Shown: one piece after another, positions 1-39,382 of the stretch | Numbering within the stretch: the stretch's first letter is position 1 | Layout: each line of letters begins with the position of its first letter | Source of the DNA: a virus | Taxonomy: Duplodnaviria > Heunggongvirae > Uroviricota > Caudoviricetes | Virus record (IMG/VR): IMGVR_UViG_2923296884_000001 | Length of the DNA stretch: 39,382 nucleotides | Reading direction: 5' to 3' (one strand) | Program-made: the position numbers and the translations under genes | The notes under the pieces: generated by a model | What the model was told of the DNA's origin: nothing | Database searches by the model: none | The model's input: only the letters and a program-made list of their open reading frames with translations

Positions 1-1293
<1,293 letters not shown>

Positions 1294-1315
1294 TACCCAA
1301 TTTTTCTGAATCTAA

Positions 1316-1335
1316 AAAGCGCCTGCGGGCGCTTT
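1316..1335 (+). terminator. stem-loop AAAGCGCC-tgcg-GGCGCTTT directly after serS; possibly a truncated native terminator
   Basis: Perfect 8-bp inverted repeat 23 nt after the serS stop, but followed by aagtagagg rather than a T-run. Confidence 0.4.
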
Positions 1336-1414
1336 AAGTAGAGGTTTAATCATTTGAAAATAAATGGATTTTATTTTTAAGTGTCCATATAACGTCCATC
1401 TTTGAATGCAAAAA

Positions 1415-1448
1415 GCCCACAGCTTCTATGCTGTGGGCTTTGTTTTTT
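1415..1448 (+). terminator. rho-independent terminator (plus strand)
   Basis: GCCCACAGC-ttctat-GCTGTGGGC stem-loop followed by TTTGTTTTTT. Confidence 0.6.
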
Positions 1449-1470
1449 GGTGTCCTCATGAGTGAGGGAA

Positions 1471-1504
1471 CCAAAAAGAAAACCCGCAGTTTTTACGCTG
1501 CGGG
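1471..1504 (-). terminator. rho-independent terminator (minus strand), downstream of the hok-like gene
   Basis: On the minus strand CCCGCAG-cgtaaaaa-CTGCGGG followed by TTTTCTTTTT; back-to-back with the plus-strand terminator at 1415-1448. Confidence 0.5.
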
Positions 1505-1598
1505 CTTGTTGTTCACGTCAACTGGAAATAGGGTGCCTTTTCGACCTTTACCCTGGCAACCGATTGACGGGGAAGTTGCCTTCCCCGTCGCGGTTTCC

Positions 1599-1739
1599 TT
1601 ACTGCTTACACTGTAAGAACGCCGCAAACTCCGCTCCCCAGAAGCTCATCCGTATTTCACACAGCGAACCGTGTAGCATCCAGATGATGAGGATTACCGT
1701 CACGCAGAACGTGATGGCCGTAAGCGATTTTTGCGACAT
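1599..1739 (-). CDS. Hok/Gef-family type I toxin homologue (46 aa; below the ORF-track size cut-off)
   Basis: Minus-strand ORF with SD AAAGGAG ~8 nt before the ATG at 1739; translation MSQKSLTAITFCVTVILIIWMLHGSLCEIRMSFWGAEFAAFLQCKQ has an N-terminal TM helix plus the SLCEIR and VAAF-type motifs conserved in Hok/Gef; a perfect palindrome (GACGGGGAAG-ttgc-CTTCCCCGTC, 1566-1589) follows the stop. Confidence 0.55.
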   Translation of the reverse strand: MSQKSLTAITFCVTVILIIWMLHGSLCEIRMSFWGAEFAAFLQCKQ

Positions 1740-1930
1740 AGCGCTTGCTCCTTTGTTGGAGAGGCGCTAACCTATCACTTGCTTAAGGTAGATATGTTAG
1801 GGCCTCGGTTAAACAGAAATGTTTTCCGGGGCCTTTCCACATCTGGCCTTCGGGTATTCCCTCCGACCATCAGCCGAAAGGCACCCGCGCGTAATCTATC
1901 GCTTTTTTGTTACTCCGGCAATTCTGCCTG

Positions 1931-2191
1931 TTAATTCTGAGGTAAAGGCAAACTCATCTGATTGTTTCCCCTGTGTGAAGCTGGCAGCTCATGCCACGGG
2001 ATACCTTCTGAAGAGTGAACGCCGGAGGTGTGTTTTGATGTGAATTTATGGAAAGCTTCCAGTGTTGAGAAGCATACGCCGCATTCCAGGTTGTTACACT
2101 GGTAATACTTTTGCCGCACGGTGTTTGAATCATTTTCCGGACGACTGGTGCGGATACGGGCAGATGCGCCACAAAGCGGACAACGGAACAT
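1931..2191 (-). CDS. ogr: Ogr/Delta-family zinc-finger late-gene activator
   Basis: N-terminus MFRCPLCGASARIRTSR...YYQCNNLECGVCF matches the Ogr C-x2-C...C-x4-C zinc finger; SD AAGGGAGG upstream of the ATG at 2191; sits immediately after D as in P2. Confidence 0.8.
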   Translation of the reverse strand: MFRCPLCGASARIRTSRPENDSNTVRQKYYQCNNLECGVCFSTLEAFHKFTSKHTSGVHSSEGIPWHELPASHRGNNQMSLPLPQN

Positions 2192-2233
2192 AGCGACCTC
2201 CCTTAACGTGGTGCTGCTGCTATTCTAAGTTGC

Positions 2234-3343
2234 TCACTCTGTTTCTGCTATCCATTCCGGGATTTTTGCCTCAAGCTCAAGCTGCGTGGTAAAGCCGCTG
2301 TTATCGATGGTGTGCTCGGCTTTTGCAATAATCCAGTCCTGATTATCAATCTCGCTTTTAAATCCTGTTACCGTGCCATGCATTTCGGGGTAGAGTTCTG
2401 CACGTCCACGCGCCAGCGTGATGGAGAATGATGCGGCTCCGCGTTGTAGTTGCTGCCACTTTGCCGCCGCTGCGCGTCTTGCTGCCTGCTCGTTCTGATA
2501 AGTCTTGCGTAACACAAACACATTGCCTTCCGCGCCTTCCATATAATCACCTTCACGGCTGCTGCTTTTCTCCTTTTTGGGTTTTGGCGGTTTACGGCGT
2601 TTCACGCTGACTTTTTTCTTTTTCCCGTAATTAAGATCAAGCCAGTAAGCGCGTACCCCCGTATACGCTTCGCGGTCAGCAATGCGGAACTGATGGCGAT
2701 CGCCGCTGCTGCGTGTGATGGCAAACGATGGCAACGGCTGGCCCTGTGCGTTCACGCCACCGCCGGGCATGATGAATAACAGATTACCGCTTTTTACCGT
2801 GGTGATTGCGCCCAGCATTTCTGCCATGCGCGTAAGGAAGGACATGTCGCTTTCTTCGGTCTGGTCGGCGTGGTCGATTTCGATATCCATCAGCATTTCG
2901 CTGATTTGCGGTTTCAGACCATACCGATGAGCGATGGCGGATACCACACGCTCAACGGTCACATCATGCCAGGACACCTCACGTTTAACGTTAAATTCAT
3001 CCCGAAAATCTGCGCTTCTGGCTGAAACAGTCAGCCTGTCCGGCGGTCCTTCGTGAGCGATTTCATCAACAATGTAAGTGCCTTTTTCTGTCAGCGGTTC
3101 TCCTTTCCAGCCAATGAGAACCGTCAGGCGCGCGCCCCGTGGCGGTAGCTGCAACTGACCATCCGCATCATCCAGCGTGATGGTGAGCTGGTCCGCGTCA
3201 AATCCCCGGTTGTCGGTCAGTGACAGGCTCATCAGGCGCTCTGCCACGCCTGACAGCGTTTTACCCTCCGCGAGAATATCAAAATCCGGCATTTTTACGG
3301 GGTCTGTGCCCTGACTGAGCAATTGCATGGTGGTGTCGGTCAT
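2234..3343 (-). CDS. D: tail protein D (late control gene D)
   Basis: ORF 2234..3475 matches P2 gpD along its length; start refined to the ATG at 3343 (MTDTTMQLL...) preceded by a GGGAGGGAG SD. Confidence 0.9.
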   Translation of the reverse strand: MTDTTMQLLSQGTDPVKMPDFDILAEGKTLSGVAERLMSLSLTDNRGFDADQLTITLDDADGQLQLPPRGARLTVLIGWKGEPLTEKGTYIVDEIAHEGPPDRLTVSARSADFRDEFNVKREVSWHDVTVERVVSAIAHRYGLKPQISEMLMDIEIDHADQTEESDMSFLTRMAEMLGAITTVKSGNLLFIMPGGGVNAQGQPLPSFAITRSSGDRHQFRIADREAYTGVRAYWLDLNYGKKKKVSVKRRKPPKPKKEKSSSREGDYMEGAEGNVFVLRKTYQNEQAARRAAAAKWQQLQRGAASFSITLARGRAELYPEMHGTVTGFKSEIDNQDWIIAKAEHTIDNSGFTTQLELEAKIPEWIAETE

Positions 3344-3500
3344 CTGCTCCCTCCCTGTGCGGCATGGTCGCATGTGCGTGCGGAGGGGGTTACTGCTTTT
3401 TGTTGTCGCCGTGGCGGGAGAACGGCGCAGGGGTGAGATTACGCGCGTGGTGGGTGATGATTGTTGCTGAATCATTTAACGGATACAAGGGGCTAAAGCT
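3344..3500. promoter_or_regulatory. divergent intergenic region between D and FI; candidate late promoter(s)
   Basis: 157-bp gap between divergent D and FI starts; contains TTGTTGT-N-AGAACGG, a motif also present upstream of P at 22975-23004. Confidence 0.4.
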
Positions 3501-4685
3501 ATGAGTGAAACTCGTTTTCATGGTGCCCGTGTTACGGAAAGTACCGACCTGGTAACAGCGATTAACGATGTTGATTCCAGCGTTATCGGTATCGTGGCAA
3601 CGGCGGATGATGCGGACGCGAAGCTGTTCCCGCTGAACAAGCCCACACTGCTGACCCGCGTCAATGACGTGCTGGGAAAATGCGGGACAACGGGGACGCT
3701 TTATCGTGCGCTTAAGGCCATCGCAGACCAGGTGAGCACAAAGGTGATCGTCGTTCGCGTGGCTGAACACAAAGAAGAAAACGGAAAGACGCAGGATCAA
3801 CTGGTTATCGGTGGTTCTGAATCTGACGGCAGCTATACGGGGATGTATGCGCTGCTTGTTGCAGAGCAGGATGAAAGCATCGGATACCGTCCGCGTATTC
3901 TGGCCGCGCCGGAGCTGGACACGGAGGCGGTGACAAAATCCCTGTGCGTGATTGCGGGTAAAGTGCGCGCGTTTGTGTATGCCACATGTCATGGTTGTAA
4001 CACGATGGCTGAGGCGATTACCTACCGCCAGAAATTCAACGAACGTGAGGTGATGCTCTTATGGCCTGACTTCATCGCCTACAACCCGAAAAGTGGCAAA
4101 AACGAAACGTTCCCCGCGCCTGCTTATGCGTGCGGCCTTCGTGCGTACATTGACCATGAGCAGGGCTGGCACAAATCGCTGTCCAACGTTCCGGTTAAAA
4201 ATGTGCTGGGGATGTCCAGGCATGTGTTCTGGTCGTTACAGGCCGAAGACAGTGATGCCAACAGCCTCAACAACAAAGAAATCACGACCATTATTCGTCG
4301 TAACGGGTTCCGCTTCTGGGGCAACCGCACACCGGAAACGAACGCCTACATCTTTGAGGTGTATACCCGAACCGCACAGGTGCTGGCTGATTCAATTGCG
4401 GAAGCGCAGTTTGAAACCATCGACAGTCCACTGACACCTGCGAACGTGAAGGATGTTATCAGCGCCATCAGAGCAAAACTGGATTCGCTGGTTACTGTCG
4501 GGAAACTGATTGGTGCGGAGTGCTGGTATGACGTGGTGGATAACAGCACCACGGGTTTACGTCAGGGGCGTGTGCGTATTCGCTACAAATATACGCCTGT
4601 TCCCCCGCTGGAAGACATGGAGCTTTACCAGTCGTTTACTGATGAATTCTTTGGTCCCGCATTTGCGGTGCTGGGAGGTGCCTGA
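3501..4685 (+). CDS. FI: tail sheath protein
   Basis: 394-aa ORF with sheath-protein features and P2 gpFI similarity; followed by the tube gene with ATGA overlap. Confidence 0.93.
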   Translation: MSETRFHGARVTESTDLVTAINDVDSSVIGIVATADDADAKLFPLNKPTLLTRVNDVLGKCGTTGTLYRALKAIADQVSTKVIVVRVAEHKEENGKTQDQLVIGGSESDGSYTGMYALLVAEQDESIGYRPRILAAPELDTEAVTKSLCVIAGKVRAFVYATCHGCNTMAEAITYRQKFNEREVMLLWPDFIAYNPKSGKNETFPAPAYACGLRAYIDHEQGWHKSLSNVPVKNVLGMSRHVFWSLQAEDSDANSLNNKEITTIIRRNGFRFWGNRTPETNAYIFEVYTRTAQVLADSIAEAQFETIDSPLTPANVKDVISAIRAKLDSLVTVGKLIGAECWYDVVDNSTTGLRQGRVRIRYKYTPVPPLEDMELYQSFTDEFFGPAFAVLGGA

Positions 4686-5197
4686 TGGCTGTACCAAAAC
4701 ATCTTCGCTTTTTTACGTTGTTTGTGGATGGTGAAAACGAAGTGGGTAAAGTGACATCCGTCACGCCACCCAAACTGACGCGCAAAACCGACAGCTATCG
4801 TGGTGGTGGCATGATGGGGGCGGTAAGTATTGATCTCGGTCTGGACGACTCCGCGCTTGATGCGAGTTTTGTCATGGGGGGAGCTGTTCGTGCGCTGTTC
4901 CTTAAATATGGCGGCACGATTGACGGCACGCTGCTGCGTTTTGCGGGTGAATACTACACCGATGCAGAAAGCGATCTGTATGAAATCGAGATGCGCGGGC
5001 GTGTGACGGAAATTGATATGGGGGAGGCCAAACAGGGCGAAGCCACATCACACACTTACGCTGTCAAAAACACCTACTACAAGCTGAGCGTTAACGATCG
5101 CCCGCTGTGGGAAATCGACCTGTTGAACCACATCTACCGGAAGGACGGCAAGGACATTGTGCCTGACCGCATTCGTTCCGCGCTTGGGCTTGGCTGA
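4685..5197 (+). CDS. FII: tail tube protein
   Basis: 170-aa ORF matching P2 gpFII, in the conserved position after the sheath gene. Confidence 0.93.
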   Translation: MAVPKHLRFFTLFVDGENEVGKVTSVTPPKLTRKTDSYRGGGMMGAVSIDLGLDDSALDASFVMGGAVRALFLKYGGTIDGTLLRFAGEYYTDAESDLYEIEMRGRVTEIDMGEAKQGEATSHTYAVKNTYYKLSVNDRPLWEIDLLNHIYRKDGKDIVPDRIRSALGLG

Positions 5198-5252
5198 TAA
5201 GTAATATGCAGGCGGCGCAGTGCGTCGCCTCTGACTGAAAAGGAGACAACTG

Positions 5253-5627
5253 ATGAAAGATATCGATACTGAAACCCGGAATAACACCGTAGCGGATGAT
5301 GTGACGGCAGGTGAGGATATGGCTGTCGAACGTGGTGTAAAACTTTCCCGGCCAATTGAGCGTGGTGGCGAAAAAATCACATATGTGGAGATCACCGGGG
5401 CTATTGAGCAGGCGGGATCCCTGCGTGGTCTGTCGCTGTCTGATGTGCTGAATCTGAAAGCGGATACCATGTTCACGCTGTTGCCTCGCGTGACCTCGCC
5501 ACGACTGGATGAAGTGATGATTAAAAAAATGTCGTCACGCGATTTTATTCGGTTGTGCGCTGTGGCTGTAAATTTTATGAGCGAGCCAGACTCTGGCGCG
5601 AAGAGCGTGCAGGAGACGGCAGCGTAA
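5253..5627 (+). CDS. E: tail assembly chaperone E
   Basis: 124-aa ORF in the conserved position between tube and tape-measure genes, with an overlapping -1 frame ORF as in P2 E/E'. Confidence 0.85.
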   Translation: MKDIDTETRNNTVADDVTAGEDMAVERGVKLSRPIERGGEKITYVEITGAIEQAGSLRGLSLSDVLNLKADTMFTLLPRVTSPRLDEVMIKKMSSRDFIRLCAVAVNFMSEPDSGAKSVQETAA

Positions 5628-5791
5628 TCACCCTGGTGTGCTTTGAGCACATCGAAGATCTGGTGGCGGATATTGCCGCCATTTTTAACTGGTCGCCCGC
5701 CGAAATCTTCATGATGACGCCCGGCGAAGTGGTTAGCTGGCGTGAGCGGGCGGCACTTCGCAGCGGGAATGCAGATAATGAAGACTCTTGA
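5555..5791 (+). CDS. E': E' extension (-1 frame) of the E+E' frameshift product; true junction lies upstream, about 5525-5555
   Basis: -1 frame ORF overlapping the 3' end of E and the 5' end of T; an A7 run at 5523-5529 sits where the -1 frame opens (stop at 5522-5524 in that frame). Confidence 0.65.
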   Translation: MRCGCKFYERARLWREERAGDGSVITLVCFEHIEDLVADIAAIFNWSPAEIFMMTPGEVVSWRERAALRSGNADNEDS

Positions 5792-8585
5792 CATCCGGGT
5801 CGCTTTCAGCGCCGTTGACAGGCTGACCCGGCCTGCCGAAAACGCCCGCCGCCTGATGGGGCAGTTTGGTGACTCCATCCAGCGAACGCAGGGGGCGATC
5901 AAAAATCTCGAGCGTCAGGCGCGTTCATTTGAGCGCGCCCGTGACGCTGTCAGTAAAGCGGATGCGGGTATCGTGAAAGCACGACGCCAGCTTAACGCCC
6001 TTAATCAGTTACAACGCACGGGTACAGTGCTCAGCGAAAAACAACAAAAGCTGATGCAGCAGTTAAGCACCCGGCTTGAACGCCTGAATGAATCGCGCAC
6101 ACGGGAAATTCAGAAAATGCGGGAACTTGGCGGAGAGCTGAAACGCCACGGCATTTCCCTGACAGGCAGCGATAACACCATCCAGCAGGCCATCAGACGC
6201 ACCGAACAGTACAACAACCAGCTTGAACGCGAACGGCAGGCGCTTGCGCGTGTAACGCGGGCGCGTGAGCGGTATTCGCGCGCGCAGGAAACCGCGGGAA
6301 AACTGAAAACAGGTGGTGCGCTGGCAATTGGTGCTGCAGCGGCTGGCGGCTATGCTGCCGGGCGTTTTTTGCAGCCTGCGATCGGGTTCGGCAAAGAGAT
6401 GTCCCGCGTTCAGGCACTGACGCGAATCGACAAAAACAGCCCGCAGTTTAAGGCGCTGCGTGAGCAGGCGTTAAAACTTGGTTCTGAAACACAGTTTACT
6501 GCGAGTGATGCCGCCAGTGGGCAGAGCTTTCTGGCAATGGCTGGTTTTACTCCGCAGGCCATTCAGGCCGCATTGCCCGGTGTTCTTAATATGGCGCTGG
6601 CAGGTGGCGTCGAACTCGGCGAGACGGCTGATATAGGCTCCAATATCCTCACACAGTTCAACCTGACAGCCGATCAAATGGACCGGGTTGGCGATACGCT
6701 GACAGCAGCATTCACCCGGACCAATACTGATTTACGCGCGCTGGGCGAAACCATGAAGTATACCGGTCCGGTTGCCGCAAAACTTGGTATCAGTCTTGAA
6801 GAAGCGGCGGCCATGGCCGGGATGCTTGCCAATAATGGTCTTCGCGGAAGCGATGCTGGTACGGCCATGCGCGCAAGTCTGTCCCGCCTTGCATCACCGC
6901 CAAAAGCTGCGGCTGATGCACTGAAAGAGCTGGGGGTGTCAGTTGCTGACGCCAGAGGCAAAATGCGCCCGATGGAGGATGTGCTGCTTGATCTCTATAA
7001 GGCGACACAAAAATACGGACAGGTGGACCAGGTTTCCTTCTTCAAGGACATCGCCGGAGAAGAGGCGTTCGTTGGTTTACAGACGCTTGTTGCGGCGGCT
7101 GGTTCAGGAGAGCTGCAAAAACTGACCAGAGAATTGCAGGGGGCAAGGGGAGAGGCCGATCGCGTTGCAAAAGTAATGGCCGATAATCTTGATGGGGACC
7201 TGAAAAATCTCGACAGCGCATGGGAAGGTCTTCGTATTCGCATCAGTGATCTGGTTGACGGTCCGCTGCGTTCTGTCACGCAGTGGCTCACGCGGGTGCT
7301 TGAAAAAATCACCTCGCTGGCGCAGGCCCATCCGGTACTGACGCGCCAGCTACTGATAGCAGGCGGTGCGTTGCTGGCAATGACTGCAACGATTGGCTCG
7401 TTGTCGCTGGTTATTGGGGTGCTTTACGGAAAGCTGGCCACCCTGCGTCTTGGTTTTGACATTCTTACCCGGTCAATGAATGTCGTCCGGGTGTTGCCTG
7501 CGCTGTGGGGAATGCTGACGGGTTCTGTTTCTTTGCTGGGAGGCGCTATCGGGGCGCTGTTCAGTCCGGTTGGATTGATTGCTGCTGCGTTTGTGGCTGC
7601 GGCGGTTCTCATCTGGAAATACTGGGAACCCATTAAGGCGTTTTATGCCGGGGTGTTCAACGGGATTATGGAAAGGCTGACCCCGTTGCGCGAAACCTTT
7701 GAACGGTTTGGTCCTGTTTTTGACGCAATCGGAAGCGGGATCAGCCAGGTGTTTAACTGGTTTAAATCGCTGCTGTCACCGATGGAGTCCAGCAAGGAAA
7801 CGCTGGATAAATGTACCAGTGCTGGCGAGATATTCGGTAACGTTCTTGGTGGCGCGTTACAGCTTGTTCTGACGCCTGCAAAAATGTTGCTGGATACGCT
7901 GGCGTGGATACTTGAAAAACTCGGTGTTCTTCCGGATGAAGCGGAAAGGGCGAGAAAGAAAATCGAAGACGCACAGCGTGCGGCCATTCTTCAGGACAAG
8001 GTTACCTTGCTTCAGGGGGACCTGGCGAAAATCAATCCGCCGAAGCCTGTGGAAAATGGCAATGGCACCGGAGGTGATAACCCCAAAGACAATAAACCGC
8101 TCACAGACAGCAATACCGGGACGCTGCGCAGACTCAGCAAAATTGCTGATAACACAGGTAAGCTGGTTGAGGAGACGAAAAAACGCATTGGCCCCGGCGA
8201 TATTGTCTTTAAAAACCTGCCCCGAGCACTTGCTGTTCGTGGGGAGTGGCAGGAGCGGAAGATTGCGCAGGTCAGTAAGCCTGCCCCCGCAATTAATATC
8301 ACACCCGTGGTCCCGGCTCCGCTGCCTCCGGCGCTGGTCCCTGTTGTTGCGGCCAGCTCCCGCCCGGTGGCGGAGGCCATACGATCTCCAGTGGCATCAG
8401 TTCCTGTAACTTCCCGTAACCGGGAGCCTGTTGCCTCCGGATTTGGTGGTGAAATTCATGTTCATCTGCATAACGTTGTTACGCAGAATCCCCGCGAACT
8501 GGCGAAACTGGTCGGTGAAATGGTCAGGGCAGAAATGGAACGGCGTGCCCGTGCCGGGCGTGGCAGTTTTTACGATAAAGATTGA
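5769..8585 (+). CDS. T: tail tape-measure protein
   Basis: About 940-aa ORF with coiled-coil N-terminal half, Gly/Ala-rich hydrophobic segments and a Pro-rich C-terminus, in the P2 gpT position; start (5742, 5769 or 5778) overlaps E'. Confidence 0.9.
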   Translation: MQIMKTLDIRVAFSAVDRLTRPAENARRLMGQFGDSIQRTQGAIKNLERQARSFERARDAVSKADAGIVKARRQLNALNQLQRTGTVLSEKQQKLMQQLSTRLERLNESRTREIQKMRELGGELKRHGISLTGSDNTIQQAIRRTEQYNNQLERERQALARVTRARERYSRAQETAGKLKTGGALAIGAAAAGGYAAGRFLQPAIGFGKEMSRVQALTRIDKNSPQFKALREQALKLGSETQFTASDAASGQSFLAMAGFTPQAIQAALPGVLNMALAGGVELGETADIGSNILTQFNLTADQMDRVGDTLTAAFTRTNTDLRALGETMKYTGPVAAKLGISLEEAAAMAGMLANNGLRGSDAGTAMRASLSRLASPPKAAADALKELGVSVADARGKMRPMEDVLLDLYKATQKYGQVDQVSFFKDIAGEEAFVGLQTLVAAAGSGELQKLTRELQGARGEADRVAKVMADNLDGDLKNLDSAWEGLRIRISDLVDGPLRSVTQWLTRVLEKITSLAQAHPVLTRQLLIAGGALLAMTATIGSLSLVIGVLYGKLATLRLGFDILTRSMNVVRVLPALWGMLTGSVSLLGGAIGALFSPVGLIAAAFVAAAVLIWKYWEPIKAFYAGVFNGIMERLTPLRETFERFGPVFDAIGSGISQVFNWFKSLLSPMESSKETLDKCTSAGEIFGNVLGGALQLVLTPAKMLLDTLAWILEKLGVLPDEAERARKKIEDAQRAAILQDKVTLLQGDLAKINPPKPVENGNGTGGDNPKDNKPLTDSNTGTLRRLSKIADNTGKLVEETKKRIGPGDIVFKNLPRALAVRGEWQERKIAQVSKPAPAINITPVVPAPLPPALVPVVAASSRPVAEAIRSPVASVPVTSRNREPVASGFGGEIHVHLHNVVTQNPRELAKLVGEMVRAEMERRARAGRGSFYDKD

Positions 8586-8591
8586 GGAGTC

Positions 8592-9086
8592 ATGGCCATG
8601 ATGATGATCTATGGCATGTTTGTTTTTGAGCTGCGCACATTGCCGCATCAGCAGTTACAGCAAAACAAAAGCTGGCGGCATGTGAAAAATGAACGCGTTA
8701 ATCGTTCAGCAAGCTGGCAGTATATCGGCGCAGGTGATGATCGCATCGTGCTTTCCGGCGTGCTTTATCCTGAAATTACAGGTGGCGAAGTGTCGCTTTC
8801 GTTGCTGACCACGCAGGCATATACAGGACGCCCCTGGCCTCTGATTGATGGTGTCGGGCAGATTTACGGCATGTATGTACTGACTGAAACGAATACGACC
8901 CGTTCCGAGTTTGATCGCTACGGTAAGGCGAAAAAGATAGAATTTTCACTGACTCTTGAACGCTGTGATGAGGATTTGCGGGAGCGCCTGCAATCCTCAT
9001 CGTTCAGTGATATGCTGTCCGGCTTCAAAGATAAGGTCACATCATCCCTTAACAGCGCGGCCAGCTCCGTTAAAGGGCTGTTTTGA
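8592..9086 (+). CDS. U: tail protein U
   Basis: 164-aa ORF immediately after T with similarity to P2 gpU (MFVFELRTLPHQ... vs P2 MFVFMRQTLPHQ...). Confidence 0.9.
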   Translation: MAMMMIYGMFVFELRTLPHQQLQQNKSWRHVKNERVNRSASWQYIGAGDDRIVLSGVLYPEITGGEVSLSLLTTQAYTGRPWPLIDGVGQIYGMYVLTETNTTRSEFDRYGKAKKIEFSLTLERCDEDLRERLQSSSFSDMLSGFKDKVTSSLNSAASSVKGLF

Positions 9087-9093
9087 TTAACGC

Positions 9094-9123
9094 AAAACCG
9101 CTAATGGTCAGATTAGCGGTTTT
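9094..9123. terminator. palindromic hairpin between convergent U and invertase genes (bidirectional terminator candidate)
   Basis: AAAACCGCTAAT-ggtcag-ATTAGCGGTTTT perfect 12-bp inverted repeat, A-run on one side and T-run on the other; overlaps the invertase stop codon. Confidence 0.5.
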
Positions 9124-9712
9124 CATTTTCCTGAGTCTGCCTGGTTGTTTCTTCAGCCTGTATATCGCCTACAGGGTGATAACGATAAATCGTCGATATG
9201 CCGATGTCGTAAATGATCGCCAGTTGTTTCCTGTCATGACCGTTTTTAATCAGCCTCGCTATTTGCTCGTGTTGTTCTTTTGTCAACTTCGGGCGACGTC
9301 CGCCAATGCGTCCTTGTGCGCGTGCTGCTGCCAGCCCGGCCAGTGTACGCTCTACAATTAATTCACGTTCCATTTCGGCTAAAGCCCCCATGACGTGAAA
9401 AAAGAAACGCCCCATGGGTGTTGATGTGTCAATGCTGTCCGTCAGACTACGGAAATTAACACCTTTTTCCCGCAATTCCTCAATAAGCGTGATCAGGTGT
9501 TTCATACTTCTGCCCAGTCTGTCCAGCTTCCAGACAACCAGCGTATCTCCTTCTGATAGCGTTCTGAGCAGTTTTTTCAATCCCGGTCTGGTTGATTTCG
9601 TTCCGCTGATTTTATCTTCAAAAATCAGTTCACATCCTGCGCAGTTCAGTGCATTGCGTTGTAAATCCGTGTTCTGGTCGTTTGTTGACACACGAATATA
9701 GCCAATTTGCAT
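9113..9712 (-). CDS. serine-recombinase DNA invertase (Hin/Gin/Cin/Pin family)
   Basis: Translation from the ATG at 9712, MQIGYIRVSTNDQNTDLQRNAL..., carries the catalytic serine (GYIRVSTNDQ) and a C-terminal HTH; lies right next to an inverted-repeat-flanked tail-fibre segment. Confidence 0.93.
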   Translation of the reverse strand: MQIGYIRVSTNDQNTDLQRNALNCAGCELIFEDKISGTKSTRPGLKKLLRTLSEGDTLVVWKLDRLGRSMKHLITLIEELREKGVNFRSLTDSIDTSTPMGRFFFHVMGALAEMERELIVERTLAGLAAARAQGRIGGRRPKLTKEQHEQIARLIKNGHDRKQLAIIYDIGISTIYRYHPVGDIQAEETTRQTQENENR

Positions 9713-9726
9713 AAAAAACATCCTCT

Positions 9727-10245
9727 TTGTTTCGTGAAAAATACAGAGTTGGTATAGGTAGGGATAAAAACGAAAACGTTGGTTTAGGAGAAGGCTCGGC
9801 GCTACCCGTTGGTGTGCCTGTTCCGTGGCCCACTGCCACACCGCCAGCAGGCTGGTTACAGTGCAACGGAGCTACGTTCACCAAAGAACAATATCCTGTT
9901 CTGGCCAGAGTCTACCCGACCCTCCGTCTTCCCGATTTGCGCGGTGAGTTTATCCGTGGATGGGACGGTGGTCGCAAGGTTGATACCGGGCGTACGGTAC
10001 TTTCATTTCAGGAAGGGACTATCGTATCCGGTTTTGATGATAATAATACCGGAGATATCAGTTCGCTCGGCTCTACACAATACGGATTTGGTGACGCTTT
10101 AACCTCTAATCAACTGGGGGTCATAAATGGCAAAAAGTGGATATTTGATGCATCCTCTAAAGGTGCACAAAGATATGACTGGTGGGCTTATGTATCAGCT
10201 CGCCCCCGCAATATCGCATTTAACTATATCGTGAGGGCGGCGTGA
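9727..10245 (+). CDS. alternative tail-fibre C-terminal cassette (Hv'), promoterless in the current orientation
   Basis: Opens inside the left inverted repeat with no plausible start of its own (ORF-track start is a TTG); ends ...RPRNIAFNYIVRAA, matching the conserved P2-type fibre C-terminus. Confidence 0.8.
   Translation: MFREKYRVGIGRDKNENVGLGEGSALPVGVPVPWPTATPPAGWLQCNGATFTKEQYPVLARVYPTLRLPDLRGEFIRGWDGGRKVDTGRTVLSFQEGTIVSGFDDNNTGDISSLGSTQYGFGDALTSNQLGVINGKKWIFDASSKGAQRYDWWAYVSARPRNIAFNYIVRAA
9765..9790. other. gix/hix-like crossover site (left)
   Basis: Reverse complement TTCTCCTAAACCAACGTTTTCGTTTT shares its first 17 nt with the right-hand site; resembles the 26-bp gix architecture with AAACC half-sites. 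Confidence 0.5.
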
Positions 10246-10251
10246 TACCGT

Positions 10252-10866
10252 TCAACTGGCAAGTGCCAGTGGTGCTTCCGGCCAGATGATTTCAGGTGCC
10301 GTGCTGATATCCAGTGCGTTCAGCTCGTCGATATAATCCAGCACGGCGTTCAGTTTTGCCGTTTCTTCTGGTGTCAGACTGCGACCAGCACGCAGTTTGA
10401 GGTTGATAAGATCGACGGACGCCATCGCCTGTTTCACCCGTTGCTGGCGTTGCTGTCTGGCAACCTCCAGTTCTGCGGTTCGCTGCCGTTCAGTATCGGT
10501 TACCCACGCCTCACCGTTCCAGGTATCCCATGGCGTGGCTGGCTGTTTTGTGGTGGTGTCCGCCGGGTAATCACCCGGTTGGGTAATCAGAACGGGGTTA
10601 CCGTTCTCCGTGCTGTATACCGTCTCGCCGCGGTGATCAGGCACATGCTCCCACCCGTTCAGCGTGGCAGTCCGGCAAACCACGTAACCCGAAATTGCCT
10701 CCGGCGGTGCATCGGCGCACGAATGTGCCGGAGTACCCACCCCAAGGGCGAGATACTCCACAGAGGATGAGGTGTATTCCCGGGTTTCCTCGTCATAGTG
10801 ATATACAGTGATATCGCCCGCTACAGTGGCGATACCGTTTTCATCCAGAACTGCAGTGTTACTCAT
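10252..10866 (-). CDS. tail fibre assembly chaperone (Tfa / P2 gpG-like)
   Basis: 204-aa ORF translationally coupled (TAATG) to the upstream fibre C-terminal ORF; variable N-terminal half and conserved C-terminal half typical of Tfa proteins. Confidence 0.85.
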   Translation of the reverse strand: MSNTAVLDENGIATVAGDITVYHYDEETREYTSSSVEYLALGVGTPAHSCADAPPEAISGYVVCRTATLNGWEHVPDHRGETVYSTENGNPVLITQPGDYPADTTTKQPATPWDTWNGEAWVTDTERQRTAELEVARQQRQQRVKQAMASVDLINLKLRAGRSLTPEETAKLNAVLDYIDELNALDISTAPEIIWPEAPLALAS

Positions 10867-11108
10867 TAAACTGCCCTCACAATGTAATTAAGTGCAATGC
10901 TACGGGGTCTGACAGTGATACCCTTCGCATACCCGCTTCTGATAGAGGTCAGAATAGTAGCCTGCATACCATTGTCTGACATTGCTATGACAGGATCGCT
11001 GAATGTTGTCCCGTCCGGCATTTTAAAGCTGCCCTCACGAAGGTCTGTAATGGAATCTTCATTGTTGAATCCCATGCCGACTATCCCGAGGTTCCCGTAG
11101 TGTCCTGG
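10866..11108 (-). pseudogene. distal part of the currently fused fibre C-terminus, in a different frame from H (frameshifted end)
   Basis: This frame is open from 11108 and ends ...RPRSIALNYIVRAV, the conserved fibre terminus, while the H frame stops at 11081; the two frames overlap at 11081-11108. Confidence 0.5.
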
Positions 11109-12688
11109 TTATAATAATCCAGCATTGCTGTTCTTAACAGCGTTGCCCCTTGTGCGGACAGCAACTTACGTCCTGTATCAACTTTGCGCCCGTCGTCCCA
11201 TCCACGGATAAACTCACCGCGTAAATCGGGAAGACGGAGGGTCGGGTAGGCTCTGGCCAGAACAGGATATTGTTCTTTTGTAAAGGCGCGCCCGTCGCAC
11301 TTTAACCAGCCTGCTGGCGGTGTGGCGGTGGGCCACGGAACAGGCACACCAACGGGTAGCGCCGAGCCTTCTCCTAAACCAAGGTAATTGAGGACATCTT
11401 TTATACTGCCCTTAGCGATAATAGCGCGACCAATAGCTGTAAGGGTTGCCAGCGCTGCGCGGTCTGCTCCGGTAAAATAAGGCAACCGATCTGCTGCAGT
11501 GGCAAGTCCTGCCAGAGCAGTGAGCGTGGCATCTGCCGGTTGTTTTCCGTTTGCCAGATCGTATGCAGCCTTGACCGCTTTCGGTGTGGCGGCCAGTATT
11601 TCAGACGTGCTGTTGGTGGCGCTACTGAGTTGAACAAGGCCTTTTCGTGCCGTAGTCGCATCCTGAGCGGTATATTTCCCGTTAGCCAGGTCATATGCAG
11701 CCTTAACCGCTTTCGGTGTTGCGGCCAGCGTTTCAGAGGTGCTGTTGGTGGCGCTACTGAGTTGAACAAGGCCTTTTCGTGCCGTAGTCGCATCCTGAGC
11801 GGTATATTTCCCGTTAGCCAGGTCATATGCAGCCTTAACCGCTTTCGGTGTTGCGGCCAGCGTTTCAGAGGTGCTGTTGGTGGCGCTACTGAGTTGAACA
11901 AGGCCTTTTCGTGCCGTAGTCGCATCCTGAGCGGTATATTTCCCGTTAGCCAGGTCATATGCAGCCTTAACCGCTTTCGGTGTGGCGGCCAGCGTTTCAG
12001 AGGTGCTGTTGGTGGCGCTACTGAGTTGAACAAGGCCTTTTCGTGCCGTAGTCGCATCCTGAGCGGTATATTTCCCGTTAGCCAGGTCATATGCATCCTT
12101 AACCGCTTTCGGTGTTGCGGCCAGCGTTTCAGAGGTGCTGTTGGTGGCGCTGCTAAGTTGAACAAAGCCTTTTGCGGTCAGCGAGGCGTCCGGGTGACGT
12201 CGTGACTGCTCGTGCTCTGATATTTTATCATCCACATATTTGCGGGTTGCCAGAACCACAGACGGGTCGATTTTCAGCGTGATGGCTTCGGTGTTCGTGA
12301 CAACCAGAATCATGCGGATAGTCTGGGTGCGTCCACTGCCTTCCTGCAACTGCGGTTTGTACGTTTCCGGGCAGTTTGCCACCGCAATGAGTACACCTTT
12401 ATCATCATAAAGACCAATCTCACGGATCCAGAATCCTCCCTCGCTTTCAGGGATGATTTGCTCCGCAATAATCTGGCTCTGATTGTTAGGGTCAACACTC
12501 AGAAGATTCAGCGGTGCAATGCGTTTCTGGTTAATCAGTTTTGTTTGTGCAGGGTCTGGTGTTGGTAACACACCATTTGCATCACCAACGGCCATTCGCG
12601 TCAGATTCAGCTTACTGCCGAGCATCGTCGCGTTAGCCAGTCGTGCCGCGCCCTGATTAGTCAGAATGGCGTAGTATTTCACTGTCAT
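11081..12688 (-). CDS. H: tail fibre protein H (constant part plus currently fused variable end)
   Basis: 535-aa ORF with a P2 gpH-like N-terminus, five tandem 44-aa repeats, and a C-terminal region that enters the right inverted repeat. Confidence 0.9.
   Translation of the reverse strand: MTVKYYAILTNQGAARLANATMLGSKLNLTRMAVGDANGVLPTPDPAQTKLINQKRIAPLNLLSVDPNNQSQIIAEQIIPESEGGFWIREIGLYDDKGVLIAVANCPETYKPQLQEGSGRTQTIRMILVVTNTEAITLKIDPSVVLATRKYVDDKISEHEQSRRHPDASLTAKGFVQLSSATNSTSETLAATPKAVKDAYDLANGKYTAQDATTARKGLVQLSSATNSTSETLAATPKAVKAAYDLANGKYTAQDATTARKGLVQLSSATNSTSETLAATPKAVKAAYDLANGKYTAQDATTARKGLVQLSSATNSTSETLAATPKAVKAAYDLANGKYTAQDATTARKGLVQLSSATNSTSEILAATPKAVKAAYDLANGKQPADATLTALAGLATAADRLPYFTGADRAALATLTAIGRAIIAKGSIKDVLNYLGLGEGSALPVGVPVPWPTATPPAGWLKCDGRAFTKEQYPVLARAYPTLRLPDLRGEFIRGWDDGRKVDTGRKLLSAQGATLLRTAMLDYYNQDTTGTSG
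11369..11394. other. gix/hix-like crossover site (right)
   Basis: TTCTCCTAAACCAAGGTAATTGAGGA: imperfect dyad of 12-bp half-sites around a central AA, at the outer edge of the right inverted repeat. Confidence 0.5.
11510..12170 (-). repeat. five tandem copies of a 132-bp (44-aa) coding repeat inside H
   Basis: Near-identical 132-bp units at about 11640, 11772, 11904 and 12036 plus a more diverged flanking copy; encode LVQLSSATNSTSETLAATPKAVKAAYDLANGKYTAQDATTARKG. Confidence 0.85.
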
Positions 12689-13293
12689 GCGTTTACTCTC
12701 AGATTATCAATTAAATGAATGGCCGGGGCAGGGAAATAATCCCCTTCGACAATAATGGACTCCGGGGTGTAGGGATAAACCGTCAGGGCGTCGCCGTAAT
12801 AGCATCCCGTACCAACGAAAATCTTTCCGTTCACACTCAGGCTGATCGCCAGCCCCGTCAGATGGCGACTTACTGGTTTTGCATCCGCAATAAGGCGCTC
12901 AAGTTCCTGATACATTTCATCGGTGATGCCCTGATCAAGTACTCCGACAACAATGCGAAATGTCCCAGGCTCCTCATTGAGTTGCCACCACTCCTTTACT
13001 TCAATCAGGTAGCCGAGAGGCTCCACGGCTCTTCGCAGTGCGCTGATGGTCCCTTTGTGTCGGTGTATCAGCCATGCATCACGAATTACCTGTCGCTTTG
13101 TCTCTTCCGGCCAGTTGCGATCCCAGCGGTCAACGGAAAACGCCCAGGCGAGATAAGGCAGCAGATGCACCGGGCAGGTGTCCGGCGACCACAACGTGTT
13201 GAGGTCTACCGGAATGTCTGTAATGCGTGTTCCGACGGCTTCGGCACAACGCATGAAATTGCTGGCTGATGGTGGTAACAACGAATTACTCAT
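12685..13293 (-). CDS. I: baseplate protein I
   Basis: P2 gpI-like ORF; start taken as the ATG at 13293 (MSNSLL..., SD AAGGTGGA); overlaps the J stop and the H start as in P2. Confidence 0.85.
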   Translation of the reverse strand: MSNSLLPPSASNFMRCAEAVGTRITDIPVDLNTLWSPDTCPVHLLPYLAWAFSVDRWDRNWPEETKRQVIRDAWLIHRHKGTISALRRAVEPLGYLIEVKEWWQLNEEPGTFRIVVGVLDQGITDEMYQELERLIADAKPVSRHLTGLAISLSVNGKIFVGTGCYYGDALTVYPYTPESIIVEGDYFPAPAIHLIDNLRVNA

Positions 13294-14182
13294 TGCGTCC
13301 ACCTTCGCTGATGGTGAATGACTCACAGCGCGCCGCCTGTATGTCGCTGATGGCCATATTCTGTGTGGGTTCGATTATCTCCACGCGTTGCACACCGTGC
13401 ACATGCAGTGCGGCAGCAATGGCGGACAACGCCACGTCCTGACCGATAAGCCCCTGCTCAGCCAGCCACTTCCTGAACGACGATTCAGCCGCCGCCAGAA
13501 TAGGTTCGGATTCCGGGCCGGGGTAAAAGTACAGTTTTGCATTCAGCCGCCATGTCACGATTCTGGCGCTCTGTACAGTAAGGCGGTCGGCCACCGGGCG
13601 GGTATCCTCTGCATTCAGAACGGCGCGAACGGTATTAAGCAACGCCTCCGTTGCTGTGCCGTCGCCTTCAGTGGACAGGATGGAAACCGTCACATTTGCC
13701 GGAGACGGACTGATAGCCCGCGCATCACGCACCAGACCGCTGGCGCTGCGGGCAAAATACTCGTATGCACCTGACGGGCCAGCAACACTCAGGCCATCGT
13801 ACGCCCGCTGCGCCCGCAGTCTCAGCGAGGTGTCACTTTCCATCACTGCGTCGGTGGTATCTGTTGCCGGAGTGATGGTCAGGCGCTTTGTGTTCATATT
13901 GCCCGCGAGGTTGTCCAGGTCTGTCCCGGCGCTGTGGCTTAACATGCAGGCGCGTGCCCCCTCATTGACCCGCTGGCGTAACAGCATTTCACGAAAAGAC
14001 ATGGTTTGAGCGATAACGTTCAGGGGTTCCGATTCCAGCTCCAGCGCGGCGGAGACGGCTTCACGCTGTTCGGCAGGATAGGACGCAATCATCATGGCCT
14101 TTGTGTCAGCCAGAATTGCCTCAAAATCAGGCTTCGCGATGATGGCGGGTTCCGGTAACTGGGAAAGGTCAACAGCAGGCAT
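13286..14182 (-). CDS. J: baseplate wedge protein J
   Basis: 298-aa ORF with P2 gpJ similarity and conserved position. Confidence 0.9.
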   Translation of the reverse strand: MPAVDLSQLPEPAIIAKPDFEAILADTKAMMIASYPAEQREAVSAALELESEPLNVIAQTMSFREMLLRQRVNEGARACMLSHSAGTDLDNLAGNMNTKRLTITPATDTTDAVMESDTSLRLRAQRAYDGLSVAGPSGAYEYFARSASGLVRDARAISPSPANVTVSILSTEGDGTATEALLNTVRAVLNAEDTRPVADRLTVQSARIVTWRLNAKLYFYPGPESEPILAAAESSFRKWLAEQGLIGQDVALSAIAAALHVHGVQRVEIIEPTQNMAISDIQAARCESFTISEGGRNE

Positions 14183-14185
14183 GAT

Positions 14186-14536
14186 TTACTCCCTCAGCGT
14201 GATGGTTAACTCAACATTCTGCATGGTCTGCATGACAGTGCCCGACAGCGTCACCCCGGCGCGGCCTCCTGCCTTCCAGACAACGTCGATGGCGTCCAGG
14301 GCAATGCGGGGTTCCCATCGTGTCAGCGCAATCACGGCAGCACTCATGCATTGCAGACGCGTGGTGTTATTCATGGGTTCGTCAATCAAATCAGGTACAA
14401 GGCTGCCATATTCCCGTCGCATAACCCGGCTGGCCAGCGGGGTGGTCAGGATGTCCCTGACTGACTGTTTCAGGTGCTCCGTATCGTTCAGGTTTCCCGT
14501 CCCGTCCGGATTCATTCCTGTGTAGCGGGTTGTCAC
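14186..14536 (-). CDS. W: baseplate protein W (gp25-like)
   Basis: 116-aa ORF between V and J with P2 gpW similarity. Confidence 0.88.
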   Translation of the reverse strand: MTTRYTGMNPDGTGNLNDTEHLKQSVRDILTTPLASRVMRREYGSLVPDLIDEPMNNTTRLQCMSAAVIALTRWEPRIALDAIDVVWKAGGRAGVTLSGTVMQTMQNVELTITLRE

Positions 14537-15114
14537 TGCGGGCCTCCTGTCGAATCGCTGCCACCTTTAACGCCACCGTGTTTATGCGTATGCACTGTGA
14601 TACCGTTTGAGGTGAAATTGCCGCCGCTGTGCGTGATATTGCCGCTCATCTTTCCCCCTTTTGTGACGTCAAGCGTCTCCGTTCTCAGAAGGTTTGTGCA
14701 TTCCACGACGGGCGTGTCCAGTTTCACGCTGACGGATGCCTGTAAAGTGGCCGTTTTCATGCCGCTGGCGCTCAGTGCGCCTGCGTCCGCGTCGTAGCGG
14801 AACACCGCGCCGTCCGGCGCGCTGATCACGATTTCTTTCAGGCTTTTGCCGGGGGCCGGACTGGCATCACTCCACAGGCTGCCAATTATCATGGCGGTTT
14901 CCGGGTTGCCGCCAATGCAGGCAATTACTACCTGTTCGCCTGGTGATGGCGGCAGCCACACATTGAAGGCTCCCGCGCGCGTGGTGTTCCAGCGCAGCCA
15001 GCCTGTTTCCAGTTCGCCGCTGCGAACGCGCACGCGCCAGGACTTCTCATCAACTTCAGAGATGATCCCGGTGCGGATGATATTGCTCAGCAGTCGCATG
15101 AGTTCTGCGCTCAC
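14533..15114 (-). CDS. V: baseplate spike protein V
   Basis: 193-aa ORF with P2 gpV-like spike features; start is the GTG at 15114 or the ATG at 15099. Confidence 0.88.
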   Translation of the reverse strand: MSAELMRLLSNIIRTGIISEVDEKSWRVRVRSGELETGWLRWNTTRAGAFNVWLPPSPGEQVVIACIGGNPETAMIIGSLWSDASPAPGKSLKEIVISAPDGAVFRYDADAGALSASGMKTATLQASVSVKLDTPVVECTNLLRTETLDVTKGGKMSGNITHSGGNFTSNGITVHTHKHGGVKGGSDSTGGPQ

Positions 15115-15746
15115 CGTACAGCCTCCGCAATCCGGCCCAGCACCGTGTTATAAATCAGGCGCTCATCTGCCTGGCTGATACCCAACAGCTCACGTACCGG
15201 GTAATCGGTGAAAATGCCCGGCGCAACCTGATCGCGCTCACCGAACTGATGAACGCGTGCAATACGTGCGGCCACGCCGCTGTAACCTACCGTCACACCG
15301 GAGGCATCTGCACGGGCTTTCAGGTAGCGGGCGGTGCGCAGTTTTACGAACATGGGGACGCGCTTTGTGCTGTCCTGGTTGATGCGCCGGGTGCGTATTT
15401 CCAGAAAACGGTCGATGTCATCCCGGTAAAACGTGCGGATATTGTTTTTATCCTCATCCCACCCGGTGATGGTTCGCCCGTATTTCCCCGTGTCGTGATG
15501 CCAGTTTTTCAGCGTGCGTGCTTCGTTATTCCAGATAAAGCGAATGCGTTCCTGTATCCGGGTTACGCGGCGTCTGCGTGGTGTCCACGCGGTCCCGTCC
15601 GGCGCTTTCTGTGACCGGATACGCGCCTGCTGGGCGCGGCGTAAATCCTGTGCCAGCTTTCTGGCGATGTTATTGATGGCCTGCTGATTCAGGCTGTCGC
15701 GGATGGCCTCAAAGGTTTCATCCACGCGGGTGAATGCCTTATCCAT
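15111..15746 (-). CDS. S: tail completion / virion morphogenesis protein S-like
   Basis: ORF in the P2 gpS position between R and V; longer (about 211 aa) than P2 gpS. Confidence 0.75.
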   Translation of the reverse strand: MDKAFTRVDETFEAIRDSLNQQAINNIARKLAQDLRRAQQARIRSQKAPDGTAWTPRRRRVTRIQERIRFIWNNEARTLKNWHHDTGKYGRTITGWDEDKNNIRTFYRDDIDRFLEIRTRRINQDSTKRVPMFVKLRTARYLKARADASGVTVGYSGVAARIARVHQFGERDQVAPGIFTDYPVRELLGISQADERLIYNTVLGRIAEAVR

Positions 15747-16206
15747 CGCTTTCACCCCACGTCACATCCTGGAATACATGCGACCAGTCGCCTTCGGAAG
15801 ATGGCAGGCGGGGTTTTGGCTCCGGCAGGTGTTCTGCCTGCGGTGTGCCCTGACTGTTGCGCGTGATGCGAACGCGTTCCCGCAGGGGGAGCGTAAACAG
15901 GAGATCGGCGCTGTCATCGTCATTGATAACGGCGGAGAATTTGATGTCCTGATTACGCTCAGGGTTGAGCAACAACTGTGGCTGATTTTCGGATAACCAC
16001 GCCAGCAGCGGCAGCGTGAGGTCGTCCAGCTCTCCGGCGTAATCCATGACAAACATCACCATCTGATAGCGGTAAACAAACGAGGGCGTTTCCCCGGTCG
16101 TTTCAATGTTGCCGCTCTCCACGAAAATGGTGAATTTCTCGGGATTAGCCTGGCACCACCGACACCCATGAAGCATGGACTCTCGCAGACTGTTTGTCTT
16201 AAACAT
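15739..16206 (-). CDS. R: tail completion protein R
   Basis: 155-aa ORF, same length and position as P2 gpR. Confidence 0.85.
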   Translation of the reverse strand: MFKTNSLRESMLHGCRWCQANPEKFTIFVESGNIETTGETPSFVYRYQMVMFVMDYAGELDDLTLPLLAWLSENQPQLLLNPERNQDIKFSAVINDDDSADLLFTLPLRERVRITRNSQGTPQAEHLPEPKPRLPSSEGDWSHVFQDVTWGESDG

Positions 16207-16229
16207 CTGTTTTGCTCTCCTGCTCTTCC

Positions 16230-18107
16230 TTATGCTGCGGGATTATTGATTTCCAGCACCAGGCTGCCGATATCGACGCCATACGTTGCATTTTTGGTAA
16301 TATCCGTCAGCGTCAGTGCATTCAGCCCCAGTGTCAGACTGTCTTTTATGACCTGGAATGCCGGGCCAACCAGTCCATTCAGTTTCGGAGTAACCGTGGC
16401 ACTGCCGGCGGTGAACACCAGCTCCAGCGTCTGCCAGTCGTTACTGTAATTCCCGAACTCGCCCAACTTTGTGTTTCCGGCTTTCTTGTGATGCATCAGA
16501 TTCAGTTTGCCGTCTGTGGTCTGGGTGAAGAACGACATCAGGAACGGGTTACCAGTCCCGGTCATCGCCACGACGTCAGGTAACGCTACATCGGTATACA
16601 GATAAATTCCCAGACCGAACTGGTTGTTGGTCAGTGCGCCTGACAGTCGAAACTTACAGCTCAGTCTGCCACCCCGTGTCAGCAGGGAGACTGCGTCATC
16701 CACCGGGCGCGTCAGGGACCAGGCTTTATTGCTCTGCTTGGCGATCTTAAATACACCATCTGACAACTGAATTCCGCCATTCTTAATGCTCCAGCCCTGC
16801 GCAGCAGCATCTCCGGCTGTCGGCAACAGGGAGATTGTGCGTACGGATGCATCTTCAGACGGCCCCGATGGCGTGTCGCCGCCGGGCGAGGGTTTGATTT
16901 CCGGTGCCTTACCACTGATGAAGGCTGAGGTGCGCCCGGCTGCGTTCAGAATAGCGGTTGCCATACGATCCGGAATAATGCTCCTGCGCGCCCATGAACT
17001 GAAATGTGTCGGGCGGTTTGATGATACCCAATTACCATTACTACGGGATTGCGCGCCGTAATAACCTGCATCAGCAATATCCGGGTCTTCTGCCGGTAAG
17101 TTGGTGGGCGTGTTGTTGCCGTTACCGTCGGTCATGAACGGCACAAAGAAAACGTTGTCGCTCTCCCTGTTTTTGTACGCGCCGTAGACGGAGTCATACT
17201 GTGTGCCGTATGTGTTTTTCCAGTAATACGTCGTGTCGCCACAAATCCACGGTACAACTGCAGCACTGCCGCCATGGCACTGCGCGTTAAATCCGGAAAG
17301 GTCAGTACGGAACTGCTTCAGCATGGCCGTGAACAGGTCCGGTTGCTGTGCGTAGGTGGCAGCGCTCATGTCAAATTCGCCCTGCATCCAGCACACCGCC
17401 AGCAACACATTTTTCGGGTTCTTCTGTAATGCCGCTTTGGTGCGTGCGATCAGGTCCTGATATAACGGTTTACCCACACCCCAGCGTGCCGAATCCTGGC
17501 TGGCCCCCGTGTCCGCACTGAATGTCCCCTCCGCGCCCTGGGTGAATGCCGAACCACCACGACAGCATGGTACCAGCAGGATCCCCGCGTTATTCGGGAT
17601 ATACGGAAGCAGTTTTTTGGCAATATGTAAGCCCTGGCCGACACAGCCGTACTGCCCTTTGCTCAGGTCTGCCTTCGGATGATTCAGTGCGCTCATATCC
17701 TGAACATCATGCAGGCAGTGGTCTGCCGGAATGATGTCGTTAAATGCGCATGCTTTACCACCGGGAGTCACTGTGTTGCGACGGGCCAGTTGCTTAATGC
17801 GTGGGTGGGGCGCATCGTAAGAATCCGGCAGCGGCATTCCCTCACCATATGACATGGCATTGGATTGACCAGCAAGTACCACCACGTAATACCACTCCGG
17901 CACGCTGCCGTGCTGGGGGGAATCAGGTGAGATGTCTGTAGTGCCATCGGCCACCATTGCCTGCATTAGATACCACGGGGTGCCGGGTTCGTAGGCAACC
18001 CGCGTCTCCCCCTGAAGATGCCACCCTTTCGCAAGATGTTCATTCACCTTTTGAGTCAGTTCAGCCTGTGTCATGGCTGTAATCAGTGCAAAGTTCTTAC
18101 TGGTCAT
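16230..18107 (-). CDS. SASA-domain carbohydrate esterase (sialate O-acetylesterase-like, NanS-p-like), 625 aa
   Basis: Contains VVVLAGQSNAMSYGEG (GQSN motif) and WMQGEFD, typical of the SASA esterase family, plus a ~300-aa C-terminal domain; start overlaps the o-spanin stop (ATGA). Confidence 0.75.
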   Translation of the reverse strand: MTSKNFALITAMTQAELTQKVNEHLAKGWHLQGETRVAYEPGTPWYLMQAMVADGTTDISPDSPQHGSVPEWYYVVVLAGQSNAMSYGEGMPLPDSYDAPHPRIKQLARRNTVTPGGKACAFNDIIPADHCLHDVQDMSALNHPKADLSKGQYGCVGQGLHIAKKLLPYIPNNAGILLVPCCRGGSAFTQGAEGTFSADTGASQDSARWGVGKPLYQDLIARTKAALQKNPKNVLLAVCWMQGEFDMSAATYAQQPDLFTAMLKQFRTDLSGFNAQCHGGSAAVVPWICGDTTYYWKNTYGTQYDSVYGAYKNRESDNVFFVPFMTDGNGNNTPTNLPAEDPDIADAGYYGAQSRSNGNWVSSNRPTHFSSWARRSIIPDRMATAILNAAGRTSAFISGKAPEIKPSPGGDTPSGPSEDASVRTISLLPTAGDAAAQGWSIKNGGIQLSDGVFKIAKQSNKAWSLTRPVDDAVSLLTRGGRLSCKFRLSGALTNNQFGLGIYLYTDVALPDVVAMTGTGNPFLMSFFTQTTDGKLNLMHHKKAGNTKLGEFGNYSNDWQTLELVFTAGSATVTPKLNGLVGPAFQVIKDSLTLGLNALTLTDITKNATYGVDIGSLVLEINNPAA

Positions 18108-18415
18108 TGTGTTACTCCCGTCTGGTGTGTCAGTTCGGCTATTCTCTTATCCAGTTCAGCAATGGCCCGTTTATCCGCGTTACAGGTTTCCAGTGCATCC
18201 AGAAGGCGGTCGCCCCATATTCCGAGGTTTCCCCATGTGGGTGGGTCAGGGAAGGGGGGAGGCGTTACCGGCATGGTCAGCGTCTGCGGTATAAGCCGGA
18301 CTGACGGCGCTGGCCCTGGCGCGTTCTGCGTGCCTGCGCAACCTGTCAGTAAAACGAGCGTCAGGCAAAGCGTGGGCGCATTCATCTTTTGCAATATCGT
18401 TGCGTAGCTGTTCAC
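18104..18415 (-). CDS. o-spanin (Rz1/LysC-like outer-membrane lipoprotein)
   Basis: Signal peptide with lipobox LLTGC, proline-rich mature part (PVTPPPFPDPPTW); ORF lies in another frame overlapping the 3' half of the i-spanin gene; start at 18415 or 18385. Confidence 0.65.
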   Translation of the reverse strand: MNSYATILQKMNAPTLCLTLVLLTGCAGTQNAPGPAPSVRLIPQTLTMPVTPPPFPDPPTWGNLGIWGDRLLDALETCNADKRAIAELDKRIAELTHQTGVTQ

Positions 18416-18641
18416 GTCTTACCTCTCCGTCCTGATTGCGTTGCTGATTTTCCGCGCGGAGCTGAGCCAGCACCTGCTGCATATCCTGTACCCCGGCGCT
18501 GATGATATTCAGTGTGTCGACGGTACTTTTCAGGGTGCTGGCCTGCGCTTCGTTTCTGGCGTTCTCCCGGCCCAGCGACCACGACAGACGCATGGATGTA
18601 ATCAGAAGGAAAGCGACGCCAAGCGTGGGCCAGAGCTTCAT
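18246..18641 (-). CDS. i-spanin (Rz/LysB-like)
   Basis: From the ATG at 18641 (MKLWPTLGVAFLLITS...): N-terminal TM helix then coiled-coil; ATGA overlap with the endolysin stop. Confidence 0.7.
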   Translation of the reverse strand: MKLWPTLGVAFLLITSMRLSWSLGRENARNEAQASTLKSTVDTLNIISAGVQDMQQVLAQLRAENQQRNQDGEVRREQLRNDIAKDECAHALPDARFTDRLRRHAERARASAVSPAYTADADHAGNASPLP

Positions 18642-19030
18642 GCCGGATAGGCTCCGTGTGGTAACTGAAAATGCGGTCCGTCTTTCAGGGTCTTCCAGTC
18701 GCCGCCCCATTCCACCGGAATATTCAGTTCCTGGCTGGCCTGTCTGAATGCTGCTGCGATTTTTTCGTACAGCGGCCATTCCCATGACACCTGGTTGCCG
18801 ACATAAGCCACAACATCCACGGCATGCCCTGTGAGATGGCGACTGTTCATGGTCTGGCTCTTGCCTGTGGTCACGAGCTGCTTCTGACGATAACGACTGC
18901 GCAATCCTTCGGTGATACCAAAATCCACTTCCGAGATTTCCAGCGCCCGTCGGGTCACTTTCACCAGATCAGGATTTACACCCTGCAAATTCTTTTCGCT
19001 CCGGCTGCTGAATTTAAATGTGTTGCTCAT
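18638..19030 (-). CDS. endolysin, peptidase M15 (VanY/L-Ala-D-Glu endopeptidase-like)
   Basis: 130-aa ORF with SRHLTGHAVD and DGPHFQL zinc-peptidase motifs; sits between holin and spanins. Confidence 0.8.
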   Translation of the reverse strand: MSNTFKFSSRSEKNLQGVNPDLVKVTRRALEISEVDFGITEGLRSRYRQKQLVTTGKSQTMNSRHLTGHAVDVVAYVGNQVSWEWPLYEKIAAAFRQASQELNIPVEWGGDWKTLKDGPHFQLPHGAYPA

Positions 19031-19350
19031 TCGTTCCTCTCCTTCACCCTGCGATCAAATATTGCAATAACCTTGTCGCGTGCTTTCTCTGCGCCCATAA
19101 AACCGATTGAGGCACCAAAAAACGTCACTGCATCCTCAGGGATCCCGAAGAAGCGCAGCGACCCGGCCACGGCCATGGCAAGAACGCCGCACGCCAGCGA
19201 TCCCGTTACGGTCTGAACCAGTGTTCGTCCGTCATAAAGACTCATCAGCGCGGAAATGCTGACCGCCGCGCCTACTGCATACACCGTTGGCAGGTGGTCA
19301 AAGAGCCACGCAATAACCTGCTCTGTGATCCCTGTTTGAATGGTGCTCAC
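19027..19350 (-). CDS. putative holin
   Basis: About 107-aa product from the GTG at 19350 (SD GGGGGAG upstream) with several hydrophobic helices and a charged C-terminus; lies between X and the endolysin. Confidence 0.55.
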   Translation of the reverse strand: MSTIQTGITEQVIAWLFDHLPTVYAVGAAVSISALMSLYDGRTLVQTVTGSLACGVLAMAVAGSLRFFGIPEDAVTFFGASIGFMGAEKARDKVIAIFDRRVKERNE

Positions 19351-19352
19351 TG

Positions 19353-19559
19353 CTACTCCCCCCACAACTGAATCATTTCTCGTTTCTTCTTCTCCGGCTC
19401 CGGCATCTCCACTTCCTGCCCGGCGTCCAGAAATACCTGCTGACAGAGTCCGGGGTTGGCATCCAGCACCTTTTCGGTGACGCCCTGTGTCGTGCCGTAG
19501 TACCGGAAACAGAGCGAATCCACGGTGTCGCCTTCCAGTGCCTTCACTTTCATCAGCAC
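19353..19559 (-). CDS. X: tail protein X
   Basis: 68-aa ORF with P2 gpX similarity (...FRYYGTT.GV.E.VL.ANPGL...). Confidence 0.85.
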   Translation of the reverse strand: MLMKVKALEGDTVDSLCFRYYGTTQGVTEKVLDANPGLCQQVFLDAGQEVEMPEPEKKKREMIQLWGE

Positions 19560-20056
19560 AGCTCCGCAAACATTCGCGGTCGTCCCAGAATGTCAGAGAT
19601 GGCCCAGCTCACATCGCGCCACAAATCCGATGTCTGTATATCCAGTGCGTCCGCCCGGCGATCGCCCTTGTCCGTTGTGTCCGCATCGCGGTAACGCTCC
19701 AGAATCAGGGCACGTGTGGCGGTATAAACAGCATTGCGCCAGTGCCAGAGATTGACGCTTTCTCCGTTAATTACGGGTGCCGGAACATCGGCCAGCGTCT
19801 GATGGCCAGCCGCCTGCTGTTCCTGCTGCCACGCTTCCAGCTCGCGGGTAACGTGTGCTATGGCCCCGGTGGCGGTATGCAGCAGGCGGGAGGTGGTCAC
19901 GCGGCCCGGCAGTCGTACCGCCAGACGCAGCTCACGCAGCACAATATCCGGCCAGAATGCACCCGCTGAAATACGGGTATCACCATCATCGGTATCGGTG
20001 ATGTCGTCCTCTGCGGGGCCGGGGTTGGTTCTGGCAACCATACTCATGGGGTTCAC
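19553..20056 (-). CDS. L: head completion protein L
   Basis: 167-aa ORF in the P2 gpL position and size. Confidence 0.88.
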   Translation of the reverse strand: MNPMSMVARTNPGPAEDDITDTDDGDTRISAGAFWPDIVLRELRLAVRLPGRVTTSRLLHTATGAIAHVTRELEAWQQEQQAAGHQTLADVPAPVINGESVNLWHWRNAVYTATRALILERYRDADTTDKGDRRADALDIQTSDLWRDVSWAISDILGRPRMFAELC

Positions 20057-20148
20057 TCCTGAAAAAATCGGGCGGTGGGTGTGCGGTGTAAACGGTCACG
20101 GAGTCAAACCGGAACACCGCGCACGCCGCCCGCTGACGGGGTCAGTCG

Positions 20149-20949
20149 TTAACCGCGCTTTGCCTTCTGCGTCGCGGTGGTTTTTCGTGTTGCAGGCTTC
20201 CGCGTTGTCTTTTTACTTTTGCTGCTTTCGTCCTGCGCCTGCGGTGTGCTGGCATCTTCTGGTGCGGCTCCGGAATCAGCTTTTTTCAGGGCGCGGGAAA
20301 GGGTTGCAATCTCGCGTTTCACACCTGCGTTCGGGTTCAGATGCATCGCTTCGCGCAGCAGCTTCAGTGATGAGGCCATGCTGTCCGCATCGCTCAGGCC
20401 ACGGCGGGCAAAGGCGCACGCCTTGCATAATTTGGCGCGCACTTCGTCCGGCATATCCTGGTTGGCGACAATTTCCCAAAGTGTGTCCAGTGGTTCGATA
20501 AAGGCGGATAAATCCGCGTCGGCATCCGTCCCGGCCTGCGTCAGTACCGGGTTGCAGATTTCTTCGGTCAGTACCGTGGCGGCAGTACGTCCAAAGTTAT
20601 CCGGCATGATGAGGTTGTGACGGACCACATATGCACCAATACGCAGCGCCAGCGGAAGATCGCCGCAGTCAATCGCCCACACCATCAGCGTGGCAATCAC
20701 TTCGTCCTGCTGCCCGCCGTCAGCCTCCAGCGTTCCCTCAATCCAGCCGGAAAAGTCCGGCAACAACTCTTTTTTGATGGCGGCTTTCGAGCTTCTGGCC
20801 TGTACGCCCTTAAGCCGGGCCTGTGCCAGACGCAGACGATACAGCACCTCTTCATGCGCGGTACGCGCGGCGTGGTCCACACCTTCATTCGCCCGGCCTG
20901 CGCGCTGTGCCATCACGTTCTGCCAGTGTTGTTGTGCAGGAGTAATCAT
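20149..20949 (-). CDS. M: terminase small (endonuclease) subunit M
   Basis: 266-aa ORF with P2 gpM similarity and a basic C-terminal tail. Confidence 0.88.
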   Translation of the reverse strand: MITPAQQHWQNVMAQRAGRANEGVDHAARTAHEEVLYRLRLAQARLKGVQARSSKAAIKKELLPDFSGWIEGTLEADGGQQDEVIATLMVWAIDCGDLPLALRIGAYVVRHNLIMPDNFGRTAATVLTEEICNPVLTQAGTDADADLSAFIEPLDTLWEIVANQDMPDEVRAKLCKACAFARRGLSDADSMASSLKLLREAMHLNPNAGVKREIATLSRALKKADSGAAPEDASTPQAQDESSKSKKTTRKPATRKTTATQKAKRG

Positions 20950-20994
20950 TTTTTCTCTCCGTTACAGGCGGGCATGATGCCCGCCGTGAGTTGA

Positions 20995-22047
20995 TTAGCT
21001 GTCGGCGAACTTCAGGCCAGTGATCATCGCGCACTTGCCATAGTCTTCAACGACATAAGCGTCATTGATGGACTGGTAGGTGGCGATGCGGTTGTATTCC
21101 GGCTCGTCTTTCATCAGGCGACGCATTGAACCTTTCTGCCAGTAAATCGACAGGTTGTTGAACGAGGTGATCAGCATCGTTGAATCCGGGAAGAACGGCG
21201 CAAGGAATACATCCAGTCCGCCAATGGCGCGCGATGACAGGATGAGCTGTCCGGCAAGTAATTCCGCATTGGGATTCTGGCCGCTGATGCTGTTCAGCAC
21301 GGGCAGACGCAGCGAGTTAAACAGGTTGCGCCCCATAATCACCACGAGGTCGTCAGCTTCCTTGTGCCATTCATCCAGCAGGGATGAGCGCGCATCCTGT
21401 ACCAGAGCATCGGCATTCGCATACTTACCCGCGTGCGCCACAGTGTTGTCCATGTTGCGGGAGGTCAGCGTCACGTCATTCATTACGCGCTCGCTGGCAT
21501 CGGTTCTGATGTGCTCCAGCCAGCCCACGTTTACGTCCTGAAGCAGCTTGTTGGTGTGAAAATCAGACTCGTAGGCGTGGGATGTGCCGTTAAAGCCAAT
21601 CATGATGCGATCAAGCGCTACCTGCCGGGCGATCTGTGTACTGATACGGGACTGAAAATCGCTGTGGGCCGCCCAGGTATCAAGCTGTGGGTACGAAATA
21701 AAGGTATCGTAGTTCACCTGTTCGCACTGGTACTGACGAGACTTCATATCGATCACGTTATTCGGGTTACGGCGTTTGATGCCGTCATAACTGCTATTCG
21801 TGCGCGCAATTGGCCCGGTGGTGTCCAGGAGGATTTTTTCGCCTTTCTGGTCGGTCACGCCGATCACGTTAATTCTTTTCGTAAATTCGGTACTTTCCTT
21901 TGAGGCGTTTTCAAAACGTTGCTGCACCGCGGGTTCCACGGTAAATCGCGATACCAGTGCGGAAACCGGGATATTGTTAAGCGACGCCTGCTGCGCCATA
22001 TAGCAACCCAGCTTGTTGCGGGTAATATCTGACATCACCAGATTCAT
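20995..22047 (-). CDS. N: major capsid protein N
   Basis: 350-aa ORF with P2 gpN similarity; AAGGAG SD before the ATG at 22047. Confidence 0.92.
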   Translation of the reverse strand: MNLVMSDITRNKLGCYMAQQASLNNIPVSALVSRFTVEPAVQQRFENASKESTEFTKRINVIGVTDQKGEKILLDTTGPIARTNSSYDGIKRRNPNNVIDMKSRQYQCEQVNYDTFISYPQLDTWAAHSDFQSRISTQIARQVALDRIMIGFNGTSHAYESDFHTNKLLQDVNVGWLEHIRTDASERVMNDVTLTSRNMDNTVAHAGKYANADALVQDARSSLLDEWHKEADDLVVIMGRNLFNSLRLPVLNSISGQNPNAELLAGQLILSSRAIGGLDVFLAPFFPDSTMLITSFNNLSIYWQKGSMRRLMKDEPEYNRIATYQSINDAYVVEDYGKCAMITGLKFADS

Positions 22048-22070
22048 AAAAAATTTGCTCCTTTGTCTTA

Positions 22071-22907
22071 TCAGAAGTCAGCCAGTTGATCGGAGGCTGC
22101 GCCCGTTGCGGTGAACCGGTTCTGCGGATCGCCGTCCTGCGTGCGCAGTTTTTCCTTCAGTGCTGTCAGCTCTGTGGTCAGTAAAGTGATTTTCTGGCTG
22201 TCCTGCTGATGGCGGGTTTCCAGCGCATTAAAACGGTCGATAATGTCGGCCTGTGACGTTGCGACGCCTTCCACCGCTTCCTGAATACGGGAGAAACTGG
22301 CGTCATCCGCTTTGCGGCCACGGCCAATAATCCCCATTACGCGGTTAAACCACTGGGTGCCTTCTTCCTGGCGTTGTTCTGCCATTTCGATGATTTCAGA
22401 CTCGATGGCTTCGGAGATAAGCGGTGCTTCACCCTGGACACTGTTGAACGTCATCACCGCCTGACGTTGCTGTGCCGTGAATTTCAGGCGTTCAGTGCCC
22501 AGGCTTGCCGGGGTGTCGGTCATCGCCAGCCCGACCAGATAGGCGCGCCCGTTAACGGAGAACTGCGGGTGCAATTCGATACTGGAATAGATTTTCTTGC
22601 CGTCCGCGACAAGCTGCTTCATGCGCTCGGTCGGTTCGATTTCTGCATACAGCGCAGTACGTCCGGCCAGCGGACCTTCCGTAATGTCTTCCGTACTCAG
22701 CGCGGTGACATCGCCCATTGCGGAAAATTCGCTTGACGGGCATGGCGAGAGATAGTGCTCAACGTTCACGCGGGCGGCGTAAACATCCGGGTTGAAGTTC
22801 TCGGCGGCTTCACGCAGATGCACCGGACTGATTTCGCGGCCATCAACAGTTGATCCGGAGACAGCCACGCGAAACTTTTTGCGGGATGTCTTTTTTTCAT
22901 TAGCCAT
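22071..22907 (-). CDS. O: capsid scaffolding protein O
   Basis: P2 gpO-like ORF; start refined to the ATG at 22907 (MANEKK..., SD GAGGGG). Confidence 0.88.
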   Translation of the reverse strand: MANEKKTSRKKFRVAVSGSTVDGREISPVHLREAAENFNPDVYAARVNVEHYLSPCPSSEFSAMGDVTALSTEDITEGPLAGRTALYAEIEPTERMKQLVADGKKIYSSIELHPQFSVNGRAYLVGLAMTDTPASLGTERLKFTAQQRQAVMTFNSVQGEAPLISEAIESEIIEMAEQRQEEGTQWFNRVMGIIGRGRKADDASFSRIQEAVEGVATSQADIIDRFNALETRHQQDSQKITLLTTELTALKEKLRTQDGDPQNRFTATGAASDQLADF

Positions 22908-23061
22908 AGTTTTTGCCCCTCTGACTGGTTCTTCAGTCATGATGGCAAAGCGTAACAGGCTGATACAAAGGGCTTTTGTTGTAAGAAAACGGCCAGAACA
23001 GGGGGTTAAGGAGAACGGTTTCGCGCGCGGGTAATCTTCCTGTAATTACTCAGGGGGAGCA
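22908..23061. promoter_or_regulatory. divergent late promoter region between O and P
   Basis: 154-bp gap between divergent O and P starts, as in P2; contains TTGTTGT-N-AGAACAGG (22975-23004), similar to the motif upstream of FI. Confidence 0.45.
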
Positions 23062-24813
23062 ATGATTCAGGACGCTTTTGTGCGCCAGCGTGCGCGGCAA
23101 CTTTACTGGCAGGGTTATCCGCCCGCAGAAATCTCACGTCTGATGGGAATAAACCCGAACACGATTTATGCGTGGAAAAAACGCGACCAGTGGGATGAAA
23201 CGCCACCCGTGCAGCGTGTCACGCAGTCCATCGATGCGCGCCTCATCCAGCTTACTGAAAAACAGAATAAAACAGGTGGTGACTTCAAGGAAATAGACCT
23301 GCTGACCCGGCAGCTTAAAAAACTGCATGATGGCCAGCCAGATGCGACGGCCACAGGAAAGAAAGGCCGGGCGAAAAAACTTAAAAATCATTTCACGCCG
23401 GAACAGATTGCTGCACTGCGGGAAAAAATCATCAGCAGGCTGGAGTGGCATCAGCGGGGCTGGTTTGACTCCCTGACTCTTTGCAGGGAAGCCGGGATAC
23501 GTAACAGGATGATCCTGAAATCCCGACAGATTGGGGCGACCTGGTATTTTGCACAGGAAGCACTGCTGATGGCGCTGCGTGACGATGTGGCGCAACCTTA
23601 CCAGCGTAACCAGATTTTTTTGTCTGCGTCGCGTCGTCAGGCGTTCCAGTTTAAAAGCATTATTCAGAAGGTCGCATCTGAAGTTGATGTGGAGCTGAAA
23701 GGGGGCGATAAAATCATCCTCTCCAACGGCGCAGAGCTGCATTTTCTTGGTACTTCTGCTGCGACGGCACAGTCCTACACGGGCAATTTTTATTTTGATG
23801 AATTTTTCTGGGTCAGTCGCTTTGCTGAACTGCGCAAGGTGGCTGGCGCTATGGCAACCCTCAGCGGACTGCGGCGCACCTACTTCTCCACGCCATCCAC
23901 CGAAACGCACGAGGCATACGCCTACTGGAACGGCGACCGCTGGAACGAGAAAAAGGCCTCGCATAAACGCCAGCGTTTTTCTGTGGACTGGAAAACGCTG
24001 CATAACGGGCTTATCTGCCCCGACCGGACGTGGCGGCAAATTGTCACGCTGGAAGATGTGGTTAATCACGGCTGGAAACACACCGATATTGATGAAATTC
24101 GTGATGAAAACACCGAAGACGAGTTCCTCAATCTCTATATGTGTGAGTTTGTCCGCGAAGGGGAATCGGCATTTAACCTGAATATCCTGATTGGCTGTGG
24201 TGTTGACGGATACGACGACTGGAAAGACTGGAAACCTTTTGCTCCCCGCCCGATGGGGAATCGTCCGGTATGGATTGGGTATGACGCAAACGGCAGCAGT
24301 GGAAACGGCGACAGCGGCGCTGTGTCCGTGGTGGTTCCTCCGGCTGTTCCTGGCGGCCGTTTTCGAACGGTGGAGACGCGACGCGTTCAGGGGCTGGAGT
24401 TTGAAGAACAGGCCAGAGTCATTGAAGAGTTCACGTGTCGCTACAACGTGGAACACATCGGCATTGATGTGACAGGCGGGAACGGGGAGGCTGTTTATCA
24501 GATAGTGAAACGGTTTTTCCCTGCTGCTATTCCGTACACCTTCACGCTGTCATCAAAACGGTCGCTGGTACTGAAAATGCTGCAAATAATGCGTGCCGGG
24601 CGGTGGGAATACGATCGCGCCGAACGCGAGCTGGTCGCGGCCTTTAACGCCGTGCGTAAGGTGAAAACACCGGGCGGCTTTATCACTTACGAAACGGACC
24701 GCGCGAGGGGGATCAGCCACGGCGACCTTGCGTGGGCAACCATGCTTGCTGTCATTAACGAACCAATTGGCGGCGAAGGAGAAAACGAGCGTTTCACGGT
24801 TATGGAGTTCTGA
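23062..24813 (+). CDS. P: terminase large (ATPase) subunit P
   Basis: 583-aa ORF with P2 gpP similarity. Confidence 0.95.
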   Translation: MIQDAFVRQRARQLYWQGYPPAEISRLMGINPNTIYAWKKRDQWDETPPVQRVTQSIDARLIQLTEKQNKTGGDFKEIDLLTRQLKKLHDGQPDATATGKKGRAKKLKNHFTPEQIAALREKIISRLEWHQRGWFDSLTLCREAGIRNRMILKSRQIGATWYFAQEALLMALRDDVAQPYQRNQIFLSASRRQAFQFKSIIQKVASEVDVELKGGDKIILSNGAELHFLGTSAATAQSYTGNFYFDEFFWVSRFAELRKVAGAMATLSGLRRTYFSTPSTETHEAYAYWNGDRWNEKKASHKRQRFSVDWKTLHNGLICPDRTWRQIVTLEDVVNHGWKHTDIDEIRDENTEDEFLNLYMCEFVREGESAFNLNILIGCGVDGYDDWKDWKPFAPRPMGNRPVWIGYDANGSSGNGDSGAVSVVVPPAVPGGRFRTVETRRVQGLEFEEQARVIEEFTCRYNVEHIGIDVTGGNGEAVYQIVKRFFPAAIPYTFTLSSKRSLVLKMLQIMRAGRWEYDRAERELVAAFNAVRKVKTPGGFITYETDRARGISHGDLAWATMLAVINEPIGGEGENERFTVMEF

Positions 24814-25859
24814 TGAGCAGAAAAAATAAAAAAGTGCGCATGAGTTCACGCATTGATCTCGCTGATGCGCTCAGGAAAGAATCATCGCTCAGTGCATTCA
24901 CATTTGATGGTCCTTATCGCCTGACCGGGCATGACCTGCTGGACAATATGTACTGTGCTGATAACGGGCGGTGGTATGAAACCCCGGTGGACTGGTACGG
25001 TCTGGCAAGAGCAGCCCGGCAAACGTCCTGGCATCAGTCTGCGCTTTACTTTAAGCGCAATGTATTACTCGGTTGCTACATCCCGCACCCGCTGCTTTCC
25101 CGGCAGGATTTCTCGGCGCTGGCGCTGGACTGGTTTGTGTTCGGTAACGCATTCCTTGAGCTTCGAAGCAATATGCTCGGCGAACCGCTTAAATTACGGC
25201 ACGCCCTGGCGAAATATATGCGACGCGGAAGCGATCTTGAATCATGGTGGTATGTGCAGGATGGCAAGGACGCGTTTCAGTTTCGTCCTGGCAAAGTGTG
25301 CCACCTGATGAATCCGGATATTAACCAGGAAATCTACGGCATGCCGGAATATCTTGGCGCATTACTCTCGGCCAGCCTTTCTCATTCGGCGGACATGTTC
25401 AGAAAACTGTACTACGACAACGGATCCCACGCCGGGTGCATCATCTACATCGGTGCAGCGCAGGTAAACCGCGAAAGCATGGACTCCCTGAAAGAAACGC
25501 TACAGGGGGCACGTGGTGGTGGTGCGTTTAAAAACGTGCTCATTCATGCGCCCAACGGGGGCAAAGAGGGGGTGCAAATTTTGCCGTTCCAGCAGATCAC
25601 CGCAAAAGATGAATTCATGAATGTTAAGGCGGCATCCCGTGATGATGTGCTGGCTGCGCACCGCGTTCCGCCGCAACTGATGGGGGCGATGCCGGGCGAA
25701 AAAAGTGCGTTTGGCGATGTGGAGAAGGCAGCGCGGGTTTACGCAATTAACGAGCTGATGCCCGTCATGGAGGCTATGAAGCACATCAATGACTGGCTTG
25801 GCGAAGAGGTGATCCGTTTTAACTCTTATGCTCTTCTTGATGAAAAAACAGCCCCGTGA
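24813..25859 (+). CDS. Q: portal protein Q
   Basis: 348-aa ORF with P2 gpQ similarity; start overlaps the P stop (TGATGA). Confidence 0.93.
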   Translation: MSRKNKKVRMSSRIDLADALRKESSLSAFTFDGPYRLTGHDLLDNMYCADNGRWYETPVDWYGLARAARQTSWHQSALYFKRNVLLGCYIPHPLLSRQDFSALALDWFVFGNAFLELRSNMLGEPLKLRHALAKYMRRGSDLESWWYVQDGKDAFQFRPGKVCHLMNPDINQEIYGMPEYLGALLSASLSHSADMFRKLYYDNGSHAGCIIYIGAAQVNRESMDSLKETLQGARGGGAFKNVLIHAPNGGKEGVQILPFQQITAKDEFMNVKAASRDDVLAAHRVPPQLMGAMPGEKSAFGDVEKAARVYAINELMPVMEAMKHINDWLGEEVIRFNSYALLDEKTAP

Positions 25860-25876
25860 TGGGGCTGTCCTTTTTA
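25848..25876. terminator. bidirectional rho-independent terminator between convergent Q and the 174-aa gene
   Basis: ACAGCCCC-gtgat-GGGGCTGT stem-loop with an A-run upstream and T-run downstream. Confidence 0.65.
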
Positions 25877-26398
25877 CCAGAGTTGAACCATTTTCTGGGT
25901 GCCGTCAGGCTTGAGATTATCAATTTCAGAGAGAACGTAATATTGAATGGCTTCACAAACGGTGGTGTAGGGTGAATTACCTTCTTTAAGTGGCACGATA
26001 TTATTATTAACGCGAACCTGTATTTCATCGTTATACATTGCGATCGAAACAGGCGTGTGCACGAACGCGACTTCGCCAGGTGTGTCGTCAACCACCGTTT
26101 CAATACTAAAAGTCAGTTTTCGCTCATCATTGCTGCCCCGTGCTTTGGGGGTAGCGGCAGGGATCTGGGATAAAGGCATTCTGCGAAATCCTTCGGCTGC
26201 TTCCAGTCCGCATGAAACGTAATGCTGGCGATTACCGTCGCTATCTGTCCAGGTCTGTGATGGCAGCTCCAGCGAGATTTCATAAGCATCAACAATGCCC
26301 TGGGCAAGGCGTACAAGCGGGGTCAGATCTTCATTGCGGCGAAAGCTCTCCTTTACCTGCTCCCGTTTTTCTCTTAACTGCTTGTAATTAATGACCAT
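25874..26398 (-). CDS. hypothetical protein (about 174 aa), orphan gene between Q and the early-operon terminator
   Basis: ORF 25874..26437 with start refined to the ATG about 26398 (MVINYKQLREK...) preceded by a GGAGG SD; lower GC than neighbours; no family recognised. Confidence 0.6.
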   Translation of the reverse strand: MVINYKQLREKREQVKESFRRNEDLTPLVRLAQGIVDAYEISLELPSQTWTDSDGNRQHYVSCGLEAAEGFRRMPLSQIPAATPKARGSNDERKLTFSIETVVDDTPGEVAFVHTPVSIAMYNDEIQVRVNNNIVPLKEGNSPYTTVCEAIQYYVLSEIDNLKPDGTQKMVQLW

Positions 26399-26495
26399 AA
26401 GACAGCCTCCATTGATTTCTTTGCTCGTATTTTGCACTTATGAAGTATGGTCGGCAAGGTGCCGTATCGCTGACGCGCTTCGCTTGTCTGCTGCT

Positions 26496-26524
26496 TCGCC
26501 GGGGCATAAAAAATTTATGCCCCG
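26496..26524. repeat. 29-bp perfect palindrome GCCGGGGCATAAA-aaa-TTTATGCCCCGGC
   Basis: Read directly from the sequence; lies in the ~500-bp noncoding stretch upstream of the 174-aa gene. Confidence 0.7.
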
Positions 26525-26930
26525 GCTCTCCAGCTCCTGTATCAATCAGATAATTTCACGACGCCTTCCAGTTTATCGCCACCATCGACGGTCAGACTCT
26601 TACGCAATTCCACCGCGTTGACTGCATGTTCTCGCTGCCTCAGTGCGATTTTGACGGCCTTACCTTTCACCCCATCAAATCAAAAGCCCTCACGCCTTTT
26701 TCATGCTCAGCGTGAGAAATATGGCCATTCTGTTGTGTCTCTGCGACATCGTTCAGGGAATGCTATTTACCCCCTGAAACGCGGGCTGTTCCCCCGTCAC
26801 CTGCGCGCAGAAAAAGCGCGTTTTTTTGTGCACGCACGGATCCTTGACGGATCCAGCCGCCATGCGGGCCGGAAGGGTAAAAAGTCGTTCAAAAAAATTG
26901 TGCAAATTTGTGCACTTTTGTGCAAACAAA

Positions 26931-26956
26931 AAGCGCCCCTGAGGCGCTTTAGTGTT
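26931..26956. terminator. terminator of the leftward early/accessory operon (bidirectional stem-loop)
   Basis: AAGCGCC-cctga-GGCGCTT flanked by A/T runs, about 30 bp after the last minus-strand gene; preceded by three TTGTGCA direct repeats (26899-26930). Confidence 0.6.
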
Positions 26957-26984
26957 TTATAGGTTGTGTATATTTGCTGGGTCC

Positions 26985-27248
26985 TTATCCTGCTGTGCTT
27001 TCAACTGATGAGGGGAACAAAATCTTTTCATCAAACCCTGCATTCATATCATGGACAGCAACACACCAATCCATTGACGAACGATTATCAAGAGCCTCCA
27101 TGATTTCATCCATGCGGCGTAGGTCATACAGGTAAATGCTTTTATCGCCAATGGTGTAAAAACCAATTTTTTTCGGTGATGGACAGCGATCAAGAACGTC
27201 CTGTAATTCGCTCAACCATGCTTGTTCTTTTTTTGTCAAAGTTGCCAT
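26985..27248 (-). CDS. hypothetical protein (87 aa)
   Basis: Start ATG at 27248 with strong SD GAAAGGAG; packed TGAtATG against the upstream gene. Confidence 0.6.
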   Translation of the reverse strand: MATLTKKEQAWLSELQDVLDRCPSPKKIGFYTIGDKSIYLYDLRRMDEIMEALDNRSSMDWCVAVHDMNAGFDEKILFPSSVESTAG

Positions 27249-27249
27249 A

Positions 27250-27690
27250 TCACTCTCCTTTCCCATGAAGCATAGCGGCGCGGCAGGCGTTCCATATTTC
27301 GGCAGCAATATAGCGCTCGCTATCGGTTAATTTGTACGTGGAAACATAGCCAGAGAGCATTTCTACGTTTTCCGGAGTTGCTTCTTCCGGCACTACCGGC
27401 GCTGGCAAGGCAGCGTGATAGTAGAGTGGCATAGTTTTGTACAGTGGTTCGCCAGGACTTCCGTCAGCCTGATTCCATTCTTCAACCCAGGCATCAACAA
27501 CCGCTTTGCTGGTTGATACATGTTCTTCTGAATCTACATTTTGTCCTGATATACAGAACATAACTGCCTCTGCTTCCAGCGATGCCAGAGCAATTTCATA
27601 AGCCCGACGCTCAATATTGTCTCGGACGTCCAGGCTGCCTATGCGCTCTTTGATTTCTTTAATCAGTTCTTTGTCGGTAAAAGTGGTCAT
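27250..27690 (-). CDS. hypothetical acidic protein (146 aa)
   Basis: Start ATG at 27690 (MTTFTDKEL...) with SD AAAGGAG. Confidence 0.6.
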   Translation of the reverse strand: MTTFTDKELIKEIKERIGSLDVRDNIERRAYEIALASLEAEAVMFCISGQNVDSEEHVSTSKAVVDAWVEEWNQADGSPGEPLYKTMPLYYHAALPAPVVPEEATPENVEMLSGYVSTYKLTDSERYIAAEIWNACRAAMLHGKGE

Positions 27691-27691
27691 A

Positions 27692-28006
27692 TCAATCTCC
27701 TTTGGTACCAATGTTTACAGCCTGGTAAGCCTCTTTGAGCACCCAGTCAACAGCGTCTTTCCATGCTCCGGTTTCGACTGGCGGATTCTCACGCTTTACC
27801 TGTTCATAGAAACGCACCGCTCTAACCAGTCCATCTGACGGTTTTGCCTGTAGTGCAGCCTGAGCTATGCGGTATGCCTGGAGCATACGGGCGTCGTTGA
27901 TATCCATTCCGAACGGAATTTCTGATGATTGTGACTCTGCATCTTCAAGCCTGGCAATTTCTTTACGTAAGAAGTATTTCAACTCTTGTTTCTGTTTTCT
28001 GTTCAT
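27692..28006 (-). CDS. hypothetical protein (104 aa)
   Basis: ATG at 28006 overlaps the upstream stop (ATGA). Confidence 0.6.
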
Positions 28007-28335
28007 GCGTTTTTTTCCTTTTTGTCTGTCACTTCTTTCCTGATAATTTCATTGCACAAATCCACGCACTCATTGCAGATGTAAACAGACGGTCCGGCAA
28101 TCACCTTTGTGACTTCGTACTGGGATTTATTGCAGAAGCTGCAATAAACCGTCTTCTCGCCTGAAGTCCATGTTTTGCTGGTTTCGCCAGACATCAGTTG
28201 TTTGAGGTCTTTTTCACGACGAAGAACTATCTGGCCACATTCAGCTATTTTTTGGATGTTGACATTTTCTTCTTTCGCCAGCGCTTCCATCCGCTCAATC
28301 AGTCGCTGCGCTTTTTCTCTGTCAATGTGTTGCAT
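28003..28335 (-). CDS. small protein with a C-terminal ClpX-type C4 zinc finger
   Basis: C-terminus [36 protein letters not shown] closely matches the ClpX N-terminal zinc-binding domain (CSFCGK...[15 protein letters not shown]); strong SD AAGGGGGA. Confidence 0.7.
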
Positions 28336-28398
28336 TGTGTCCCCCTTGTTTATGCTCCCGGGTTAAAGTCATCAGGGCGGATGCGCCCTGATGTTGTG

Positions 28399-28710
28399 TT
28401 ATTCGGGAAATAACGCCCGGATATTTCCGGCCATCTGACTGGTTATCTGTGCGGCTGATACTGGCTGTGACGCGGGGCGTTCTGTCCTGGTTTGTGTCAT
28501 TGATAACGCCTCATCATCAGCCCATGCAGCCAGTCGGTAAGCCTCTGCCGGATTCATTTTCAGTAGTGCCAGCCCGGCCAGAAAAGCCACGCGTTGACCA
28601 CTTTTGCGGGCTTCTGGTGTAAGGCTGTCCAGCCAGGCGCATGCTTCGCCTTCGTTCTTGACGGCGGCGGGCTTCAGATAGAAACTTATCCGTCTGGTTG
28701 GTGTCGTCAT
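28399..28710 (-). CDS. parR: ParR-like partition adaptor (103 aa)
   Basis: ATG at 28710 four nt after the parM stop, SD AAGGAG; N-terminus ISFYLKPAAVKN...VAFLAGLALL resembles plasmid R1 ParR (IAFKLNPDVN...AALTAGLALY). Confidence 0.7.
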   Translation of the reverse strand: MTTPTRRISFYLKPAAVKNEGEACAWLDSLTPEARKSGQRVAFLAGLALLKMNPAEAYRLAAWADDEALSMTQTRTERPASQPVSAAQITSQMAGNIRALFPE

Positions 28711-28714
28711 TGGT

Positions 28715-29674
28715 TTACTCCTTGTCCATTGCGTACAGCCCATTAACCAGAGCAAACTGTGGCACCCCGTCCGCGATGAAAGTCGCATTAACTCCGCAGG
28801 CTTCGCGGATAGCGGGTGCCACAATCTCTGCCCCGCCACCGACAACCATCACCCGCCCGTAACCCGAAAAACCCGCCAGCGCGCGGATCACGCGTTGTTT
28901 CAGTGTTTCTTCCTTTTCACGAATAACCGCCATCAGGCTGGCGTAATGCGCGTCATTGTGGATGTGCTGGCGCAGCCAGGCTTCATCATGGCGATGTTCG
29001 ATAATGGTATTGGCGATGTGGTGACTGGTACGCATACCGTTAGTGGCCATCACCGACAGTACGGCATCGGCCATCAGGGAAACGCCTACGTGTGGATCGC
29101 AAAACACCTGGCTGATACCTGCCAGTTGTCCCTGAACCTTTGCCACATCCAGCGTGGTTCCGCCTAAATCCACAATCAGCAGGGATTCAAACGGACTCAT
29201 GTCAGCCAGTGCCTTAAAGCCAGCCGGAATGGATTCAGGCATAACCCGCACGTTACGGATAGTGAATGCTTCGCCGTTCTGGTACTCCACCGGGCGCATA
29301 ACGTTCGCTTTTTTGCGGTTGATGTTGGCCATGTCCGGCTGTGCGTTTGTGTCGAAATACTCGCTCAGTGGCAGGGTGACAACCACATCCACCTCCTGTG
29401 GCGTGATGCCTGATTTGACCAGCGCGTGATGAATGGCGATTACATTCACATCGCTGTACTGGTATTGCGTGTCGGTCGTCTGGACAAAGCGATCGCTAAC
29501 CGGATCAAAACCATAGCGCACGCCATCAAGCATGTAGTTCGCGGGCTGCATGCCACCGAACGGCGCAGACCATTCCGACTTGAAGCTGTTCGGGCTGATG
29601 GCGTTGCGGCGTTCGCCATTCTCAGTCCATGCCAGCTTGATGTTGGTGGAGCCGTCGTCGATACAAATTTTCAT
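28715..29674 (-). CDS. parM: ParM/StbA actin-like segregation ATPase
   Basis: 319 aa; MKICIDDGSTNIKLAW... with full-length similarity to plasmid R1 ParM (phosphate-1 motif DDGSTNIKL, VMPESIPAG, LIVDLGGTTLD, VVGGGAE). Confidence 0.9.
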   Translation of the reverse strand: MKICIDDGSTNIKLAWTENGERRNAISPNSFKSEWSAPFGGMQPANYMLDGVRYGFDPVSDRFVQTTDTQYQYSDVNVIAIHHALVKSGITPQEVDVVVTLPLSEYFDTNAQPDMANINRKKANVMRPVEYQNGEAFTIRNVRVMPESIPAGFKALADMSPFESLLIVDLGGTTLDVAKVQGQLAGISQVFCDPHVGVSLMADAVLSVMATNGMRTSHHIANTIIEHRHDEAWLRQHIHNDAHYASLMAVIREKEETLKQRVIRALAGFSGYGRVMVVGGGAEIVAPAIREACGVNATFIADGVPQFALVNGLYAMDKE

Positions 29675-29705
29675 GTCGCTTTTCCTTATGTTGATTAATT
29701 AATCG

Positions 29706-29816
29706 TTTACGGGATTCTGAAATCCCGTTTTTGCCTGTTTTGTGTGCGCTTCATATATCGCGGCGCGTTTTTTGCTCATTTACGGGATTTGTGAATCCCG
29801 TTTCTGTCTGTTTTTT
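29706..29816. repeat. two ~39-bp direct repeats, each with an ACGGGATT-nnnn-AATCCCGT palindrome; parC-like centromere or replication origin candidate
   Basis: Copies at 29706-29744 (in the A-parM gap) and 29779-29816 (within the last codons of A), 73 bp apart. Confidence 0.7.
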
Positions 29817-32573
29817 GTTTCCACTGGTCAGGCCACCCCGCAGCAGGTCTGCTTTGCGGCGGGCACGTTCAGTGGTTTCACTGATTCTCTGTGCGTGCTC
29901 TGCGTCGCGGATGGCGCGCAGCATGTCAGAAAGCACGGTAACGGGGGGGGTCATGGTGTTCTGGTCCTGCTGAAGTGTGGATGCCAGACGTGCGGCGGCT
30001 TCGGGGTCTGATGCCCCCAGCTGTTCCAGATAGCTGGCGACCGGGTTATGGCGGATCTCCGTGCTGCTTACGCCGTGATTACGGCTCAGGCGCTGCCAGA
30101 GCTGCGTGATTCGGCTGTCCGGGCGGGTATCCGGTTTGCGTACAATTTCAAATCCCTGCGGTGCAATGATGCTGCCGTCAACGTACAGGCTGCCGCCCCG
30201 TAACAGGTGCTGCATCTGCTGTTCACCGATATGCAGGCCGAGAGATTCGGCAGATTCCCGCCATTCTTTAGCGAGTAATTCGTGGTTATCAGGCAAAGGC
30301 CGCTGCTGTTTGCGGCTCTGTGTCCAGCTCTGCATTTCATCACTGCTGTTTTTTGCCTGTTTGTCACGCAGCGAACGCATCAGCGCCCGGCGTTCGTGCC
30401 GTTTCAGTGAGCGCATCCATTCGTTCACGTCAACGCCGTCAGGAAGCTGCGGCCACGGTGCTGGCCGTTCTTCCGGCTGTTCTGTCCCGTTGTTGTCCGT
30501 TTCCTGTACACGGGGACAGTTATTGCCACGAGTCCAAGGGGCGGCAGGGCCGCCCTGAAGGTCAAAACCATTTTCGCGGGCGCTGTCTTCCGCTTCCGGT
30601 TTACGTCTTACCAGCTTCCAGTTATCCGGATGCGTGCACACACGGGAGGATTCCCCGATGAGTGGTGACCAGATCCCGTAAATCTGTACGCTCTGTTCGC
30701 CGTAATCGTTCAGCTCATCTGCGAGGTCGTAGGCGGTGCGAATCAGGTAGTCTTTGCGTGGAACAAGTACGCCGCCCTGTTTTTCAATGTAGGTGGCAAA
30801 ACACCCGGCATCGGCGGCAGCGAGTACCGCATCCATTGCGTCATCTTTCAGTCGTTGCGGGCCTTCCGGGTTGCGTGCCATCTGGCTGGCAAGGCGGCGC
30901 AGTTCACGCCACACCTGACGGGAGGGGATGCCAAAGAACTGGAACTGGCGGACCCGATGAAGGCGCGCCCAGCCGATGGCGCGCTCCACACTCTCGGCCA
31001 TTGATTTTCCGGTTTCGTGGTCAACGCGTGGCTTGCCCGTTTTCGGGTCGATGCCATCCACGGCGCGGCTGTCCAGGTTCTTTCCGATGTAGGTCGCGAT
31101 ATAGCTGGTTGGTGTGCCTTTTGAGCCGTCGACATACTCCGCCTTAAAGCGCGGAGTAATATCATTGCCCAGCTCGTGGCGGTCTTCCTGAATGGCAATA
31201 TCGCGGGTATGGGACACAATGGTGTCGATTTCTTCCGGATGAGCAAAGACCATCATATGCCAGTGCACGGTGCCGTCATGGTGAGGCTCCACCGTGCGGA
31301 TGCCATACCAGCGAAGACCGTCGCGGTTCAGTTTTTTGCGGACCGCCGCAAAAAACGTGTTAACCAGGTAATAGCTGGAGTCGCGCATGGTGGCCCCGTT
31401 CCATTTGGGATTCGGATGACCGTTCTCTGTTGTGGCGTGGTATTTTGACGGGCAGGTGACAGTCAGAAACACCGCTTTGTCGCCACGGGCTTCGGCCAGA
31501 AGTTCCAGCCCCTTCATGGTGGCCATCATTTCTGCCTTACGGTGAACCGGGTTACTTACTCCCGCGTAATACACTGTCTCGAGATCAATCGTGAACCCGT
31601 CTTCGTTTTCCAGCATGAAACTTTTCAGGAAATCGCGTGTTTTCTCGCGCTGTGCGCGAAACTCGCTTAACGCGTCCTGGCTCAGATAGGGTGATGTTTT
31701 TCTGGAAACCAGACAGGCGGCGCGGAGTTGTTCTTCTCTCCACTCGCAACGTAACAGCCACAGTTTGCGTTTCCACCATTCCGCACAGGTCAGGCGAAGG
31801 ACTGCGCCCGGCAGCAGCTCCGTGTCCGGTTCGTTCCTCCGGTTTTTATCTGTTGTCAGTGCGTCATAATGTGGAGGCATGATGTGCAGGTGTAACGCCA
31901 TGCGGGCCAGCATCTGATACGCCTTCAGCGTTACATCCATGGTCAGCTCGCCATCTCTGGCACCAAAGCCATCACAGAGTTTTTCGAAGGTGCTGCTGAA
32001 CATCGCCGCCGTCATGGTGGCCAGCGTCTGTATCTGGTGTTTGTTGAGCTGCGGCAGGTAAAGCAAATCGTCCAGGCGTTCGCGTCCGGCAAGGGAGCGA
32101 TAACCCGGTGTCAGCCAGTGTCCGTCAGTGCGATCCAGACGTTCGAATATTTTGCGCAGGGTTCCGCGTGCATAGCGTTCCGCCTGCCAGCTCTTTTTGC
32201 CTTTCCGGCGATCGGCTTCCTGTTTTTTGCGCAGGAAGGAGAGGTGGCGAATAAGCGGATCGCGCAGATAGGACGGCAGCAGGCGCAGCGAGGCCATGGC
32301 TTCATCCACCGCGCCACGTGCCTGTTTTCTGGCTTCTCTGGCCAGTGTGATGGTTTTGTCCTGTTTTTCCTGTGCGTCCAGGCTTTTATTAATCAGGTTG
32401 CCCAGCGGCGTGGCGGAGAACGCCGCATCAGCCATTTCCTGGCGGCGCTCGTTCTCTGCCCGGTAGGCATCCAGCCAGGAGGAAAGCTCGGATTCAGGAG
32501 CGGGGATTCCCGTTCCTTCACGACCCACTGCGTGGCGCGGTTGTTGCCAGTCCCTGATGTACTCTGCCGTCAT
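29751..32573 (-). CDS. A: replication initiation protein A (rolling-circle endonuclease)
   Basis: 940-aa ORF with P2 gpA-type features; longer than P2 gpA (761 aa). Confidence 0.92.
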   Translation of the reverse strand: MTAEYIRDWQQPRHAVGREGTGIPAPESELSSWLDAYRAENERRQEMADAAFSATPLGNLINKSLDAQEKQDKTITLAREARKQARGAVDEAMASLRLLPSYLRDPLIRHLSFLRKKQEADRRKGKKSWQAERYARGTLRKIFERLDRTDGHWLTPGYRSLAGRERLDDLLYLPQLNKHQIQTLATMTAAMFSSTFEKLCDGFGARDGELTMDVTLKAYQMLARMALHLHIMPPHYDALTTDKNRRNEPDTELLPGAVLRLTCAEWWKRKLWLLRCEWREEQLRAACLVSRKTSPYLSQDALSEFRAQREKTRDFLKSFMLENEDGFTIDLETVYYAGVSNPVHRKAEMMATMKGLELLAEARGDKAVFLTVTCPSKYHATTENGHPNPKWNGATMRDSSYYLVNTFFAAVRKKLNRDGLRWYGIRTVEPHHDGTVHWHMMVFAHPEEIDTIVSHTRDIAIQEDRHELGNDITPRFKAEYVDGSKGTPTSYIATYIGKNLDSRAVDGIDPKTGKPRVDHETGKSMAESVERAIGWARLHRVRQFQFFGIPSRQVWRELRRLASQMARNPEGPQRLKDDAMDAVLAAADAGCFATYIEKQGGVLVPRKDYLIRTAYDLADELNDYGEQSVQIYGIWSPLIGESSRVCTHPDNWKLVRRKPEAEDSARENGFDLQGGPAAPWTRGNNCPRVQETDNNGTEQPEERPAPWPQLPDGVDVNEWMRSLKRHERRALMRSLRDKQAKNSSDEMQSWTQSRKQQRPLPDNHELLAKEWRESAESLGLHIGEQQMQHLLRGGSLYVDGSIIAPQGFEIVRKPDTRPDSRITQLWQRLSRNHGVSSTEIRHNPVASYLEQLGASDPEAAARLASTLQQDQNTMTPPVTVLSDMLRAIRDAEHAQRISETTERARRKADLLRGGLTSGNKKQTETGFTNPVNEQKTRRDI

Positions 32574-32579
32574 AGTGAT

Positions 32580-32945
32580 TTACTTCGTCATGCCATTCAG
32601 GGTGTCGCGGCAGACTGTAGCCAGCCGCTGAATTTCCAGCACGGTGTCTTCTGTGTCGGCATGGCGATGTGTGATGCGGATGCTGTCGGCAATCACATCG
32701 ACGATTGCAGAGGATGGGCGCTGGTAAATGCCAATAACGGACGGGGTGCCACCTTCAATGCGGTAAAGCCTGTAATTTTCCTCATGGCTGTCAATCATGT
32801 AGCGACCATCAATAACAATCTTTCCGTCAGCGAGCTGCGGTACAGGCAGGGATTTCAGGTACATGTCATAACGATCACGCACGCGAGCGGCAAGATCACG
32901 TTCTGTGTTGAGCAGGTATTCAAGAAAGTCGTTGGCGAGAATCAT
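32580..32945 (-). CDS. hypothetical early protein (121 aa)
   Basis: ATG at 32945 with SD AAGAGGA; ends 6 nt before the A start. Confidence 0.6.
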   Translation of the reverse strand: MILANDFLEYLLNTERDLAARVRDRYDMYLKSLPVPQLADGKIVIDGRYMIDSHEENYRLYRIEGGTPSVIGIYQRPSSAIVDVIADSIRITHRHADTEDTVLEIQRLATVCRDTLNGMTK

Positions 32946-33017
32946 TGCGGCAATCCTCTTGCTACAGATGTGCGAAGGCCTCCCGCCGCAAGGTGCAGGA
33001 AAGGCCTGGAACAGGAA

Positions 33018-33248
33018 TTAATGGAGTTTGTTTTGCTGCTGGATGAGCTGCTGAAGCTCGCGCAGATCATCCGCCAGATAGCTGAAAACAGAGGCGGAAT
33101 AAATGTTTGATAGTGCGTGGCTGCGCTCATGCAGCATATTGATGTGCATGATTTGCGCGACGCGTGATGCGCGGAAAAGTCTGCGGTTGATTTCAGTCTG
33201 GATGTGACGACGCTCCGCGATAGCGCGGTGCTGTTTGCGGTTTGCCAT
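33018..33248 (-). CDS. hypothetical small basic protein (76 aa)
   Basis: ATG at 33248 with SD GAGAGG. Confidence 0.5.
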   Translation of the reverse strand: MANRKQHRAIAERRHIQTEINRRLFRASRVAQIMHINMLHERSHALSNIYSASVFSYLADDLRELQQLIQQQNKLH

Positions 33249-33426
33249 GATGTGGCCTCTCTGTTAGTTAGTTTTGAAAACTCACCATCCAGAGGTTCCA
33301 AGCTCGGGGTGGTGAGACGTACAGGGTTGGAACTACCGGCTAACAGAGGACCCGGCCCAGCTGATGCTGGCCCTGTACGCCCCACCATAATTCTGACGCG
33401 AAAAAGACGTGGCGATACGGCACGCA

Positions 33427-33448
33427 CAAAAAAACCGCTGGCGCGGTT
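33427..33448 (-). terminator. rho-independent terminator candidate (minus strand) between the SPFH module and the replication module
   Basis: Minus-strand AACCGC-gcca-GCGGTT followed by TTTTTTTG. Confidence 0.45.
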
Positions 33449-33615
33449 GTGCGCTCTGTTAGTCTGCGGGGTTCCAATCCCGGCACCCGTTTTATGAGGT
33501 GCAGCGGAAATGTAACCTGACTGATTGCGGCATGGCAAGCGGTTTTTTTGTGAGAACGGCATACTAAAAAATCCTGATACTGCTCCGGCCAGCGGTTTTC
33601 ACTGGCCGGGTTTAA

Positions 33616-34446
33616 TTACTTCACCGGAACAAACGGAACAGCGGTGTTACTGGTCATGTATTGCGGTAGCGTGCCGTTCCATTTGTTAATCGCTTCCAGC
33701 TCCATAACGCCGGGATTCTGGCGCAGAGCTTCACCGCGTAAACGAATGGCGTCGGCTTCAGCCTGGGCTTTTGTGCGAATGGCATCGGCTTGTCCGGCAG
33801 CTTCTGCGCGCAGCATGTTGGCTTCAGCTTCGCGTTGCTTGACTTCCTGTTCACGTTGCAGGGTTTTCTGGTTTGCCGTGACTTTGGCATTAATGCTGTC
33901 GATAACGGTTGGCGGGTATTCCGGCTTACCCACATAAGAGAGGCTCATTACCTGAATGCCGATAGGTGTCATTTCTGCCTGAATGTCTTTAAGTGCTGAA
34001 TCCAGCAGTTCAGACTTGCCACCGTCGATAAATTTATCGGTGGTCATTTTGCTGGCCAGTCGGTTGAGTGCGTCGGCGATCTTCTGGCGCAGGTCAGTGT
34101 CGGTAATGTCGTCCACGCCTTTGCGGTAGGTCTGAAACACCGTGGTAACTTTGGATGGATCAACTTTGTAGGCCACGCCGATGTGATAGCCGATGGTTGT
34201 GCCGTCACTCATCTGGAAGTTGAACGGCTCATCGTAAGTCTTCATTTGTTTGAAAGTCGGGAAGATGTAAACCTCTGTATTCCAGCCTGTCCAGTAGCGG
34301 CCAACGCCAACTACTTCGCCGACGCCTTTGTCGTCGCCCAGTTTGTTGACTTTGATTCCCACATTACCTGGCTCAACGCGATCGCAACCAACCAGCAGGA
34401 TGGCGGCAAAAAGCGGGAGAATCTGAAAGAGTTTGAATTTCTTCAT
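33616..34446 (-). CDS. SPFH/band-7 domain lipoprotein (276 aa)
   Basis: Signal peptide with lipobox LLVGC, then a region reading as an SPFH/band-7 domain, then a coiled-coil Ala/Glu/Gln-rich C-terminus; SD AAGGAA; overlaps the upstream gene (ATGA). Confidence 0.85.
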   Translation of the reverse strand: MKKFKLFQILPLFAAILLVGCDRVEPGNVGIKVNKLGDDKGVGEVVGVGRYWTGWNTEVYIFPTFKQMKTYDEPFNFQMSDGTTIGYHIGVAYKVDPSKVTTVFQTYRKGVDDITDTDLRQKIADALNRLASKMTTDKFIDGGKSELLDSALKDIQAEMTPIGIQVMSLSYVGKPEYPPTVIDSINAKVTANQKTLQREQEVKQREAEANMLRAEAAGQADAIRTKAQAEADAIRLRGEALRQNPGVMELEAINKWNGTLPQYMTSNTAVPFVPVK

Positions 34447-34646
34447 TGCTTGATTTCCTTGATGTACTTACTGAAAAGGCGAACAACGCCTGCCGGGTAC
34501 AGCATGGCAATGAAAATGCCCAGCAATACCAGGAAGGAGCTGTCTGATGAAATCATTCGGGGGAGTAGTCCTGCATACAGAATGAAAGAGACGAGGACGC
34601 ATACCAGCGCCCACATGTATGCGCGAAACCAGGTCTTTTTGTTCAT
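34443..34646 (-). CDS. small two-helix membrane protein (67 aa), partner of the SPFH gene
   Basis: Two hydrophobic helices (WALVCVLVSFILYAGLL, FLVLLGIFIAMLYPAGVV); translationally coupled on both sides. Confidence 0.65.
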   Translation of the reverse strand: MNKKTWFRAYMWALVCVLVSFILYAGLLPRMISSDSSFLVLLGIFIAMLYPAGVVRLFSKYIKEIKQ

Positions 34647-34861
34647 GTTGATTGCTCTCTTTTGTTATTCAGGAAAAAGTCAAAAACGTTATCGATGCGC
34701 ATCATGAGTTCGCGCTGCATCGCTTCTGGTGTTTCCGGTTCACCAGGCGACCCCAGCGTTGCGCAGAAATCAGCGATCTCGTGTTGAATGAGTTCTTTCA
34801 GCGTCGGTAAGGAATTCATGTGTGTGCGGCGATGCCTGCGTGTGATTCGCCTTCTGCTCAT
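34643..34861 (-). CDS. hypothetical protein (72 aa)
   Basis: Overlaps neighbours by ATGA at both ends; Arg-rich N-terminus. Confidence 0.5.
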   Translation of the reverse strand: MSRRRITRRHRRTHMNSLPTLKELIQHEIADFCATLGSPGEPETPEAMQRELMMRIDNVFDFFLNNKREQST

Positions 34862-35061
34862 TTACGCTGCTCCTGTACCTGTCGGATAAGGTTTACCCGC
34901 GCCACATTAGTGGCGCAGAAGTAAGTGCCGTCAGTGAGGTAGATGTGGTGTGCATCCTTTTCCGAACGATGTTTGTCGATAGTGGTAATCAGGCGTTCGT
35001 CGACCTCGTATTCGCGCCCTCTGGAGGTAAAGCGAACGACGGGAAAATGCTTAATTGCCAT
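34858..35061 (-). CDS. hypothetical protein (67 aa)
   Basis: Translationally coupled in the same operon. Confidence 0.5.
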   Translation of the reverse strand: MAIKHFPVVRFTSRGREYEVDERLITTIDKHRSEKDAHHIYLTDGTYFCATNVARVNLIRQVQEQRK

Positions 35062-35084
35062 TGCGCCCCCTTTGCCCAGTAACC

Positions 35085-35495
35085 CTATGCGTTAAATACG
35101 GTGCACTGTGCGTCATCAATGAATGCGACTTGAGAGCGCTCTATCAGGCGGAGATTTGTCAGAATTTCTGATTCCCTTATGGGGTGAGGAGTGATCAGGT
35201 ATTTATCCTGTAACCCGGCGATAATGGTGTATCGCTGTAGCTCCGAGCCAATTGTGTAAATAAGGCGTCCGGTGTTAGACAAATCCAGTCCGGTGACGGG
35301 TTGTGTTCTGAGAACCGCCAGTTCAGCATCCTGTTTTGCGATAATTTCGGCTGCTTCTGCCGTGACTCTTGCGACTATCAGTGTGTGGGTTGCGACGTCC
35401 ATATGATTATTTGCTATGGCTTTTTTCGCTACTACGTTTTCTGTCTTTGAAATTTCTTTCAGTGCTCTGATGATACCTTCTTCTTTTGCGTGCAT
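35085..35495 (-). CDS. hypothetical protein (136 aa)
   Basis: ATG at 35495 with SD GGAG; first gene of the coupled block ending with the SPFH gene. Confidence 0.6.
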   Translation of the reverse strand: MHAKEEGIIRALKEISKTENVVAKKAIANNHMDVATHTLIVARVTAEAAEIIAKQDAELAVLRTQPVTGLDLSNTGRLIYTIGSELQRYTIIAGLQDKYLITPHPIRESEILTNLRLIERSQVAFIDDAQCTVFNA

Positions 35496-35560
35496 TTTTG
35501 TATCTCCGTTATTTGCGTGTGCGAATACCTCCGTTAATACGGATGGTTTTCTCGTTTTCT

Positions 35561-35701
35561 TATTTAATTTGATGTTTTATTTGTATCGTTATTCACCAGT
35601 GAAAAACGTTCAATCTTTTTTACTGAATGAATAATTCGCATAATTCCAATAGCGCAGGCCACCGAAATAATCAGAACAAGCCATGAGATAAATATACTCA
35701 T
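35561..35701 (-). CDS. small hydrophobic single-TM protein (46 aa; not in ORF track)
   Basis: ATG at 35701 overlaps the upstream stop (ATGA); translation MSIFISWLVLIISVACAIGIMRIIHSVKKIERFSLVNNDTNKTSN. Confidence 0.45.
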
Positions 35702-35940
35702 GCGATATTCCCCAGCTTATACGGTTCAATATGTTCCCCGCATTCTGCGGCACAGATCAGCTCGGAAAGTTCGTTAAGTGCATCCAGATCATCAGCGTAA
35801 AAAGCCACGTCATACAGACTCCGGATTGCCCTGGTCAATGAGTCACGGGCTGCACGTTCAGCATGAGCGCCTGATGCACTTAAGCGAAAATAAAAACGCT
35901 CAAGTGCTTTGTTAATGAGAGTTTTATATTCTTTGCCCAT
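35698..35940 (-). CDS. hypothetical protein (80 aa)
   Basis: Start refined to the ATG at 35940 (MGKEYKTLINK...), SD AAAGGG. Confidence 0.5.
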   Translation of the reverse strand: MGKEYKTLINKALERFYFRLSASGAHAERAARDSLTRAIRSLYDVAFYADDLDALNELSELICAAECGEHIEPYKLGNIA

Positions 35941-35951
35941 CGCAACGCCCT

Positions 35952-36230
35952 TTAATCTGCTTTCTGAATTTCTGCTTCTGAATCCATACAAATAATTTCG
36001 ATATAGGGTTCATCGCCATTAGTCTTACGTGCTTTTTCCGCTTCGCTAATGATTTCGTGTACAGTCTGGTACGGAAGTTCTACGGTCAGGCGCGTGCCGT
36101 TCAGATAAACGTAAGTAGCTGCATTTTTTTCGGATGGAACGACTCCATCAATAGCTGATGCGCGTAATAACAGTTCACCGCGAAAATCAATAAAACGAAT
36201 AAATACACCTTGTGCATGCTCTTTGGTCAT
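35952..36230 (-). CDS. hypothetical protein (about 92 aa)
   Basis: Start refined to the ATG at 36230 (MTKEHAQGV...), 10 nt after the upstream stop. Confidence 0.5.
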   Translation of the reverse strand: MTKEHAQGVFIRFIDFRGELLLRASAIDGVVPSEKNAATYVYLNGTRLTVELPYQTVHEIISEAEKARKTNGDEPYIEIICMDSEAEIQKAD

Positions 36231-36240
36231 AAAGCACCTG

Positions 36241-36591
36241 TTATAAATCAGCCTGTTTAATAAAACTTTGTCCGCGAAGCAGACGATCAACTGTGCGAAG
36301 TGCTTCGTACAATGTGAAATCCTGCCCGAACTGATTGTCGCCGTTGCTCAGTGCAAAAATGCGGTTTCCGGTAAATGGGTTGCGCTGGCATCTGTGAACC
36401 ACGATTCCTGCTTTTTCAATCAGCCAAGTGTGTTCACCAATTTGTTTTACTGGGTAGCCATCCGGCGTTGCGTGTGTTTCGCTCAGGCTGTAGCGAGAGT
36501 TGCTACGTGATGCACTGGTAGCGAAACGGTTAGCATGGCGTTCCGCACCGTTGCGGAAGCGCTGCTGTGAAGAATTGCGCTGTAGTTTCAT
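36241..36591 (-). CDS. hypothetical protein (116 aa)
   Basis: ORF with ATG at 36591; SD weak; first gene after the low-GC insert. Confidence 0.5.
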   Translation of the reverse strand: MKLQRNSSQQRFRNGAERHANRFATSASRSNSRYSLSETHATPDGYPVKQIGEHTWLIEKAGIVVHRCQRNPFTGNRIFALSNGDNQFGQDFTLYEALRTVDRLLRGQSFIKQADL

Positions 36592-36728
36592 ATTAAAACT
36601 CTGTACCTTCGGTAAGGTGTACTCGTGTCACCTTGTATTGATTTGTGGTATTTTTTTTGTGTGTCTAGGACTTGGACTGGCCGGTTCAGGTCCTGGCTTA
36701 TGTTTAATTAAATTGTTAAGAGGTTTTC

Positions 36729-36920
36729 ATGTCAGAAGATAAAAAAGTTGTTAATTTGTTGAGTGAACTTAGTGCTGCTCTGGATAACATTAACCCTCCC
36801 AGGGTAAAAACGACGGGTGATAAAGACGCATTAAACACAGAGATTCATATATTACTGGCGTTAGTAACTGACAAAATTCAGCGTAAATACCCACCTGTCA
36901 CACAACTGGTTGATTTTTAA
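36729..36920 (+). CDS. hypothetical small protein (63 aa), opposite strand to the early operon
   Basis: ATG at 36729 preceded by AAGAGG and an AT-rich promoter-like stretch; low GC; convergent with the 139-aa gene. Confidence 0.5.
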   Translation: MSEDKKVVNLLSELSAALDNINPPRVKTTGDKDALNTEIHILLALVTDKIQRKYPPVTQLVDF

Positions 36921-36926
36921 TTTGAT

Positions 36927-37349
36927 TTATGCCGGGCTGCTCCCGGCATCTTCTAGCTGCCATAATGTCTCGTCACCTGATAGAGCAAAACGAAATGAGT
37001 GAAGTATATCCCCCCGAGAGAAGCTCACGGCTACAGCTGCGGGAAAGTCAAATATAATCCCACCTTCATTTTTAAAACGATTACGCAATTGATAGGCTAT
37101 CGGTTTGATTTGTGCAGGAAGAGTATCTATATCTCTTCCATTGACAACAGAATCTTTGTTTTCAAGTACTGATTTAGCGATTAGATATAGATGCCAGTAA
37201 CTGGTTACAATTGTTACTCCTGTGATGTGTCGTAAATTAATTGCAATTCGTCCGTTATTATGTTTTTCCGCAAGGTATTTCAGGTTATCAATTAATGCTT
37301 GGTCATTTTTTGAAATAGTTATTGTGAAATCTGACGTGTTTGTTTTCAT
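36927..37349 (-). CDS. hypothetical protein (about 140 aa), low-GC insert
   Basis: Start refined to the ATG at 37349 (MKTNTSDF...), 4 nt after the cox-like stop, SD AGAGG; the longer ORF-track version overlaps cox-like. Confidence 0.55.
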   Translation of the reverse strand: MKTNTSDFTITISKNDQALIDNLKYLAEKHNNGRIAINLRHITGVTIVTSYWHLYLIAKSVLENKDSVVNGRDIDTLPAQIKPIAYQLRNRFKNEGGIIFDFPAAVAVSFSRGDILHSFRFALSGDETLWQLEDAGSSPA

Positions 37350-37353
37350 ACGA

Positions 37354-37875
37354 TTAGTTGCCTCTGTTGTTTCTGAGTTGGTCCAGTTTTGAGCTTCTGC
37401 CTGTATAAACTCGCTTACCGTTAATGGTCTGGCAGTCTTCTTTATTAGCTGGAGAGAACTTCCTTTTCTGGCGGTCATACGTCCAGTAACTTTTCCAGTT
37501 GTGCCATTCTGGGGGCTCGTGCTCTGGTAGCTCATCAGCCAACTTGTCCCACTCTTTGGCGTTAAACCACCATACTCCGTCTGAGTTTTCATCTTCCGGG
37601 TTTGTGCGCGTCTTGTGTCCCGGCATTTGACCGCGATGAATGGCTACGCGCAGTGCAGATTTTGTTAGCCCAATATATGCCGCGCCTTTTTCCAGAGAGC
37701 AAAGCCCGGCGATCGGACCATCCAGCCGCAAAGTCGCTCCTTTTTTGTAGGAACGCTTTTTCTTGTTTTCTTCGTGCTCGTCGTCGTTGGCGGCATCAAT
37801 GGATCCGCTGAGTGCGTTACTTTCCTGAAGTGGTTGGTGGTCAGATAACTCTTTATCGGCAATGAAGTCCCGCAT
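37354..37875 (-). CDS. Cox/Apl-like HTH regulator-excisionase with N- and C-terminal extensions (173 aa)
   Basis: Central segment AAYIGLTKSALRVAIHRGQMP resembles P2 Cox (AKLIGKSTGAVRRMIDKGKLP); first gene of the leftward early operon, divergent from C; ATG at 37875 with SD AAGAGGA. Confidence 0.65.
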   Translation of the reverse strand: MRDFIADKELSDHQPLQESNALSGSIDAANDDEHEENKKKRSYKKGATLRLDGPIAGLCSLEKGAAYIGLTKSALRVAIHRGQMPGHKTRTNPEDENSDGVWWFNAKEWDKLADELPEHEPPEWHNWKSYWTYDRQKRKFSPANKEDCQTINGKRVYTGRSSKLDQLRNNRGN

Positions 37876-37917
37876 TTGTTATCCTCTTGCGTTGGTGCGC
37901 TTGTCGCGCCTTGTGAT

Positions 37918-37937
37918 GGTTTGTTTTGGTTTGTTTT
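37918..37937. promoter_or_regulatory. tandem direct repeat GGTTTGTTTT x2 in the C/cox switch region; candidate operator
   Basis: Two adjacent 10-bp direct repeats in the 103-bp region between divergent cox-like and C starts. Confidence 0.4.
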
Positions 37938-37978
37938 CTTCACCCTGTGGTGAAGACCGAAAAGAGGATACTCATCGT

Positions 37979-38320
37979 ATGGTGAACATGTCAAGAGATT
38001 ACGCCAAAAAACTAAAGGCGATCAGAAATGCGGAAAAACTTACACAATCTCAGTTTTCGCAAGTAACGGGGGTTTCTGTAGGGACTATAGGAAATTATGA
38101 GTCTGGATATAAACCTGCGCGAATTGAGGTTGTAGAAAAAGTAATCCAAGTCGAGCGATTCGAAAAATACACTATGTGGATACTTCACGACAAAACATTT
38201 CCCGCTGCCGGGCAGGTTGCACCGGCTCTCTCTCTTGATGGCTCTATTCAGTCGGAGGGCGATCAGGTTTCAATCGGCATTACCCAAAAATCACCCCGAT
38301 CAGGCCGCAATGTTGGCTGA
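37979..38320 (+). CDS. C: immunity repressor C (HTH, XRE-like)
   Basis: About 113 aa from the ATG at 37979 (SD AAGAGGA); HTH segment LTQSQFSQVTGVSVGTIGNYESG; lies immediately before int on the same strand. Confidence 0.75.
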   Translation: MVNMSRDYAKKLKAIRNAEKLTQSQFSQVTGVSVGTIGNYESGYKPARIEVVEKVIQVERFEKYTMWILHDKTFPAAGQVAPALSLDGSIQSEGDQVSIGITQKSPRSGRNVG

Positions 38321-38389
38321 CTCTACACATTGAGCGAATTACATATCGCAAGGAGTGTTTAGTTAATTTATCCGTTGGAGGGGCTAATC

Positions 38390-39382
38390 ATGTCGATTAA
38401 GCAACTCAAAGACGGACGTTATCAGGTCGATGTCAGACCGCAGGGGGCGGAAGGAAAGCGGATTCGAAAAATCTTTGCCCTGAAATCAAAGGCTCAGGAG
38501 TTTGAGAAGTATGTGTTACAGAACTTTCATGACAAGCCATGGCAGGCTAAGCCAGCTGATCAGCGGCGATTATCAGAGCTGCTTGATGCGTGGTGGATGC
38601 TTGATGGTCGTAATCAGGCTTACGGGGATAGCTACAGGGTTAGGCTAGGGAAGGTTGTTCGTGAAATGGGAGATCCTCGCGCCAGTCAGATGACGCGAAA
38701 ATTTATGCTTGAATATCGGTCAGAGAAATTACAGGCCGGATTAATGCCGTCCAGTATTAATCGTGACTTATGCGTACTGTCTACCATGTTCACGGTGCTG
38801 ATTGAAGCTGAGGTCTTTCACAACGCGAACCCTGTACGCGGTATACGAAAACTGAAAGTTCAGAACACAGAGATGGCCTTTCTTTCTGATGATGAGATTG
38901 AACGGCTTCTTGAGCGACTGGAGGGTGATGCGCGTCGTGTTGCCATTCTGTGTCTTTCTACTGGTGCCCGATGGAGTGAAGCATCGGAACTACGTGGAGA
39001 GCATATCGTTGGCAACCGGGTGACGTTCTTTAACACCAAAAACGGAAAATCCCGTTCGGTTCCTGTGGCGGATTCGGTCGTGCCTCTGATTAAAACCCGT
39101 CGAACGGGGTTATTGTATCAGGTTGATTATCTGAAGTTCCGGGAGATTCTTCAGGAGGTGAAACCGGATTTGCCGAAGGGGCAGGCTACGCATGTCATGC
39201 GTCATACATTTGCCACACACTTTATGATGAATGGCGGAAATATTGTTACGTTGCAACGAATCCTGGGGCACGCAACGATTCAGCAAACAATGACGTACGC
39301 TCATTTTTCGCCGGACTTCTTACAGGACGCGATCAACTTTAATCCGCTGGCTGAAAGTGTCCATAAACTGTCCATCGATTAG
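38390..39382 (+). CDS. int: tyrosine integrase (P2 Int family)
   Basis: Start refined to the ATG at 38390 (SD GGAGG); C-terminal catalytic region with ...HVMRHTFATHF...LGHATIQQTMTYAH; stop TAG at 39380-39382 is the last triplet of the window. Confidence 0.92.
   Translation: MSIKQLKDGRYQVDVRPQGAEGKRIRKIFALKSKAQEFEKYVLQNFHDKPWQAKPADQRRLSELLDAWWMLDGRNQAYGDSYRVRLGKVVREMGDPRASQMTRKFMLEYRSEKLQAGLMPSSINRDLCVLSTMFTVLIEAEVFHNANPVRGIRKLKVQNTEMAFLSDDEIERLLERLEGDARRVAILCLSTGARWSEASELRGEHIVGNRVTFFNTKNGKSRSVPVADSVVPLIKTRRTGLLYQVDYLKFREILQEVKPDLPKGQATHVMRHTFATHFMMNGGNIVTLQRILGHATIQQTMTYAHFSPDFLQDAINFNPLAESVHKLSID

What the first reader, a model, noticed from the sequence alone, without database searches (positions are those of the whole stretch)
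1294..1930. Prophage attachment junction is not resolved; serS terminator looks altered
The first hairpin after serS (1316-1335) lacks a T-run, and a second canonical terminator follows at 1415-1448, suggesting the native 3' region of serS was remodelled by insertion. The att core could lie at about 1300-1340 (making the hok-like locus phage cargo) or just after ogr near 1931. The matching direct repeat would lie beyond int, outside this window.
Basis: inference. Interest (0 to 1): 0.35.

Follow-up and report, generated by a model that had tools for sequence, protein, structure and literature searches.

The report
P2-like prophage junction in serS terminator
The odd-looking end of the serS gene is the left junction of a P2-like prophage that integrated into the serS terminator hairpin; this is an ordinary, already catalogued integration site, now mapped to the base.

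Summary
The hairpin at 1316-1335 (AAAGCGCCTGCGGGCGCTTT) is the serS intrinsic terminator stem-loop, and it is also the 20-bp attachment core of a P2-like (P88/Xuanwuvirus-type) prophage. Host homology stops at 1335 in the prophage-free genomes listed. 5075 of 5426 complete E. coli genomes carry the uninterrupted site, where the hairpin is followed by T7.

In near-identical lysogens (U15A, UTI89) the same 20 bp recur 84-103 nt after the int stop, just beyond the window, followed by the displaced T-run and dmsA. So the core is at 1316-1335, not next to ogr at 1931.

Bases 1336-1460 form the integrase-specific phage arm. It holds an IHF-like site, a tandem GTCCAT-N5-GTCCAT Int arm site (its only twin lies inside the int 3' end) and a strong bidirectional terminator at 1412-1448. 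Bases 1476-1890 are a complete hok/sok-type cassette carried as phage cargo, also found in the induced phage P88 and in prophages at other sites.

A divergent variant prophage narrows the crossover to CCTGCGGGCG (1322-1331). The layout matches the annotated P2 attP element for element. The prophage ends published for PhiECO5 in UTI89 (Nilsson et al. 2011) fall inside this core. This is an ordinary, known kind of feature.

The parts
1..1293 (+). serS (serine-tRNA ligase), host gene, intact
   Evidence: ORF. The same protein accession (WP_000886683.1) is annotated in K-12 and in lysogens.
1294..1315 (+). Host spacer between the serS stop and its terminator hairpin
   Evidence: Identical to the K-12 empty site.
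1316..1335 (.). attL core AAAGCGCCTGCGGGCGCTTT, which is the serS terminator hairpin; 20-bp direct repeat with attR
   Evidence: The only long direct repeat between the two prophage ends. Host homology ends at 1335. Homology to the attP half begins at the first base of the core.
1322..1331 (.). CCTGCGGGCG: the largest segment that can contain the strand-exchange (overlap) region
   Evidence: In the variant prophage of STEC17-183, attL and attR differ at core positions 4, 6 and 17 and share only this 10-mer. This is an inference from natural variation.
1336..1460 (.). Integrase-specific phage arm (P arm side of attP); absent from empty sites and from P2-like phages with other integrases
1347..1359 (-). 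Candidate IHF site TTTCAAATGATTA (one mismatch to WATCAANNNNTTR)
   Evidence: It is the only match in the arm. Inside the annotated IHF site of P2 the only match is TTTCAATTTATTG, with the same mismatch, the same orientation and the same position between P arm and core.
1383..1399 (.). Arm-type Int binding site, tandem GTCCAT-N5-GTCCAT (P arm)
   Evidence: The pattern occurs only twice in 39.4 kb, against 0.18 expected. Its reverse complement TGGAC(A) matches the P2-type consensus tgTGGaCa (PMC3448106) and the annotated P2 P arm. It is conserved in the 85%-identity variant.
1412..1448 (.). Phage-borne bidirectional intrinsic terminator. It sits where P2 has the terminator that follows ogr, and is the likely substitute terminator for serS read-through in the lysogen.
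   Evidence: It is absent from empty sites.
1476..1890 (-). hok/sok-type type I toxin-antitoxin cassette (predicted hok mRNA), phage cargo
   Evidence: The whole-transcript fold pairs the 5' end (about 1886-1872) with about 1546-1531, z -7.5. The same module lies next to ogr in P88 and in prophages at other sites.
1480..1507 (-). Intrinsic terminator of the hok transcript
1599..1739 (-). hok-family toxin gene (46 aa)
   Evidence: Pfam HOK_GEF, 30.1 bits against a cut-off of 22. RefSeq annotates it as Hok/Gef family protein.
1729..1886 (-). hok mRNA leader / Sok target region
   Evidence: Rfam RF01794 (sok), 47.9 bits, E 2e-9, below the gathering score of 59.
1931..2191 (-). ogr (late-gene activator)
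   Evidence: Pfam Ogr_Delta, 52.4 bits.
37354..37875 (-). cox-family gene (putative excision directionality factor and switch repressor)
   Evidence: Pfam Phage_Cox, 31.2 bits against a cut-off of 27.5.
37920..37934 (+). Candidate Cox boxes (TTTGT-N5-TTTGT) in the C/cox switch region. The same motif lies between int and the attR core, just outside the window.
   Evidence: 3 matches in 42.5 kb against 0.15 expected; two are at these positions. This is an inference.
37979..38320 (+). C-type immunity repressor
   Evidence: Pfam HTH_3. Immunity class IX of PhiECO5 in PMC3448106.
38390..39382 (+). P2-type tyrosine integrase
   Evidence: 52% identity to P2 Int over the full length, E 1e-133. Pfam Int_N and Phage_integrase.
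39359..39375 (.). Arm-type Int binding site GTCCAT-N5-GTCCAT (P' arm) inside the int 3' end
   Evidence: The annotated P2 P' arm lies in the homologous codons: ESVHKLS here, ESVHTVS in P2.

Best explanation
Bases 1294-1930 are the left junction (attL) of an integrated P2-like (P88/Xuanwuvirus-type) prophage. Its tyrosine integrase recombines a 20-bp core, AAAGCGCCTGCGGGCGCTTT, with the identical sequence that forms the stem-loop of the serS intrinsic terminator.

Shown by sequence comparison:
- Integration left the hairpin after serS but moved its T7 tract about 38 kb away to attR.
- There a phage-derived copy of the hairpin plus the host T-run rebuilds the complete terminator between int and dmsA.
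- To the right of the core come the integrase-specific P arm (IHF-like site at 1347-1359, tandem Int arm site at 1383-1399), a phage bidirectional terminator (1412-1448), a hok/sok-type addiction cassette carried as cargo (1476-1890), and ogr.

Inferred, not shown:
- The two stem arms act as the inverted core-type Int sites.
- Strand exchange occurs within CCTGCGGGCG (1322-1331), around the loop.
- In the lysogen, serS transcripts read through the weakened hairpin (only 3 U follow it) and stop at the phage terminator about 113 nt further on.
For: Host boundary:
- Every listed prophage-free genome matches window 1200-1335 and no further (5424 of 5426 genomes have a match). 285 genomes carry the full 1200-2000.
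- 5075 of 5426 genomes have the uninterrupted site. 335 have the two attP halves apart, and none has them joined.

Junction sequences:
- attB: ...ctaaAAAGCGCCTGCGGGCGCTTTttttgtctccc
- attL: ...ctaaAAAGCGCCTGCGGGCGCTTTaagtagagg
- attR: ...acgttAAAGCGCCTGCGGGCGCTTTttttgtctccc
- This is the only long repeat between the two ends.

P2-type attachment apparatus:
- The tandem GTCCAT-N5-GTCCAT occurs only at 1383-1399 and 39359-39375.
- It matches the P2-type arm consensus tgTGGaCa (PMC3448106).
- The order matches the annotated P2 attP: ogr, terminator, P arm, IHF, core, Cox sites, then the P' arm inside the int 3' end.
- Int is 52% identical to P2 Int, and a cox-family gene is present.

Other support:
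- The variant prophage in STEC17-183 sits at the same site and narrows the crossover to 10 bp.
- The hok-ogr module is found in phage P88 and in prophages at other sites.
- The published PhiECO5 ends in UTI89 (911187-948481) fall at base 10 of each core copy, which lie at 911178-911197 and 948472-948491.
Against: - No intact attP of this phage type was found in any collection. attP is therefore reconstructed, not observed, and excision competence is not demonstrated.
- Binding of Int, IHF and Cox to the proposed sites rests on homology and position only.
- The effect on serS termination is predicted from sequence rules, not measured.
- attR was read from near-identical genomes (U15A is 99.8-99.9% identical to the window), not from the window's own source.
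Confidence: 0.95

Rival explanations
1. The attachment core lies just after ogr (about 1900-1945). On this view the hok-like locus and both downstream terminators are host DNA or an older resident island, not part of the prophage.
For: ogr is the last recognisable P2 late-region gene, and in P2 itself attP follows ogr directly. A 9-nt match, CGCTTTTTT (1900-1908), exists near attR.
Against: Bases 1336-1930 are absent from 5075 empty sites. Bases 1461-2250 are contiguous at about 95% identity in prophages next to tRNA-Leu or flk and in the induced phage P88. The 9-nt match is at chance level and is merely the T-run. The Int arm site lies at 1383-1399, left of hok.
Confidence: 0.01
2. The prophage ends at about 1461, where homology to other P2-like prophages starts. 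On this view 1336-1460, including the 1412-1448 terminator, is a separate small insertion or a remnant of an earlier element at the serS terminator.
For: Homology with P2-like prophages that carry other integrases begins at 1461, 1473 or 1525.
Against: The segment carries the tandem GTCCAT arm site whose only twin in the window lies inside this int gene. It also carries an IHF-like site placed as in P2. It co-occurs with the int-side half in the same 335 genomes, median 2 places per genome. The 85%-identity int variant has a co-diverged version of the same segment. A break in homology at an integrase-specific att arm is what modular exchange of int-att modules predicts.
Confidence: 0.03
3. The loss of the T-run after the serS hairpin is a local mutation or deletion unrelated to integration.
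For: None beyond the bare observation.
Against: The T7 tract and all downstream host sequence are found intact immediately after the second core copy at attR.
Confidence: 0.005

Closest known systems
Bacteriophage P2 attP/Int/IHF/Cox site-specific recombination system
   Same: Int is 52% identical over its full length. The order of elements is the same: ogr side, terminator, tandem arm repeats (TGGAC motif), IHF site with the same TTTCAA-N4-TTR variant, core, Cox region, then a second tandem arm repeat inside the last codons of int. A C repressor gene and a divergent cox-family gene lie beside int.
   Different: The core and host target differ: a 20-bp perfect hairpin that is the serS terminator, against the 27-bp P2 core used at other loci. 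A hok/sok cassette sits between ogr and the arm. The late-gene backbone is P88/Xuanwuvirus-like, with the FI-U tail block inverted relative to P2.
Prophage PhiECO5 of E. coli UTI89 (Nilsson, Cardoso-Palacios and Haggard-Ljungquist 2011, PMC3448106)
   Same: Same integration site and same integrase protein accession (WP_000023738.1). The int region is 97.3% identical in DNA. The published prophage ends, 911187 and 948481, fall at base 10 of the two core copies. It is classed there as a P2-type integrase and as C immunity class IX.
   Different: It is a different strain with a few per cent of sequence divergence. The paper's figure showing the core is not held, so I could not check whether it mentions the overlap with the serS terminator.
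Escherichia phage P88 (NC_026014, Xuanwuvirus), induced from E. coli K88 (PMC5285337, abstract)
   Same: Same gene order, including the invertase, the inverted FI-U block, gpD (99% identical) and a hok-family gene between gpD/ogr and attP.
   Different: Its integrase is only 50% identical, and homology stops at window 1473. It therefore has a different att arm and presumably a different integration site.
hok/sok type I toxin-antitoxin loci (plasmid R1 and chromosomal hok loci)
   Same: A Hok-family toxin (Pfam), a leader matching Rfam sok at E 2e-9, predicted long-range 5'-3' pairing of the mRNA, and its own terminator.
   Different: The Rfam score is below the gathering threshold. The upstream 31-codon ORF (1870-1775) ends 36 nt before hok rather than overlapping it as mok does in R1 (the R1 comparison is from my own knowledge). 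No Sok promoter was detected by the simple scan.

Membership tests
P2-type heterobivalent tyrosine-integrase attachment site | Integrase homologous to P2 Int, with an N-terminal arm-binding domain and a catalytic domain | tested here: met
   52% identity over 330 aa, E 1e-133. Pfam Int_N at 97 bits and Phage_integrase at 68 bits. The N-terminus GRYQVDVR shares Y, D and R with P2 GRYEVDIR. These are probably the P2-type discriminator residues named in PMC3448106, but their numbering was not mapped.
P2-type heterobivalent tyrosine-integrase attachment site | Identical core sequence at both prophage ends and in the unoccupied host site | tested here: met
   The 20-bp core lies at window 1316-1335, at U15A L003 39466-39485 and in K-12 attB. 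UTI89 has it at both ends.
P2-type heterobivalent tyrosine-integrase attachment site | At least two direct arm-type repeats (consensus tgTGGaCa) on each side of the core | tested here: met
   GTCCAT-N5-GTCCAT occurs only at 1383-1399 and 39359-39375, against 0.18 expected. The consensus is from PMC3448106.
P2-type heterobivalent tyrosine-integrase attachment site | IHF site between the ogr-side arm and the core | tested here: met
   TTTCAAATGATTA at 1347-1359 (- strand). It has the same one-mismatch form, orientation and relative position as TTTCAATTTATTG inside the annotated P2 IHF site. This is sequence-level evidence only.
P2-type heterobivalent tyrosine-integrase attachment site | Cox directionality factor with repeated Cox boxes between the core and the int-side arm | tested here: inconclusive
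   A cox-family gene is present (Pfam Phage_Cox). TTTGT-N5-TTTGT is found both between int and the attR core and in the C/cox switch region, but the recognition sequence of this Cox is unknown.
P2-type heterobivalent tyrosine-integrase attachment site | Demonstrated integrative and excisive recombination (attP x attB gives attL + attR, and the reverse) | not testable with these tools
   No intact attP was found in the phage records, IMG/VR, metagenomes, GTDB genomes or 5426 E. coli genomes.
Rho-independent (intrinsic) terminator | GC-rich hairpin immediately followed by a U-tract | tested here: not met
   This row concerns the attL hairpin at 1316-1335. The stem is intact but is followed by UUUAAGUAG, and the scan does not call it. 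The same hairpin meets the criterion in attB and attR, where T7 follows it. The hairpin at 1412-1448 meets it on the + strand by the scan; its reverse strand has an equally stable stem followed by TTTTT, which I read directly and the scan did not call.
hok/sok type I toxin-antitoxin | Hok/Gef-family small membrane toxin | tested here: met
   Pfam HOK_GEF, 30.1 bits against a cut-off of 22.
hok/sok type I toxin-antitoxin | Structured mRNA leader with a Sok antisense target and 5'-3' fold-back pairing | tested here: inconclusive
   Rfam sok scores 47.9 bits against a gathering score of 59, E 2e-9. The minimum-free-energy fold pairs the 5' and 3' ends, z -7.5. No Sok promoter was identified.

The most novel reading that the evidence does not exclude
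The terminator swap at the att site might be regulatory.

In the circular phage, int is followed by the U-tract-less hairpin and then the strong 1412-1448 terminator across attP. In the prophage, int is followed by the rebuilt full serS terminator. The int mRNA would then have different 3' ends, and possibly different stability, in the two states, loosely like lambda sib retroregulation.

In parallel, serS would acquire a 3' UTR about 113 nt longer in roughly 6% of E. coli strains. Nothing here tests either idea.
Probability: 0.08. Interest if true: 0.35.

Novelty: already known. Interest (0 to 1): 0.1.

Why it matters
- It fixes the prophage boundary for annotation: the prophage runs from the core at 1316-1335 to the core copy 84-103 nt past the int stop.
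- It assigns the hok/sok cassette and the 1412-1448 terminator to the phage.
- It explains why serS appears to have a defective terminator in about 6% of complete E. coli genomes.
- It is a clean example of an integrase that uses a terminator hairpin as its palindromic core and supplies replacement parts, so that both flanking transcription units stay terminated.
- It opens no new question.

Tried and rejected
- **Search for a real attP.** A reconstructed attP was searched against 50,697 phage records. The only hits covering the int-side arm plus core were three so-called phage records. The two I opened are prophage excerpts that include host dmsA. Exact attP junction patterns gave nothing in IMG/VR, JGI metagenomes or GTDB genomes. 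No E. coli genome holds the two halves joined. The attL junction pattern is also absent from the GTDB species representatives.
- **Literature.** Karlsson et al. 2006 (PMC1482927) and the supplement of PMC3448106 are not held. Full-text searches for serS together with dmsA or P2-like and prophage found only one unrelated paper.
- **The FI-U tail block.** I first suspected that its inversion relative to P2 was a rearrangement. I rejected this because the induced phage P88 has the same order.
- **Weak Rfam hits at 1350-1515** (Qrr, VrrA, Thr leader, miRNA families). All are far below their gathering scores and merely reflect terminator hairpins.
- **PADLOC scan** of nine cargo or hypothetical proteins gave no hits.

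Full report
**What is in the window**

The window is E. coli serS (1-1293, +) followed by a P2-like prophage. A 46-aa Hok-family gene lies at 1599-1739 (-), ogr at 1931-2191 (-) and gpD at 2234-3475 (-). Tail, lysis, head and replication genes follow, then cox (37354-37875, -), the C repressor (37979-38320, +) and int (38390-39382, +). The window stops exactly at the int stop codon.

Bases 1316-1335 are AAAGCGCC-TGCG-GGCGCTTT, followed by AAGTAGAGG. Bases 1412-1441 form a 12-pair stem followed by GTTTTTTGG.

**Where host DNA ends**

A megablast of 1200-2000 against 5426 complete E. coli genomes found a match in 5424.
- In every prophage-free genome listed, the match covers query 1-136 only, which is window 1200-1335.
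- 285 genomes carry the full 1200-2000.
- P2-like prophages at other loci match only from window 1461/1462 or 1528 onward.

The K-12 empty site reads ...ctgaatctaaAAAGCGCCTGCGGGCGCTTTttttgtctccc..., with dmsA 239 bp after serS. A 200-bp probe spanning that site is uninterrupted in 5075 of 5426 genomes.

**The other end of the prophage**

Strain U15A carries the same prophage. It is 99.8-99.9% identical across the window and differs only in the orientation of the invertible tail-fibre segment. In U15A, 84 nt after the int stop, the sequence reads ...gcaagaaacgttAAAGCGCCTGCGGGCGCTTTttttgtctccc..., and K-12 downstream DNA and dmsA follow.

The 20-mer is the only long direct repeat between the attL region (1294-1960) and the attR region. 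The next longest, 11 nt, is the Int arm site. Nothing longer than 9 nt from 1900-1945 recurs there.

A reconstructed attP hits 335 genomes as two separate halves, with a median of 2 places per genome. The ogr-side half starts exactly at the first base of the core. No genome has the halves joined.

The att core is therefore 1316-1335, which is the serS terminator hairpin itself. The T7 tract now follows the second core copy at attR.

**Attachment-site anatomy**

- *Arm sites.* The pattern GTCCAT-N5-GTCCAT occurs exactly twice in the 39.4-kb window, against 0.18 expected. One copy is at 1383-1399, 47 bp right of the core. The other is at 39359-39375, inside the last codons of int and 90 bp left of the attR core. 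Its complement, TGGAC(A), matches the P2-type arm consensus tgTGGaCa reported by Nilsson et al. 2011 (PMC3448106).
- *Order of elements.* The GenBank record of P2 annotates ogr, terminator, Int P arm, IHF, core, Cox sites, then the Int P' arm inside the int 3' end. The P2 arm sequences are GTGGTCAatgTGTGGAC and TGTGGACActgTGTGGACA. The order, orientation and spacings here are the same.
- *P' arm.* It lies in homologous codons: ESVHKLS here, ESVHTVS in P2.
- *IHF site.* The only IHF-consensus match in the arm is TTTCAAATGATTA (1347-1359, - strand). It has the same one-mismatch form, orientation and position as TTTCAATTTATTG within the annotated P2 IHF site.
- *Integrase.* Int is 52% identical to P2 Int over its full length.
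- *Candidate Cox boxes.* TTTGT-N5-TTTGT occurs both between int and the attR core and in the C/cox switch region, with 3 matches against 0.15 expected. This identification is an inference.

**Narrowing the crossover**

About 60 genomes carry an int variant roughly 85% identical in DNA. The one I examined, in STEC17-183, sits at the same site.
- Its attL core reads AAAGCGCCTGCGGGCGGTTT.
- Its attR core reads AAATCTCCTGCGGGCGCTTT.

In attL the left flank is host and the right flank is phage, and in attR the reverse. The partitioned mismatches at core positions 4, 6 and 17 therefore confine strand exchange to CCTGCGGGCG (window 1322-1331), centred on the hairpin loop. The arm repeats are conserved in this variant.

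**The rest of 1294-1930**

- *1336-1460* is the integrase-specific arm. It is absent from empty sites and from P2-like phages with other integrases. Its hairpin at 1412-1448 is a strong terminator on the + strand by the scan. Both strands fold equally well (dG -23 and -22 kcal/mol, z -5.4 and -6.0), and the - strand stem is followed by TTTTT on inspection. It occupies the place of the P2 terminator that follows ogr.
- *1476-1890 (-)* is a hok/sok-type cassette.
  - Pfam HOK_GEF matches the toxin.
  - Rfam sok scores 47.9 bits at 1729-1886, below its gathering score.
  - It has its own terminator at 1507-1480.
  - The predicted fold pairs the transcript's 5' end with a 3' segment, z -7.5.
- *The hok-ogr module* is shared at about 95% identity with prophages next to tRNA-Leu (strain N58) and flk (strain AH21E028), and with phage P88. 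P88 was obtained by induction (PMC5285337 abstract). The module is therefore phage cargo, whatever the integration site.

**Consequences (inferred)**

In the lysogen the serS hairpin keeps its stem but is followed by only three U, and the scan does not call it a terminator. The phage terminator 113 nt downstream is the likely stop for serS read-through. At attR the phage-derived hairpin plus the host T7 recreates the native terminator, which insulates dmsA from int transcription.

**Novelty**

Nilsson et al. 2011 list the prophage PhiECO5 in UTI89 at 911187-948481. In UTI89 the two core copies lie at 911178-911197 and 948472-948491. Both published ends therefore fall at base 10 of the core. 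UTI89 Int has the same protein accession as here. The junction is thus already catalogued, and its architecture is canonical P2.

Noticed in passing
window 3501-9086 (+) against 2234-3475 (-) and 10916 onward (-): The tail block FI-FII-E-E'-T-U is inverted relative to gpD/ogr and to the P2 gene order, and lies next to a DNA invertase gene (9113-9712). The induced phage P88 has the same order, so this is a lineage (Xuanwuvirus) feature and not damage. It does leave open how gpD and ogr are transcribed without the upstream F operon.
   Followed up: partly
window 9779-11385: The invertible tail-fibre segment is in the opposite orientation to the otherwise 99.8-99.9% identical prophage of strain U15A. 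This suggests the Cin/Gin-like invertase is active.
   Followed up: partly
L002 (E. coli 4/0, NZ_CP023849.1) about 9700-29000: In strain 4/0 the prophage is split by a chromosomal inversion. The tail-fibre/invertase region abuts a second recombinase gene and aroA, while int lies next to an inverted dmsABC. The inversion endpoints appear to be in invertase-associated segments.
   Followed up: no
window 33305-33502 (-): Rfam C4 antisense RNA (78.5 bits) and isrK (72.4 bits) lie in tandem, above their gathering scores. They are beside a gene annotated as an ash-family pseudogene, which looks like a P1/P7-style antisense-controlled module inside a P2-like prophage.
   Followed up: no
window 16230-18107 (-): A 625-aa DUF6645 gene is inserted between the lysis genes and the tail-completion genes. 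P88 has no counterpart there in its annotation. PADLOC gave no hit.
   Followed up: partly
window 28399-29674 (-): ParM-like and partition/stability genes lie downstream of the replication endonuclease gene. This is plasmid-type segregation machinery in an integrating P2-like phage, and it is also present in P88.
   Followed up: no
window 2234-3475 (-): RefSeq (PGAP) annotates gpD as a truncated 266-aa protein plus a small pseudogene in U15A, 4/0 and UTI89. The ORF is nevertheless intact and 99% identical to P88 gpD from Met45 onward. This is an annotation artefact.
   Followed up: yes
window 11526-12173: The tail-fibre gene contains internal tandem repeats with a period of about 130 bp, 93-96% identical (self-matches).
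   Followed up: no
L014 10397-11008 (STEC17-183 variant prophage): The 85%-identity variant prophage at the same serS site carries two tandem hok-family genes instead of one. Its attL keeps a 5-T run after the hairpin.
   Followed up: no
window 26907-26921: A third copy of the TTTGT-N5-TTTGT motif (the candidate Cox box) lies in the poorly annotated region downstream of the portal gene.
   Followed up: no

What the first reader, a model, noticed from the sequence alone, without database searches (positions are those of the whole stretch)
1471..1930. Hok/Gef-family type I toxin locus between serS and ogr
A 46-aa minus-strand ORF missed by the size-filtered ORF track has a good SD, an N-terminal TM helix and the SLCEIR/VAAF motifs of Hok-family toxins. 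It is followed by a perfect palindrome and a terminator, with ~190 nt of potential leader upstream that abuts the ogr stop. It may be phage cargo at the attachment-site end (post-segregational or abortive function) or a host locus the phage integrated beside; the antisense RNA and mok-like frame were not identified.
Basis: partly seen in the sequence, partly recalled or inferred. Interest (0 to 1): 0.55.

Follow-up and report, generated by a model that had tools for sequence, protein, structure and literature searches.

The report
Phage-borne Hok/Sok toxin–antitoxin cassette
The small gene is a real, intact Hok-family membrane toxin with its antisense-RNA antidote, carried as cargo at the end of a P2-like prophage; it is already annotated and catalogued, so it is an ordinary finding.

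Summary
The 46-aa minus-strand ORF (1739→1599) passes Pfam's Hok/Gef threshold. It sits in a complete hok/sok-type cassette (about 1474–1921). The cassette has its own promoter, a 147-nt leader homologous to known hok leaders, and a strong SD held in a local hairpin. It also has a conserved post-stop hairpin, a 3' fold-back element that pairs with the mRNA 5' end (supported by covariation), and an intrinsic terminator.

On the plus strand, a Sok-type promoter (TTGCTC-N17-TAACCT, 1745–1773) has the same -10 hexamer and spacing as annotated sokW of phage 933W. It would give a roughly 58-nt antisense RNA (about 1780–1837).

The locus is phage cargo, not host DNA. The attL core is the serS terminator (1317–1336), K-12's empty site lacks the cassette, and P88-like phage genomes carry it beside ogr.

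One family feature is missing: no mok-like ORF reads into hok.

It is already known. RefSeq annotates it "Hok/Gef family protein". About 28% of complete E. coli genomes carry the cassette. The exact peptide is listed in a 2026 Hok catalogue, which reports a one-residue variant as toxic. Interest is low.

The parts
1317..1336 (+). attL core, which is also the serS transcription terminator hairpin (AAAGCGCCTGCGGGCGCTTT). It marks the left prophage boundary.
   Evidence: Identity to the K-12 serS–dmsA spacer ends at 1336. The same 20 bp recurs about 85 nt after the int stop, at attR, in strain U15A, followed by K-12-like sequence up to dmsA.
1337..1470 (.). Prophage DNA between attL and the hok cassette, presumably the attP arm. 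It holds a bidirectional terminator-like hairpin at 1412–1441.
   Evidence: It is absent from K-12 and not shared with P88 or Chuche, whose homology starts at about 1471.
1474..1507 (-). Intrinsic terminator of the hok mRNA (stem 1507→1480, then UUUUCUUUUU).
   Evidence: Found by the terminator scan. It is conserved with the cassette in P2-like, Salmonella and Klebsiella contexts.
1531..1546 (-). fbi-like fold-back element (GGUCGAAAAGGCACCC) that pairs with the mRNA 5' end.
   Evidence: The MFE fold pairs nt 1–15 with this element. RNAalifold recovers the helix, with 4 compensatory pairs. 98.2% of cells are paired against 26–49% when slid, and 29 double-change cells are seen against 6.4 in shuffles, 0/500.
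1566..1589 (-). Conserved hairpin just after the hok stop codon.
   Evidence: Covarying pairs are GC↔CG ×5 and GC↔AU ×6.
1599..1739 (-). hok CDS: a 46-aa Hok/Gef-family toxin. The stop codon is at 1599–1601.
   Evidence: Pfam PF01848 scores 30.1 bits, above the GA of 22. RefSeq lists it as WP_000078920.1, 'Hok/Gef family protein'. The ORF is conserved in 41 of 41 homologs.
1748..1753 (-). hok Shine-Dalgarno (AAGGAG), predicted to lie inside a local hairpin (GCGCCUCUCC…GGAGCAAGCGC).
   Evidence: helix at alignment columns 145–150 with 170–175.
1745..1773 (+). Sok-type antisense promoter: -35 TTGCTC (1745–1750), 17-nt spacer, -10 TAACCT (1768–1773). The -35 overlaps the complement of the hok SD.
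   Evidence: The 933W sokW promoter has the same layout, spacing and -10 hexamer (TTGCCT-N17-TAACCT, then 6 nt to the annotated 5' end). The -10 is conserved as TAACCT or TATCCT in all 41 homologs. The generic sigma-70 scan did not find it.
1780..1837 (+). Predicted Sok-like antitoxin RNA of about 58 nt: a 19-nt single-stranded 5' tail, then a GC-rich terminator stem-loop (1799–1834) and a short U tail. Both ends are inferred.
   Evidence: Fold. The position relative to hok matches annotated sokW. It is fully complementary to the hok leader.
1740..1886 (-). hok mRNA 5' leader of 147 nt. It contains the tac-like 5' end GGGUGCCUUUCGGC (1886→1873) and the Sok target (1837→1780).
   Evidence: Rfam RF01794 matches 1886→1729 full-length at 47.9 bits, E = 2e-9, below its GA of 59. 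The leader aligns to the 933W hokW leader.
1893..1921 (-). hok promoter: -35 TTGCCG (1921→1916), 17-nt spacer, -10 TAGATT (1898→1893). The TSS is inferred at about 1886.
   Evidence: Read from the sequence. The -10 TAGAWT and the following GCGGGUGCC are conserved in the homologs and in hokW. The generic scan did not detect it.
1931..2191 (-). ogr/Delta-like zinc-finger late activator, the last core gene of the prophage. It is context, not part of the cassette.
   Evidence: Pfam PF04606 at 52.4 bits.

Best explanation
The locus is a self-contained hok/sok-type type I toxin–antitoxin cassette (about 1474–1921). It is carried as accessory cargo between ogr and the attachment site of a P88-like (Xuanwuvirus, P2-family) prophage integrated in the serS terminator.

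What the sequence shows:
- The minus strand encodes a roughly 413-nt, very tightly folded hok mRNA.
- Its 5' end (tac-like, GGGUGCC…) pairs with a 3' element (fbi-like, …GGCACCC).
- The hok SD sits in a local hairpin.
- The plus strand has a promoter overlapping the complement of the hok SD. It would give a roughly 58-nt Sok-like RNA with a single-stranded 5' tail and a terminator hairpin, fully complementary to the leader.

What is inferred from the R1 hok/sok and Sp5 hokW–sokW systems:
- The full-length mRNA is stable but translationally inert.
- Slow 3' trimming removes the fold-back element and activates the mRNA.
- While the DNA is present and transcribed, the short-lived Sok pairs with the leader. 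That blocks expression and triggers RNase III cleavage.
- When Sok synthesis stops, the 46-aa Hok is made, inserts into the inner membrane and kills or permeabilises the cell. Sok synthesis could stop through loss of the prophage, host transcription shut-off by an infecting phage, or prophage induction.

Likely biological roles, none tested here, in my order of preference:
1. Selfish retention of the cassette and prophage.
2. Help with lysis after induction, as shown for hokW–sokW. No terminator separates the late D–ogr genes from hok.
3. Abortive infection against other phages.

Because no mok frame exists, Sok must act other than through mok coupling.
For: Identity of the peptide:
- Pfam HOK_GEF is above threshold, and HokA is the nearest NCBIfam model.
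- All seven residues conserved in more than 80% of Hok peptides (M1, C16, T18, L30, C31, E32, E41 in bioRxiv 10.1101/2025.08.07.668861) are present with identical spacing: M1, C12, T14, L26, C27, E28, E37.
- An N-terminal hydrophobic helix is present.

RNA architecture:
- The leader matches RF01794 at E = 2e-9.
- The mRNA fold z-score is -8.3, with end pairing.
- tac–fbi covariation is supported: 4 compensatory pairs, 0/500 shuffles reaching the observed value, 98% of cells paired against at most 49% when slid.
- The Sok promoter and position are colinear with annotated sokW, and the Sok fold has the expected shape.

Phage cargo:
- Att mapping places the cassette inside the prophage.
- The cassette sits beside ogr in P88, Chuche and P884B11.
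- The prophage is about 95% identical to Xuanwuvirus genomes over 80% of 24.7 kb.
- The same clade sits at prophage ends in Salmonella and Klebsiella, and 308 IMG/VR contigs carry it.

Activity:
- The V14A variant (72_1621) and the Stx-phage variant (72_1589) were among 45 homologs tested, of which only three others were non-toxic.
- hokW–sokW behaves as a type I TA that aids lysis after induction (PMC8621323).
Against: - No mok-like ORF reads into hok, even when near-cognate start codons are allowed, and none is conserved in the clade. [quoted passage not shown]
- The Rfam and NCBIfam scores are below their curated cut-offs.
- Neither promoter is found by the generic sigma-70 scan. The Sok -35 matches the consensus at only 3 of 6 positions, and the Sok U-tail is short.
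- The predicted folds of the 3'-truncated mRNA still hide the SD, so the activation step is not reproduced in silico.
- The alternative 5' hairpin shows no covariation beyond controls.
- No expression, processing or phenotype data exist for this exact locus.
Confidence: 0.9

Rival explanations
1. It is a host chromosomal hok locus, like hokA–E of K-12, that the phage happened to integrate beside.
For: It lies only about 135 bp from the prophage–host junction. Many E. coli hok loci are chromosomal.
Against: - Identity with K-12's empty serS–dmsA spacer stops at 1336, and K-12 has no hok there.
- The 20-bp core repeat at attR places the cassette inside the prophage.
- Sequenced phage genomes (P88, Chuche, P884B11, 500465-2) contain it next to ogr.
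Confidence: 0.02
2. It is a decayed, non-functional hok remnant: a toxin gene that is never expressed, as proposed for several K-12 hok loci.
For: - No mok frame is present.
- Both promoters are weak by consensus.
- Some relatives are clearly damaged: L006–L008 lack the promoter and the 5' end.
Against: - The ORF is intact in 41 of 41 divergent copies, with excess synonymous change.
- The promoter -10, the tac/fbi pairing with compensatory changes, the Sok promoter and the terminator are all conserved.
- Near-identical peptides were toxic when expressed.
Confidence: 0.06
3. It is chiefly a phage lysis accessory, expressed by read-through from the late D–ogr transcript, rather than an addiction or defence module. 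Sok merely keeps it silent in the lysogen.
For: - No terminator lies between D–ogr and hok on the minus strand. The hok terminator is the first one downstream.
- hokW–sokW of the Stx2 phage Sp5 increases lysis and halves or doubles phage release, depending on its presence (PMC8621323).
- The clade sits at prophage ends in several unrelated phage types.
Against: - The cassette has its own promoter and the full fold-back machinery typical of post-segregational systems.
- In lambdoid and other contexts it is not downstream of late genes in the same way.
- No data exist for this phage.
Confidence: 0.3

Closest known systems
Hok 'cluster 72' in Escalera-Maurer et al., bioRxiv 10.1101/2025.08.07.668861 (RefSeq WP_000078920.1; phage P88 gp52, 'MokW-like host killing')
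   Same: The exact peptide is entry 1628 of that catalogue. The V14A variant (72_1621) and the Stx-phage variant (72_1589) were cloned for toxicity assays. RefSeq and the phage records annotate the same ORF.
   Different: Nothing differs at the protein level. That work did not analyse Sok, mok or the mRNA elements of this cluster, nor its position at prophage ends.
hokW–sokW of Stx2 phages Sp5/933W (Takada et al. 2021, PMC8621323)
   Same: - Both are prophage-borne hok/sok cassettes.
- Both have the same layout: the -10 TAGAWT, a 5' GCGGGUGC…, a Sok promoter of TTGCnn-N17-TAACCT overlapping the hok SD, and a 3' …GCACCC element.
- hokW–sokW is experimentally a type I TA, dependent on RNase III and Hfq.
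   Different: - HokW is 51 aa and only 34% identical over 35 residues.
- 933W annotates an in-frame mokW extension. Here that frame is closed by a UAG inside the Sok -10 region.
- Some lambdoid Stx2 phages carry an 83% identical DNA copy of the present 46-aa cassette. It is a different gene from hokW: 46 aa against 51 aa.
hok/sok (parB) of plasmid R1
   Same: Both have a Hok-family toxin, a stable folded mRNA with 5'–3' fold-back inhibition, an antisense Sok whose -35 overlaps the hok SD, and a Sok RNA made of a single-stranded 5' tail plus a terminator hairpin. The R1 features are established knowledge and appear in PMC9841398.
   Different: - R1 requires translation of the overlapping 70-aa mok frame. 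No such frame exists here.
- The host replicon here is a prophage, not a plasmid.
- The peptide is 46 aa against 52.
HokA of E. coli K-12 (NCBIfam NF007290)
   Same: It is the best-scoring curated model. The C-terminal half is similar (…SLCE…AAFL.CK…).
   Different: The score of 35.8 bits is far below the equivalog cut-off of 89, so this is not HokA.

Membership tests
[quoted passage not shown] | Small toxin matching the Hok/Gef profile (PF01848) above its gathering score | tested here: met
   30.1 bits against a GA of 22, E = 3.7e-7, covering residues 7–44 and profile positions 5–42 of 42.
[quoted passage not shown] | N-terminal transmembrane helix and the conserved Hok residues (M1, C16, T18, L30, C31, E32, E41 of the family logo) | tested here: met
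   Hydropathy peaks at 2.7 over residues 8–22. M1, C12, T14, L26, C27, E28 and E37 have the same spacing as the logo. L22, G24, C27, E28, A36, E37 and A39–K45 are invariant in the clade.
[quoted passage not shown] | Long-range pairing of the mRNA 5' end (tac) with a 3' element (fbi) | tested here: met
   Found in the MFE fold and the RNAalifold consensus. There are 4 pairs with compensatory changes. 98.2% of cells are paired against 26–49% when slid, and 0/500 shuffles reach the observed covariation.
[quoted passage not shown] | cis-encoded antisense Sok gene (own promoter, 5' tail, terminator hairpin) overlapping the hok leader | tested here: met
   Only sequence features were tested. The promoter TTGCTC-N17-TAACCT is colinear with the annotated sokW promoter, and its -10 is conserved in 41 of 41 homologs. 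The predicted 58-nt RNA has a 19-nt free tail plus a hairpin. Expression was not tested.
[quoted passage not shown] | mok reading frame that starts in the Sok target and reads into or over hok | tested here: not met
   No ORF with an ATG, GTG, TTG, CTG, ATT, ATC or ATA start between the TSS and the hok AUG reads into hok in the window. Leader ORFs end 35 nt or more upstream and are not conserved. The hokW-type in-frame extension is closed by a UAG 10 codons upstream.
[quoted passage not shown] | Match to the Rfam hok/sok leader model RF01794 at its gathering score | tested here: inconclusive
   A full-length match (model positions 1–157) scores 47.9 bits, E = 2e-9, below the GA of 59. The model is on the hok sense strand: it begins GGGUGCUUGAGG and ends AUG.
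[quoted passage not shown] | Toxicity of the peptide, neutralised by Sok | not testable with these tools
   Literature only. The one-residue variant 72_1621 was among 45 tested homologs, of which only 19_179, 60_1482 and 69_1540 were non-toxic. Sok neutralisation is untested for this cluster.
[quoted passage not shown] | 3' processing of the full-length mRNA to a translatable truncated form, with tac–antitac refolding | tested here: inconclusive
   Processing cannot be tested here. The alternative 5' hairpin forms in folds of the nascent and truncated RNA, but its covariation does not exceed the controls: 76/500 shuffles, with the structure derived from the window itself.
HokA (NCBIfam NF007290 equivalog) | Score at or above the curated equivalog cut-off | tested here: not met
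   35.8 bits against a cut-off of 89.
hokW–sokW of Sp5/933W | Orthology to the 51-aa HokW with an in-frame MokW extension | tested here: not met
   34% identity over 35 aa, a different length, and no mokW-type frame.
Prophage accessory cargo (moron) at the att-proximal end | Lies inside the att boundaries, has its own promoter and terminator, and is found as one unit in unrelated phage backbones | tested here: met
   It lies inside the att boundaries. The cassette is delimited by promoter and terminator. The same unit occurs in P2-like, lambdoid and other prophage ends next to host genes.

The most novel reading that the evidence does not exclude
This widespread 46-aa Hok cluster would be a naturally mok-less variant of hok/sok. 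Sok would have to control hok without translational coupling to an overlapping leader frame. It could do so by RNase III-driven decay alone, by blocking a standby site or short upstream ORF, or by steering leader refolding. In P2-like phages, the absence of any terminator after ogr would additionally tie Hok production to late lytic transcription.
Probability: 0.3. Interest if true: 0.35.

Novelty: already known. Interest (0 to 1): 0.15.

Why it matters
It matters little beyond correct annotation. The locus is a routine Hok-family type I toxin–antitoxin cassette. It occurs in about 28% of complete E. coli genomes, is already named in RefSeq and phage records, and is listed in a 2026 Hok catalogue.

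Two points have modest value:
- The RNA parts of this cluster (Sok, tac/fbi, promoter, terminator) are rarely annotated, and they are mapped here.
- The cluster lacks a mok frame and consistently sits at the att-proximal end of different prophage types. That makes it a convenient natural case for asking how Sok works without mok and what hok does for a prophage.

Tried and rejected
- I searched the window for a direct repeat of the serS-proximal sequence to find attR. Nothing turned up, because the window ends at the int stop codon. This was solved by fetching the downstream sequence from strain U15A.
- Strain 4/0 (the first hit, H1) is not colinear with the window at the far end, so I dropped it as a reference.
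- The generic sigma-70 scan found no promoter in 1290–2250. Both promoters therefore rest on homology to hokW/sokW and on conservation.
- I searched for mok in all frames with canonical and near-cognate starts, in the window and in nine homologs. No conserved frame was found. The 31-aa and 19-aa leader ORFs in the window are not conserved and lack a good SD, so I rejected them as Mok equivalents.
- The tac–antitac metastable hairpin is compatible with the alignment, but it has no covariation signal beyond controls.
- Folds of 3'-truncated mRNA did not expose the SD, so the activation step remains inferred.
- I first assumed the 83% identical Stx-phage match was hokW itself. It is not: hokW is a different, 51-aa gene.
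- The host-locus hypothesis is rejected.

Full report
**Observation**

The 46-codon ORF is on the minus strand at 1739→1599 (ATG start, stop at 1599–1601). It translates to MSQKSLTAITFCVTVILIIWMLHGSLCEIRMSFWGAEFAAFLQCKQ. The features around it are:
- An AAGGAG Shine-Dalgarno at 1753→1748, 8 nt upstream of the start.
- A hydrophobic stretch at residues 5–22 (15-residue Kyte-Doolittle mean up to 2.7).
- A perfect 10-bp palindrome with a 4-nt loop at 1566–1589.
- A minus-strand intrinsic terminator at 1507→1480 with a U-tract.
- Upstream sequence that runs to the stop codon of an ogr/Delta zinc-finger gene at 1931–2191 (Pfam PF04606).

**Is it a Hok?**

The evidence that it is a Hok-family toxin:
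- Pfam HOK_GEF (PF01848) scores 30.1 bits against a gathering threshold of 22, over nearly the whole profile.
- The nearest NCBIfam model is HokA. Its 35.8 bits is far below the equivalog cut-off of 89, so this is a Hok-family member but not HokA.
- The seven residues reported as conserved in more than 80% of 1,264 Hok peptides (M1, C16, T18, L30, C31, E32, E41; bioRxiv 10.1101/2025.08.07.668861) are all present with identical spacing: M1, C12, T14, L26, C27, E28, E37.
- A search of 5.8 billion proteins returned 68 clusters. Wherever a source supplies a name it is 'Hok/Gef family protein' (one JGI entry says 'protein HokA'); about 19 clusters carry no name. They come from E. coli, Shigella, Salmonella and Klebsiella oxytoca.
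- Full-length, correctly called members stay at 46 aa (occasionally 45–47) down to 61% identity. The other lengths in the list are 25–29-aa partial entries and 59–81-aa longer ORF calls.
- In 41 non-redundant homologous loci the ORF is intact in every case (40 with 46 codons, one with 47). Synonymous codon differences are in excess (2,433 synonymous against 3,080 non-synonymous).

The ORF is therefore a real, selected coding sequence.

**RNA architecture**

The Rfam family RF01794 ('sok') matches 1886→1729 full-length at 47.9 bits and E = 2e-9, below its gathering score of 59. The hit is on the hok strand. The model consensus begins GGGUGCUUGAGG and ends in AUG, so the model represents the hok mRNA leader, not the antisense RNA. 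This can be checked against the 933W hokW sequence.

*hok promoter and transcript.*
- Reading the sequence gives a hok promoter of TTGCCG (1921→1916), 17 nt, TAGATT (1898→1893).
- The inferred start is at about 1886 (GGGUGCC…).
- The -10 element and the start region are conserved in homologs and in hokW.
- The resulting 413-nt transcript (1886→1474) folds to -178.8 kcal/mol, z = -8.3 against shuffles.
- Nucleotides 1–15 pair with GGUCGAAAAGGCACCC at 1546→1531.

*Covariation for the end pairing.* RNAalifold on the 41-sequence alignment A5 recovers this end-to-end helix independently, with four compensatory pairs:
- UA↔CG ×8
- CG↔GC ×8
- GC↔AU ×7
- GU/GC/CG/UA

. A direct count gives 98.2% of cells paired, against 26–49% when the partner is slid. 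It also gives 29 double-change cells against 6.4 ± 2.1 in shuffles, with 0 of 500 shuffles reaching the observed value. This is the tac–fbi 'fold-back inhibition' that characterises hok mRNAs.

*Other helices.* The post-stop palindrome also covaries. The SD lies in a conserved local hairpin, GCGCCUCUCC…GGAGCAAGCGC.

**The antisense gene**

Phage 933W carries an annotated sokW (71 nt), mokW and hokW.
- The sokW promoter reads TTGCCT, 17 nt, TAACCT, then 6 nt to the annotated 5' end. Its -35 overlaps the complement of the hokW SD.
- The window has the same arrangement on the plus strand: TTGCTC (1745–1750), 17 nt, TAACCT (1768–1773), then 6 nt to about 1780.
- The -10 is TAACCT or TATCCT in all 41 homologs.
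- From 1780 the RNA would have a 19-nt single-stranded tail, followed by a GC-rich stem-loop (1799–1834) and a short U tail, about 58 nt in all (z = -4.7 for a slightly longer version).
- This shape and position match Sok and SokW.
- Both ends and actual expression are inferred. The generic sigma-70 scan detects neither promoter.

**mok**

No ORF starting between the transcription start and the hok AUG reads into hok in the window. This holds for ATG, GTG and TTG starts and also for CTG, ATT, ATC and ATA starts.
- The two leader ORFs (31 aa from 1870, 19 aa from 1842) stop 35 nt or more upstream of hok.
- They lack convincing SDs.
- They are not conserved in the Stx-phage, Salmonella or Klebsiella copies.

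In R1, mok translation up to the hok SD is required for Hok synthesis (PMC9841398). This is therefore a real departure from the canonical system and the only unusual feature of the locus. The authors of the 2026 Hok catalogue explicitly did not analyse mok, Sok or mRNA elements.

**Phage or host?**

The evidence that the cassette is phage cargo:
- Identity to K-12's empty serS–dmsA spacer ends at 1336, directly after the serS terminator hairpin.
- The window ends at the integrase stop codon.
- In strain U15A, which is colinear with the window, the 20-bp AAAGCGCCTGCGGGCGCTTT recurs about 85 nt after that stop. K-12-like spacer sequence then follows up to dmsA.
- The prophage therefore begins at 1337 and the cassette lies inside it.
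- Phage genomes P88, Chuche, P884B11, 500465-2 and others carry the same cassette next to ogr at 94–96% identity. It is annotated 'MokW-like host killing' or 'hok/gef family protein'.
- The prophage matches these Xuanwuvirus (Peduoviridae) genomes at about 95% identity over 80% of 24.7 kb.
- Homology to P88 and Chuche starts exactly at the hok terminator (about 1471). The 1337–1470 segment is specific to this integrase/att type.

The same Hok clade sits at the very end of other prophages, next to host genes:
- U–D–Ogr–Hok | ihfA–pheT in Salmonella.
- Lambdoid tail fibre–Hok | fieF–pfkA.
- Phd/Fic–Hok | ppiD in K. oxytoca.
- Tandem duplicates in other Salmonella.

Some lambdoid Stx2 phages carry an 83% identical copy. 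It is a different gene from hokW (51 aa, 34% identical). In addition, 308 IMG/VR contigs encode the peptide.

**Mechanism**

*Shown by the sequence:*
- a stable-looking, end-paired mRNA with a buried SD;
- a cis-antisense gene fully complementary to the leader;
- an intact toxin ORF.

*Inferred from R1 and hokW–sokW:*
- The full-length mRNA is inert.
- 3' trimming activates it.
- Unstable Sok pairs with the leader, and the duplex is cut by RNase III.
- Hok appears when Sok transcription ceases.

For hokW–sokW, SokW disappears and HokW accumulates in the inner membrane after prophage induction. Deleting the locus delays lysis and halves phage release (PMC8621323). On the minus strand no terminator lies between D–ogr and hok, so late read-through could add to hok expression during lytic growth. 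That is inference. Retention of the prophage, help with lysis and abortive infection are all plausible roles, and none is tested for this cassette. [quoted passage not shown]

**Known or new?**

- RefSeq annotates the ORF as WP_000078920.1, 'Hok/Gef family protein'.
- The cassette is found in 1,542 of 5,426 complete E. coli genomes, with up to seven copies per genome. It is almost always chromosomal: 1,958 places against 17 on plasmids.
- The exact peptide is entry 1628 of 'cluster 72' in the catalogue of Escalera-Maurer et al.
- The V14A variant 72_1621 and the Stx-phage variant 72_1589 were cloned for toxicity assays. Only three other constructs were non-toxic.
- The same preprint reports enrichment of hok in prophages.

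The finding is correct but already known. What this analysis adds:
- coordinates for the RNA elements;
- proof that the locus is phage cargo;
- the absence of mok in this cluster.

**Verdict**

- Observation: confirmed.
- Interpretation: supported.
- Novelty: already known.
- Interest: 0.15.
- Most novel reading not excluded: a naturally mok-less hok/sok variant tied to late phage transcription (probability about 0.3, moderate interest).

Noticed in passing
window 1317-1336; L102 about 2265-2285: The prophage attachment core is the serS transcription terminator hairpin itself (AAAGCGCCTGCGGGCGCTTT). It is duplicated at attR about 85 nt after the integrase stop. Integration therefore regenerates the serS terminator.
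   Followed up: yes
window 1381-1400 and 39354-39377: GTGTCCATATAACGTCCATC in the attL-proximal arm closely resembles GTGTCCATAAACTGTCCATC at the 3' end of the integrase gene. These may be arm-type Int binding sites. A bidirectional terminator-like hairpin lies at 1412-1441.
   Followed up: no
L002 (phage Chuche) 461-1403; L001 (P88) 148-390: The slot between the hok cassette and attP/int holds different cargo in related phages. Chuche has a Com-like gene plus a DNA methyltransferase, P88 has a hypothetical gp53, and this prophage has nothing.
   Followed up: partly
L012 3001-3141 and 3491-3631; L013 3001-3141 and 3495-3635: Some Salmonella loci carry two complete hok cassettes of this clade in tandem, about 490 bp apart, with diverged Sok-target regions.
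   Followed up: partly
L006-L008 about 2850-2880: In a Salmonella lambdoid-prophage copy, the hok promoter and the 5' tac sequence are replaced by unrelated sequence. The ORF, the Sok promoter and fbi remain, so this looks like a partly decayed cassette.
   Followed up: no
L014, L015, L018: Assemblies labelled Planococcaceae UBA3378, Vagococcus sp. WN89Y and Xanthomonas pisi contain this enterobacterial hok clade. The peptide is 100% identical to the query in L014 and L015 and 74% identical in L018, which is an 857-bp contig. These are probably contaminating contigs.
   Followed up: no
window 1886-1729 (minus): Rfam RF01794, named 'sok antitoxin', matches on the hok sense strand. Its consensus begins like the hok mRNA 5' end and ends at the start codon, so the model represents the hok leader rather than the Sok RNA.
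   Followed up: partly
window 1931-2233 (minus strand): No intrinsic terminator was found between the tail gene D, ogr and the hok promoter. The hok terminator (1507-1480) is the first one downstream of the late genes.
   Followed up: partly
L101 (strain 4/0, record 984000-987500): Strain 4/0 has the identical serS–hok–ogr junction but is not colinear further in. ParM-like and partition genes, and an inverted integrase, lie within the region, which suggests a rearranged or composite prophage.
   Followed up: no

What the first reader, a model, noticed from the sequence alone, without database searches (positions are those of the whole stretch)
3344..9123. Tail block FI-FII-E/E'-T-U is inverted relative to P2 synteny and separated from D
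In P2 the order FI-FII-E-T-U-D-ogr is co-directional with H and forms one late operon. Here D and ogr keep the H orientation (minus) but FI through U lie on the plus strand, so D now diverges from FI across a 157-bp gap and U converges on the invertase gene across a palindromic hairpin. D would need its own promoter. I found no gix-like site at either junction, so I cannot tell whether this is an ancient rearrangement, invertase-independent inversion or a misassembly.
Basis: partly seen in the sequence, partly recalled or inferred. Interest (0 to 1): 0.55.

Follow-up and report, generated by a model that had tools for sequence, protein, structure and literature searches.

The report
Lineage-typical inverted tail operon, P88-like prophage
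The tail-gene block really does face the opposite way from phage P2, but this is the fixed, normal gene order of a whole branch of P2-like phages (the P88 group), found unchanged in about a quarter of complete E. coli genomes, so it is ordinary rather than a misassembly or a switchable inversion.

Summary
Observation confirmed; "unusual" not supported. The window is a P88-like (Xuanwuvirus, Peduoviridae) prophage next to serS. D and ogr are on the minus strand. FI-FII-E/E'-T-U are on the plus strand. A 157-bp gap (3344-3500) separates D from FI, and a 12-bp-stem hairpin (9094-9123) separates U from the invertase.

The same layout occurs in viable phages P88 and PhiSM and other phage records. 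The D/FI junction is colinear in 1355 of 5426 complete E. coli genomes. A constructed P2-type D|U junction is found in 0 of 1412. Across species, 51 loci from about 25 genera of Enterobacterales share the inversion. They split cleanly from 28 canonical loci in both D and FI trees, which suggests one old event.

Only 6 of the 51 have an invertase beside U. No cix-like site or significant inverted repeat lies at the junctions. The invertase flips the tail-fibre segment instead.

The gap holds one P2-type late-activator site (GTTGT-N12-AGAAC, 3402-3423), identical to the one between O and P. In the inverted clade, -10-like hexamers sit 43.5 nt from its centre on both sides (FI side 38/39, D side 43/48). 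In canonical relatives this holds only on the FI side (17/20 versus 2/20). I infer a shared-site divergent promoter pair, P_F and P_D, like P2's P_P/P_O. This is untested.

The parts
1931..2191 (-). ogr/Delta-type zinc-finger late activator gene, 42 bp downstream of D
   Evidence: Pfam Ogr_Delta, E = 5e-14. RefSeq annotation of the identical U15A locus.
2234..3343 (-). gene D (baseplate hub/late control D), 369 aa, preceded by the Shine-Dalgarno sequence GGGAGGGAG at 3347-3355
   Evidence: PHROG 52 and Pfam Phage_GPD. 48% identity to P2 D and 53% to Fels-2 D. Family alignments begin near residue 43 of the longer 413-aa ORF, which supports the ATG at 3343.
3344..3500 (.). 157-bp divergent D-FI intergenic region; inferred bidirectional late promoter region
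   Evidence: Sequence. Length of about 145-165 bp and internal layout are conserved in 48 relatives.
3402..3423 (.). P2-type late activator (Ogr) binding site GTTGTCGCCGTGGCGGGAGAAC (TGT-N12-AGA), centre 3412.5
   Evidence: The exact pattern TTGTTGT-N12-AGAAC occurs only here and in the O-P gap. It has the same spacing as the P2 pF site GTTGT-N12-CCAAC. An exact TGT-N12-ACA lies at the same place in most relatives.
3456..3461 (+). predicted P_F -10 hexamer GATGAT; transcription start predicted near 3469
   Evidence: A NANNNT hexamer starts 43.5 nt from the site centre in 38/39 inverted-clade loci and 17/20 canonical loci. P2 pF has GAAAAT at 44.5 nt and a mapped start at 57.5 nt.
3364..3372 (-). 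predicted P_D extended -10, TGC-GACCAT on the minus strand; start predicted near 3356, leaving a 13-nt leader that carries the Shine-Dalgarno sequence
   Evidence: A NANNNT hexamer at the mirror position, 43.5 nt from the centre, in 43/48 inverted-clade loci but only 2/20 canonical loci on the side away from FI. The consensus shows TGn just upstream.
3501..4685 (+). FI tail sheath
   Evidence: PHROG 23 and Pfam Phage_sheath_1. 45-48% identity to P2 and Fels-2.
4685..5197 (+). FII tail tube
   Evidence: Pfam Phage_tube, E = 2e-45.
5253..5791 (+). E (5253-5627) and E' (-1 frame, to 5791); candidate slippery heptamer A_AAT_TTT at 5570-5576
   Evidence: Pfam Phage_TAC_7 (E = 7.4e-05, 23.1 bits, below the curated cut-off of 25) and Phage_P2_GpE. 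Sequence. The -1-frame ORF 5555-5791 is listed. The frameshift site is my reading of the sequence.
5778..8585 (+). T tape measure
   Evidence: PHROG 28 and Pfam PhageMin_Tail.
8598..9086 (+). U tail protein, last gene of the inverted block
   Evidence: Pfam Phage_P2_GpU, E = 5e-39.
9094..9123 (.). bidirectional terminator-like hairpin between the converging U and invertase genes
9113..9712 (-). serine DNA invertase (Gin/Cin/Hin type); acts on the neighbouring tail-fibre segment, not on the FI-U block
   Evidence: Pfam Resolvase plus HTH_7. 81% identity to the Fels-2 invertase.
9776..11385 (.). tail-fibre invertible segment bounded by 229-nt inverted repeats, with cix-like sites at its outer ends
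   Evidence: The segment is flipped in the otherwise 99.9% identical U15A prophage.
22978..22999 (.). second copy of the activator site (GTTGTAAGAAAACGGCCAGAAC) in the divergent O-P gap, for comparison

Best explanation
The window holds a P88-like (Xuanwuvirus-type) P2-family prophage. In this lineage the FI-FII-E/E'-T-U block, together with its late promoter P_F, was inverted once in an ancestor and has been fixed ever since. It is the normal gene order of a clade found in about 25 genera of Enterobacterales. It is not a misassembly and not a product of the adjacent invertase. The inversion placed the P_F activator site, a dyad-symmetric TGT-N12-ACA-type Ogr site, about 70 bp upstream of the D start codon. 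I infer that this single central site now serves two divergent late promoters. P_F drives FI-U rightward and ends at the hairpin at 9094-9123. A new P_D drives D, and probably ogr, leftward from an extended -10 at the mirror position. Phage P2 uses the same design for its divergent P_P and P_O promoters. Shown: the arrangement, its distribution, its fixation, the absence of recombination sites, and the conserved symmetric sequence layout. Inferred: the promoter activity, the start sites and Ogr dependence of P_D.
For: Same arrangement at 91-94% identity over 86-93% of the query 1900-10300 in P88, 500465-2, P884B11, Shae_phiSM, 520873, PhiR44_2, 503458 and Chuche, with the P88 annotation. P88 and PhiSM are viable phages (PMC5285337, PMC6456863). 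The D/FI junction is colinear in 1355 of 5426 complete E. coli genomes. The constructed canonical D|U junction is found in 0 of 1412. In one-genome-per-species contigs, 51 loci are inverted and 28 canonical. Every inverted locus has D at least 61% identical to the window, and every canonical locus at most 53%. The two classes form a clean split in both D and FI neighbour-joining trees. Block genes are as far from P2 and Fels-2 (30-48% identity) as the genes outside it, so there is no sign of foreign origin. Promoter: the exact motif occurs only in the D-FI and O-P gaps. The site centre lies 66-82 nt from the D ATG in most loci and 78-88 nt from the FI ATG. A NANNNT hexamer at 43.5 nt appears on both sides in the inverted clade (38/39 and 43/48). 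In canonical relatives it appears only on the FI side (17/20 against 2/20). The P2 annotation shows one activator site with the P_P and P_O starts each 55.5 nt from its centre. The TGT-N12-ACA consensus for P2 late promoters is cited in PMC3931495.
Against: No transcript data were available, so promoter, start site and Ogr dependence are inferred from sequence conservation only. The window's site has one mismatch to the consensus (AGA instead of ACA). The predicted D leader is short, about 13 nt. The compared loci are related, so the counts are not independent events, although the flanking sequence is otherwise strongly diverged. Start codons in relatives were called automatically; several FI starts were miscalled and those loci were left out of the FI-side counts. 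Neighbour-joining trees with midpoint rooting support a split, not a direction, so the ancestral state (canonical, as in more distant P2-like phages) is assumed. Only the best 80 of 398 confirmed relatives were examined.
Confidence: 0.8

Rival explanations
1. Misassembly: the true sequence has the P2 order and the block was flipped by an assembler.
For: None found. The block is bounded by intergenic regions, where an assembly error could in principle occur.
Against: The same junctions appear in 1355 complete genomes and in many independently sequenced phage genomes. The canonical junction is found in 0 of 1412 genomes. No repeats at the junctions could mislead an assembler.
Confidence: 0.01
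2. Programmed, reversible inversion of the FI-U block by the adjacent serine invertase or another recombinase, as a phase switch.
For: An active Gin/Cin-type invertase gene abuts the block. It is evidently active on the tail-fibre segment.
Against: No cix-like site lies at either junction, and the only exact sites flank the tail-fibre segment. Only one orientation exists among more than 1350 genomes. Of the 51 inverted loci, 45 have no invertase next to U. Flipping would cut D off from any promoter or create antisense conflicts.
Confidence: 0.02
3. Module replacement rather than in-place inversion: an ancestor acquired a foreign FI-U cassette that inserted in reverse orientation.
For: Phage genomes are mosaic, and rearranged late operons are reported in other P2-like phages such as Smp131 (PMC3931495). 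After this much divergence the breakpoints carry no trace of the mechanism.
Against: FI and D trees give the same clean split between inverted and canonical loci. Divergence from P2 and Fels-2 is similar inside and outside the block. P_F geometry (site to FI ATG 78-88 nt) matches that of canonical relatives, 79-85 nt.
Confidence: 0.08
4. D is expressed, but not from an Ogr-dependent promoter that shares the P_F site. It could use a constitutive sigma-70 promoter in the gap or a separate activator site.
For: The D side has a conserved extended -10 (TGn) and a conserved CGCGCGCG tract, features that can support activator-independent initiation. The window's activator site is imperfect.
Against: The -10-like hexamer sits at exactly the mirror distance from the activator site in 43/48 loci despite heavy divergence elsewhere, and this is specific to the inverted clade. 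A structural tail gene is expected to be late and Ogr-dependent. P2 gives a precedent for site sharing.
Confidence: 0.2

Closest known systems
Escherichia phage P88 and the genus Xuanwuvirus (Peduoviridae), including P884B11, 500465-2 and Citrobacter phage PhiSM
   Same: Same gene order and orientations: ogr- D- | FI+ FII+ E+ E'+ T+ U+ | invertase- followed by the tail-fibre segment. 91-94% nucleotide identity over 86-93% of window 1900-10300. These are viable temperate phages.
   Different: The tail-fibre variable segment and some accessory genes differ. Some relatives carry IS100 insertions in the block.
Phage P2 F operon (FI-FII-E-E'-T-U-D under P_F, reading through ogr)
   Same: Same genes in the same internal order. 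Same type of activator site at the same distance from FI, with a -10-like hexamer 43.5-44.5 nt from the site centre.
   Different: In P2, D is the last gene of the F operon, co-directional with FI-U and with H. Here D and ogr are split off and diverge from FI across 157 bp.
Phage P2 divergent late promoters P_P and P_O
   Same: A divergent gene pair separated by about 155-175 bp, with one central dyad-symmetric activator site and, in P2, start sites 55.5 nt on either side. The window's own O-P gap has the same site as its D-FI gap.
   Different: Different genes are controlled. P_D/P_F activity has not been measured.
Salmonella phage Fels-2 (Felsduovirus)
   Same: A P2-like phage with a Gin/Cin-type invertase (81% identical) between the tail-fibre segment and the FI-U-D genes.
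   Different: FI-U-D-ogr are all co-directional, so having the invertase does not go with the block inversion.
Mu G, P1 C and Salmonella Hin invertible segments
   Same: The window's tail-fibre segment 9776-11385 fits this kind: cix-like sites in inverted orientation, an adjacent serine invertase, and both orientations seen.
   Different: The FI-U block does not fit: no sites, and one orientation only.

Membership tests
P2-like phages (Peduoviridae) | Full set of P2 late genes (Q P O N M L X, lysis, R S V W J I H G FI FII E E' T U D), ogr, and an int / repressor-cox switch / A replication module | tested here: met
   tblastn finds P2 and Fels-2 homologues for 22-23 of 25 genes tested, at 25-67% identity apart from the invertase (81% to Fels-2). 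PHROG and Pfam assignments. RefSeq annotation of the identical locus.
Genus Xuanwuvirus (P88-like) | High nucleotide identity to P88 over the genome (the ICTV genus criterion of about 70% over the whole genome is from my own knowledge) | tested here: inconclusive
   91.7% identity to P88 over 93% of the 8.4-kb query 1900-10300. Whole-genome identity was not computed.
Genus Xuanwuvirus (P88-like) | D and ogr diverging from FI-U, the arrangement seen in the type phage | tested here: met
   (P88 annotation) compared.
Invertase-controlled invertible DNA segment (Gin/Cin/Hin type), applied to the FI-U block | Two crossover sites in inverted orientation at the segment ends | tested here: not met
   The only exact half-sites are at 9779-9792 and 11369-11382. 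The junction windows have no half-site better than 4 of 12 mismatches, and the longest inverted repeat of 9 bp is at chance level.
Invertase-controlled invertible DNA segment (Gin/Cin/Hin type), applied to the FI-U block | Both orientations present among closely related genomes | tested here: not met
   1355 genomes have the D/FI junction. 0 of 1412 have the alternative junction.
Invertase-controlled invertible DNA segment, applied to the tail-fibre segment 9776-11385 | Inverted crossover sites, an adjacent serine invertase, and both orientations observed | tested here: met
P2-type Ogr-dependent late promoter (for P_F and the inferred P_D) | TGT-N12-ACA dyad centred about 55 nt upstream of the start site (consensus cited in PMC3931495) | tested here: inconclusive
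   The site is present with one mismatch (TGT-N12-AGA) at 3404-3421. An exact version sits at the same place in most relatives. -10-like hexamers lie 43.5 nt away on both sides. The start sites themselves are not known.
P2-type Ogr-dependent late promoter (for P_F and the inferred P_D) | Transcription activated by the phage's Ogr/Delta-type protein | not testable with these tools
   An ogr gene is present. Activation needs a reporter or transcript experiment.
Intrinsic bidirectional terminator (hairpin 9094-9123) | Stable stem-loop flanked by an A-tract and a T-tract between converging genes | tested here: met
   12-bp perfect stem, A4/T4 ends, z = -3.4 and -4.2 on the two strands. Termination itself was not measured.

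The most novel reading that the evidence does not exclude
The ancestral inversion was tolerated because the Ogr site is dyad-symmetric. Moving P_F next to D turned a one-way late promoter into a two-way one, and a new extended -10 then evolved at the mirror position. The result is a short, separately Ogr-activated D-ogr operon, and so a tighter positive feedback on ogr than P2's 6-kb read-through. This design has been kept across about 25 genera. I found no description of this promoter pair in the papers I could search.
Probability: 0.5. Interest if true: 0.3.

Novelty: already known. Interest (0 to 1): 0.15.

Why it matters
It matters mainly as a correction. P2 synteny is not the right reference for this prophage, so annotation pipelines and readers should not flag the P88-type order as an anomaly or an assembly error.

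A smaller positive point is that the clade offers a natural example of how an operon-breaking inversion can be rescued by a symmetric activator site. It predicts a specific, easily tested new late promoter for gene D.

The arrangement is also a simple synteny marker, D diverging from FI, that separates the P88-like clade from other P2-like phages.

Tried and rejected
- **Recombination sites at the block junctions.** A cix-like half-site search with up to 3 mismatches found only chance-level hits inside T. An inverted-repeat search over 1300-12800 and a focused junction comparison found nothing beyond chance.
- **Canonical orientation in E. coli.** A chimeric D|U junction query found it in no genome.
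- **Further late promoters in the window.** I scanned for the site plus a -10 at the fixed offset. It gave 4 hits against 3.1 expected, so the composite pattern is not specific on its own. No P_V-like promoter could be named.
- **Generic sigma-70 scan.** It found no promoter-like site in the D-FI gap, as expected for activator-dependent promoters that lack a -35.
- **Literature.** The P88 paper, a 2026 P2-like diversity paper, the C. rodentium prophage paper, a P2-like regulatory phylogeny paper and the P2 hotspot paper contain no mention of inversion or rearrangement of these genes.
- **PADLOC scan of accessory genes.** No hits.
- **Foreign origin of the block.** I considered this and ranked it low, because identities and trees inside and outside the block agree.
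Full report
**What is in the window.**
The window is an E. coli chromosome segment that starts in serS (1-1293) and then carries a complete P2-family prophage. The annotation of an essentially identical locus in strain U15A (99.8-99.9% identity, collinear apart from the flipped tail-fibre segment), together with PHROG and Pfam scans, gives this layout:
- hok/gef 1599-1739 (-)
- ogr 1931-2191 (-)
- D 2234-3343 (-)
- FI 3501-4685, FII 4685-5197, E 5253-5627, E' to 5791, T 5778-8585 and U 8598-9086, all (+)
- a serine invertase 9113-9712 (-)
- a tail-fibre region
- H, I, J, W, V, S, R, lysis genes, X, L, M, N and O on the minus strand up to 22907
- P and Q on the plus strand
- replication and switch genes, with the integrase at the right end

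**Check of the observation.**
- The D-FI gap is 3344-3500, 157 bp.
- U and the invertase converge on a perfect 12-bp-stem hairpin with A4/T4 ends at 9094-9123. It folds on both strands with z-scores of -3.4 and -4.2.
- P2 and Fels-2 both have FI-FII-E-T-U-D-ogr co-directional, so the block is inverted relative to them.
I located the real crossover sites by comparing the window with U15A, where the tail-fibre segment is flipped. Their common half-site TTCTCCTAAACCAA occurs exactly twice, at 9779-9792 and 11369-11382. Neither junction has a half-site better than 4 of 12 mismatches.
- The longest inverted repeat between the two junction windows is 9 bp, a length reached or exceeded in 23 of 300 shuffles.

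**Is it unusual? No.**
- The 8.4-kb stretch 1900-10300 matches Escherichia phages 500465-2, P884B11, P88, 520873, PhiR44_2, 503458 and Chuche, and Citrobacter phage PhiSM. Identity is 91-94%, over 86-93% of the query. The matches are collinear (one piece) in most records. In three phages (500465-2, 520873, 503458) they are split into 2-3 pieces; two of these (520873, 503458) carry an annotated IS100 insertion under the match.
- The P88 annotation shows the same orientations.
- P88 and PhiSM are inducible or spontaneously active, plaque-forming phages (PMC5285337; PMC6456863), so the arrangement is functional.
- A 901-bp probe across the D/FI junction is colinear in 1355 of 5426 complete E. coli genomes.
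- A chimeric probe that imitates the P2-type D|U junction is found as one piece in 0 of 1412 genomes that carry the two halves.
- The U/invertase junction is intact in 619 genomes. The rest have something other than this invertase next to U.

**How old and how wide.**
I scanned one genome per species with an alignment of three D proteins and classified the 80 best loci by tblastn with window, P2 and Fels-2 proteins.
- Fifty-one loci have J+ I+ ... U- T- FII- FI- | D+ ogr+, the window's arrangement. They come from Salmonella, Edwardsiella, Enterobacter, Citrobacter, Klebsiella, Kosakonia, Pantoea, Brenneria, Pectobacterium, Serratia, Yersinia, Hafnia, Morganella, Providencia, Xenorhabdus, Photorhabdus and others, about 25 genera in all.
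- Twenty-eight loci have the canonical order.
- Every inverted locus has a D protein at least 61% identical to the window's. Every canonical locus is at most 53% identical.
- In neighbour-joining trees of D (outside the block) and FI (inside it), the two classes form a clean split: 49 of 49 and 48 of 48.
- Block genes are as far from P2 and Fels-2 (30-48% identity) as the head and baseplate genes.

The simplest reading is one ancient in-place inversion that defines a clade. A reverse-oriented module acquisition cannot be fully excluded for an event this old.

**Role of the invertase.**
Only 6 of the 51 inverted loci show an invertase next to U. Fels-2 has an 81%-identical invertase with the canonical order. 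The block inversion and the invertase are therefore unlinked. The invertase's real substrate is the tail-fibre segment between the 229-nt inverted repeats 9776-10004 and 11157-11385. That segment is in opposite orientations in the window and in U15A.

**How D is probably expressed (inferred).**
Upstream of D on its own strand lie 5.7 kb of antisense tail genes and the terminator hairpin.
- The 157-bp gap contains GTTGTCGCCGTGGCGGGAGAAC (3402-3423). The pattern TTGTTGT-N12-AGAAC occurs exactly twice in the window, here and in the divergent O-P gap at 22976-22999.
- It has the spacing of the annotated P2 activator sites, for example pF GTTGT-N12-CCAAC. It is a one-mismatch version of the P2 late-promoter consensus TGT-N12-ACA (consensus as cited in PMC3931495).
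- In most relatives an exact TGT-N12-ACA sits at the same place.
- I anchored 48 diverged intergenic regions on this site. The centre lies 66-82 nt from the D start codon in most loci and 78-88 nt from the FI start.
- A -10-like hexamer, with A at position 2 and T at position 6, begins 43.5 nt from the centre on the FI side in 38 of 39 loci and on the D side in 43 of 48. No other offset scores above 8.
- As a control, canonical relatives show the hexamer on the FI side in 17 of 20 but on the far side in only 2 of 20. The D-side element is therefore specific to the inverted clade.
- In P2, the pF -10 (GAAAAT) begins 44.5 nt from the centre and the mapped start is 57.5 nt away. The divergent P_P and P_O starts each lie 55.5 nt from the centre of one annotated activator site.

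By analogy the window's P_F would use GATGAT (3456-3461) and start near 3469. P_D would use TGC-GACCAT (3372-3364, minus strand) and start near 3356, leaving a 13-nt leader that carries the Shine-Dalgarno sequence GGGAGGGAG. The D side also has a conserved CGCGCGCG tract and a TGn extended -10 in the consensus. No terminator-like site was found between D and ogr on the minus strand, so ogr is probably co-transcribed with D.

None of this has been measured. The loci are related, so the counts are not independent. Several FI start codons were miscalled by my script, and those loci were dropped from the FI-side counts.

**Comparison with what is known.**
The arrangement is that of phage P88 and the ICTV genus Xuanwuvirus, and it is visible in public annotated records. 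The papers I could search do not discuss it. Rearranged late operons are reported in other P2-like phages such as Smp131, where P_P' and P_O' are also assigned to one shared site. The inferred P_D/P_F pair works like P2's P_P/P_O pair. Whether it belongs to the Ogr-dependent promoter class cannot be decided without transcript or reporter data.

**Verdict.**
It is a true inversion relative to P2, and D needs its own promoter. It is not unusual, not a misassembly and not invertase-driven.
- The feature is already known in the sense that it is the standard layout of a named phage genus and of about a quarter of complete E. coli genomes.
- The only modestly new element is the sequence-based prediction of a shared-site bidirectional late promoter.
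- Interest is low.

Noticed in passing
window 9776-11385: The tail-fibre invertible segment (unique part 9995-11166, between 229-nt inverted repeats) is in the opposite orientation in the otherwise 99.9% identical E. coli U15A prophage. Cix-like sites TTCTCCTAAACCAA lie at both outer ends. Both fibre variants share a Collar domain encoded in the repeat. Only the variant expressed in the window's orientation is followed by a G-type assembly chaperone (10252-10866) and a 69-aa ORF (10866-11075).
   Followed up: partly
window 11543-12173: The H tail-fibre gene contains 4.8 copies of a 132-bp (44-aa) tandem repeat at 96% identity.
   Followed up: no
window 3370-3395, and the same position in L005-L053: On the D side of the D-FI gap, a CGCGCGCG-like alternating GC tract just upstream of the -10-like hexamer is conserved across genera. 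A similar tract precedes the -10-like hexamers on the FI side and the P side in the window. Its role is unknown.
   Followed up: partly
window 28400-29675: ParM-type plasmid segregation ATPase and a partition/stability protein inside a P2-like prophage. The P2 hotspot paper notes that such systems might allow maintenance as a plasmid (PMC9122126). No PADLOC hit.
   Followed up: no
window 16230-18107: A 625-aa DUF6645 ORF sits between the lysis genes and R, inside the late operon. It has no counterpart in P2 or Fels-2 at that position and no PADLOC hit.
   Followed up: no
window 5570-5576: Candidate -1 slippery heptamer A_AAT_TTT that would join E to the E' frame (ORF 5555-5791). It lies 50 bp upstream of the E stop codon. 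This is my reading of the sequence.
   Followed up: no
window 2234-3475; L001 2234-3087: RefSeq annotation of the identical D gene in U15A splits it into an 801-bp 'VgrG/Pvc8 family' CDS plus a pseudogene fragment, although the ORF is intact. Other genomes call it 'phage late control D family protein'. This is an annotation inconsistency, not a sequence defect.
   Followed up: no
L006 (NZ_JBQPOM010000071.1, labelled Vagococcus sp.): A contig attributed to a Gram-positive Vagococcus carries a D gene 98% identical to the window's, with the same prophage layout. This is probably contamination or mislabelling of that assembly.
   Followed up: no
window 1599-1739: A hok/gef-family toxin gene lies between serS and ogr at the prophage's left end, as in P88.
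   Followed up: no

What the first reader, a model, noticed from the sequence alone, without database searches (positions are those of the whole stretch)
3395..3430. Shared TTGTTGT-N-AGAAC(A/G)G motif upstream of FI and of P
The same motif appears about 75-100 bp upstream of the FI start (3395-3430) and about 60-85 bp upstream of the P start (22975-23004). It resembles, but does not exactly match, the TGT-N12-ACA dyad that Ogr-type activators recognise in P2 late promoters. It supports a late promoter driving the inverted FI-U block.
Basis: partly seen in the sequence, partly recalled or inferred. Interest (0 to 1): 0.3.

Follow-up and report, generated by a model that had tools for sequence, protein, structure and literature searches.

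The report
Ogr-type late promoter sites, shared bidirectionally
The shared motif is real and is the binding site for this P2-like prophage's late-gene activator (an Ogr homologue), lying once between genes D and FI and once between O and P, where each copy probably switches on both outward-facing late operons; it is an expected regulatory element, not a new kind.

Summary
TTGTTGT-N12-AGAAC occurs exactly twice in the 39 kb window, at 3400-3423 and 22976-22999. Both copies lie in the two spacers that separate divergent late genes (D<>FI and O<>P).

The window is a P88-like (Xuanwuvirus) prophage next to serS. It encodes an Ogr/Delta zinc-finger homologue at 1931-2191(-).

The core reads TGT-N12-AGA. 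That is the canonical Ogr dyad TGT-N12-ACA with the correct spacing and one mismatch. The annotated P2 and 186 sites (TGT-N12-CCA) are equally imperfect.

A weight matrix built only from sites in other genera and P2 ranks these two positions first and second in the window (22.9 and 21.6 bits). The third hit scores 15.3, and the best of 200 shuffles scores 20.1.

Relatives whose Ogr is 36-63% identical keep the motif at the same place while the flanks diverge. Among 78 close relatives the half-sites are invariant, but 9 of 12 spacer bases vary.

-10-like hexamers sit 43.5-44.5 bp from the dyad centre on both sides. This is the geometry of the mapped P2 PP/PO pair. Each site therefore probably serves two divergent promoters (FI and D-ogr; P and O).

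This is a new member of a known kind, of low to moderate interest.

The parts
3399..3424 (+). Activator site 1 in the D<>FI spacer: TTTGTTGT-CGCCGTGGCGGG-AGAACG. Core TGT(3404-3406)-N12-AGA(3419-3421); dyad centre 3412.5.
   Evidence: Exact motif. Matrix score 21.6 bits, rank 2 in the window. Conserved in relatives. Half-sites invariant and spacer variable in 78 close relatives.
22975..23000 (+). Activator site 2 in the O<>P spacer: TTTGTTGT-AAGAAAACGGCC-AGAACA. Core TGT(22980-22982)-N12-AGA(22995-22997); dyad centre 22988.5.
   Evidence: Exact motif. Matrix score 22.9 bits, rank 1. Conserved in L093-L096.
3456..3461 (+). Predicted -10 of the FI promoter (GATGAT). Predicted start about 3468.
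   Evidence: Lies 43.5 bp from the dyad centre. GATTAT or GATGAT sits at the same offset in relatives. P2 PF has GAAAAT at 44.5 and a mapped start at 56.5-58.5. Invariant in close relatives. Inferred; the start is not mapped.
3364..3369 (-). Predicted -10 of a D-ogr promoter (GACCAT on the - strand). Predicted start about 3357, 13-14 nt before the D ATG at 3343.
   Evidence: Mirror position, 43.5 bp from the dyad centre. AATCAT, GATACT or AACCAT sits at 43.5-44.5 in relatives. Invariant in close relatives. Inferred.
23032..23037 (+). Predicted -10 of the P promoter (TAATCT). Predicted start about 23044.
   Evidence: Lies 43.5 bp from the dyad centre. GGTAATCT is conserved in L093-L095. P2 PP has TAGCCT at the same offset, with a mapped start 55.5 bp from its centre. 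Inferred.
22939..22944 (-). Predicted -10 of the O promoter (CATCAT on the - strand). Predicted start about 22932, 25 nt before the O ATG at 22907.
   Evidence: Lies 44.5 bp from the dyad centre. CATCAT or GATGAT sits at the same offset in L093-L095. Inferred.
1931..2191 (-). ogr homologue, the presumed activator that reads the two sites. Cysteine pattern CX2C-X24-CX4C.
   Evidence: Translation. Pfam Ogr_Delta PF04606, 52.4 bits. 42% identity to P2 Ogr over 53 aa. Cysteines and the RTS motif conserved.
2234..3343 (-). Gene D (tail/baseplate hub), divergent from FI and followed by ogr.
   Evidence: Pfam Phage_GPD. Annotation of P88 and of relatives.
3501..9086 (+). FI-FII-E/E'-T-U tail block, inverted relative to its orientation in P2.
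   Evidence: Pfam sheath domains. Annotation of U15A, P88 and Shae_phiSM. P2 gene order.
22071..22907 (-). Gene O (capsid scaffold), first gene of the long O...H late unit (22907 down to about 10917).
   Evidence: Pfam Phage_GPO, 304 bits. PGAP start in U15A. No gap and no matrix hit upstream of V.
23062..25859 (+). Genes P (large terminase) and Q (portal).
   Evidence: Pfam terminase domains. Annotation.

Best explanation
The two motif copies are binding sites for the prophage's own Ogr-type zinc-finger late activator, encoded at 1931-2191(-). Each is a degenerate dyad, TTTTGTTGT-N12-AGAAC, whose ideal form is TTGTTGT-N12-ACAACAA.

Each dyad is centred about 55 bp upstream of a weak promoter that has a -10 but no -35. 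By analogy with P2 and 186, the bound activator recruits host RNA polymerase through the alpha subunit.

Each site lies midway in a spacer between divergent late genes and is flanked by mirror-image -10 elements. One site therefore most likely fires two promoters. Site 1 drives FI-FII-E-T-U rightward and D-ogr leftward. Site 2 drives P-Q rightward and the long O...H unit leftward. Two sites would thus run all four late transcription units.

If D-ogr is a late unit, ogr is also under positive feedback.

Shown here: the motif, its uniqueness in the window, its conservation, its geometry, and the presence of the activator gene.

Inferred: binding by Ogr, the start sites, use in both directions, and the alpha-subunit contact.
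For: - Only two exact copies exist, both in late divergent spacers.
- A matrix built from other genera and P2 ranks them first and second, above all 200 shuffles.
- An Ogr homologue is present.
- The records of P2 and 186 annotate sites that read TGT-N12-CCA. They also annotate one shared site for pO/pP and one for pV/p12. In P2 the mapped starts lie 55.5 bp either side of the dyad centre.
- The literature states that Ogr binds inverted repeats centred near -55 and needs a contact with the alpha subunit (PMC3152322). It gives the consensus as TGT-N12-ACA (PMC3931495).
- Relatives with the same D<>FI layout keep the motif at the same position while the flanks diverge. L086-L088 and L092 have Ogr 55-63% identical. 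L093 (Reipivirus), L094 (Novemvirus), L095 and L096 (SEN4) have Ogr 36-48% identical. L095 and SEN4 carry perfect TGT-N12-ACA.
- In 14 spacers, a -10-like hexamer lies 43.5-44.5 bp from the centre in 14 of 14 on the D/O side and in nearly all on the FI/P side. Other offsets score 0-2.
- In 78 close relatives the half-sites are invariant, while 9 of 12 spacer bases vary.
- Neither spacer holds a sigma-70 consensus promoter.
- Satellites that encode a similar activator (about 70% identical) carry the perfect palindrome TTTTGTTGT-N12-ACAACAAAA in a divergent spacer with the same -10 geometry.
Against: - There are no transcript, start-site or binding data for this phage group. All function is inferred from homology and geometry.
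- The right half-site is weak: AGAACGG and AGAACAG match 4-5 of 7 bases of ACAACAA.
- The -10-like hexamers match TATAAT at only 3-4 of 6 positions.
- The predicted D leader is very short, about 13 nt.
- The relatives are homologous, so their conserved spacers are not independent samples.
- A promoter-like match inside the 3' end of D (2371-2342, - strand) could give ogr its own promoter, but it is at chance level.
Confidence: 0.85

Rival explanations
1. The sites are Ogr-type activator sites, but each serves one direction only (FI and P). D-ogr and O would then be transcribed from other promoters, independent of Ogr or using unrecognised elements.
For: - The half-sites are asymmetric. The strong TTTTGTTGT half is always distal to FI and P, as in P2 PF, PO and PV.
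- The -10-like hexamers on the D and O sides are weak: GACCAT and CATCAT.
- A chance-level promoter-like match lies in the 3' end of D.
Against: - The P2 and 186 records annotate one site for both divergent promoters, with mapped starts symmetric about it.
- Neither the 157 bp nor the 154 bp spacer holds a second matrix hit or a sigma-70 consensus promoter.
- A -10-like hexamer sits at the mirror offset in 14 of 14 spacers on the D/O side.
- O, the first gene of the head, lysis and tail unit, must be late-expressed and has no other candidate site.
Confidence: 0.1
2. The motif binds a different protein, for example a host nucleoid protein, the immunity or Cox regulator, or terminase. Its resemblance to the Ogr dyad would then be coincidental.
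For: No binding data exist. The T-run plus GTTGT half-site is longer than the classical TGT core.
Against: - The location, the N12 spacing, the distance to the -10 and the perfect TGT-N12-ACA versions in L095 and SEN4 all match the Ogr/B system.
- The motif co-occurs with Ogr/Delta homologues even in satellites that lack the helper's other regulators.
- It is absent from the early and immunity region of the window.
Confidence: 0.03
3. Chance similarity between two intergenic stretches, with no function.
For: Relaxed versions of it occur at chance frequency.
Against: - About 0.005 exact matches are expected and two are seen, both in late divergent spacers.
- An independent matrix ranks them top, above all shuffles.
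- The motif is conserved across genera, and the half-sites are invariant against a variable spacer.
Confidence: 0.02

Closest known systems
Phage P2 late promoters PF and the shared PP/PO activator site (Ogr-dependent)
   Same: - Left half TGTTGT, N12 spacing and an imperfect right half.
- Dyad centre 55-58 bp from the mapped starts, with the -10 hexamer 43.5-44.5 bp from the centre.
- No -35 element.
- One site is annotated for both pO and pP.
- Location upstream of FI and between O and P.
   Different: - The right half is AGAAC here and CCAAC/CCATC in P2. The mismatch falls at the second rather than the first base of ACA.
- In the O<>P spacer the strong half faces O here but faces P in P2.
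- P2 has a separate PV promoter, and its D and ogr lie at the end of the F operon. Here there is no room for PV, and D-ogr is divergent from FI.
Phage 186 B-protein sites (the shared pV/p12 site, and pJ)
   Same: - A single B site (3798-3817) is annotated as activating both divergent promoters.
- The sites read GTTGT-N12-CCA.
- pJ precedes the FI homologue, and its start lies 57.5 bp from the dyad centre.
- The late transcript reads into the activator gene.
   Different: 186 keeps the P2 gene order, with J (the FI homologue) to D in one operon. The B protein is 32% identical to the window protein.
P4-type satellite Delta-dependent promoters; here the satellites L089 and L090
   Same: The activator belongs to the same Ogr/Delta family and is about 70% identical. 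The site is TTTTGTTGT-N12-ACAACAAAA in a divergent spacer, with -10-like hexamers at 43.5-44.5 bp.
   Different: The satellite site is a perfect palindrome and is flanked by extra 10 bp inverted repeats (GTGTAATACA). I did not examine phage P4 itself.
Predicted PP'/PO' of Stenotrophomonas phage Smp131 (PMC3931495)
   Same: A published in-silico assignment of one TGT-N12-ACA-like dyad to both divergent promoters of a rearranged P2-like phage.
   Different: A distant host and phage. Like the present case, the assignment has no experimental support.

Membership tests
Ogr/B/Delta-dependent late promoter of P2-like phages (activator site plus promoter) | Partial dyad TGT-N12-ACA with exact 12 bp spacing | tested here: met
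   Both sites read TGT-N12-AGA: 5 of 6 bases with N12 exact. The annotated P2 and 186 sites read TGT-N12-CCA, also 5 of 6. The strict pattern does not match, so the feature is met at the level of known functional members, not as a perfect consensus.
Ogr/B/Delta-dependent late promoter of P2-like phages (activator site plus promoter) | Dyad centred about 55 bp upstream of the transcription start | tested here: inconclusive
   No start sites are mapped. -10-like hexamers lie 43.5-44.5 bp from the centres, as in P2, where the starts are mapped at 55.5-58.5 bp. Consistent, but indirect.
Ogr/B/Delta-dependent late promoter of P2-like phages (activator site plus promoter) | Weak -10 and no recognisable -35, so the promoter is inactive without the activator | tested here: met
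   The consensus scan finds no sigma-70-type promoter in 3344-3500 or 22908-23061. The -10 candidates match 3-4 of 6 bases.
Ogr/B/Delta-dependent late promoter of P2-like phages (activator site plus promoter) | Located upstream of morphogenetic (late) operons: P, O, FI | tested here: met
   Site 1 lies between D and FI. Site 2 lies between O and P.
Ogr/B/Delta-dependent late promoter of P2-like phages (activator site plus promoter) | A cognate C4 zinc-finger activator of the Ogr/Delta family is encoded by the element | tested here: met
   1931-2191(-) hits PF04606 at 52.4 bits against a cut-off of 26.3. It is 42% identical to P2 Ogr. Four cysteines are conserved with CX2C-X24-CX4C spacing; P2 has X22.
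Ogr/B/Delta-dependent late promoter of P2-like phages (activator site plus promoter) | Transcription depends on the activator and on the alpha C-terminal domain of host RNA polymerase | not testable with these tools
   This needs reporter or transcript assays with and without ogr, and an rpoA109-type host.
Shared (bidirectional) activator site of divergent late promoters, as in P2 pO/pP and 186 pV/p12 | A single dyad midway between two divergent promoters, with mirror-image -10 elements | tested here: met
   There is one matrix hit per spacer. -10-like hexamers lie at 43.5-44.5 bp on both sides in the window and in 14 of 14 (D/O side) and nearly all (FI/P side) relatives' spacers. The precedents are annotated.
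Shared (bidirectional) activator site of divergent late promoters, as in P2 pO/pP and 186 pV/p12 | Activator-dependent starts in both directions | not testable with these tools
   This needs 5' end mapping or reporters in both orientations.

The most novel reading that the evidence does not exclude
In P88-like phages and the related genera Reipivirus, Novemvirus and Senquatrovirus, the FI-U block is inverted, so the old PF activator site now lies between FI and D. The most novel reading is that this single asymmetric dyad drives both FI-U and a new late unit, D-ogr.

The whole late programme, four units, would then run from only two activator sites, with no PV, and ogr would be under direct positive feedback.

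The dyad symmetry of the site would be what allowed the operon to invert without losing regulation. The alternating CG tract just upstream of the -10 in PP and PD might be an additional promoter element specific to this clade.
Probability: 0.55. Interest if true: 0.35.

Novelty: new member of a known kind. Interest (0 to 1): 0.25.

Why it matters
P88-like prophages are common in E. coli. In the RefSeq set, 350 of 5,426 complete genomes hold at least 80% of the first 25 kb of this window.

No promoter analysis of this group was found in the searched library. The P88 paper mentions neither promoters nor ogr.

Placing the two activator sites gives a compact and testable model of the late programme: four transcription units run from two sites. 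It also shows how a dyad-symmetric site can let an operon invert and still be regulated. It predicts which satellites could be switched on by, or could switch on, these helpers, because they carry the same half-site.

It does not change what is known about Ogr-type activation.

Tried and rejected
- The strict pattern TGT-N12-ACA gave 6 hits in the window against 9 expected. None lies at a late promoter, so the literal consensus is useless here.
- Relaxed motif versions with 2 mismatches were at chance level.
- A candidate third site at 28390-28415 (TGT-N12-AAT, 12.8 bits) was rejected. Its score is in the shuffle range, and the TGTTGT is the tail of an intergenic hairpin at 28367-28392.
- Matrix hits at 4714-4739 (inside FII) and 18560-18585 (inside the lysB-like gene) score 15.3 and 14.8 bits. 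They are within the shuffle range and are not near gene starts.
- The IMG/VR scan with the FI protein returned only relatives 97-99% identical. These served for the spacer-variation test but not for distant footprinting. Distant relatives came instead from Ogr homologues and their contigs and from the phage collection.
- The original papers on P4 and P2 promoter mutagenesis (PMC207153, PMC177091) are not held. I therefore could not check whether a change of ACA to AGA was ever tested.
- I tested whether the CGCGCG tract is specific to late promoters. (CG)3 is common genome-wide, with 32 copies in the window against 20 expected. Only the positional conservation is notable.

Full report
**What the window is**

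The first 25 kb match E. coli chromosomes at up to 99.8% identity. The window starts in serS and ends in a phage integrase. Region 2200-5200 matches phage P88, Xuanwuvirus P884B11 and Citrobacter phage Shae_phiSM at 94-98%. The window is therefore a P88-like (Xuanwuvirus, Peduoviridae) prophage.

The gene map comes from the annotation of relatives and from Pfam:

| Gene or block | Coordinates | Strand |
|---|---|---|
| hok | 1599-1739 | - |
| ogr homologue | 1931-2191 | - |
| D | 2234-3343 | - |
| FI-FII-E/E'-T-U | 3501-9086 | + |
| invertase and invertible tail-fibre segment | 9113-10910 | mixed |
| H-I-J-W-V-S-R | about 10917-16206 | - |
| DUF6645 gene | 16230-18107 | - |
| lysis genes, X, L, M, N, O | up to 22907 | - |
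| P and Q | 23062-25859 | + |
| early genes and int | beyond 25859 | mixed |

Compared with P2, only the FI-U block is inverted. This puts the 5' end of FI next to the 5' end of D. The layout is not peculiar to this prophage. Every relative examined has it, including members of Reipivirus, Novemvirus and Senquatrovirus.

**The observation**

- 3400-3425 reads TTGTTGT CGCCGTGGCGGG AGAACGG.
- 22976-23001 reads TTGTTGT AAGAAAACGGCC AGAACAG.

These are the only exact matches to TTGTTGT-N12-AGAAC on either strand. Relaxed versions of the pattern are at chance level, and the literal TGT-N12-ACA hits neither site.

Site 1 lies in the 157 bp D<>FI spacer. Site 2 lies in the 154 bp O<>P spacer, taking the O start at 22907 as PGAP does.

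**Comparison with known sites**

The P2 record annotates three activator sites with mapped starts:
- 3057-3087, annotated for both pO and pP;
- 10239-10266, for pV;
- 17555-17583, for pF.

Read directly, these are TGTTGT-N12-CCATC (pO/pP), GGTTGT-N12-CCAAC (pF) and TGTTGT followed by a less regular right half (pV).

The 186 record annotates one B-protein site (3798-3817, GTTGT-N12-CCA) for both pV and p12. It annotates another (14091-14110, GTTGT-N12-CCA) for pJ.

The window motif therefore shares the left half and the N12 spacing with known sites. It differs from the ideal ACAAC by one base (AGAAC), just as the P2 and 186 sites do (CCAAC). The published consensus is TGT-N12-ACA, and the activator cysteine motif is CX2CX22CX4C (PMC3931495). 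Ogr binds inverted repeats centred near -55 and needs a contact with the alpha subunit of RNA polymerase (PMC3152322).

**The activator**

The ORF at 1931-2191(-) translates to MFRCPLCGASARIRTSR...YYQCNNLECGVCF.
- It hits Pfam Ogr_Delta at 52.4 bits.
- It is 42% identical to P2 Ogr over 53 residues.
- It keeps the four cysteines, with a two-residue insertion between the pairs.

**An unbiased test**

I built a 26-column weight matrix from 16 sites taken only from other phages: P2 (3 sites), SEN4 (3), L093, L094 and L095 (2 each), and L086, L087, L088 and L092 (1 each).

| Position in window | Score (bits) | Note |
|---|---|---|
| 22975-23000 | 22.9 | rank 1 |
| 3399-3424 | 21.6 | rank 2 |
| 4714-4739 | 15.3 | inside FII |
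| 18560-18585 | 14.8 | inside the lysB-like gene |

The maxima of 200 shuffles had mean 13.7 and top value 20.1. The window therefore holds exactly two sites. There is none upstream of V, where S and V abut and leave no room for a PV promoter.

**Conservation**

Ogr homologues 36-85% identical led to contigs and phage genomes with the same D<>FI arrangement. When these are aligned on the dyad, most flanking sequence is unalignable. Three features persist:
- the block CTTTTTGTTGT-N12-A(G/C)A(A/C)C;
- a -10-like hexamer on each side;
- a CG-rich tract in PP and PD.

Klebsiella CP052639 (L095) and Salmonella SEN4 (L096) carry perfect TGT-N12-ACA dyads at these positions. SEN4 has a third such dyad in its S-V gap. 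The Symbiopectobacterium relative L087 has a weaker right half, AGGCC.

In 78 close relatives from IMG/VR there are 38 distinct spacers. Among them:
- TTTTTGTTGT and AGAA never vary;
- the distance to the FI ATG is fixed;
- 9 of the 12 spacer bases vary, giving at least 11 spacer variants.

This is the pattern expected of a bipartite protein site whose spacer is not read.

**Geometry and bidirectionality**

In P2 the dyad centre (3071.5) lies 55.5 bp from both mapped starts (3016 and 3127). The hexamers 43.5 bp from the centre are TAGCCT and GAAACT.

The corresponding hexamers in the window are:

| Promoter | Hexamer | Coordinates | Distance from centre |
|---|---|---|---|
| FI | GATGAT | 3456-3461 | 43.5 bp |
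| D | GACCAT | 3369-3364, - strand | 43.5 bp |
| P | TAATCT | 23032-23037 | 43.5 bp |
| O | CATCAT | 22944-22939, - strand | 44.5 bp |

Across 14 spacers (the window plus relatives), I counted hexamers with A at position 2, T at position 6 and at least 3 of 6 matches to TATAAT. On the D/O side such a hexamer lies at offset 43 or 44 in 14 of 14 spacers. On the FI/P side there are 12 at offset 43 and 3 at offset 44. Every other offset from 20 to 65 has 0-3.

Neither spacer holds a sigma-70 consensus promoter. I therefore infer four activator-dependent promoters fired from two shared sites. The predicted starts are near 3468, 3357, 23044 and 22932.

The predicted O start lies downstream of the alternative ATG at 22940. 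This supports 22907 as the true start of O.

**Independent support from satellites**

Two Ogr/Delta homologues, listed at 69% and 71% identity, lie in P4-like elements. These elements carry an integrase, a primase and a P2-type capsid gene. Their divergent spacer carries the perfect palindrome TTTTGTTGT-N12-ACAACAAAA, with GATAAT and AAGATA at 43.5-44.5 bp on either side. This defines the ideal full half-site for this activator clade. It also shows that the helper's right half is a weakened version of it.

**Limits**

- There are no transcripts, start sites or binding data for this group. The P88 paper mentions neither promoters nor ogr.
- The relatives' spacers are homologous, so their agreement is not independent replication.
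- The -10 candidates are weak.
- The predicted D leader is only about 13 nt.
- Bidirectional use rests on the P2 and 186 annotations, the mirror-image geometry and the absence of any alternative site.

**Verdict**

This is a new member, in a rearranged genome layout, of the well-known Ogr/B/Delta late-promoter class. It is of low to moderate interest.

Noticed in passing
window 16230-18107 (-): A 625-aa gene with DUF1737, SASA (sialate O-acetylesterase-like) and DUF6645 domains sits inside the late O...H unit, between the lysis genes and R. Shae_phiSM has no gene at that place, so it looks like a cargo gene (moron) expressed with the late genes.
   Followed up: partly
L089 4524-4553; L090 4531-4560: P4-like satellites (integrase, primase, P2-type capsid gene) encode Ogr/Delta homologues about 70% identical to the window's. 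They carry the perfect palindrome TTTTGTTGT-N12-ACAACAAAA in a divergent spacer. The spacer also holds 10 bp inverted repeats, GTGTAATACA/TGTATTACAC, about 25 bp from the centre on each side and again at +68, which may be sites for another regulator.
   Followed up: partly
window 3407-3418 (N12 spacer of site 1), compared with L005-L084: Among 78 near-identical relatives, 9 of the 12 spacer bases vary, giving at least 11 variants. The flanking half-sites are invariant. The spacer varies far more than the rest of the 157 bp intergenic region. The reason for this local hypervariability is unknown.
   Followed up: partly
window 23022-23029 and 3370-3383; L096 9298, 20827 and 3012; L095 8983: An alternating CG (or purine-pyrimidine) tract lies just upstream of the predicted -10 of PP and PD, and of PV in SEN4. 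In SEN4 and L095 the longest (CG)n runs of the whole genome lie at these promoters. However, (CG)3 is common genome-wide, with 32 copies in the window against 20 expected.
   Followed up: partly
L001 (OR565851.1) 2294-4745: The GenBank labels of Citrobacter phage Shae_phiSM are shifted by one gene. The gene D homologue is labelled ogr/Delta-like, and the tail sheath gene is labelled late control gene D (compared).
   Followed up: no
window 28399-29674 (-) and 1599-1739 (-): The prophage carries plasmid-type genes: ParM and a partition/stability protein in the early region, and a Hok/Gef toxin gene next to ogr. Together they suggest plasmid-like maintenance functions in a P2-like phage.
   Followed up: no
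window 28367-28392: An intergenic GC-rich hairpin (TCAGGGCG-GATG-CGCCCTGA, roughly 28363-28392 with its flanking bases) lies between the ClpX-type zinc-finger gene and the partition gene. The TGTTGT after it produced a weak, chance-level matrix hit.
   Followed up: yes
window 9113-10910: A serine invertase gene lies directly after U, next to an invertible tail-fibre and assembly segment of the Gin/Cin type. Partial tail-fibre ORFs lie on both strands.
   Followed up: no
L004 (E. coli U15A) 2234-3087, compared with window 2234-3343: In the 99.8% identical U15A prophage, gene D is annotated as a shortened 801 nt gene plus a pseudogene fragment. In the window the D reading frame is intact.
   Followed up: no

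What the first reader, a model, noticed from the sequence alone, without database searches (positions are those of the whole stretch)
5520..5560. E/E' overlap with an A7 run at the point where the -1 frame opens
The -1 frame needed for the E+E' product is closed by a stop at 5522-5524 and opens immediately after. The only homopolymeric slippery candidate nearby is AAAAAAA at 5523-5529, which does not form a textbook X-XXY-YYZ heptamer in the E frame. The exact shift site is therefore unclear.
Basis: seen in the sequence. Interest (0 to 1): 0.3.

Follow-up and report, generated by a model that had tools for sequence, protein, structure and literature searches.

The report
Phage tail-chaperone frameshift site, relocated heptamer

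Summary
A -1-frame TAA lies at 5522-5524, an A7 run lies at 5523-5529, and the E frame reads ATT AAA AAA ATG.

Its Phe codon (5574-5576) is the homologue of the Phe codon in P2's mapped T_TTT_TTG site.

- **Family survey:** in 141 unique related E/E' loci, this Phe codon always lies in a canonical heptamer. Across the family, -1-frame stops and E stops confine the shift to about 10 nt around it.
- **A7 in the sister clade:** the P88 clade has the same A7, coding Lys-Lys-Met, but closes the -1 frame 17 nt downstream.
- **Selection:** between the window and P88, purifying selection switches from frame 0 to frame -1 at the heptamer, not at the A run.
- **Domain boundary:** the chaperone domain (Pfam Phage_TAC_7) ends exactly at the heptamer junction, and its match is lost with an A-run junction.

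The window clade changed TTG to ATG, which destroyed T6G and left the overlapping upstream heptamer. A Klebsiella-phage clade did the same with C_CCT_TTC. A clade-specific hairpin 8 nt downstream is a possible but unproven stimulator.

Verdict: a known mechanism and a new family member with a shifted slip heptamer. Low interest.

The parts
5253..5627 (+). E-like tail assembly chaperone gene (124 aa), frame 0
   Evidence: ORF. PHROG 103 'tail protein' at 5.6e-36. Pfam Phage_TAC_7 at 23.1 bits, just under the cutoff of 25. The predicted E+E' aligns colinearly with P2 E+E' at E=1e-28. The gene lies between the tube gene (4685-5197) and the tape-measure gene.
5570..5576 (+). Slippery heptamer A_AAT_TTT, the proposed -1 shift site. 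P-site AAU (Asn107) re-pairs to AAA, and A-site UUU (Phe108) re-pairs to UUU.
   Evidence: It is the only canonical X_XXY_YYZ heptamer in the E frame within the overlap. Its Phe codon is invariant in the family and homologous to the Phe of P2's T_TTT_TTG. Codon constraint switches frames here. The motif belongs to the efficient H_HH.U_UU.Y class in E. coli (PMC4066793).
5576..5791 (+). E' part of the E+E' product, read in the -1 frame from TAT 5576-5578 to TGA 5789-5791. The predicted junction is ...AVAVNF|YERARLW..., giving 179 aa in total.
   Evidence: The -1 frame is open 5525-5788. Pfam Phage_P2_GpE scores 46.3 bits against a cutoff of 23. Substitutions against P88 are 6 synonymous and 3 non-synonymous in frame -1 for 5577-5624, and 5 and 3 for 5628-5788.
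5522..5524 (+). TAA, the last stop in the -1 frame before E'
   Evidence: It is formed by ATT|AAA of the Ile-Lys codons.
5523..5529 (+). A7 run (Lys-Lys codons plus the A of ATG). It is not the programmed shift site but is a hot spot for homopolymer length variation.
   Evidence: The same A7 is present in the P88 clade, where the -1 frame closes 17 nt later. It is absent (AAG CGC) in the next outgroup. Between the A run and the heptamer, frame -1 shows 1 synonymous and 10 non-synonymous changes. A8 alleles occur only in draft assemblies and at 0 of 617 and 0 of 641 places in finished genomes.
5585..5620 (+). Candidate stimulatory hairpin (13 bp, interrupted, loop AAGAG) starting 8 nt after the heptamer. 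Unproven.
   Evidence: The energy is -15.2 kcal/mol with z = -2.1, and 6 of 200 dinucleotide shuffles fold as well. As a 45-nt segment it is -16.7 kcal/mol with z = -1.56. The same stretch in P88 folds at -5.9 kcal/mol with z = +1.87. The sequence is invariant in the 14 unique clade members, so covariation cannot be tested.
5636..5791 (+). ORF annotated separately in RefSeq/PGAP as 'GpE family phage tail protein' (51 aa). It is really the 3' part of E+E'.
   Evidence: No ribosomal slippage is annotated in any Xuanwuvirus record examined.
5778..8585 (+). Tape-measure gene T. Its start overlaps the end of E'.
   Evidence: Pfam PhageMin_Tail at 1.6e-56.
4685..5197 (+). Tail tube gene (FII-like), context
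   Evidence: Pfam Phage_tube at 2.1e-45.

Best explanation
The window is a Xuanwuvirus (P88-like, Peduoviridae) prophage of E. coli. Gene E (5253-5627) encodes the tail assembly chaperone. A minority of ribosomes translating E slip back one base on A_AAU_UUU (5570-5576). The P-site tRNA-Asn re-pairs from AAU to AAA, and the A-site tRNA-Phe re-pairs from UUU to UUU. The next codon read is UAU (5576-5578), and translation continues in the -1 frame to TGA 5789-5791. The result is a 179-aa E+E' protein with the junction ...LCAVAVNF|YERARLW....

This is the same recoding event as P2 E/E+E', moved one codon upstream. In P2 the conserved Phe codon sits in the P site of T_TTT_TTG. In this clade TTG became ATG (Leu to Met), which destroyed T6G, and the Phe codon now sits in the A site of the overlapping heptamer already present in the sister P88 clade (A_AAT_TTT_TTG). 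The A7 run at 5523-5529 is simply Lys-Lys-Met coding sequence.

Shown here: the gene identities, the frames, the heptamer, its homology to the P2 site, the family-wide pinning of the site, and the frame switch in selection. Inferred: that slippage is tandem, its efficiency, that the hairpin 5585-5620 stimulates it, and the role of E/E+E' (by analogy with lambda gpG/gpGT, binding the tape measure and recruiting the tube protein).
For: 1. A_AAT_TTT at 5570-5576 is the only canonical in-frame heptamer in the 100-nt overlap.

2. The P2 record marks its -1 site at T_TTT_TTG (PMC3091744). In protein alignments the P2 Phe aligns with window F108, which is an invariant column.

3. Of 141 unique E/E' regions from 160 fetched loci, 108 have T_TTT_TTN at this Phe codon, 19 have C_CCT_TTC TTG and 14 have A_AAT_TTT ATG. 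All 141 therefore place the Phe codon in a canonical heptamer.

4. Across these loci the -1 frame opens 238 to 1 nt before the Phe codon, and the E stop begins 9 to 84 nt after the first base of that codon. The only region common to all loci is about 10 nt at this codon.

5. The P88 clade has the identical A7 but a -1 stop 17 nt downstream. L115 and L116 have no A run and carry a -1 TAA abutting T_TTT_TTG.

6. Window versus P88 substitutions:
- 5529-5569: frame 0 has 7 synonymous and 3 non-synonymous changes; frame -1 has 1 and 10.
- 5577-5624: frame 0 has 1 and 8; frame -1 has 6 and 3.

7. Pfam Phage_TAC_7 covers residues 29-108 of the heptamer-junction fusion (profile positions 2-77 of 79), just as it covers 7-85 (2-78 of 79) of P2 E+E'. 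The match disappears with an A-run junction.

8. In E. coli reporters, AAAUUUU gives 0.070 / 0.355 / 11.4 % frameshifting (no stimulator / IS911 stimulators / IS3 pseudoknot). P2-type UUUUUUG gives 0.118 / 0.247 / 0.765 %. H_HH.U_UU.Y is listed among the best E. coli motifs (PMC4066793).

9. The variant is stable and common. It is present in 577 of 5426 finished E. coli genomes and in deposited phage genome records such as Shae_phiSM and P88_4B11.
Against: There is no experimental evidence for this clade: no protein data and no reporter assay. Without a stimulator, AAAUUUU is barely above background in the reporter study (0.070% against 0.055 +/- 0.031%), so a stimulator may be needed. The only candidate, the hairpin at 5585-5620, is statistically marginal (z between -1.6 and -2.1), and a 64-nt fold gave z = 0.06. 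Within this clade itself, -1-frame stops do not exclude the A run, since the frame is open from 5525. The exclusion therefore rests on homology, substitution pattern and domain integrity. The substitution counts are small (10-13 codons per segment) and come from one clade pair. The primary P2 mapping paper (Christie et al. 2002) could not be read here.
Confidence: 0.82

Rival explanations
1. The shift occurs at the A7 run (5523-5529). This could happen by single-tRNA-Lys -1 slippage (AAA 5526-5528 to 5525-5527), or by RNA-polymerase slippage adding one A to the mRNA. Either route gives ...MIKK|NVVTRFYSVVRCGCKFYERARLW...E'.
For: The -1 frame is open from 5525, so the product would reach E'. A runs are known slippage sites, and AAAAAAA is strongly avoided in E. 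coli genes in all phases (PMC4066793). A8 alleles encoding exactly this fusion exist in draft assemblies, which shows the run is length-unstable.
Against: In-phase the motif is T_AAA_AAA, so the P-site tRNA would have to re-pair on UAA. It reduces to the A_AAA tetramer, which gives 0.125% without and 0.256% with a pseudoknot, against 0.100% and 0.059% background. The same A7 in the P88 clade is followed by a -1 stop, and the next outgroup has AAG CGC instead. Between the A run and the heptamer, frame -1 shows 1 synonymous and 10 non-synonymous changes while frame 0 shows 7 and 3. The product would replace the conserved end of the chaperone domain (invariant D97, L101, F108), and the TAC_7 match is lost. 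No downstream structure is predicted (z = +0.91). The coincidence of the frame opening here is expected by chance 58% of the time. No A8 allele was found at 617 and 641 places in finished genomes.
Confidence: 0.05
2. The site is the same but the mechanics differ. Only the P-site tRNA-Phe slips (U_UUU, 5573-5576) while the A site (AUG) is empty, rather than tandem slippage on A_AAU_UUU. The protein product is identical.
For: U_UUU is among the tetramers with measurable shiftiness in E. coli (0.139% without and 0.80% with a pseudoknot). The Phe codon is the invariant element across the family, whereas the preceding codon varies.
Against: Both clades that lost T6N retain a complete upstream X_XXT_TTY heptamer. 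Only 27 of 108 T6N-bearing unique loci have one (counted), which suggests the first three bases matter. With the IS3 pseudoknot, heptamer AAAUUUU reaches 11.4% against 0.8% for the tetramer.
Confidence: 0.12
3. E' is made as a separate small protein from its own start (GTG 5636 as annotated by PGAP, or GTG 5555), with no frameshift.
For: RefSeq/PGAP and several phage records annotate a separate 51-aa 'GpE family phage tail protein'. The ORF listing reports a GTG-started ORF at 5555-5791.
Against: In P2 the E' region is expressed only as the E+E' fusion, according to the record annotation and PMC3091744. Frame -1 is under purifying selection from the heptamer onward, upstream of GTG 5636 (6 synonymous and 3 non-synonymous changes in 5577-5624), with a conserved W..ER.GDG motif across clades there. 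The start of the open -1 frame is not conserved (1-238 nt upstream of the Phe codon). Reading the sequence, I see no Shine-Dalgarno-like sequence directly upstream of 5636.
Confidence: 0.03
4. This clade lost the programmed frameshift when TTG became ATG, and E' is a decaying remnant.
For: The P2-type T6G site is destroyed. AAAUUUU without a stimulator is near background in reporters.
Against: E' remains intact with the same length in all 14 unique clade members and is under purifying selection. The clade includes deposited phage genome records and 577 finished E. coli genomes. A canonical heptamer remains at the homologous position.
Confidence: 0.03

Closest known systems
Bacteriophage P2 E / E+E' programmed -1 translational frameshift (FETUD tail operon; Christie et al. 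2002, cited via PMC3091744 and RefSeq NC_001895)
   Same: The gene order is the same: sheath, tube, E/E', tape measure, U. Both have an E-like chaperone ORF plus a -1-frame extension carrying the Phage_P2_GpE domain. The predicted fusion aligns colinearly with P2 E+E' (33% identity, E=1e-28), with the junctions aligned. The slip involves the same conserved Phe codon.
   Different: The heptamer is A_AAT_TTT rather than T_TTT_TTG. The Phe codon is in the A site instead of the P site, so the site lies one codon upstream. E has about 30 extra N-terminal residues (124 against 91 aa). The overlap is longer (100 against 34 nt). There is a clade-specific candidate hairpin downstream, whereas none is reported for P2.
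Phage P88 and other T6G-bearing Xuanwuvirus relatives (sister clade)
   Same: DNA identity here is about 83%. The architecture is the same, the A7 Lys-Lys-Met run is the same, and the upstream A_AAT_TTT is the same.
   Different: P88 keeps TTG and so has overlapping A_AAT_TTT and T_TTT_TTG heptamers. It has a -1 stop between the A run and the heptamer. It has no downstream hairpin (z = +1.87).
Klebsiella phage ST16-OXA48phi5.4 (Reipivirus) clade
   Same: It independently lost T6N while retaining an overlapping upstream heptamer with the Phe codon in the A site (C_CCT_TTC TTG; 19 unique loci).
   Different: The heptamer differs (C_CCU_UUC, 23% with the IS3 pseudoknot in reporters). The E protein is 105 aa and the open -1 overlap is much longer (253 nt).
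Lambda gpG/gpGT and the conserved tail-assembly-chaperone frameshift of dsDNA phages (Xu, Hendrix and Duda 2004; reviewed in PMC5009743)
   Same: Two products with a common N-terminus are encoded between the major tail gene and the tape-measure gene, with a low-level -1 shift. The lambda G:GT ratio is about 30:1.
   Different: I did not test sequence similarity to lambda G/T. Lambda has a siphovirus tail and P2-like phages a contractile tail. The lambda heptamer is G_GGA_AAG (from my own knowledge).

Membership tests
P2-type E/E+E' tail assembly chaperone with programmed -1 frameshift | Located between the tail tube gene and the tape-measure gene | tested here: met
   Tube gene 4685-5197 (Phage_tube, 2.1e-45), E 5253-5627, T 5778-8585 (PhageMin_Tail, 1.6e-56), U 8592-9086.
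P2-type E/E+E' tail assembly chaperone with programmed -1 frameshift | The upstream ORF is a gpE homologue (Phage_TAC_7) | tested here: met
   BLASTP of the predicted fusion against P2 E+E' gives E=1e-28 with the E part aligned. PHROG 103 scores 5.6e-36. Caveat: Pfam TAC_7 scores 23.1 bits, just under its gathering cutoff of 25, and NCBIfam gave no hit.
P2-type E/E+E' tail assembly chaperone with programmed -1 frameshift | A -1-frame extension carrying the Phage_P2_GpE domain overlaps the 3' end of E | tested here: met
   PF06528 scores 46.3 bits against a cutoff of 23. The -1 frame is open 5525-5788, and the E stop is at 5625-5627.
P2-type E/E+E' tail assembly chaperone with programmed -1 frameshift | A canonical slippery heptamer in the E frame within the overlap, at the conserved Phe codon | tested here: met
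   A_AAT_TTT at 5570-5576. The Phe codon lies in a canonical heptamer in 141 of 141 unique relatives.
P2-type E/E+E' tail assembly chaperone with programmed -1 frameshift | The specific P2 heptamer T_TTT_TTG | tested here: not met
   The window reads AAT TTT ATG, so TTG has become ATG. This feature describes P2 itself rather than the family: 33 of 141 unique relatives lack T6N.
P2-type E/E+E' tail assembly chaperone with programmed -1 frameshift | Coding constraint passes from frame 0 to frame -1 at the slip site | tested here: met
   Upstream of the heptamer, frame 0 has 7 synonymous and 3 non-synonymous changes against 1 and 10 for frame -1. Downstream, frame -1 has 6 and 3 against 1 and 8 for frame 0.
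P2-type E/E+E' tail assembly chaperone with programmed -1 frameshift | Both E and E+E' proteins are made, and both are needed for tail assembly | not testable with these tools
   This needs a western blot, mass spectrometry or genetics.
Transcriptional (RNA polymerase) slippage at a homopolymer run | A long A/T run conserved at the junction of the two frames, with the downstream frame productive in relatives | tested here: not met
   The run is only 7 A. The run is also present in P88, where the -1 frame closes 17 nt later, and it is absent in L115 and L116. Frame -1 is not conserved between the run and the heptamer.

The most novel reading that the evidence does not exclude
This may be slip-site turnover within one gene family. 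Two clades independently lost the ancestral U_UUU_UUN site. In both, the loss occurred on a background that already carried an overlapping upstream X_XXU_UUY heptamer. In the window clade the loss coincides with a downstream hairpin that the sister clade lacks. Because X_XXU_UUY motifs are far more stimulator-responsive in E. coli than U_UUU_UUG, the upstream heptamer may also be the main operative site in 'double-site' phages such as P88 and phiT5282H. If so, the P2 model (Phe in the P site, no stimulator) would not generalise across Peduoviridae.
Probability: 0.3. Interest if true: 0.35.

Novelty: new member of a known kind. Interest (0 to 1): 0.2.

Why it matters
The main value is for annotation. 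None of the Xuanwuvirus or RefSeq records examined annotates the slippage. They split E' off as a 51-aa 'GpE family' ORF, and tools or readers looking for P2's T6G will not find it in this clade, which is present in about 11% of finished E. coli genomes. For recoding biology it is a small, clean natural example of a frameshift signal moving by one codon while the protein junction stays essentially unchanged. It also gives a testable prediction: A_AAU_UUU plus a new hairpin replaces U_UUU_UUG without one. It opens no major question.

Tried and rejected
- **P2 mapping paper:** Christie et al. 2002 could not be fetched by DOI or PMC id. I relied on the RefSeq P2 annotation and on PMC3091744.
- **NCBIfam:** no hit for E or for either fusion protein.
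- **Literature:** searches for a described Xuanwuvirus frameshift or an AAATTTT tail-chaperone site found nothing specific.
- **Wider fold:** a 64-nt fold downstream of the heptamer showed no excess structure (z = 0.06). Only the tighter 36-45-nt window gives a marginal signal.
- **Wrong coordinates:** the L115 and L119 coordinates fell in the E'/T junction rather than downstream of the slip site, so I disregard them. The correct segments were folded.
- **Upstream Shine-Dalgarno-like stimulator:** reading 5553-5564 (TTGTGCGCTGTG), I see none.
- **A8 alleles as evidence for the A run:** I considered that the A8 'fusion' proteins in the big collection might support the A run as functional. I rejected this because finished genomes, including 62 with the same haplotype, all have A7.
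- **PHROG 1756 extent:** its match begins upstream of the heptamer in the -1 ORF. I attribute this to how annotated ORFs were called (GTG 5555), not to translation of that stretch.
- **Unparsed loci:** 11 of 169 sequences lacked the search motif. With a looser motif, 8 showed T6N (7 TTTTTTG, 1 TTTTTTC), and 3 (L011, L066, L089) looked disrupted or misparsed.

Full report
**What is there.** The region is the tail module of a P2-like myovirus.
- Sheath gene at 3501-4685 (Phage_sheath_1).
- Tube gene at 4685-5197 (Phage_tube, 2.1e-45).
- A 124-aa E-like ORF at 5253-5627.
- A -1-frame ORF reaching 5791 that carries Pfam Phage_P2_GpE (46.3 bits against a cutoff of 23).
- Tape-measure gene at 5778-8585.
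- gpU at 8592-9086.

By DNA similarity the window is a Xuanwuvirus (Peduoviridae). It is 98% identical here to Citrobacter phage Shae_phiSM and to P88_4B11, and 83% identical to phage P88. It is 100% identical to prophages in E. coli strains such as U15A.

**Checking the observation.**
- The E frame reads ATT AAA AAA ATG.
- The -1 frame has TAA at 5522-5524 and is then open to TGA 5789-5791.
- The A7 run is at 5523-5529, and in-phase it is T_AAA_AAA, which is not a canonical heptamer.

The statement that this is the only slippery candidate is wrong. A mechanical scan of the E frame finds one canonical X_XXY_YYZ heptamer in the overlap, A_AAT_TTT at 5570-5576. The frame opening at the A run is not remarkable. 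TAA is simply ATT|AAA, and 58% of synonymous recodings of the 14 intervening codons leave the -1 frame open.

**Comparison with the mapped P2 site.** The P2 RefSeq record marks the -1 site at T_TTT_TTG, and PMC3091744 states the same. An alignment of predicted E+E' proteins places the P2 Phe codon on window F108 (5574-5576), which is an invariant column. BLASTP of the window fusion against P2 E+E' is colinear across the junction (E=1e-28). P88 reads GTA AAT TTT TTG, which contains both A_AAT_TTT and T_TTT_TTG. The window reads GTA AAT TTT ATG, so a single change from TTG to ATG (Leu to Met) destroyed T6G and left the overlapping upstream heptamer.

**Family-wide evidence.** I fetched 160 related loci from GTDB genomes and IMG/VR and parsed them mechanically. 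Among 141 unique E..E' regions:

| Context at the conserved Phe codon | Unique loci |
|---|---|
| T_TTT_TTN (mostly TTG) | 108 |
| C_CCT_TTC TTG (Klebsiella Reipivirus-like clade) | 19 |
| A_AAT_TTT ATG (window clade) | 14 |

Every locus therefore has this Phe codon inside a canonical heptamer. The -1 frame opens anywhere from 238 to 1 nt before the Phe codon, and the E stop begins 9 to 84 nt after the first base of that codon. The only stretch common to all loci is about 10 nt at this codon. Eight unique loci have a -1 stop directly abutting the heptamer, and one (L071) has only a 10-nt overlap.

**Why the A run is not the site.**
- The P88 clade has the identical A7 (ATC AAA AAA ATG), but its -1 frame closes 17 nt later (CGT GAC). 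The next outgroup (L115 and L116) encodes Lys-Arg as AAG CGC and has no run.
- Between the window and P88, codons 5529-5569 show 7 synonymous and 3 non-synonymous differences in frame 0, against 1 and 10 in frame -1. Directly after the heptamer (5577-5624) the pattern inverts, with frame 0 at 1 and 8 and frame -1 at 6 and 3. In 5628-5788 frame -1 shows 5 and 3. Selection therefore changes frame at the heptamer.
- With the heptamer junction, Pfam Phage_TAC_7 covers residues 29-108 (profile 2-77 of 79), matching P2 E+E' (7-85; profile 2-78 of 79). With an A-run junction the match disappears.
- The stretch after the A run shows no excess structure (z = +0.91).

**Is A_AAU_UUU a plausible site in E. 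coli?** Sharma et al. 2014 (PMC4066793) measured all 64 heptamers. UUY in the A site is more shift-prone than UUR, and H_HH.U_UU.Y is listed among the best E. coli motifs. Table S3 of that paper gives the following percentages:

| Motif | No stimulator | IS911 stimulators | IS3 pseudoknot |
|---|---|---|---|
| AAAUUUU (window) | 0.070 | 0.355 | 11.4 |
| UUUUUUG (P2 type) | 0.118 | 0.247 | 0.765 |
| CCCUUUC (Klebsiella clade) | 0.193 | 1.39 | 23.2 |

The A_AAA tetramer, which is what the A run reduces to, gives 0.125% without and 0.256% with a pseudoknot. The replacement heptamer is therefore at least as good as P2's when stimulated, but close to background when unstimulated.

**Possible stimulator.** The 36 nt at 5585-5620 can form a 13-bp interrupted hairpin starting 8 nt after the heptamer. 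Its energy is -15.2 kcal/mol with z = -2.1, and 6 of 200 dinucleotide shuffles fold as well. As a 45-nt segment it is -16.7 kcal/mol with z = -1.56. The homologous P88 stretch is unusually unstructured (-5.9 kcal/mol, z = +1.87), and by my own inspection of the alignment several of the clade differences fall on stem positions. The sequence is invariant among the 14 unique clade members, so covariation cannot be tested, and a wider 64-nt fold shows nothing. I treat this as a hypothesis only. No hairpin is reported for P2.

**Mechanism proposed.** The P-site tRNA-Asn on AAU (5571-5573) and the A-site tRNA-Phe on UUU (5574-5576) slip back one base to AAA/UUU. UAU (5576-5578) is read next, giving a 179-aa E+E' with the junction ...AVAVNF|YERARLW.... 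A single-tRNA-Phe slip on U_UUU would give the same protein and cannot be excluded. However, both clades that lost T6N keep a complete upstream heptamer, whereas only 27 of 108 T6N-bearing unique loci have one (counted), which favours tandem slippage. The function is inferred from the lambda gpG/gpGT model summarised in PMC5009743: chaperoning the tape measure and recruiting the tube protein.

**A side result on the A run.** The hypothetical A-run fusion protein exists verbatim in the large protein collection, in a 15-member cluster on several sequence backgrounds. The DNA of four such contigs has A8 instead of A7, and in three of them that is the only internal indel within the 1.7 kb compared. 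None of 617 and 641 places in finished RefSeq E. coli genomes has A8, including 62 records with the same haplotype. These are therefore homopolymer sequencing errors or rare mutants. They are called as long ORFs only because the -1 frame happens to be open.

**Verdict.** This is a known recoding system and a new member whose slip heptamer has moved one codon upstream of the P2 site. The finding is ordinary, with minor interest for annotation and for the evolution of slip sites.

Noticed in passing
window 5523-5529; loci L170-L173 (A run at about 870-877): Draft and metagenome assemblies contain A8 alleles of this run that fuse E to the -1 frame. The result is a 179-aa ORF, in a 15-member protein cluster on several sequence backgrounds. 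No finished E. coli genome has A8 (0 of 617 and 0 of 641 places), even in the same haplotype. These are probably homopolymer sequencing errors or rare inactivating mutations.
   Followed up: yes
L117 (T6), L102 (T7, run at 1773), L118 (T8, run at 1743): In a related IMG/VR clade the T run at the slip site varies in length. The T7 version puts E and E' in one ORF with the junction ...IVPFF|DAYGLW..., which is exactly the predicted frameshift product and so acts as a natural in-frame control for the junction. I did not determine whether these are real alleles or sequencing errors.
   Followed up: partly
L009 (Symbiopectobacterium MAG), L111 (IMG/VR): In L009, E and E' are fused in one frame even though the T run is T6, so an indel elsewhere is implied; this may reflect prophage decay in a symbiont. 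In L111 the E' frame runs on into the tape-measure protein (at least 581 aa).
   Followed up: no
window 5585-5620 versus L002 1868-1912: The window clade has a downstream hairpin (z about -2), while the sister P88 clade is unusually unstructured in the same stretch (z = +1.87, and all 200 shuffles fold at least as well). This coincides with the loss of T6G, but it represents only one evolutionary event.
   Followed up: partly
L006 and 18 other unique loci (Klebsiella Reipivirus-like clade): This is a second, independent clade lacking T6N. It reads C_CCT_TTC TTG, again with the Phe codon in the A site of an upstream heptamer. Its open -1 overlap is 163-253 nt (253 in most loci). A GC-rich stem (UCCGCCG/CGGCGGA) is predicted 5 nt downstream but is not significant (z about 0).
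   Followed up: partly
window 5636-5791; records NC_049391, NC_026014, OR565851, NZ_CP035720: Public annotations split E' off as a separate 51-aa 'tail protein' or 'GpE family phage tail protein', or omit it altogether, and none marks ribosomal slippage. Several RefSeq phage records label the tube protein 'head closure', and Shae_phiSM labels the sheath 'late control gene D protein'.
   Followed up: no
window 9113-9841, minus strand: A serine recombinase or invertase gene (Pfam Resolvase 2.3e-51 plus HTH_7) lies directly after gpU, where P2 has gene D. This suggests an invertible segment, or a module boundary different from P2.
   Followed up: partly
E. coli genome collection: This E/E' region occurs in 1372 of 5426 finished E. 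coli genomes. About 577-598 of them carry the window-type (ATG, no T6G) version, so the variant slip site is common and stable.
   Followed up: partly

What the first reader, a model, noticed from the sequence alone, without database searches (positions are those of the whole stretch)
9113..11394. Hin/Gin-family invertase with an invertible tail-fibre C-terminus switch
A serine invertase gene abuts a ~1.6-kb segment bounded by ~200-bp inverted repeats that encode the same fibre peptide on both strands, with gix-like 26-bp sites at the outer edges. Inversion would swap the C-terminus of fibre protein H between two cassettes, as in the Mu G and P1 C segments. Canonical P2 does not carry this.
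Basis: partly seen in the sequence, partly recalled or inferred. Interest (0 to 1): 0.55.

Follow-up and report, generated by a model that had tools for sequence, protein, structure and literature searches.

The report
Gin-type invertible tail-fibre switch in prophage
This is an ordinary, well-known kind of phage DNA switch: a Gin/Cin-like enzyme flips a 1.6-kb segment so that the tail fibre gets one of two alternative tips. Nearly identical copies sit in hundreds of E. coli genomes in both orientations.

Summary
A 199-aa serine invertase (9113-9712, minus strand; about 80% identical to Mu Gin, catalytic Ser9 present) lies 54 bp from a 1.6-kb segment (9781-11380). The segment is bounded by 229-nt inverted repeats (90% complementary). 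At their outer ends are two 26-bp cix/gix-like sites with the same AA core, in inverted orientation. In-silico inversion fuses the constant fibre part in frame to the silent cassette, giving a 590-aa fibre. E. coli U15A carries the same prophage with the segment flipped: 9 differences in 3,310 columns. Junctions of each type occur in 206 (flipped) and 326 (as here) complete E. coli genomes. The host element is a P88-like (Xuanwuvirus) prophage beside serS, not P2, and invertases are standard in that group. Inversion of such P2-like prophage segments has been shown experimentally in E. coli (PMC4272514). Already known; low interest.

The parts
9113..9712 (-). Serine DNA invertase gene (199 aa), Gin/Cin/Pin/Hin family, outside the invertible segment
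   Evidence: Pfam Resolvase 2.3e-51 and HTH_7 1.4e-12. PHROG 125 'DNA invertase' 8e-99. PDB Gin 4M6F/3UJ3 at E 6e-91, about 80% identity, with Ser9, Arg7 and the DRLGRS motif conserved. Same 600-nt CDS (WP_001375851.1) is annotated in L002-L004 and L006.
9623..9694 (-). Putative Fis-dependent recombinational enhancer (CDS nt 19-90), by homology to the annotated P1 cin enhancer
   Evidence: The P1 record annotates an 'enhancer of Cin-mediated C-segment inversion' at cin nt 19-90. The window is 78% identical there against 64% over the rest of the gene. The blocks GTRTCAACAAAYGA and GCGCAGGATGTGA are shared by all six invertases compared. This evidence is confounded by coding constraint.
9767..9792 (-). 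Invertase-proximal 26-bp crossover site (TTCTCCTAAACC AA CGTTTTCGTTTT); core dinucleotide at 9779-9780
   Evidence: The inner half-site matches P1 cix (TTCTCTTAAACC) at 11 of 12 positions with the same AA core. The outer half resembles the D108/Mu gix outer half CGTTTTGGATAA.
9781..10245 (+). Silent alternative fibre C-terminal cassette (SvC, 154 aa, intact, no start of its own); its first 224 nt lie in the left repeat arm (9776-10004)
   Evidence: Pfam Collar 7e-16. PHROG tail collar fibre, C-terminal part. In-silico flip gives an in-frame 590-aa fibre ending NYIVRAA*. The same fusion is annotated as a 1773-nt tail fibre CDS in E. coli U15A.
10252..10866 (-). The only tail-fibre assembly (tfa) gene, inside the invertible segment; its ATG overlaps the SvA stop codon (TAATG)
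   Evidence: Pfam Caudo_TAP 5.9e-28. PHROG 105 'tail fiber assembly' 2.6e-88. Annotated as tail fiber assembly protein in all relatives.
10866..11380 (-). Cassette now joined to the fibre (SvA). It carries a 1-nt deletion in a G run (CCC on the + strand at 11085-11087; relatives have four), which causes a premature TAG at 11081-11083
   Evidence: Alignment with four relatives and with U15A. Restoring the G gives a 607-aa fibre ending NYIVRAV*. 595 of 597 E. coli records holding this 71-nt stretch fall in the 95-99% identity band and every one listed has 98.6%, as the four-G allele gives; only 1 matches the window exactly.
11157..11385 (-). Right arm of the 229-nt inverted repeat (collar-domain coding part of SvA)
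   Evidence: pair I1.
11369..11394 (+). Fibre-proximal 26-bp crossover site (TTCTCCTAAACC AA GGTAATTGAGGA); core at 11381-11382
   Evidence: The outer half GGTAATTGAGGA is invariant next to the constant fibre part in all eight relatives compared.
11383..12688 (-). Constant N-terminal part of the tail fibre (gpH-like), with 5 x 132-nt tandem repeats; the ORF as it stands is 11081-12688 (535 aa)
   Evidence: Pfam Phage_tail_fib 1e-61 and Phage_fiber_2 x5. Repeats, family D1.
9094..9123 (.). Hairpin between the gpU stop (9086) and the invertase stop (9113); terminator-like, separates two convergent transcription units
   Evidence: 12-pair stem with a T-rich tail.

Best explanation
This is a Gin/Cin-type site-specific inversion switch for phage host range, in a P88-like (Xuanwuvirus, P2-related) prophage inserted beside serS. 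The invertase (9113-9712) binds as dimers to the two 26-bp sites. Together with a Fis-bound enhancer inside the 5' end of its own gene, it forms an invertasome. It cuts both sites at the central AA/TT dinucleotide through Ser9, rotates one pair of subunits by 180 degrees and religates. This reverses the segment 9781-11380. In the orientation seen here, the constant fibre part is fused to cassette SvA and followed by tfa. In the other orientation it is fused in frame to cassette SvC, whose distal 80 or so residues (the receptor-binding tip) are unrelated. A lysogen population would therefore release phage with two different fibre tips. Shown here: the invertase's family membership and catalytic residues; the sites and their orientation; the in-frame fusion; both orientations in near-identical prophages; and a breakpoint confined to the centre of the 26-bp site. 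Inferred from the family: Fis and enhancer dependence, the cleavage chemistry, and the host-range consequence. In this copy the SvA cassette has a 1-nt deletion, so only the flipped state would give a full-length fibre, unless the deletion is a sequencing error.
For: The invertase is about 80% identical to Mu Gin, with Ser9 and a wild-type Met at the position that reads Val in the PDB Gin chains. It has Resolvase and HTH_7 domains. The repeat is 229 nt at 90% complementarity. The two sites share TTCTCCTAAACCAA, found only twice in the window in inverted orientation against 0.17 expected, and are close to P1 cixR TTCTCTTAAACC AA GGTATTGGATAA. The flip gives an in-frame 590-aa fibre. The window with the segment flipped in silico matches E. 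coli U15A with 9 differences in 3,310 columns; unflipped, it shows 718. Flipped-type junctions occur in 206 complete E. coli genomes and unflipped-type junctions in 326. The inner half-site has two alleles, TTCTCCT and TTCCCCC. The allele travels with the cassette while the outer half-site stays with the flank (L004 against L006), which places the exchange within a few bases of the AA core. The enhancer region is 78% identical to the enhancer annotated in P1 cin. Inversion of P2-like prophage fibre segments, both two-site and three-site versions, was shown by sequencing and PCR in clonal E. coli cultures (PMC4272514).
Against: There is no direct evidence of inversion in the strain this window comes from; it is a single assembly in a single orientation. 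The outer half-sites are poor matches to the consensus (7-8 of 12 by my own comparison with hix/gix/cix). No sigma-70-like promoter for the invertase passed the scan. The expressed cassette is frameshifted, so the prophage may be decaying. The only tfa gene ends up antisense to the fibre operon after inversion, and no promoter that would serve it was found.
Confidence: 0.9

Rival explanations
1. The switch machinery is intact but one output is dead. The 1-nt deletion in SvA is real, so this orientation makes a fibre truncated by 72 residues that lacks the tip and the conserved C-terminal motif. The element would then toggle between a defective and a functional fibre, or the prophage is on its way to becoming cryptic.
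For: There are three Gs here where L002-L005 and U15A have four. The resulting ORF stops at 11081, and a 69-aa out-of-frame remnant carries the normal C-terminus. Only 1 of 597 E. coli records shares the allele, and that record is another prophage with several pseudogenes.
Against: A single-base loss in a homopolymer is the commonest assembly error. Everything else across the 3.3 kb compared is identical to U15A except one 8-substitution patch. The rest of the prophage tail and head genes read as intact ORFs.
Confidence: 0.35
2. The segment inverts by RecA-dependent homologous recombination between the 229-nt repeats, and the invertase and the 26-bp sites are irrelevant or inactive.
For: 229 nt at 90% identity is a possible substrate for homologous recombination. 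An 8-substitution patch 6-36 nt inside the crossover centre differs between the window and U15A, and both arms of the window carry the same allele there. This suggests gene conversion between arms.
Against: Half-site alleles only 5-7 nt from the core move with the cassette, while the outer half-sites never do. No hybrid arms were seen among the 23 arm-specific differences in the window-U15A comparison. The sites are conserved next to quite different flanks and invertase alleles (L001, L007, L008). Experimentally the family inverts by the invertase (established knowledge of Gin, Cin, Pin and Hin).
Confidence: 0.04
3. In the lysogen the switch mainly serves the host. One orientation would produce a fibre-derived protein that blocks adsorption of other phages, as reported for PinQ-driven inversion of the e14 P segment producing StfE2.
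For: The only support is the precedent in NAR 2025, PMC12529663, plus the abundance of such modules in E. coli chromosomes.
Against: This element looks like a complete P88-like prophage with head, tail, replication and integrase genes. The fibre gene sits inside the late tail operon.
Confidence: 0.04

Closest known systems
Phage P1 C segment / Cin-cix
   Same: The invertase lies outside the segment and is 74% identical at the amino-acid level. The crossover sites sit at the outer ends of long inverted repeats that encode fibre sequence. The inner half-site matches at 11 of 12 positions and the AA core is the same. The enhancer is at the same place in the invertase gene. The fibre has a constant N-terminus and a variable C-terminus.
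   Different: The P1 segment is 4.2 kb with about 0.6-kb repeats and holds two tfa genes (U and U'). Here the segment is 1.6 kb with 229-nt repeats and one tfa. In P1 cixL overlaps the 3' end of cin, whereas here the site is 54 bp upstream of the invertase start, as in Mu.
Phage Mu / D108 G segment / Gin-gix (also carried by phage P88 itself)
   Same: Gin is the closest solved protein, at about 80% identity. The geometry is the same, with the invertase start about 55 bp from the site. The biological logic, a host-range switch through the S/S' fibre C-termini, is the same.
   Different: Mu, D108 and P88 use gix sites with a GA core (TTCCTGTAAACC GA ...) inside 34-bp repeats, and hold two tfa genes. 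The window has the P88 backbone (96%) but a different cassette module and a different site type.
Invertible tail-fibre loci of P2-like prophages in E. coli (EPEC E2348/69; Goldberg et al. 2014, PMC4272514)
   Same: These are the same kind of element in the same species. Two-variant and three-repeat (four-variant, three C-termini) versions were shown to flip in clonal cultures. Relatives L003, L005 and L007 show the three-site version.
   Different: I could not establish whether the EPEC loci are the same allele as this one; coordinates were not found in the text held.
e14 P segment / Pin, Salmonella Hin-hix, p15B Min
   Same: They share the invertase family and 26-bp site architecture. Min and the Shigella B segment are multi-site versions like L003 and L007 (the last point is from established knowledge).
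   Different: Hin flips a promoter, not a coding cassette, and lies inside its segment. The e14 segment has two tfa genes.

Membership tests
Din family of serine DNA invertases (Gin/Cin/Pin/Hin) | Small serine recombinase: N-terminal resolvase catalytic domain plus C-terminal HTH, about 190 aa, with high identity to Gin/Cin | tested here: met
   Pfam Resolvase and HTH_7. 199 aa. E 6e-91 to Gin PDB 4M6F. 74-76% identity to Cin and to D108 Gin by tblastn.
Din family of serine DNA invertases (Gin/Cin/Pin/Hin) | Catalytic serine (Ser9 in Gin) and the conserved Arg/Asp residues of the active site | tested here: met
   IGYIRVSTNDQ and WKLDRLGRSMKHL align without change to Gin.
Din family of serine DNA invertases (Gin/Cin/Pin/Hin) | Two 26-bp imperfectly palindromic sites in inverted orientation with identical central dinucleotides | tested here: met
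   Sites 9767-9792 and 11369-11394, both with an AA core, and an inner half 11 of 12 identical to cix.
Din family of serine DNA invertases (Gin/Cin/Pin/Hin) | Fis-binding recombinational enhancer in cis (within the 5' part of the invertase gene for Gin/Cin/Hin) | tested here: inconclusive
   78% identity to the annotated P1 enhancer against 64% for the rest of the gene. Identical codons among same-residue positions are 9/20 against 37/112. This is suggestive, but the region is coding and Fis binding cannot be tested here.
Din family of serine DNA invertases (Gin/Cin/Pin/Hin) | Actual inversion, with exchange at the core dinucleotide | tested here: met
   This is comparative evidence, not evidence from the source strain. 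U15A equals the window flipped, with 9 differences in 3,310 columns. Inner half-site alleles move with the cassettes and the outer halves do not. Both junction types are common.
Mu G / P1 C-type invertible tail-fibre segment | Constant fibre N-terminus outside the segment, alternative C-terminal cassettes on opposite strands inside it, and in-frame fusion in both orientations | tested here: met
   590-aa fusion in the flipped state and 607 aa in the present state once the 1-nt deletion is repaired. The cassette tips are unrelated.
Mu G / P1 C-type invertible tail-fibre segment | Each cassette followed by its own tail-fibre assembly gene (U and U') | tested here: not met
   Only one tfa (10252-10866). 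Six nt separate the SvC stop from the tfa stop. Mu/D108, P1 and P88 have two. The single-tfa layout is shared by L002-L008.
Xuanwuvirus (P88-like Peduoviridae) prophage | Backbone synteny and identity to P88, with convergent F and V tail operons and an invertase beside gpU | tested here: met
   78% of window 13000-37900 matches P88 at 96.3%. The order gpU, invertase, fibre is the same as in P88. P2 lacks the invertase.

The most novel reading that the evidence does not exclude
The single-tfa layout makes the switch asymmetric. In one state the fibre tip is co-expressed with, and translationally coupled to, its assembly or tip protein Tfa. In the other state tfa is antisense to the fibre operon and has no recognisable promoter. 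The SvC tip might therefore fold without Tfa or depend on Tfa supplied in trans by other prophages. Alternatively, the switch might toggle between a Tfa-capped and an uncapped fibre. No such mode of host-range control is described for Mu or P1.
Probability: 0.12. Interest if true: 0.4.

Novelty: already known. Interest (0 to 1): 0.15.

Why it matters
The main value is for correct annotation. The 535-aa 'fibre', the 69-aa remnant and the 154-aa orphan 'phage tail protein' are parts of one switchable gene. Assemblies of the same prophage will legitimately differ by a 1.6-kb inversion. For phage biology it is one more instance of bet-hedging on host range, in a prophage family common in clinical E. 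coli. Two small open points remain: how a single tfa serves two or three cassettes, and whether the frameshift is real.

Tried and rejected
1. I looked for a promoter that could drive tfa after inversion. The sigma-70 scan of 8900-12900 found nothing near 9700-9800 or inside SvA, and the overall number of promoter-like sites was no higher than in shuffles.

2. A P2 Ogr-type TGT-N12-ACA dyad lies at 9728-9745, between the invertase start and the left site. However, the window holds fewer such dyads than chance predicts (6 against 9.2). The dyad is also absent from L007 and L008, which share the single-tfa layout. I dropped this lead.

3. I considered read-through from the convergent T-U operon as a source of tfa transcripts. 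It is unlikely, because a 12-pair terminator-like hairpin sits at 9094-9123. It also cannot apply to L007 and L008, where the invertase lies at the prophage edge.

4. I tested for enhancer constraint through synonymous conservation. The excess was only weak, and too few independent sequences were available.

5. I tried to link this locus to the EPEC loci of PMC4272514 through its supplementary files, and found nothing.

6. I searched for the SvC tip in the phage collection to see whether it ever has its own tfa. There were only 3 hits, all in the same kind of module.

7. I considered homologous recombination as the inversion mechanism and rejected it on half-site allele linkage.
Full report
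**What is there**

The window is a prophage. Seryl-tRNA synthetase lies at 1-1293 and a tyrosine integrase runs off the right end at 38375-39382. Between them are P2-type head, tail and replication genes. Of window 13000-37900, 78% matches phage P88 (Xuanwuvirus, Peduoviridae) at 96.3% identity.

Around the finding the gene order is:
- tape measure, 5742-8585 (+)
- gpU, 8592-9086 (+)
- a terminator-like hairpin, 9094-9123
- the invertase, 9113-9712 (-)
- the invertible segment
- the tail fibre (-)
- gpI, 12685-13326 (-), and gpJ, 13286-14182 (-)

P88 has the same order of gpU, invertase and fibre. Canonical P2 has H-G followed by a terminator and fun(Z), with no invertase.

**Checking the observation**

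The repeat finder gives one long inverted pair, 9776-10004 and 11157-11385. It is 229 nt long and 90% complementary.

The invertase has Resolvase and HTH_7 domains. It aligns over 183 residues with Mu Gin (PDB 4M6F and 3UJ3, E about 1e-90), with no change in the Ser9 motif IGYIRVSTNDQ or in the DRLGRS motif.

Two 26-bp sites sit at the outer ends of the repeat:
- 11369-11394: TTCTCCTAAACC AA GGTAATTGAGGA
- 9767-9792, read on the minus strand: TTCTCCTAAACC AA CGTTTTCGTTTT

 The shared 14-mer occurs only at these two places in 39 kb, in inverted orientation, even with two mismatches allowed. Chance predicts 0.17 occurrences.

The annotated P1 sites are cixR TTCTCTTAAACC AA GGTATTGGATAA and cixL TTCTCTTAAACC AA GGTTTAGGATTG. 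The D108 and P88 gix sites are TTCCTGTAAACC GA .... The sites here are therefore cix-like in sequence and core. Like cix, they lie at the outer ends of long coding repeats.

**Anatomy of the segment (9781-11380)**

Reading the minus strand from the constant fibre part (12688 down to 11383), the parts are:
- the crossover site
- cassette SvA (11380 down to 10866)
- tfa (10866 down to 10252; its ATG overlaps the SvA stop)
- six bases later, on the plus strand, the end of cassette SvC (9781-10245), which runs up to the invertase-proximal site

The two cassettes are about 92% identical over the first 75 residues, which form the collar domain. After that they are unrelated for about 80-95 residues, and they share only the last motif, RPRxIAxNYIVRA. 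Flipping 9781-11380 in silico fuses the constant part to SvC in frame and gives a 590-aa fibre.

**Evidence that it flips**

E. coli U15A carries the same prophage: the same tape measure, gpU and invertase protein WP_001375851.1. There the fibre is annotated as a 1773-nt CDS, followed by a convergent tfa and an N-terminally 'missing' tail-protein fragment next to the invertase.

The window with its segment reversed at the two AA cores aligns to U15A with 9 differences in 3,310 columns. Unflipped, it shows 718 differences.

A 939-nt probe across the flipped junction is covered at 80% or more in 206 of 5,426 complete E. coli genomes. The equivalent probe for the present orientation is covered in 326.

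The inner half-site exists as two alleles, TTCTCCT and TTCCCCC. In L004 (orientation as here) the TTCTCCT allele sits with SvA next to the fibre, and TTCCCCC sits with SvC next to the invertase. In L006 (flipped) each allele has moved with its cassette, while the outer half-sites GGTAATTGAGGA and CGTTTTCGTTTT stay with their flanks. This confines the exchange to a few bases around the core. That is what a serine invertase does, and it is not what homologous recombination inside a 229-nt repeat would give.

Published work shows directly, by sequencing and PCR of clonal cultures, that such loci in P2-like prophages of E. coli invert. This includes a three-repeat version giving three C-termini (PMC4272514). 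Relatives L003, L005 and L007 have three sites and three cassettes.

**Enhancer**

The P1 record annotates the Cin enhancer at cin nt 19-90. The corresponding stretch here is 9623-9694. It is 78% identical to P1, against 64% for the rest of the gene, and 88% against 70% for the L007 and L008 invertases. Two blocks are shared by all six genes compared. Its near edge is about 86 bp from the nearest crossover centre. The protein keeps a wild-type Met where the PDB Gin chains carry Val. From my own knowledge, that Val is the Fis-independent M114V change, so dependence on Fis is expected. All of this is consistent with a Fis-dependent enhancer but is not proof, because the stretch is coding.

1. 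The cassette now fused to the fibre is frameshifted. The window has three Gs (CCC at 11085-11087 on the plus strand) where L002-L005 and U15A have four. This gives a TAG at 11081-11083, a 535-aa product, and a 69-aa out-of-frame remnant that carries the normal C-terminus. Of 597 E. coli records holding this 71-nt stretch, 595 fall in the 95-99% identity band and every one listed is at 98.6%, as the four-G allele gives. The only exact match is in another, visibly degraded prophage. It may be a homopolymer assembly error or a recent mutation. If real, only the flipped state makes a complete fibre.

2. There is one tfa gene, where Mu/D108, P1 and P88 have two. After inversion tfa is antisense to the fibre operon. 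I found no promoter that would serve it. The layout is shared by all the E. coli relatives I examined, so it evidently works. How it works is open.

3. The window and U15A differ by a patch of 8 substitutions 6-36 nt inside the crossover centre. Both arms of the window carry the same allele there, which looks like gene conversion between arms.

**Comparison and verdict**

The element works like, and is a member of, the Gin/Cin/Pin/Hin inversion systems that switch phage tail-fibre C-termini. It combines a P88 backbone, Mu-like placement of the invertase relative to the site, and P1-like sites and repeat geometry. It departs from the classical G and C segments in having a single tfa.

Nearly identical copies are present, and automatically annotated, in hundreds of E. 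coli genomes. The phenomenon has been shown experimentally in P2-like E. coli prophages. The finding is real and correctly interpreted, but it is already known. Its practical value is in annotation: three ORFs are parts of one switchable gene, and inversions between assemblies are to be expected.

Noticed in passing
window 11081-11087 (fibre gene, minus strand): A 1-nt deletion in a G run truncates the currently expressed fibre at 535 aa instead of 607. Only 1 of 597 E. coli records with this stretch shares the allele.
   Followed up: yes
window 10252-10866, compared with L009 (P1), L010 (D108) and L011 (P88): The invertible segment carries a single tail-fibre assembly gene serving two cassettes (three in L003 and L007). 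After inversion it is antisense to the fibre operon, and no promoter for it was found.
   Followed up: partly
L003 4871-5335; L005 3848-4312; L007 5855-6365: Relatives have a third crossover site and a third C-terminal cassette. These are multi-inversion (Min- or shufflon-like) versions of the same module.
   Followed up: partly
window 9786-9816 against the fibre-proximal junction of L006: A patch of 8 substitutions 6-36 nt inside the crossover centre distinguishes otherwise identical prophages. Two inner half-site alleles (TTCTCCT and TTCCCCC) occur in all combinations among relatives, which suggests gene conversion between repeat arms.
   Followed up: partly
window 11411-12202: Five tandem 132-nt (44-aa, Phage_fiber_2) repeats lie in the fibre shaft. 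Copy number and repeat sequence differ among close relatives (L002-L005).
   Followed up: no
window 16230-18107 (-): A 625-aa protein with DUF1737, a SASA sialate-O-acetylesterase domain and DUF6645 (phrog_143), probably cargo within the P88-like prophage. From my own knowledge it resembles the NanS-p esterases of Stx phages. It probably accounts for the many Stx-converting phage hits to the window, though I did not check which part of the query those hits cover.
   Followed up: no
window 9094-9123: A 12-pair hairpin with T-rich tails lies between the convergent gpU and invertase genes. It looks like a terminator, probably bidirectional: the scan scored the plus strand only, and the minus-strand reading is mine.
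   Followed up: no
window 1-1293 and 38375-39382: serS lies at one end and a tyrosine integrase, cut by the window edge, at the other. The prophage is inserted next to serS. Attachment sites were not looked for.
   Followed up: no
window 33616-34446 (-): An SPFH/Band 7 family protein is encoded in the early region of the prophage.
   Followed up: no
L008 (E. coli MS1494) against hit H169 (E. coli MS1737): Two chicken isolates have almost equal chromosome length and carry a related module at the same coordinate. The flipped-junction probe matched one and the unflipped-junction probe matched the other, suggesting a second near-isogenic pair. The MS1737 locus itself was not fetched.
   Followed up: no
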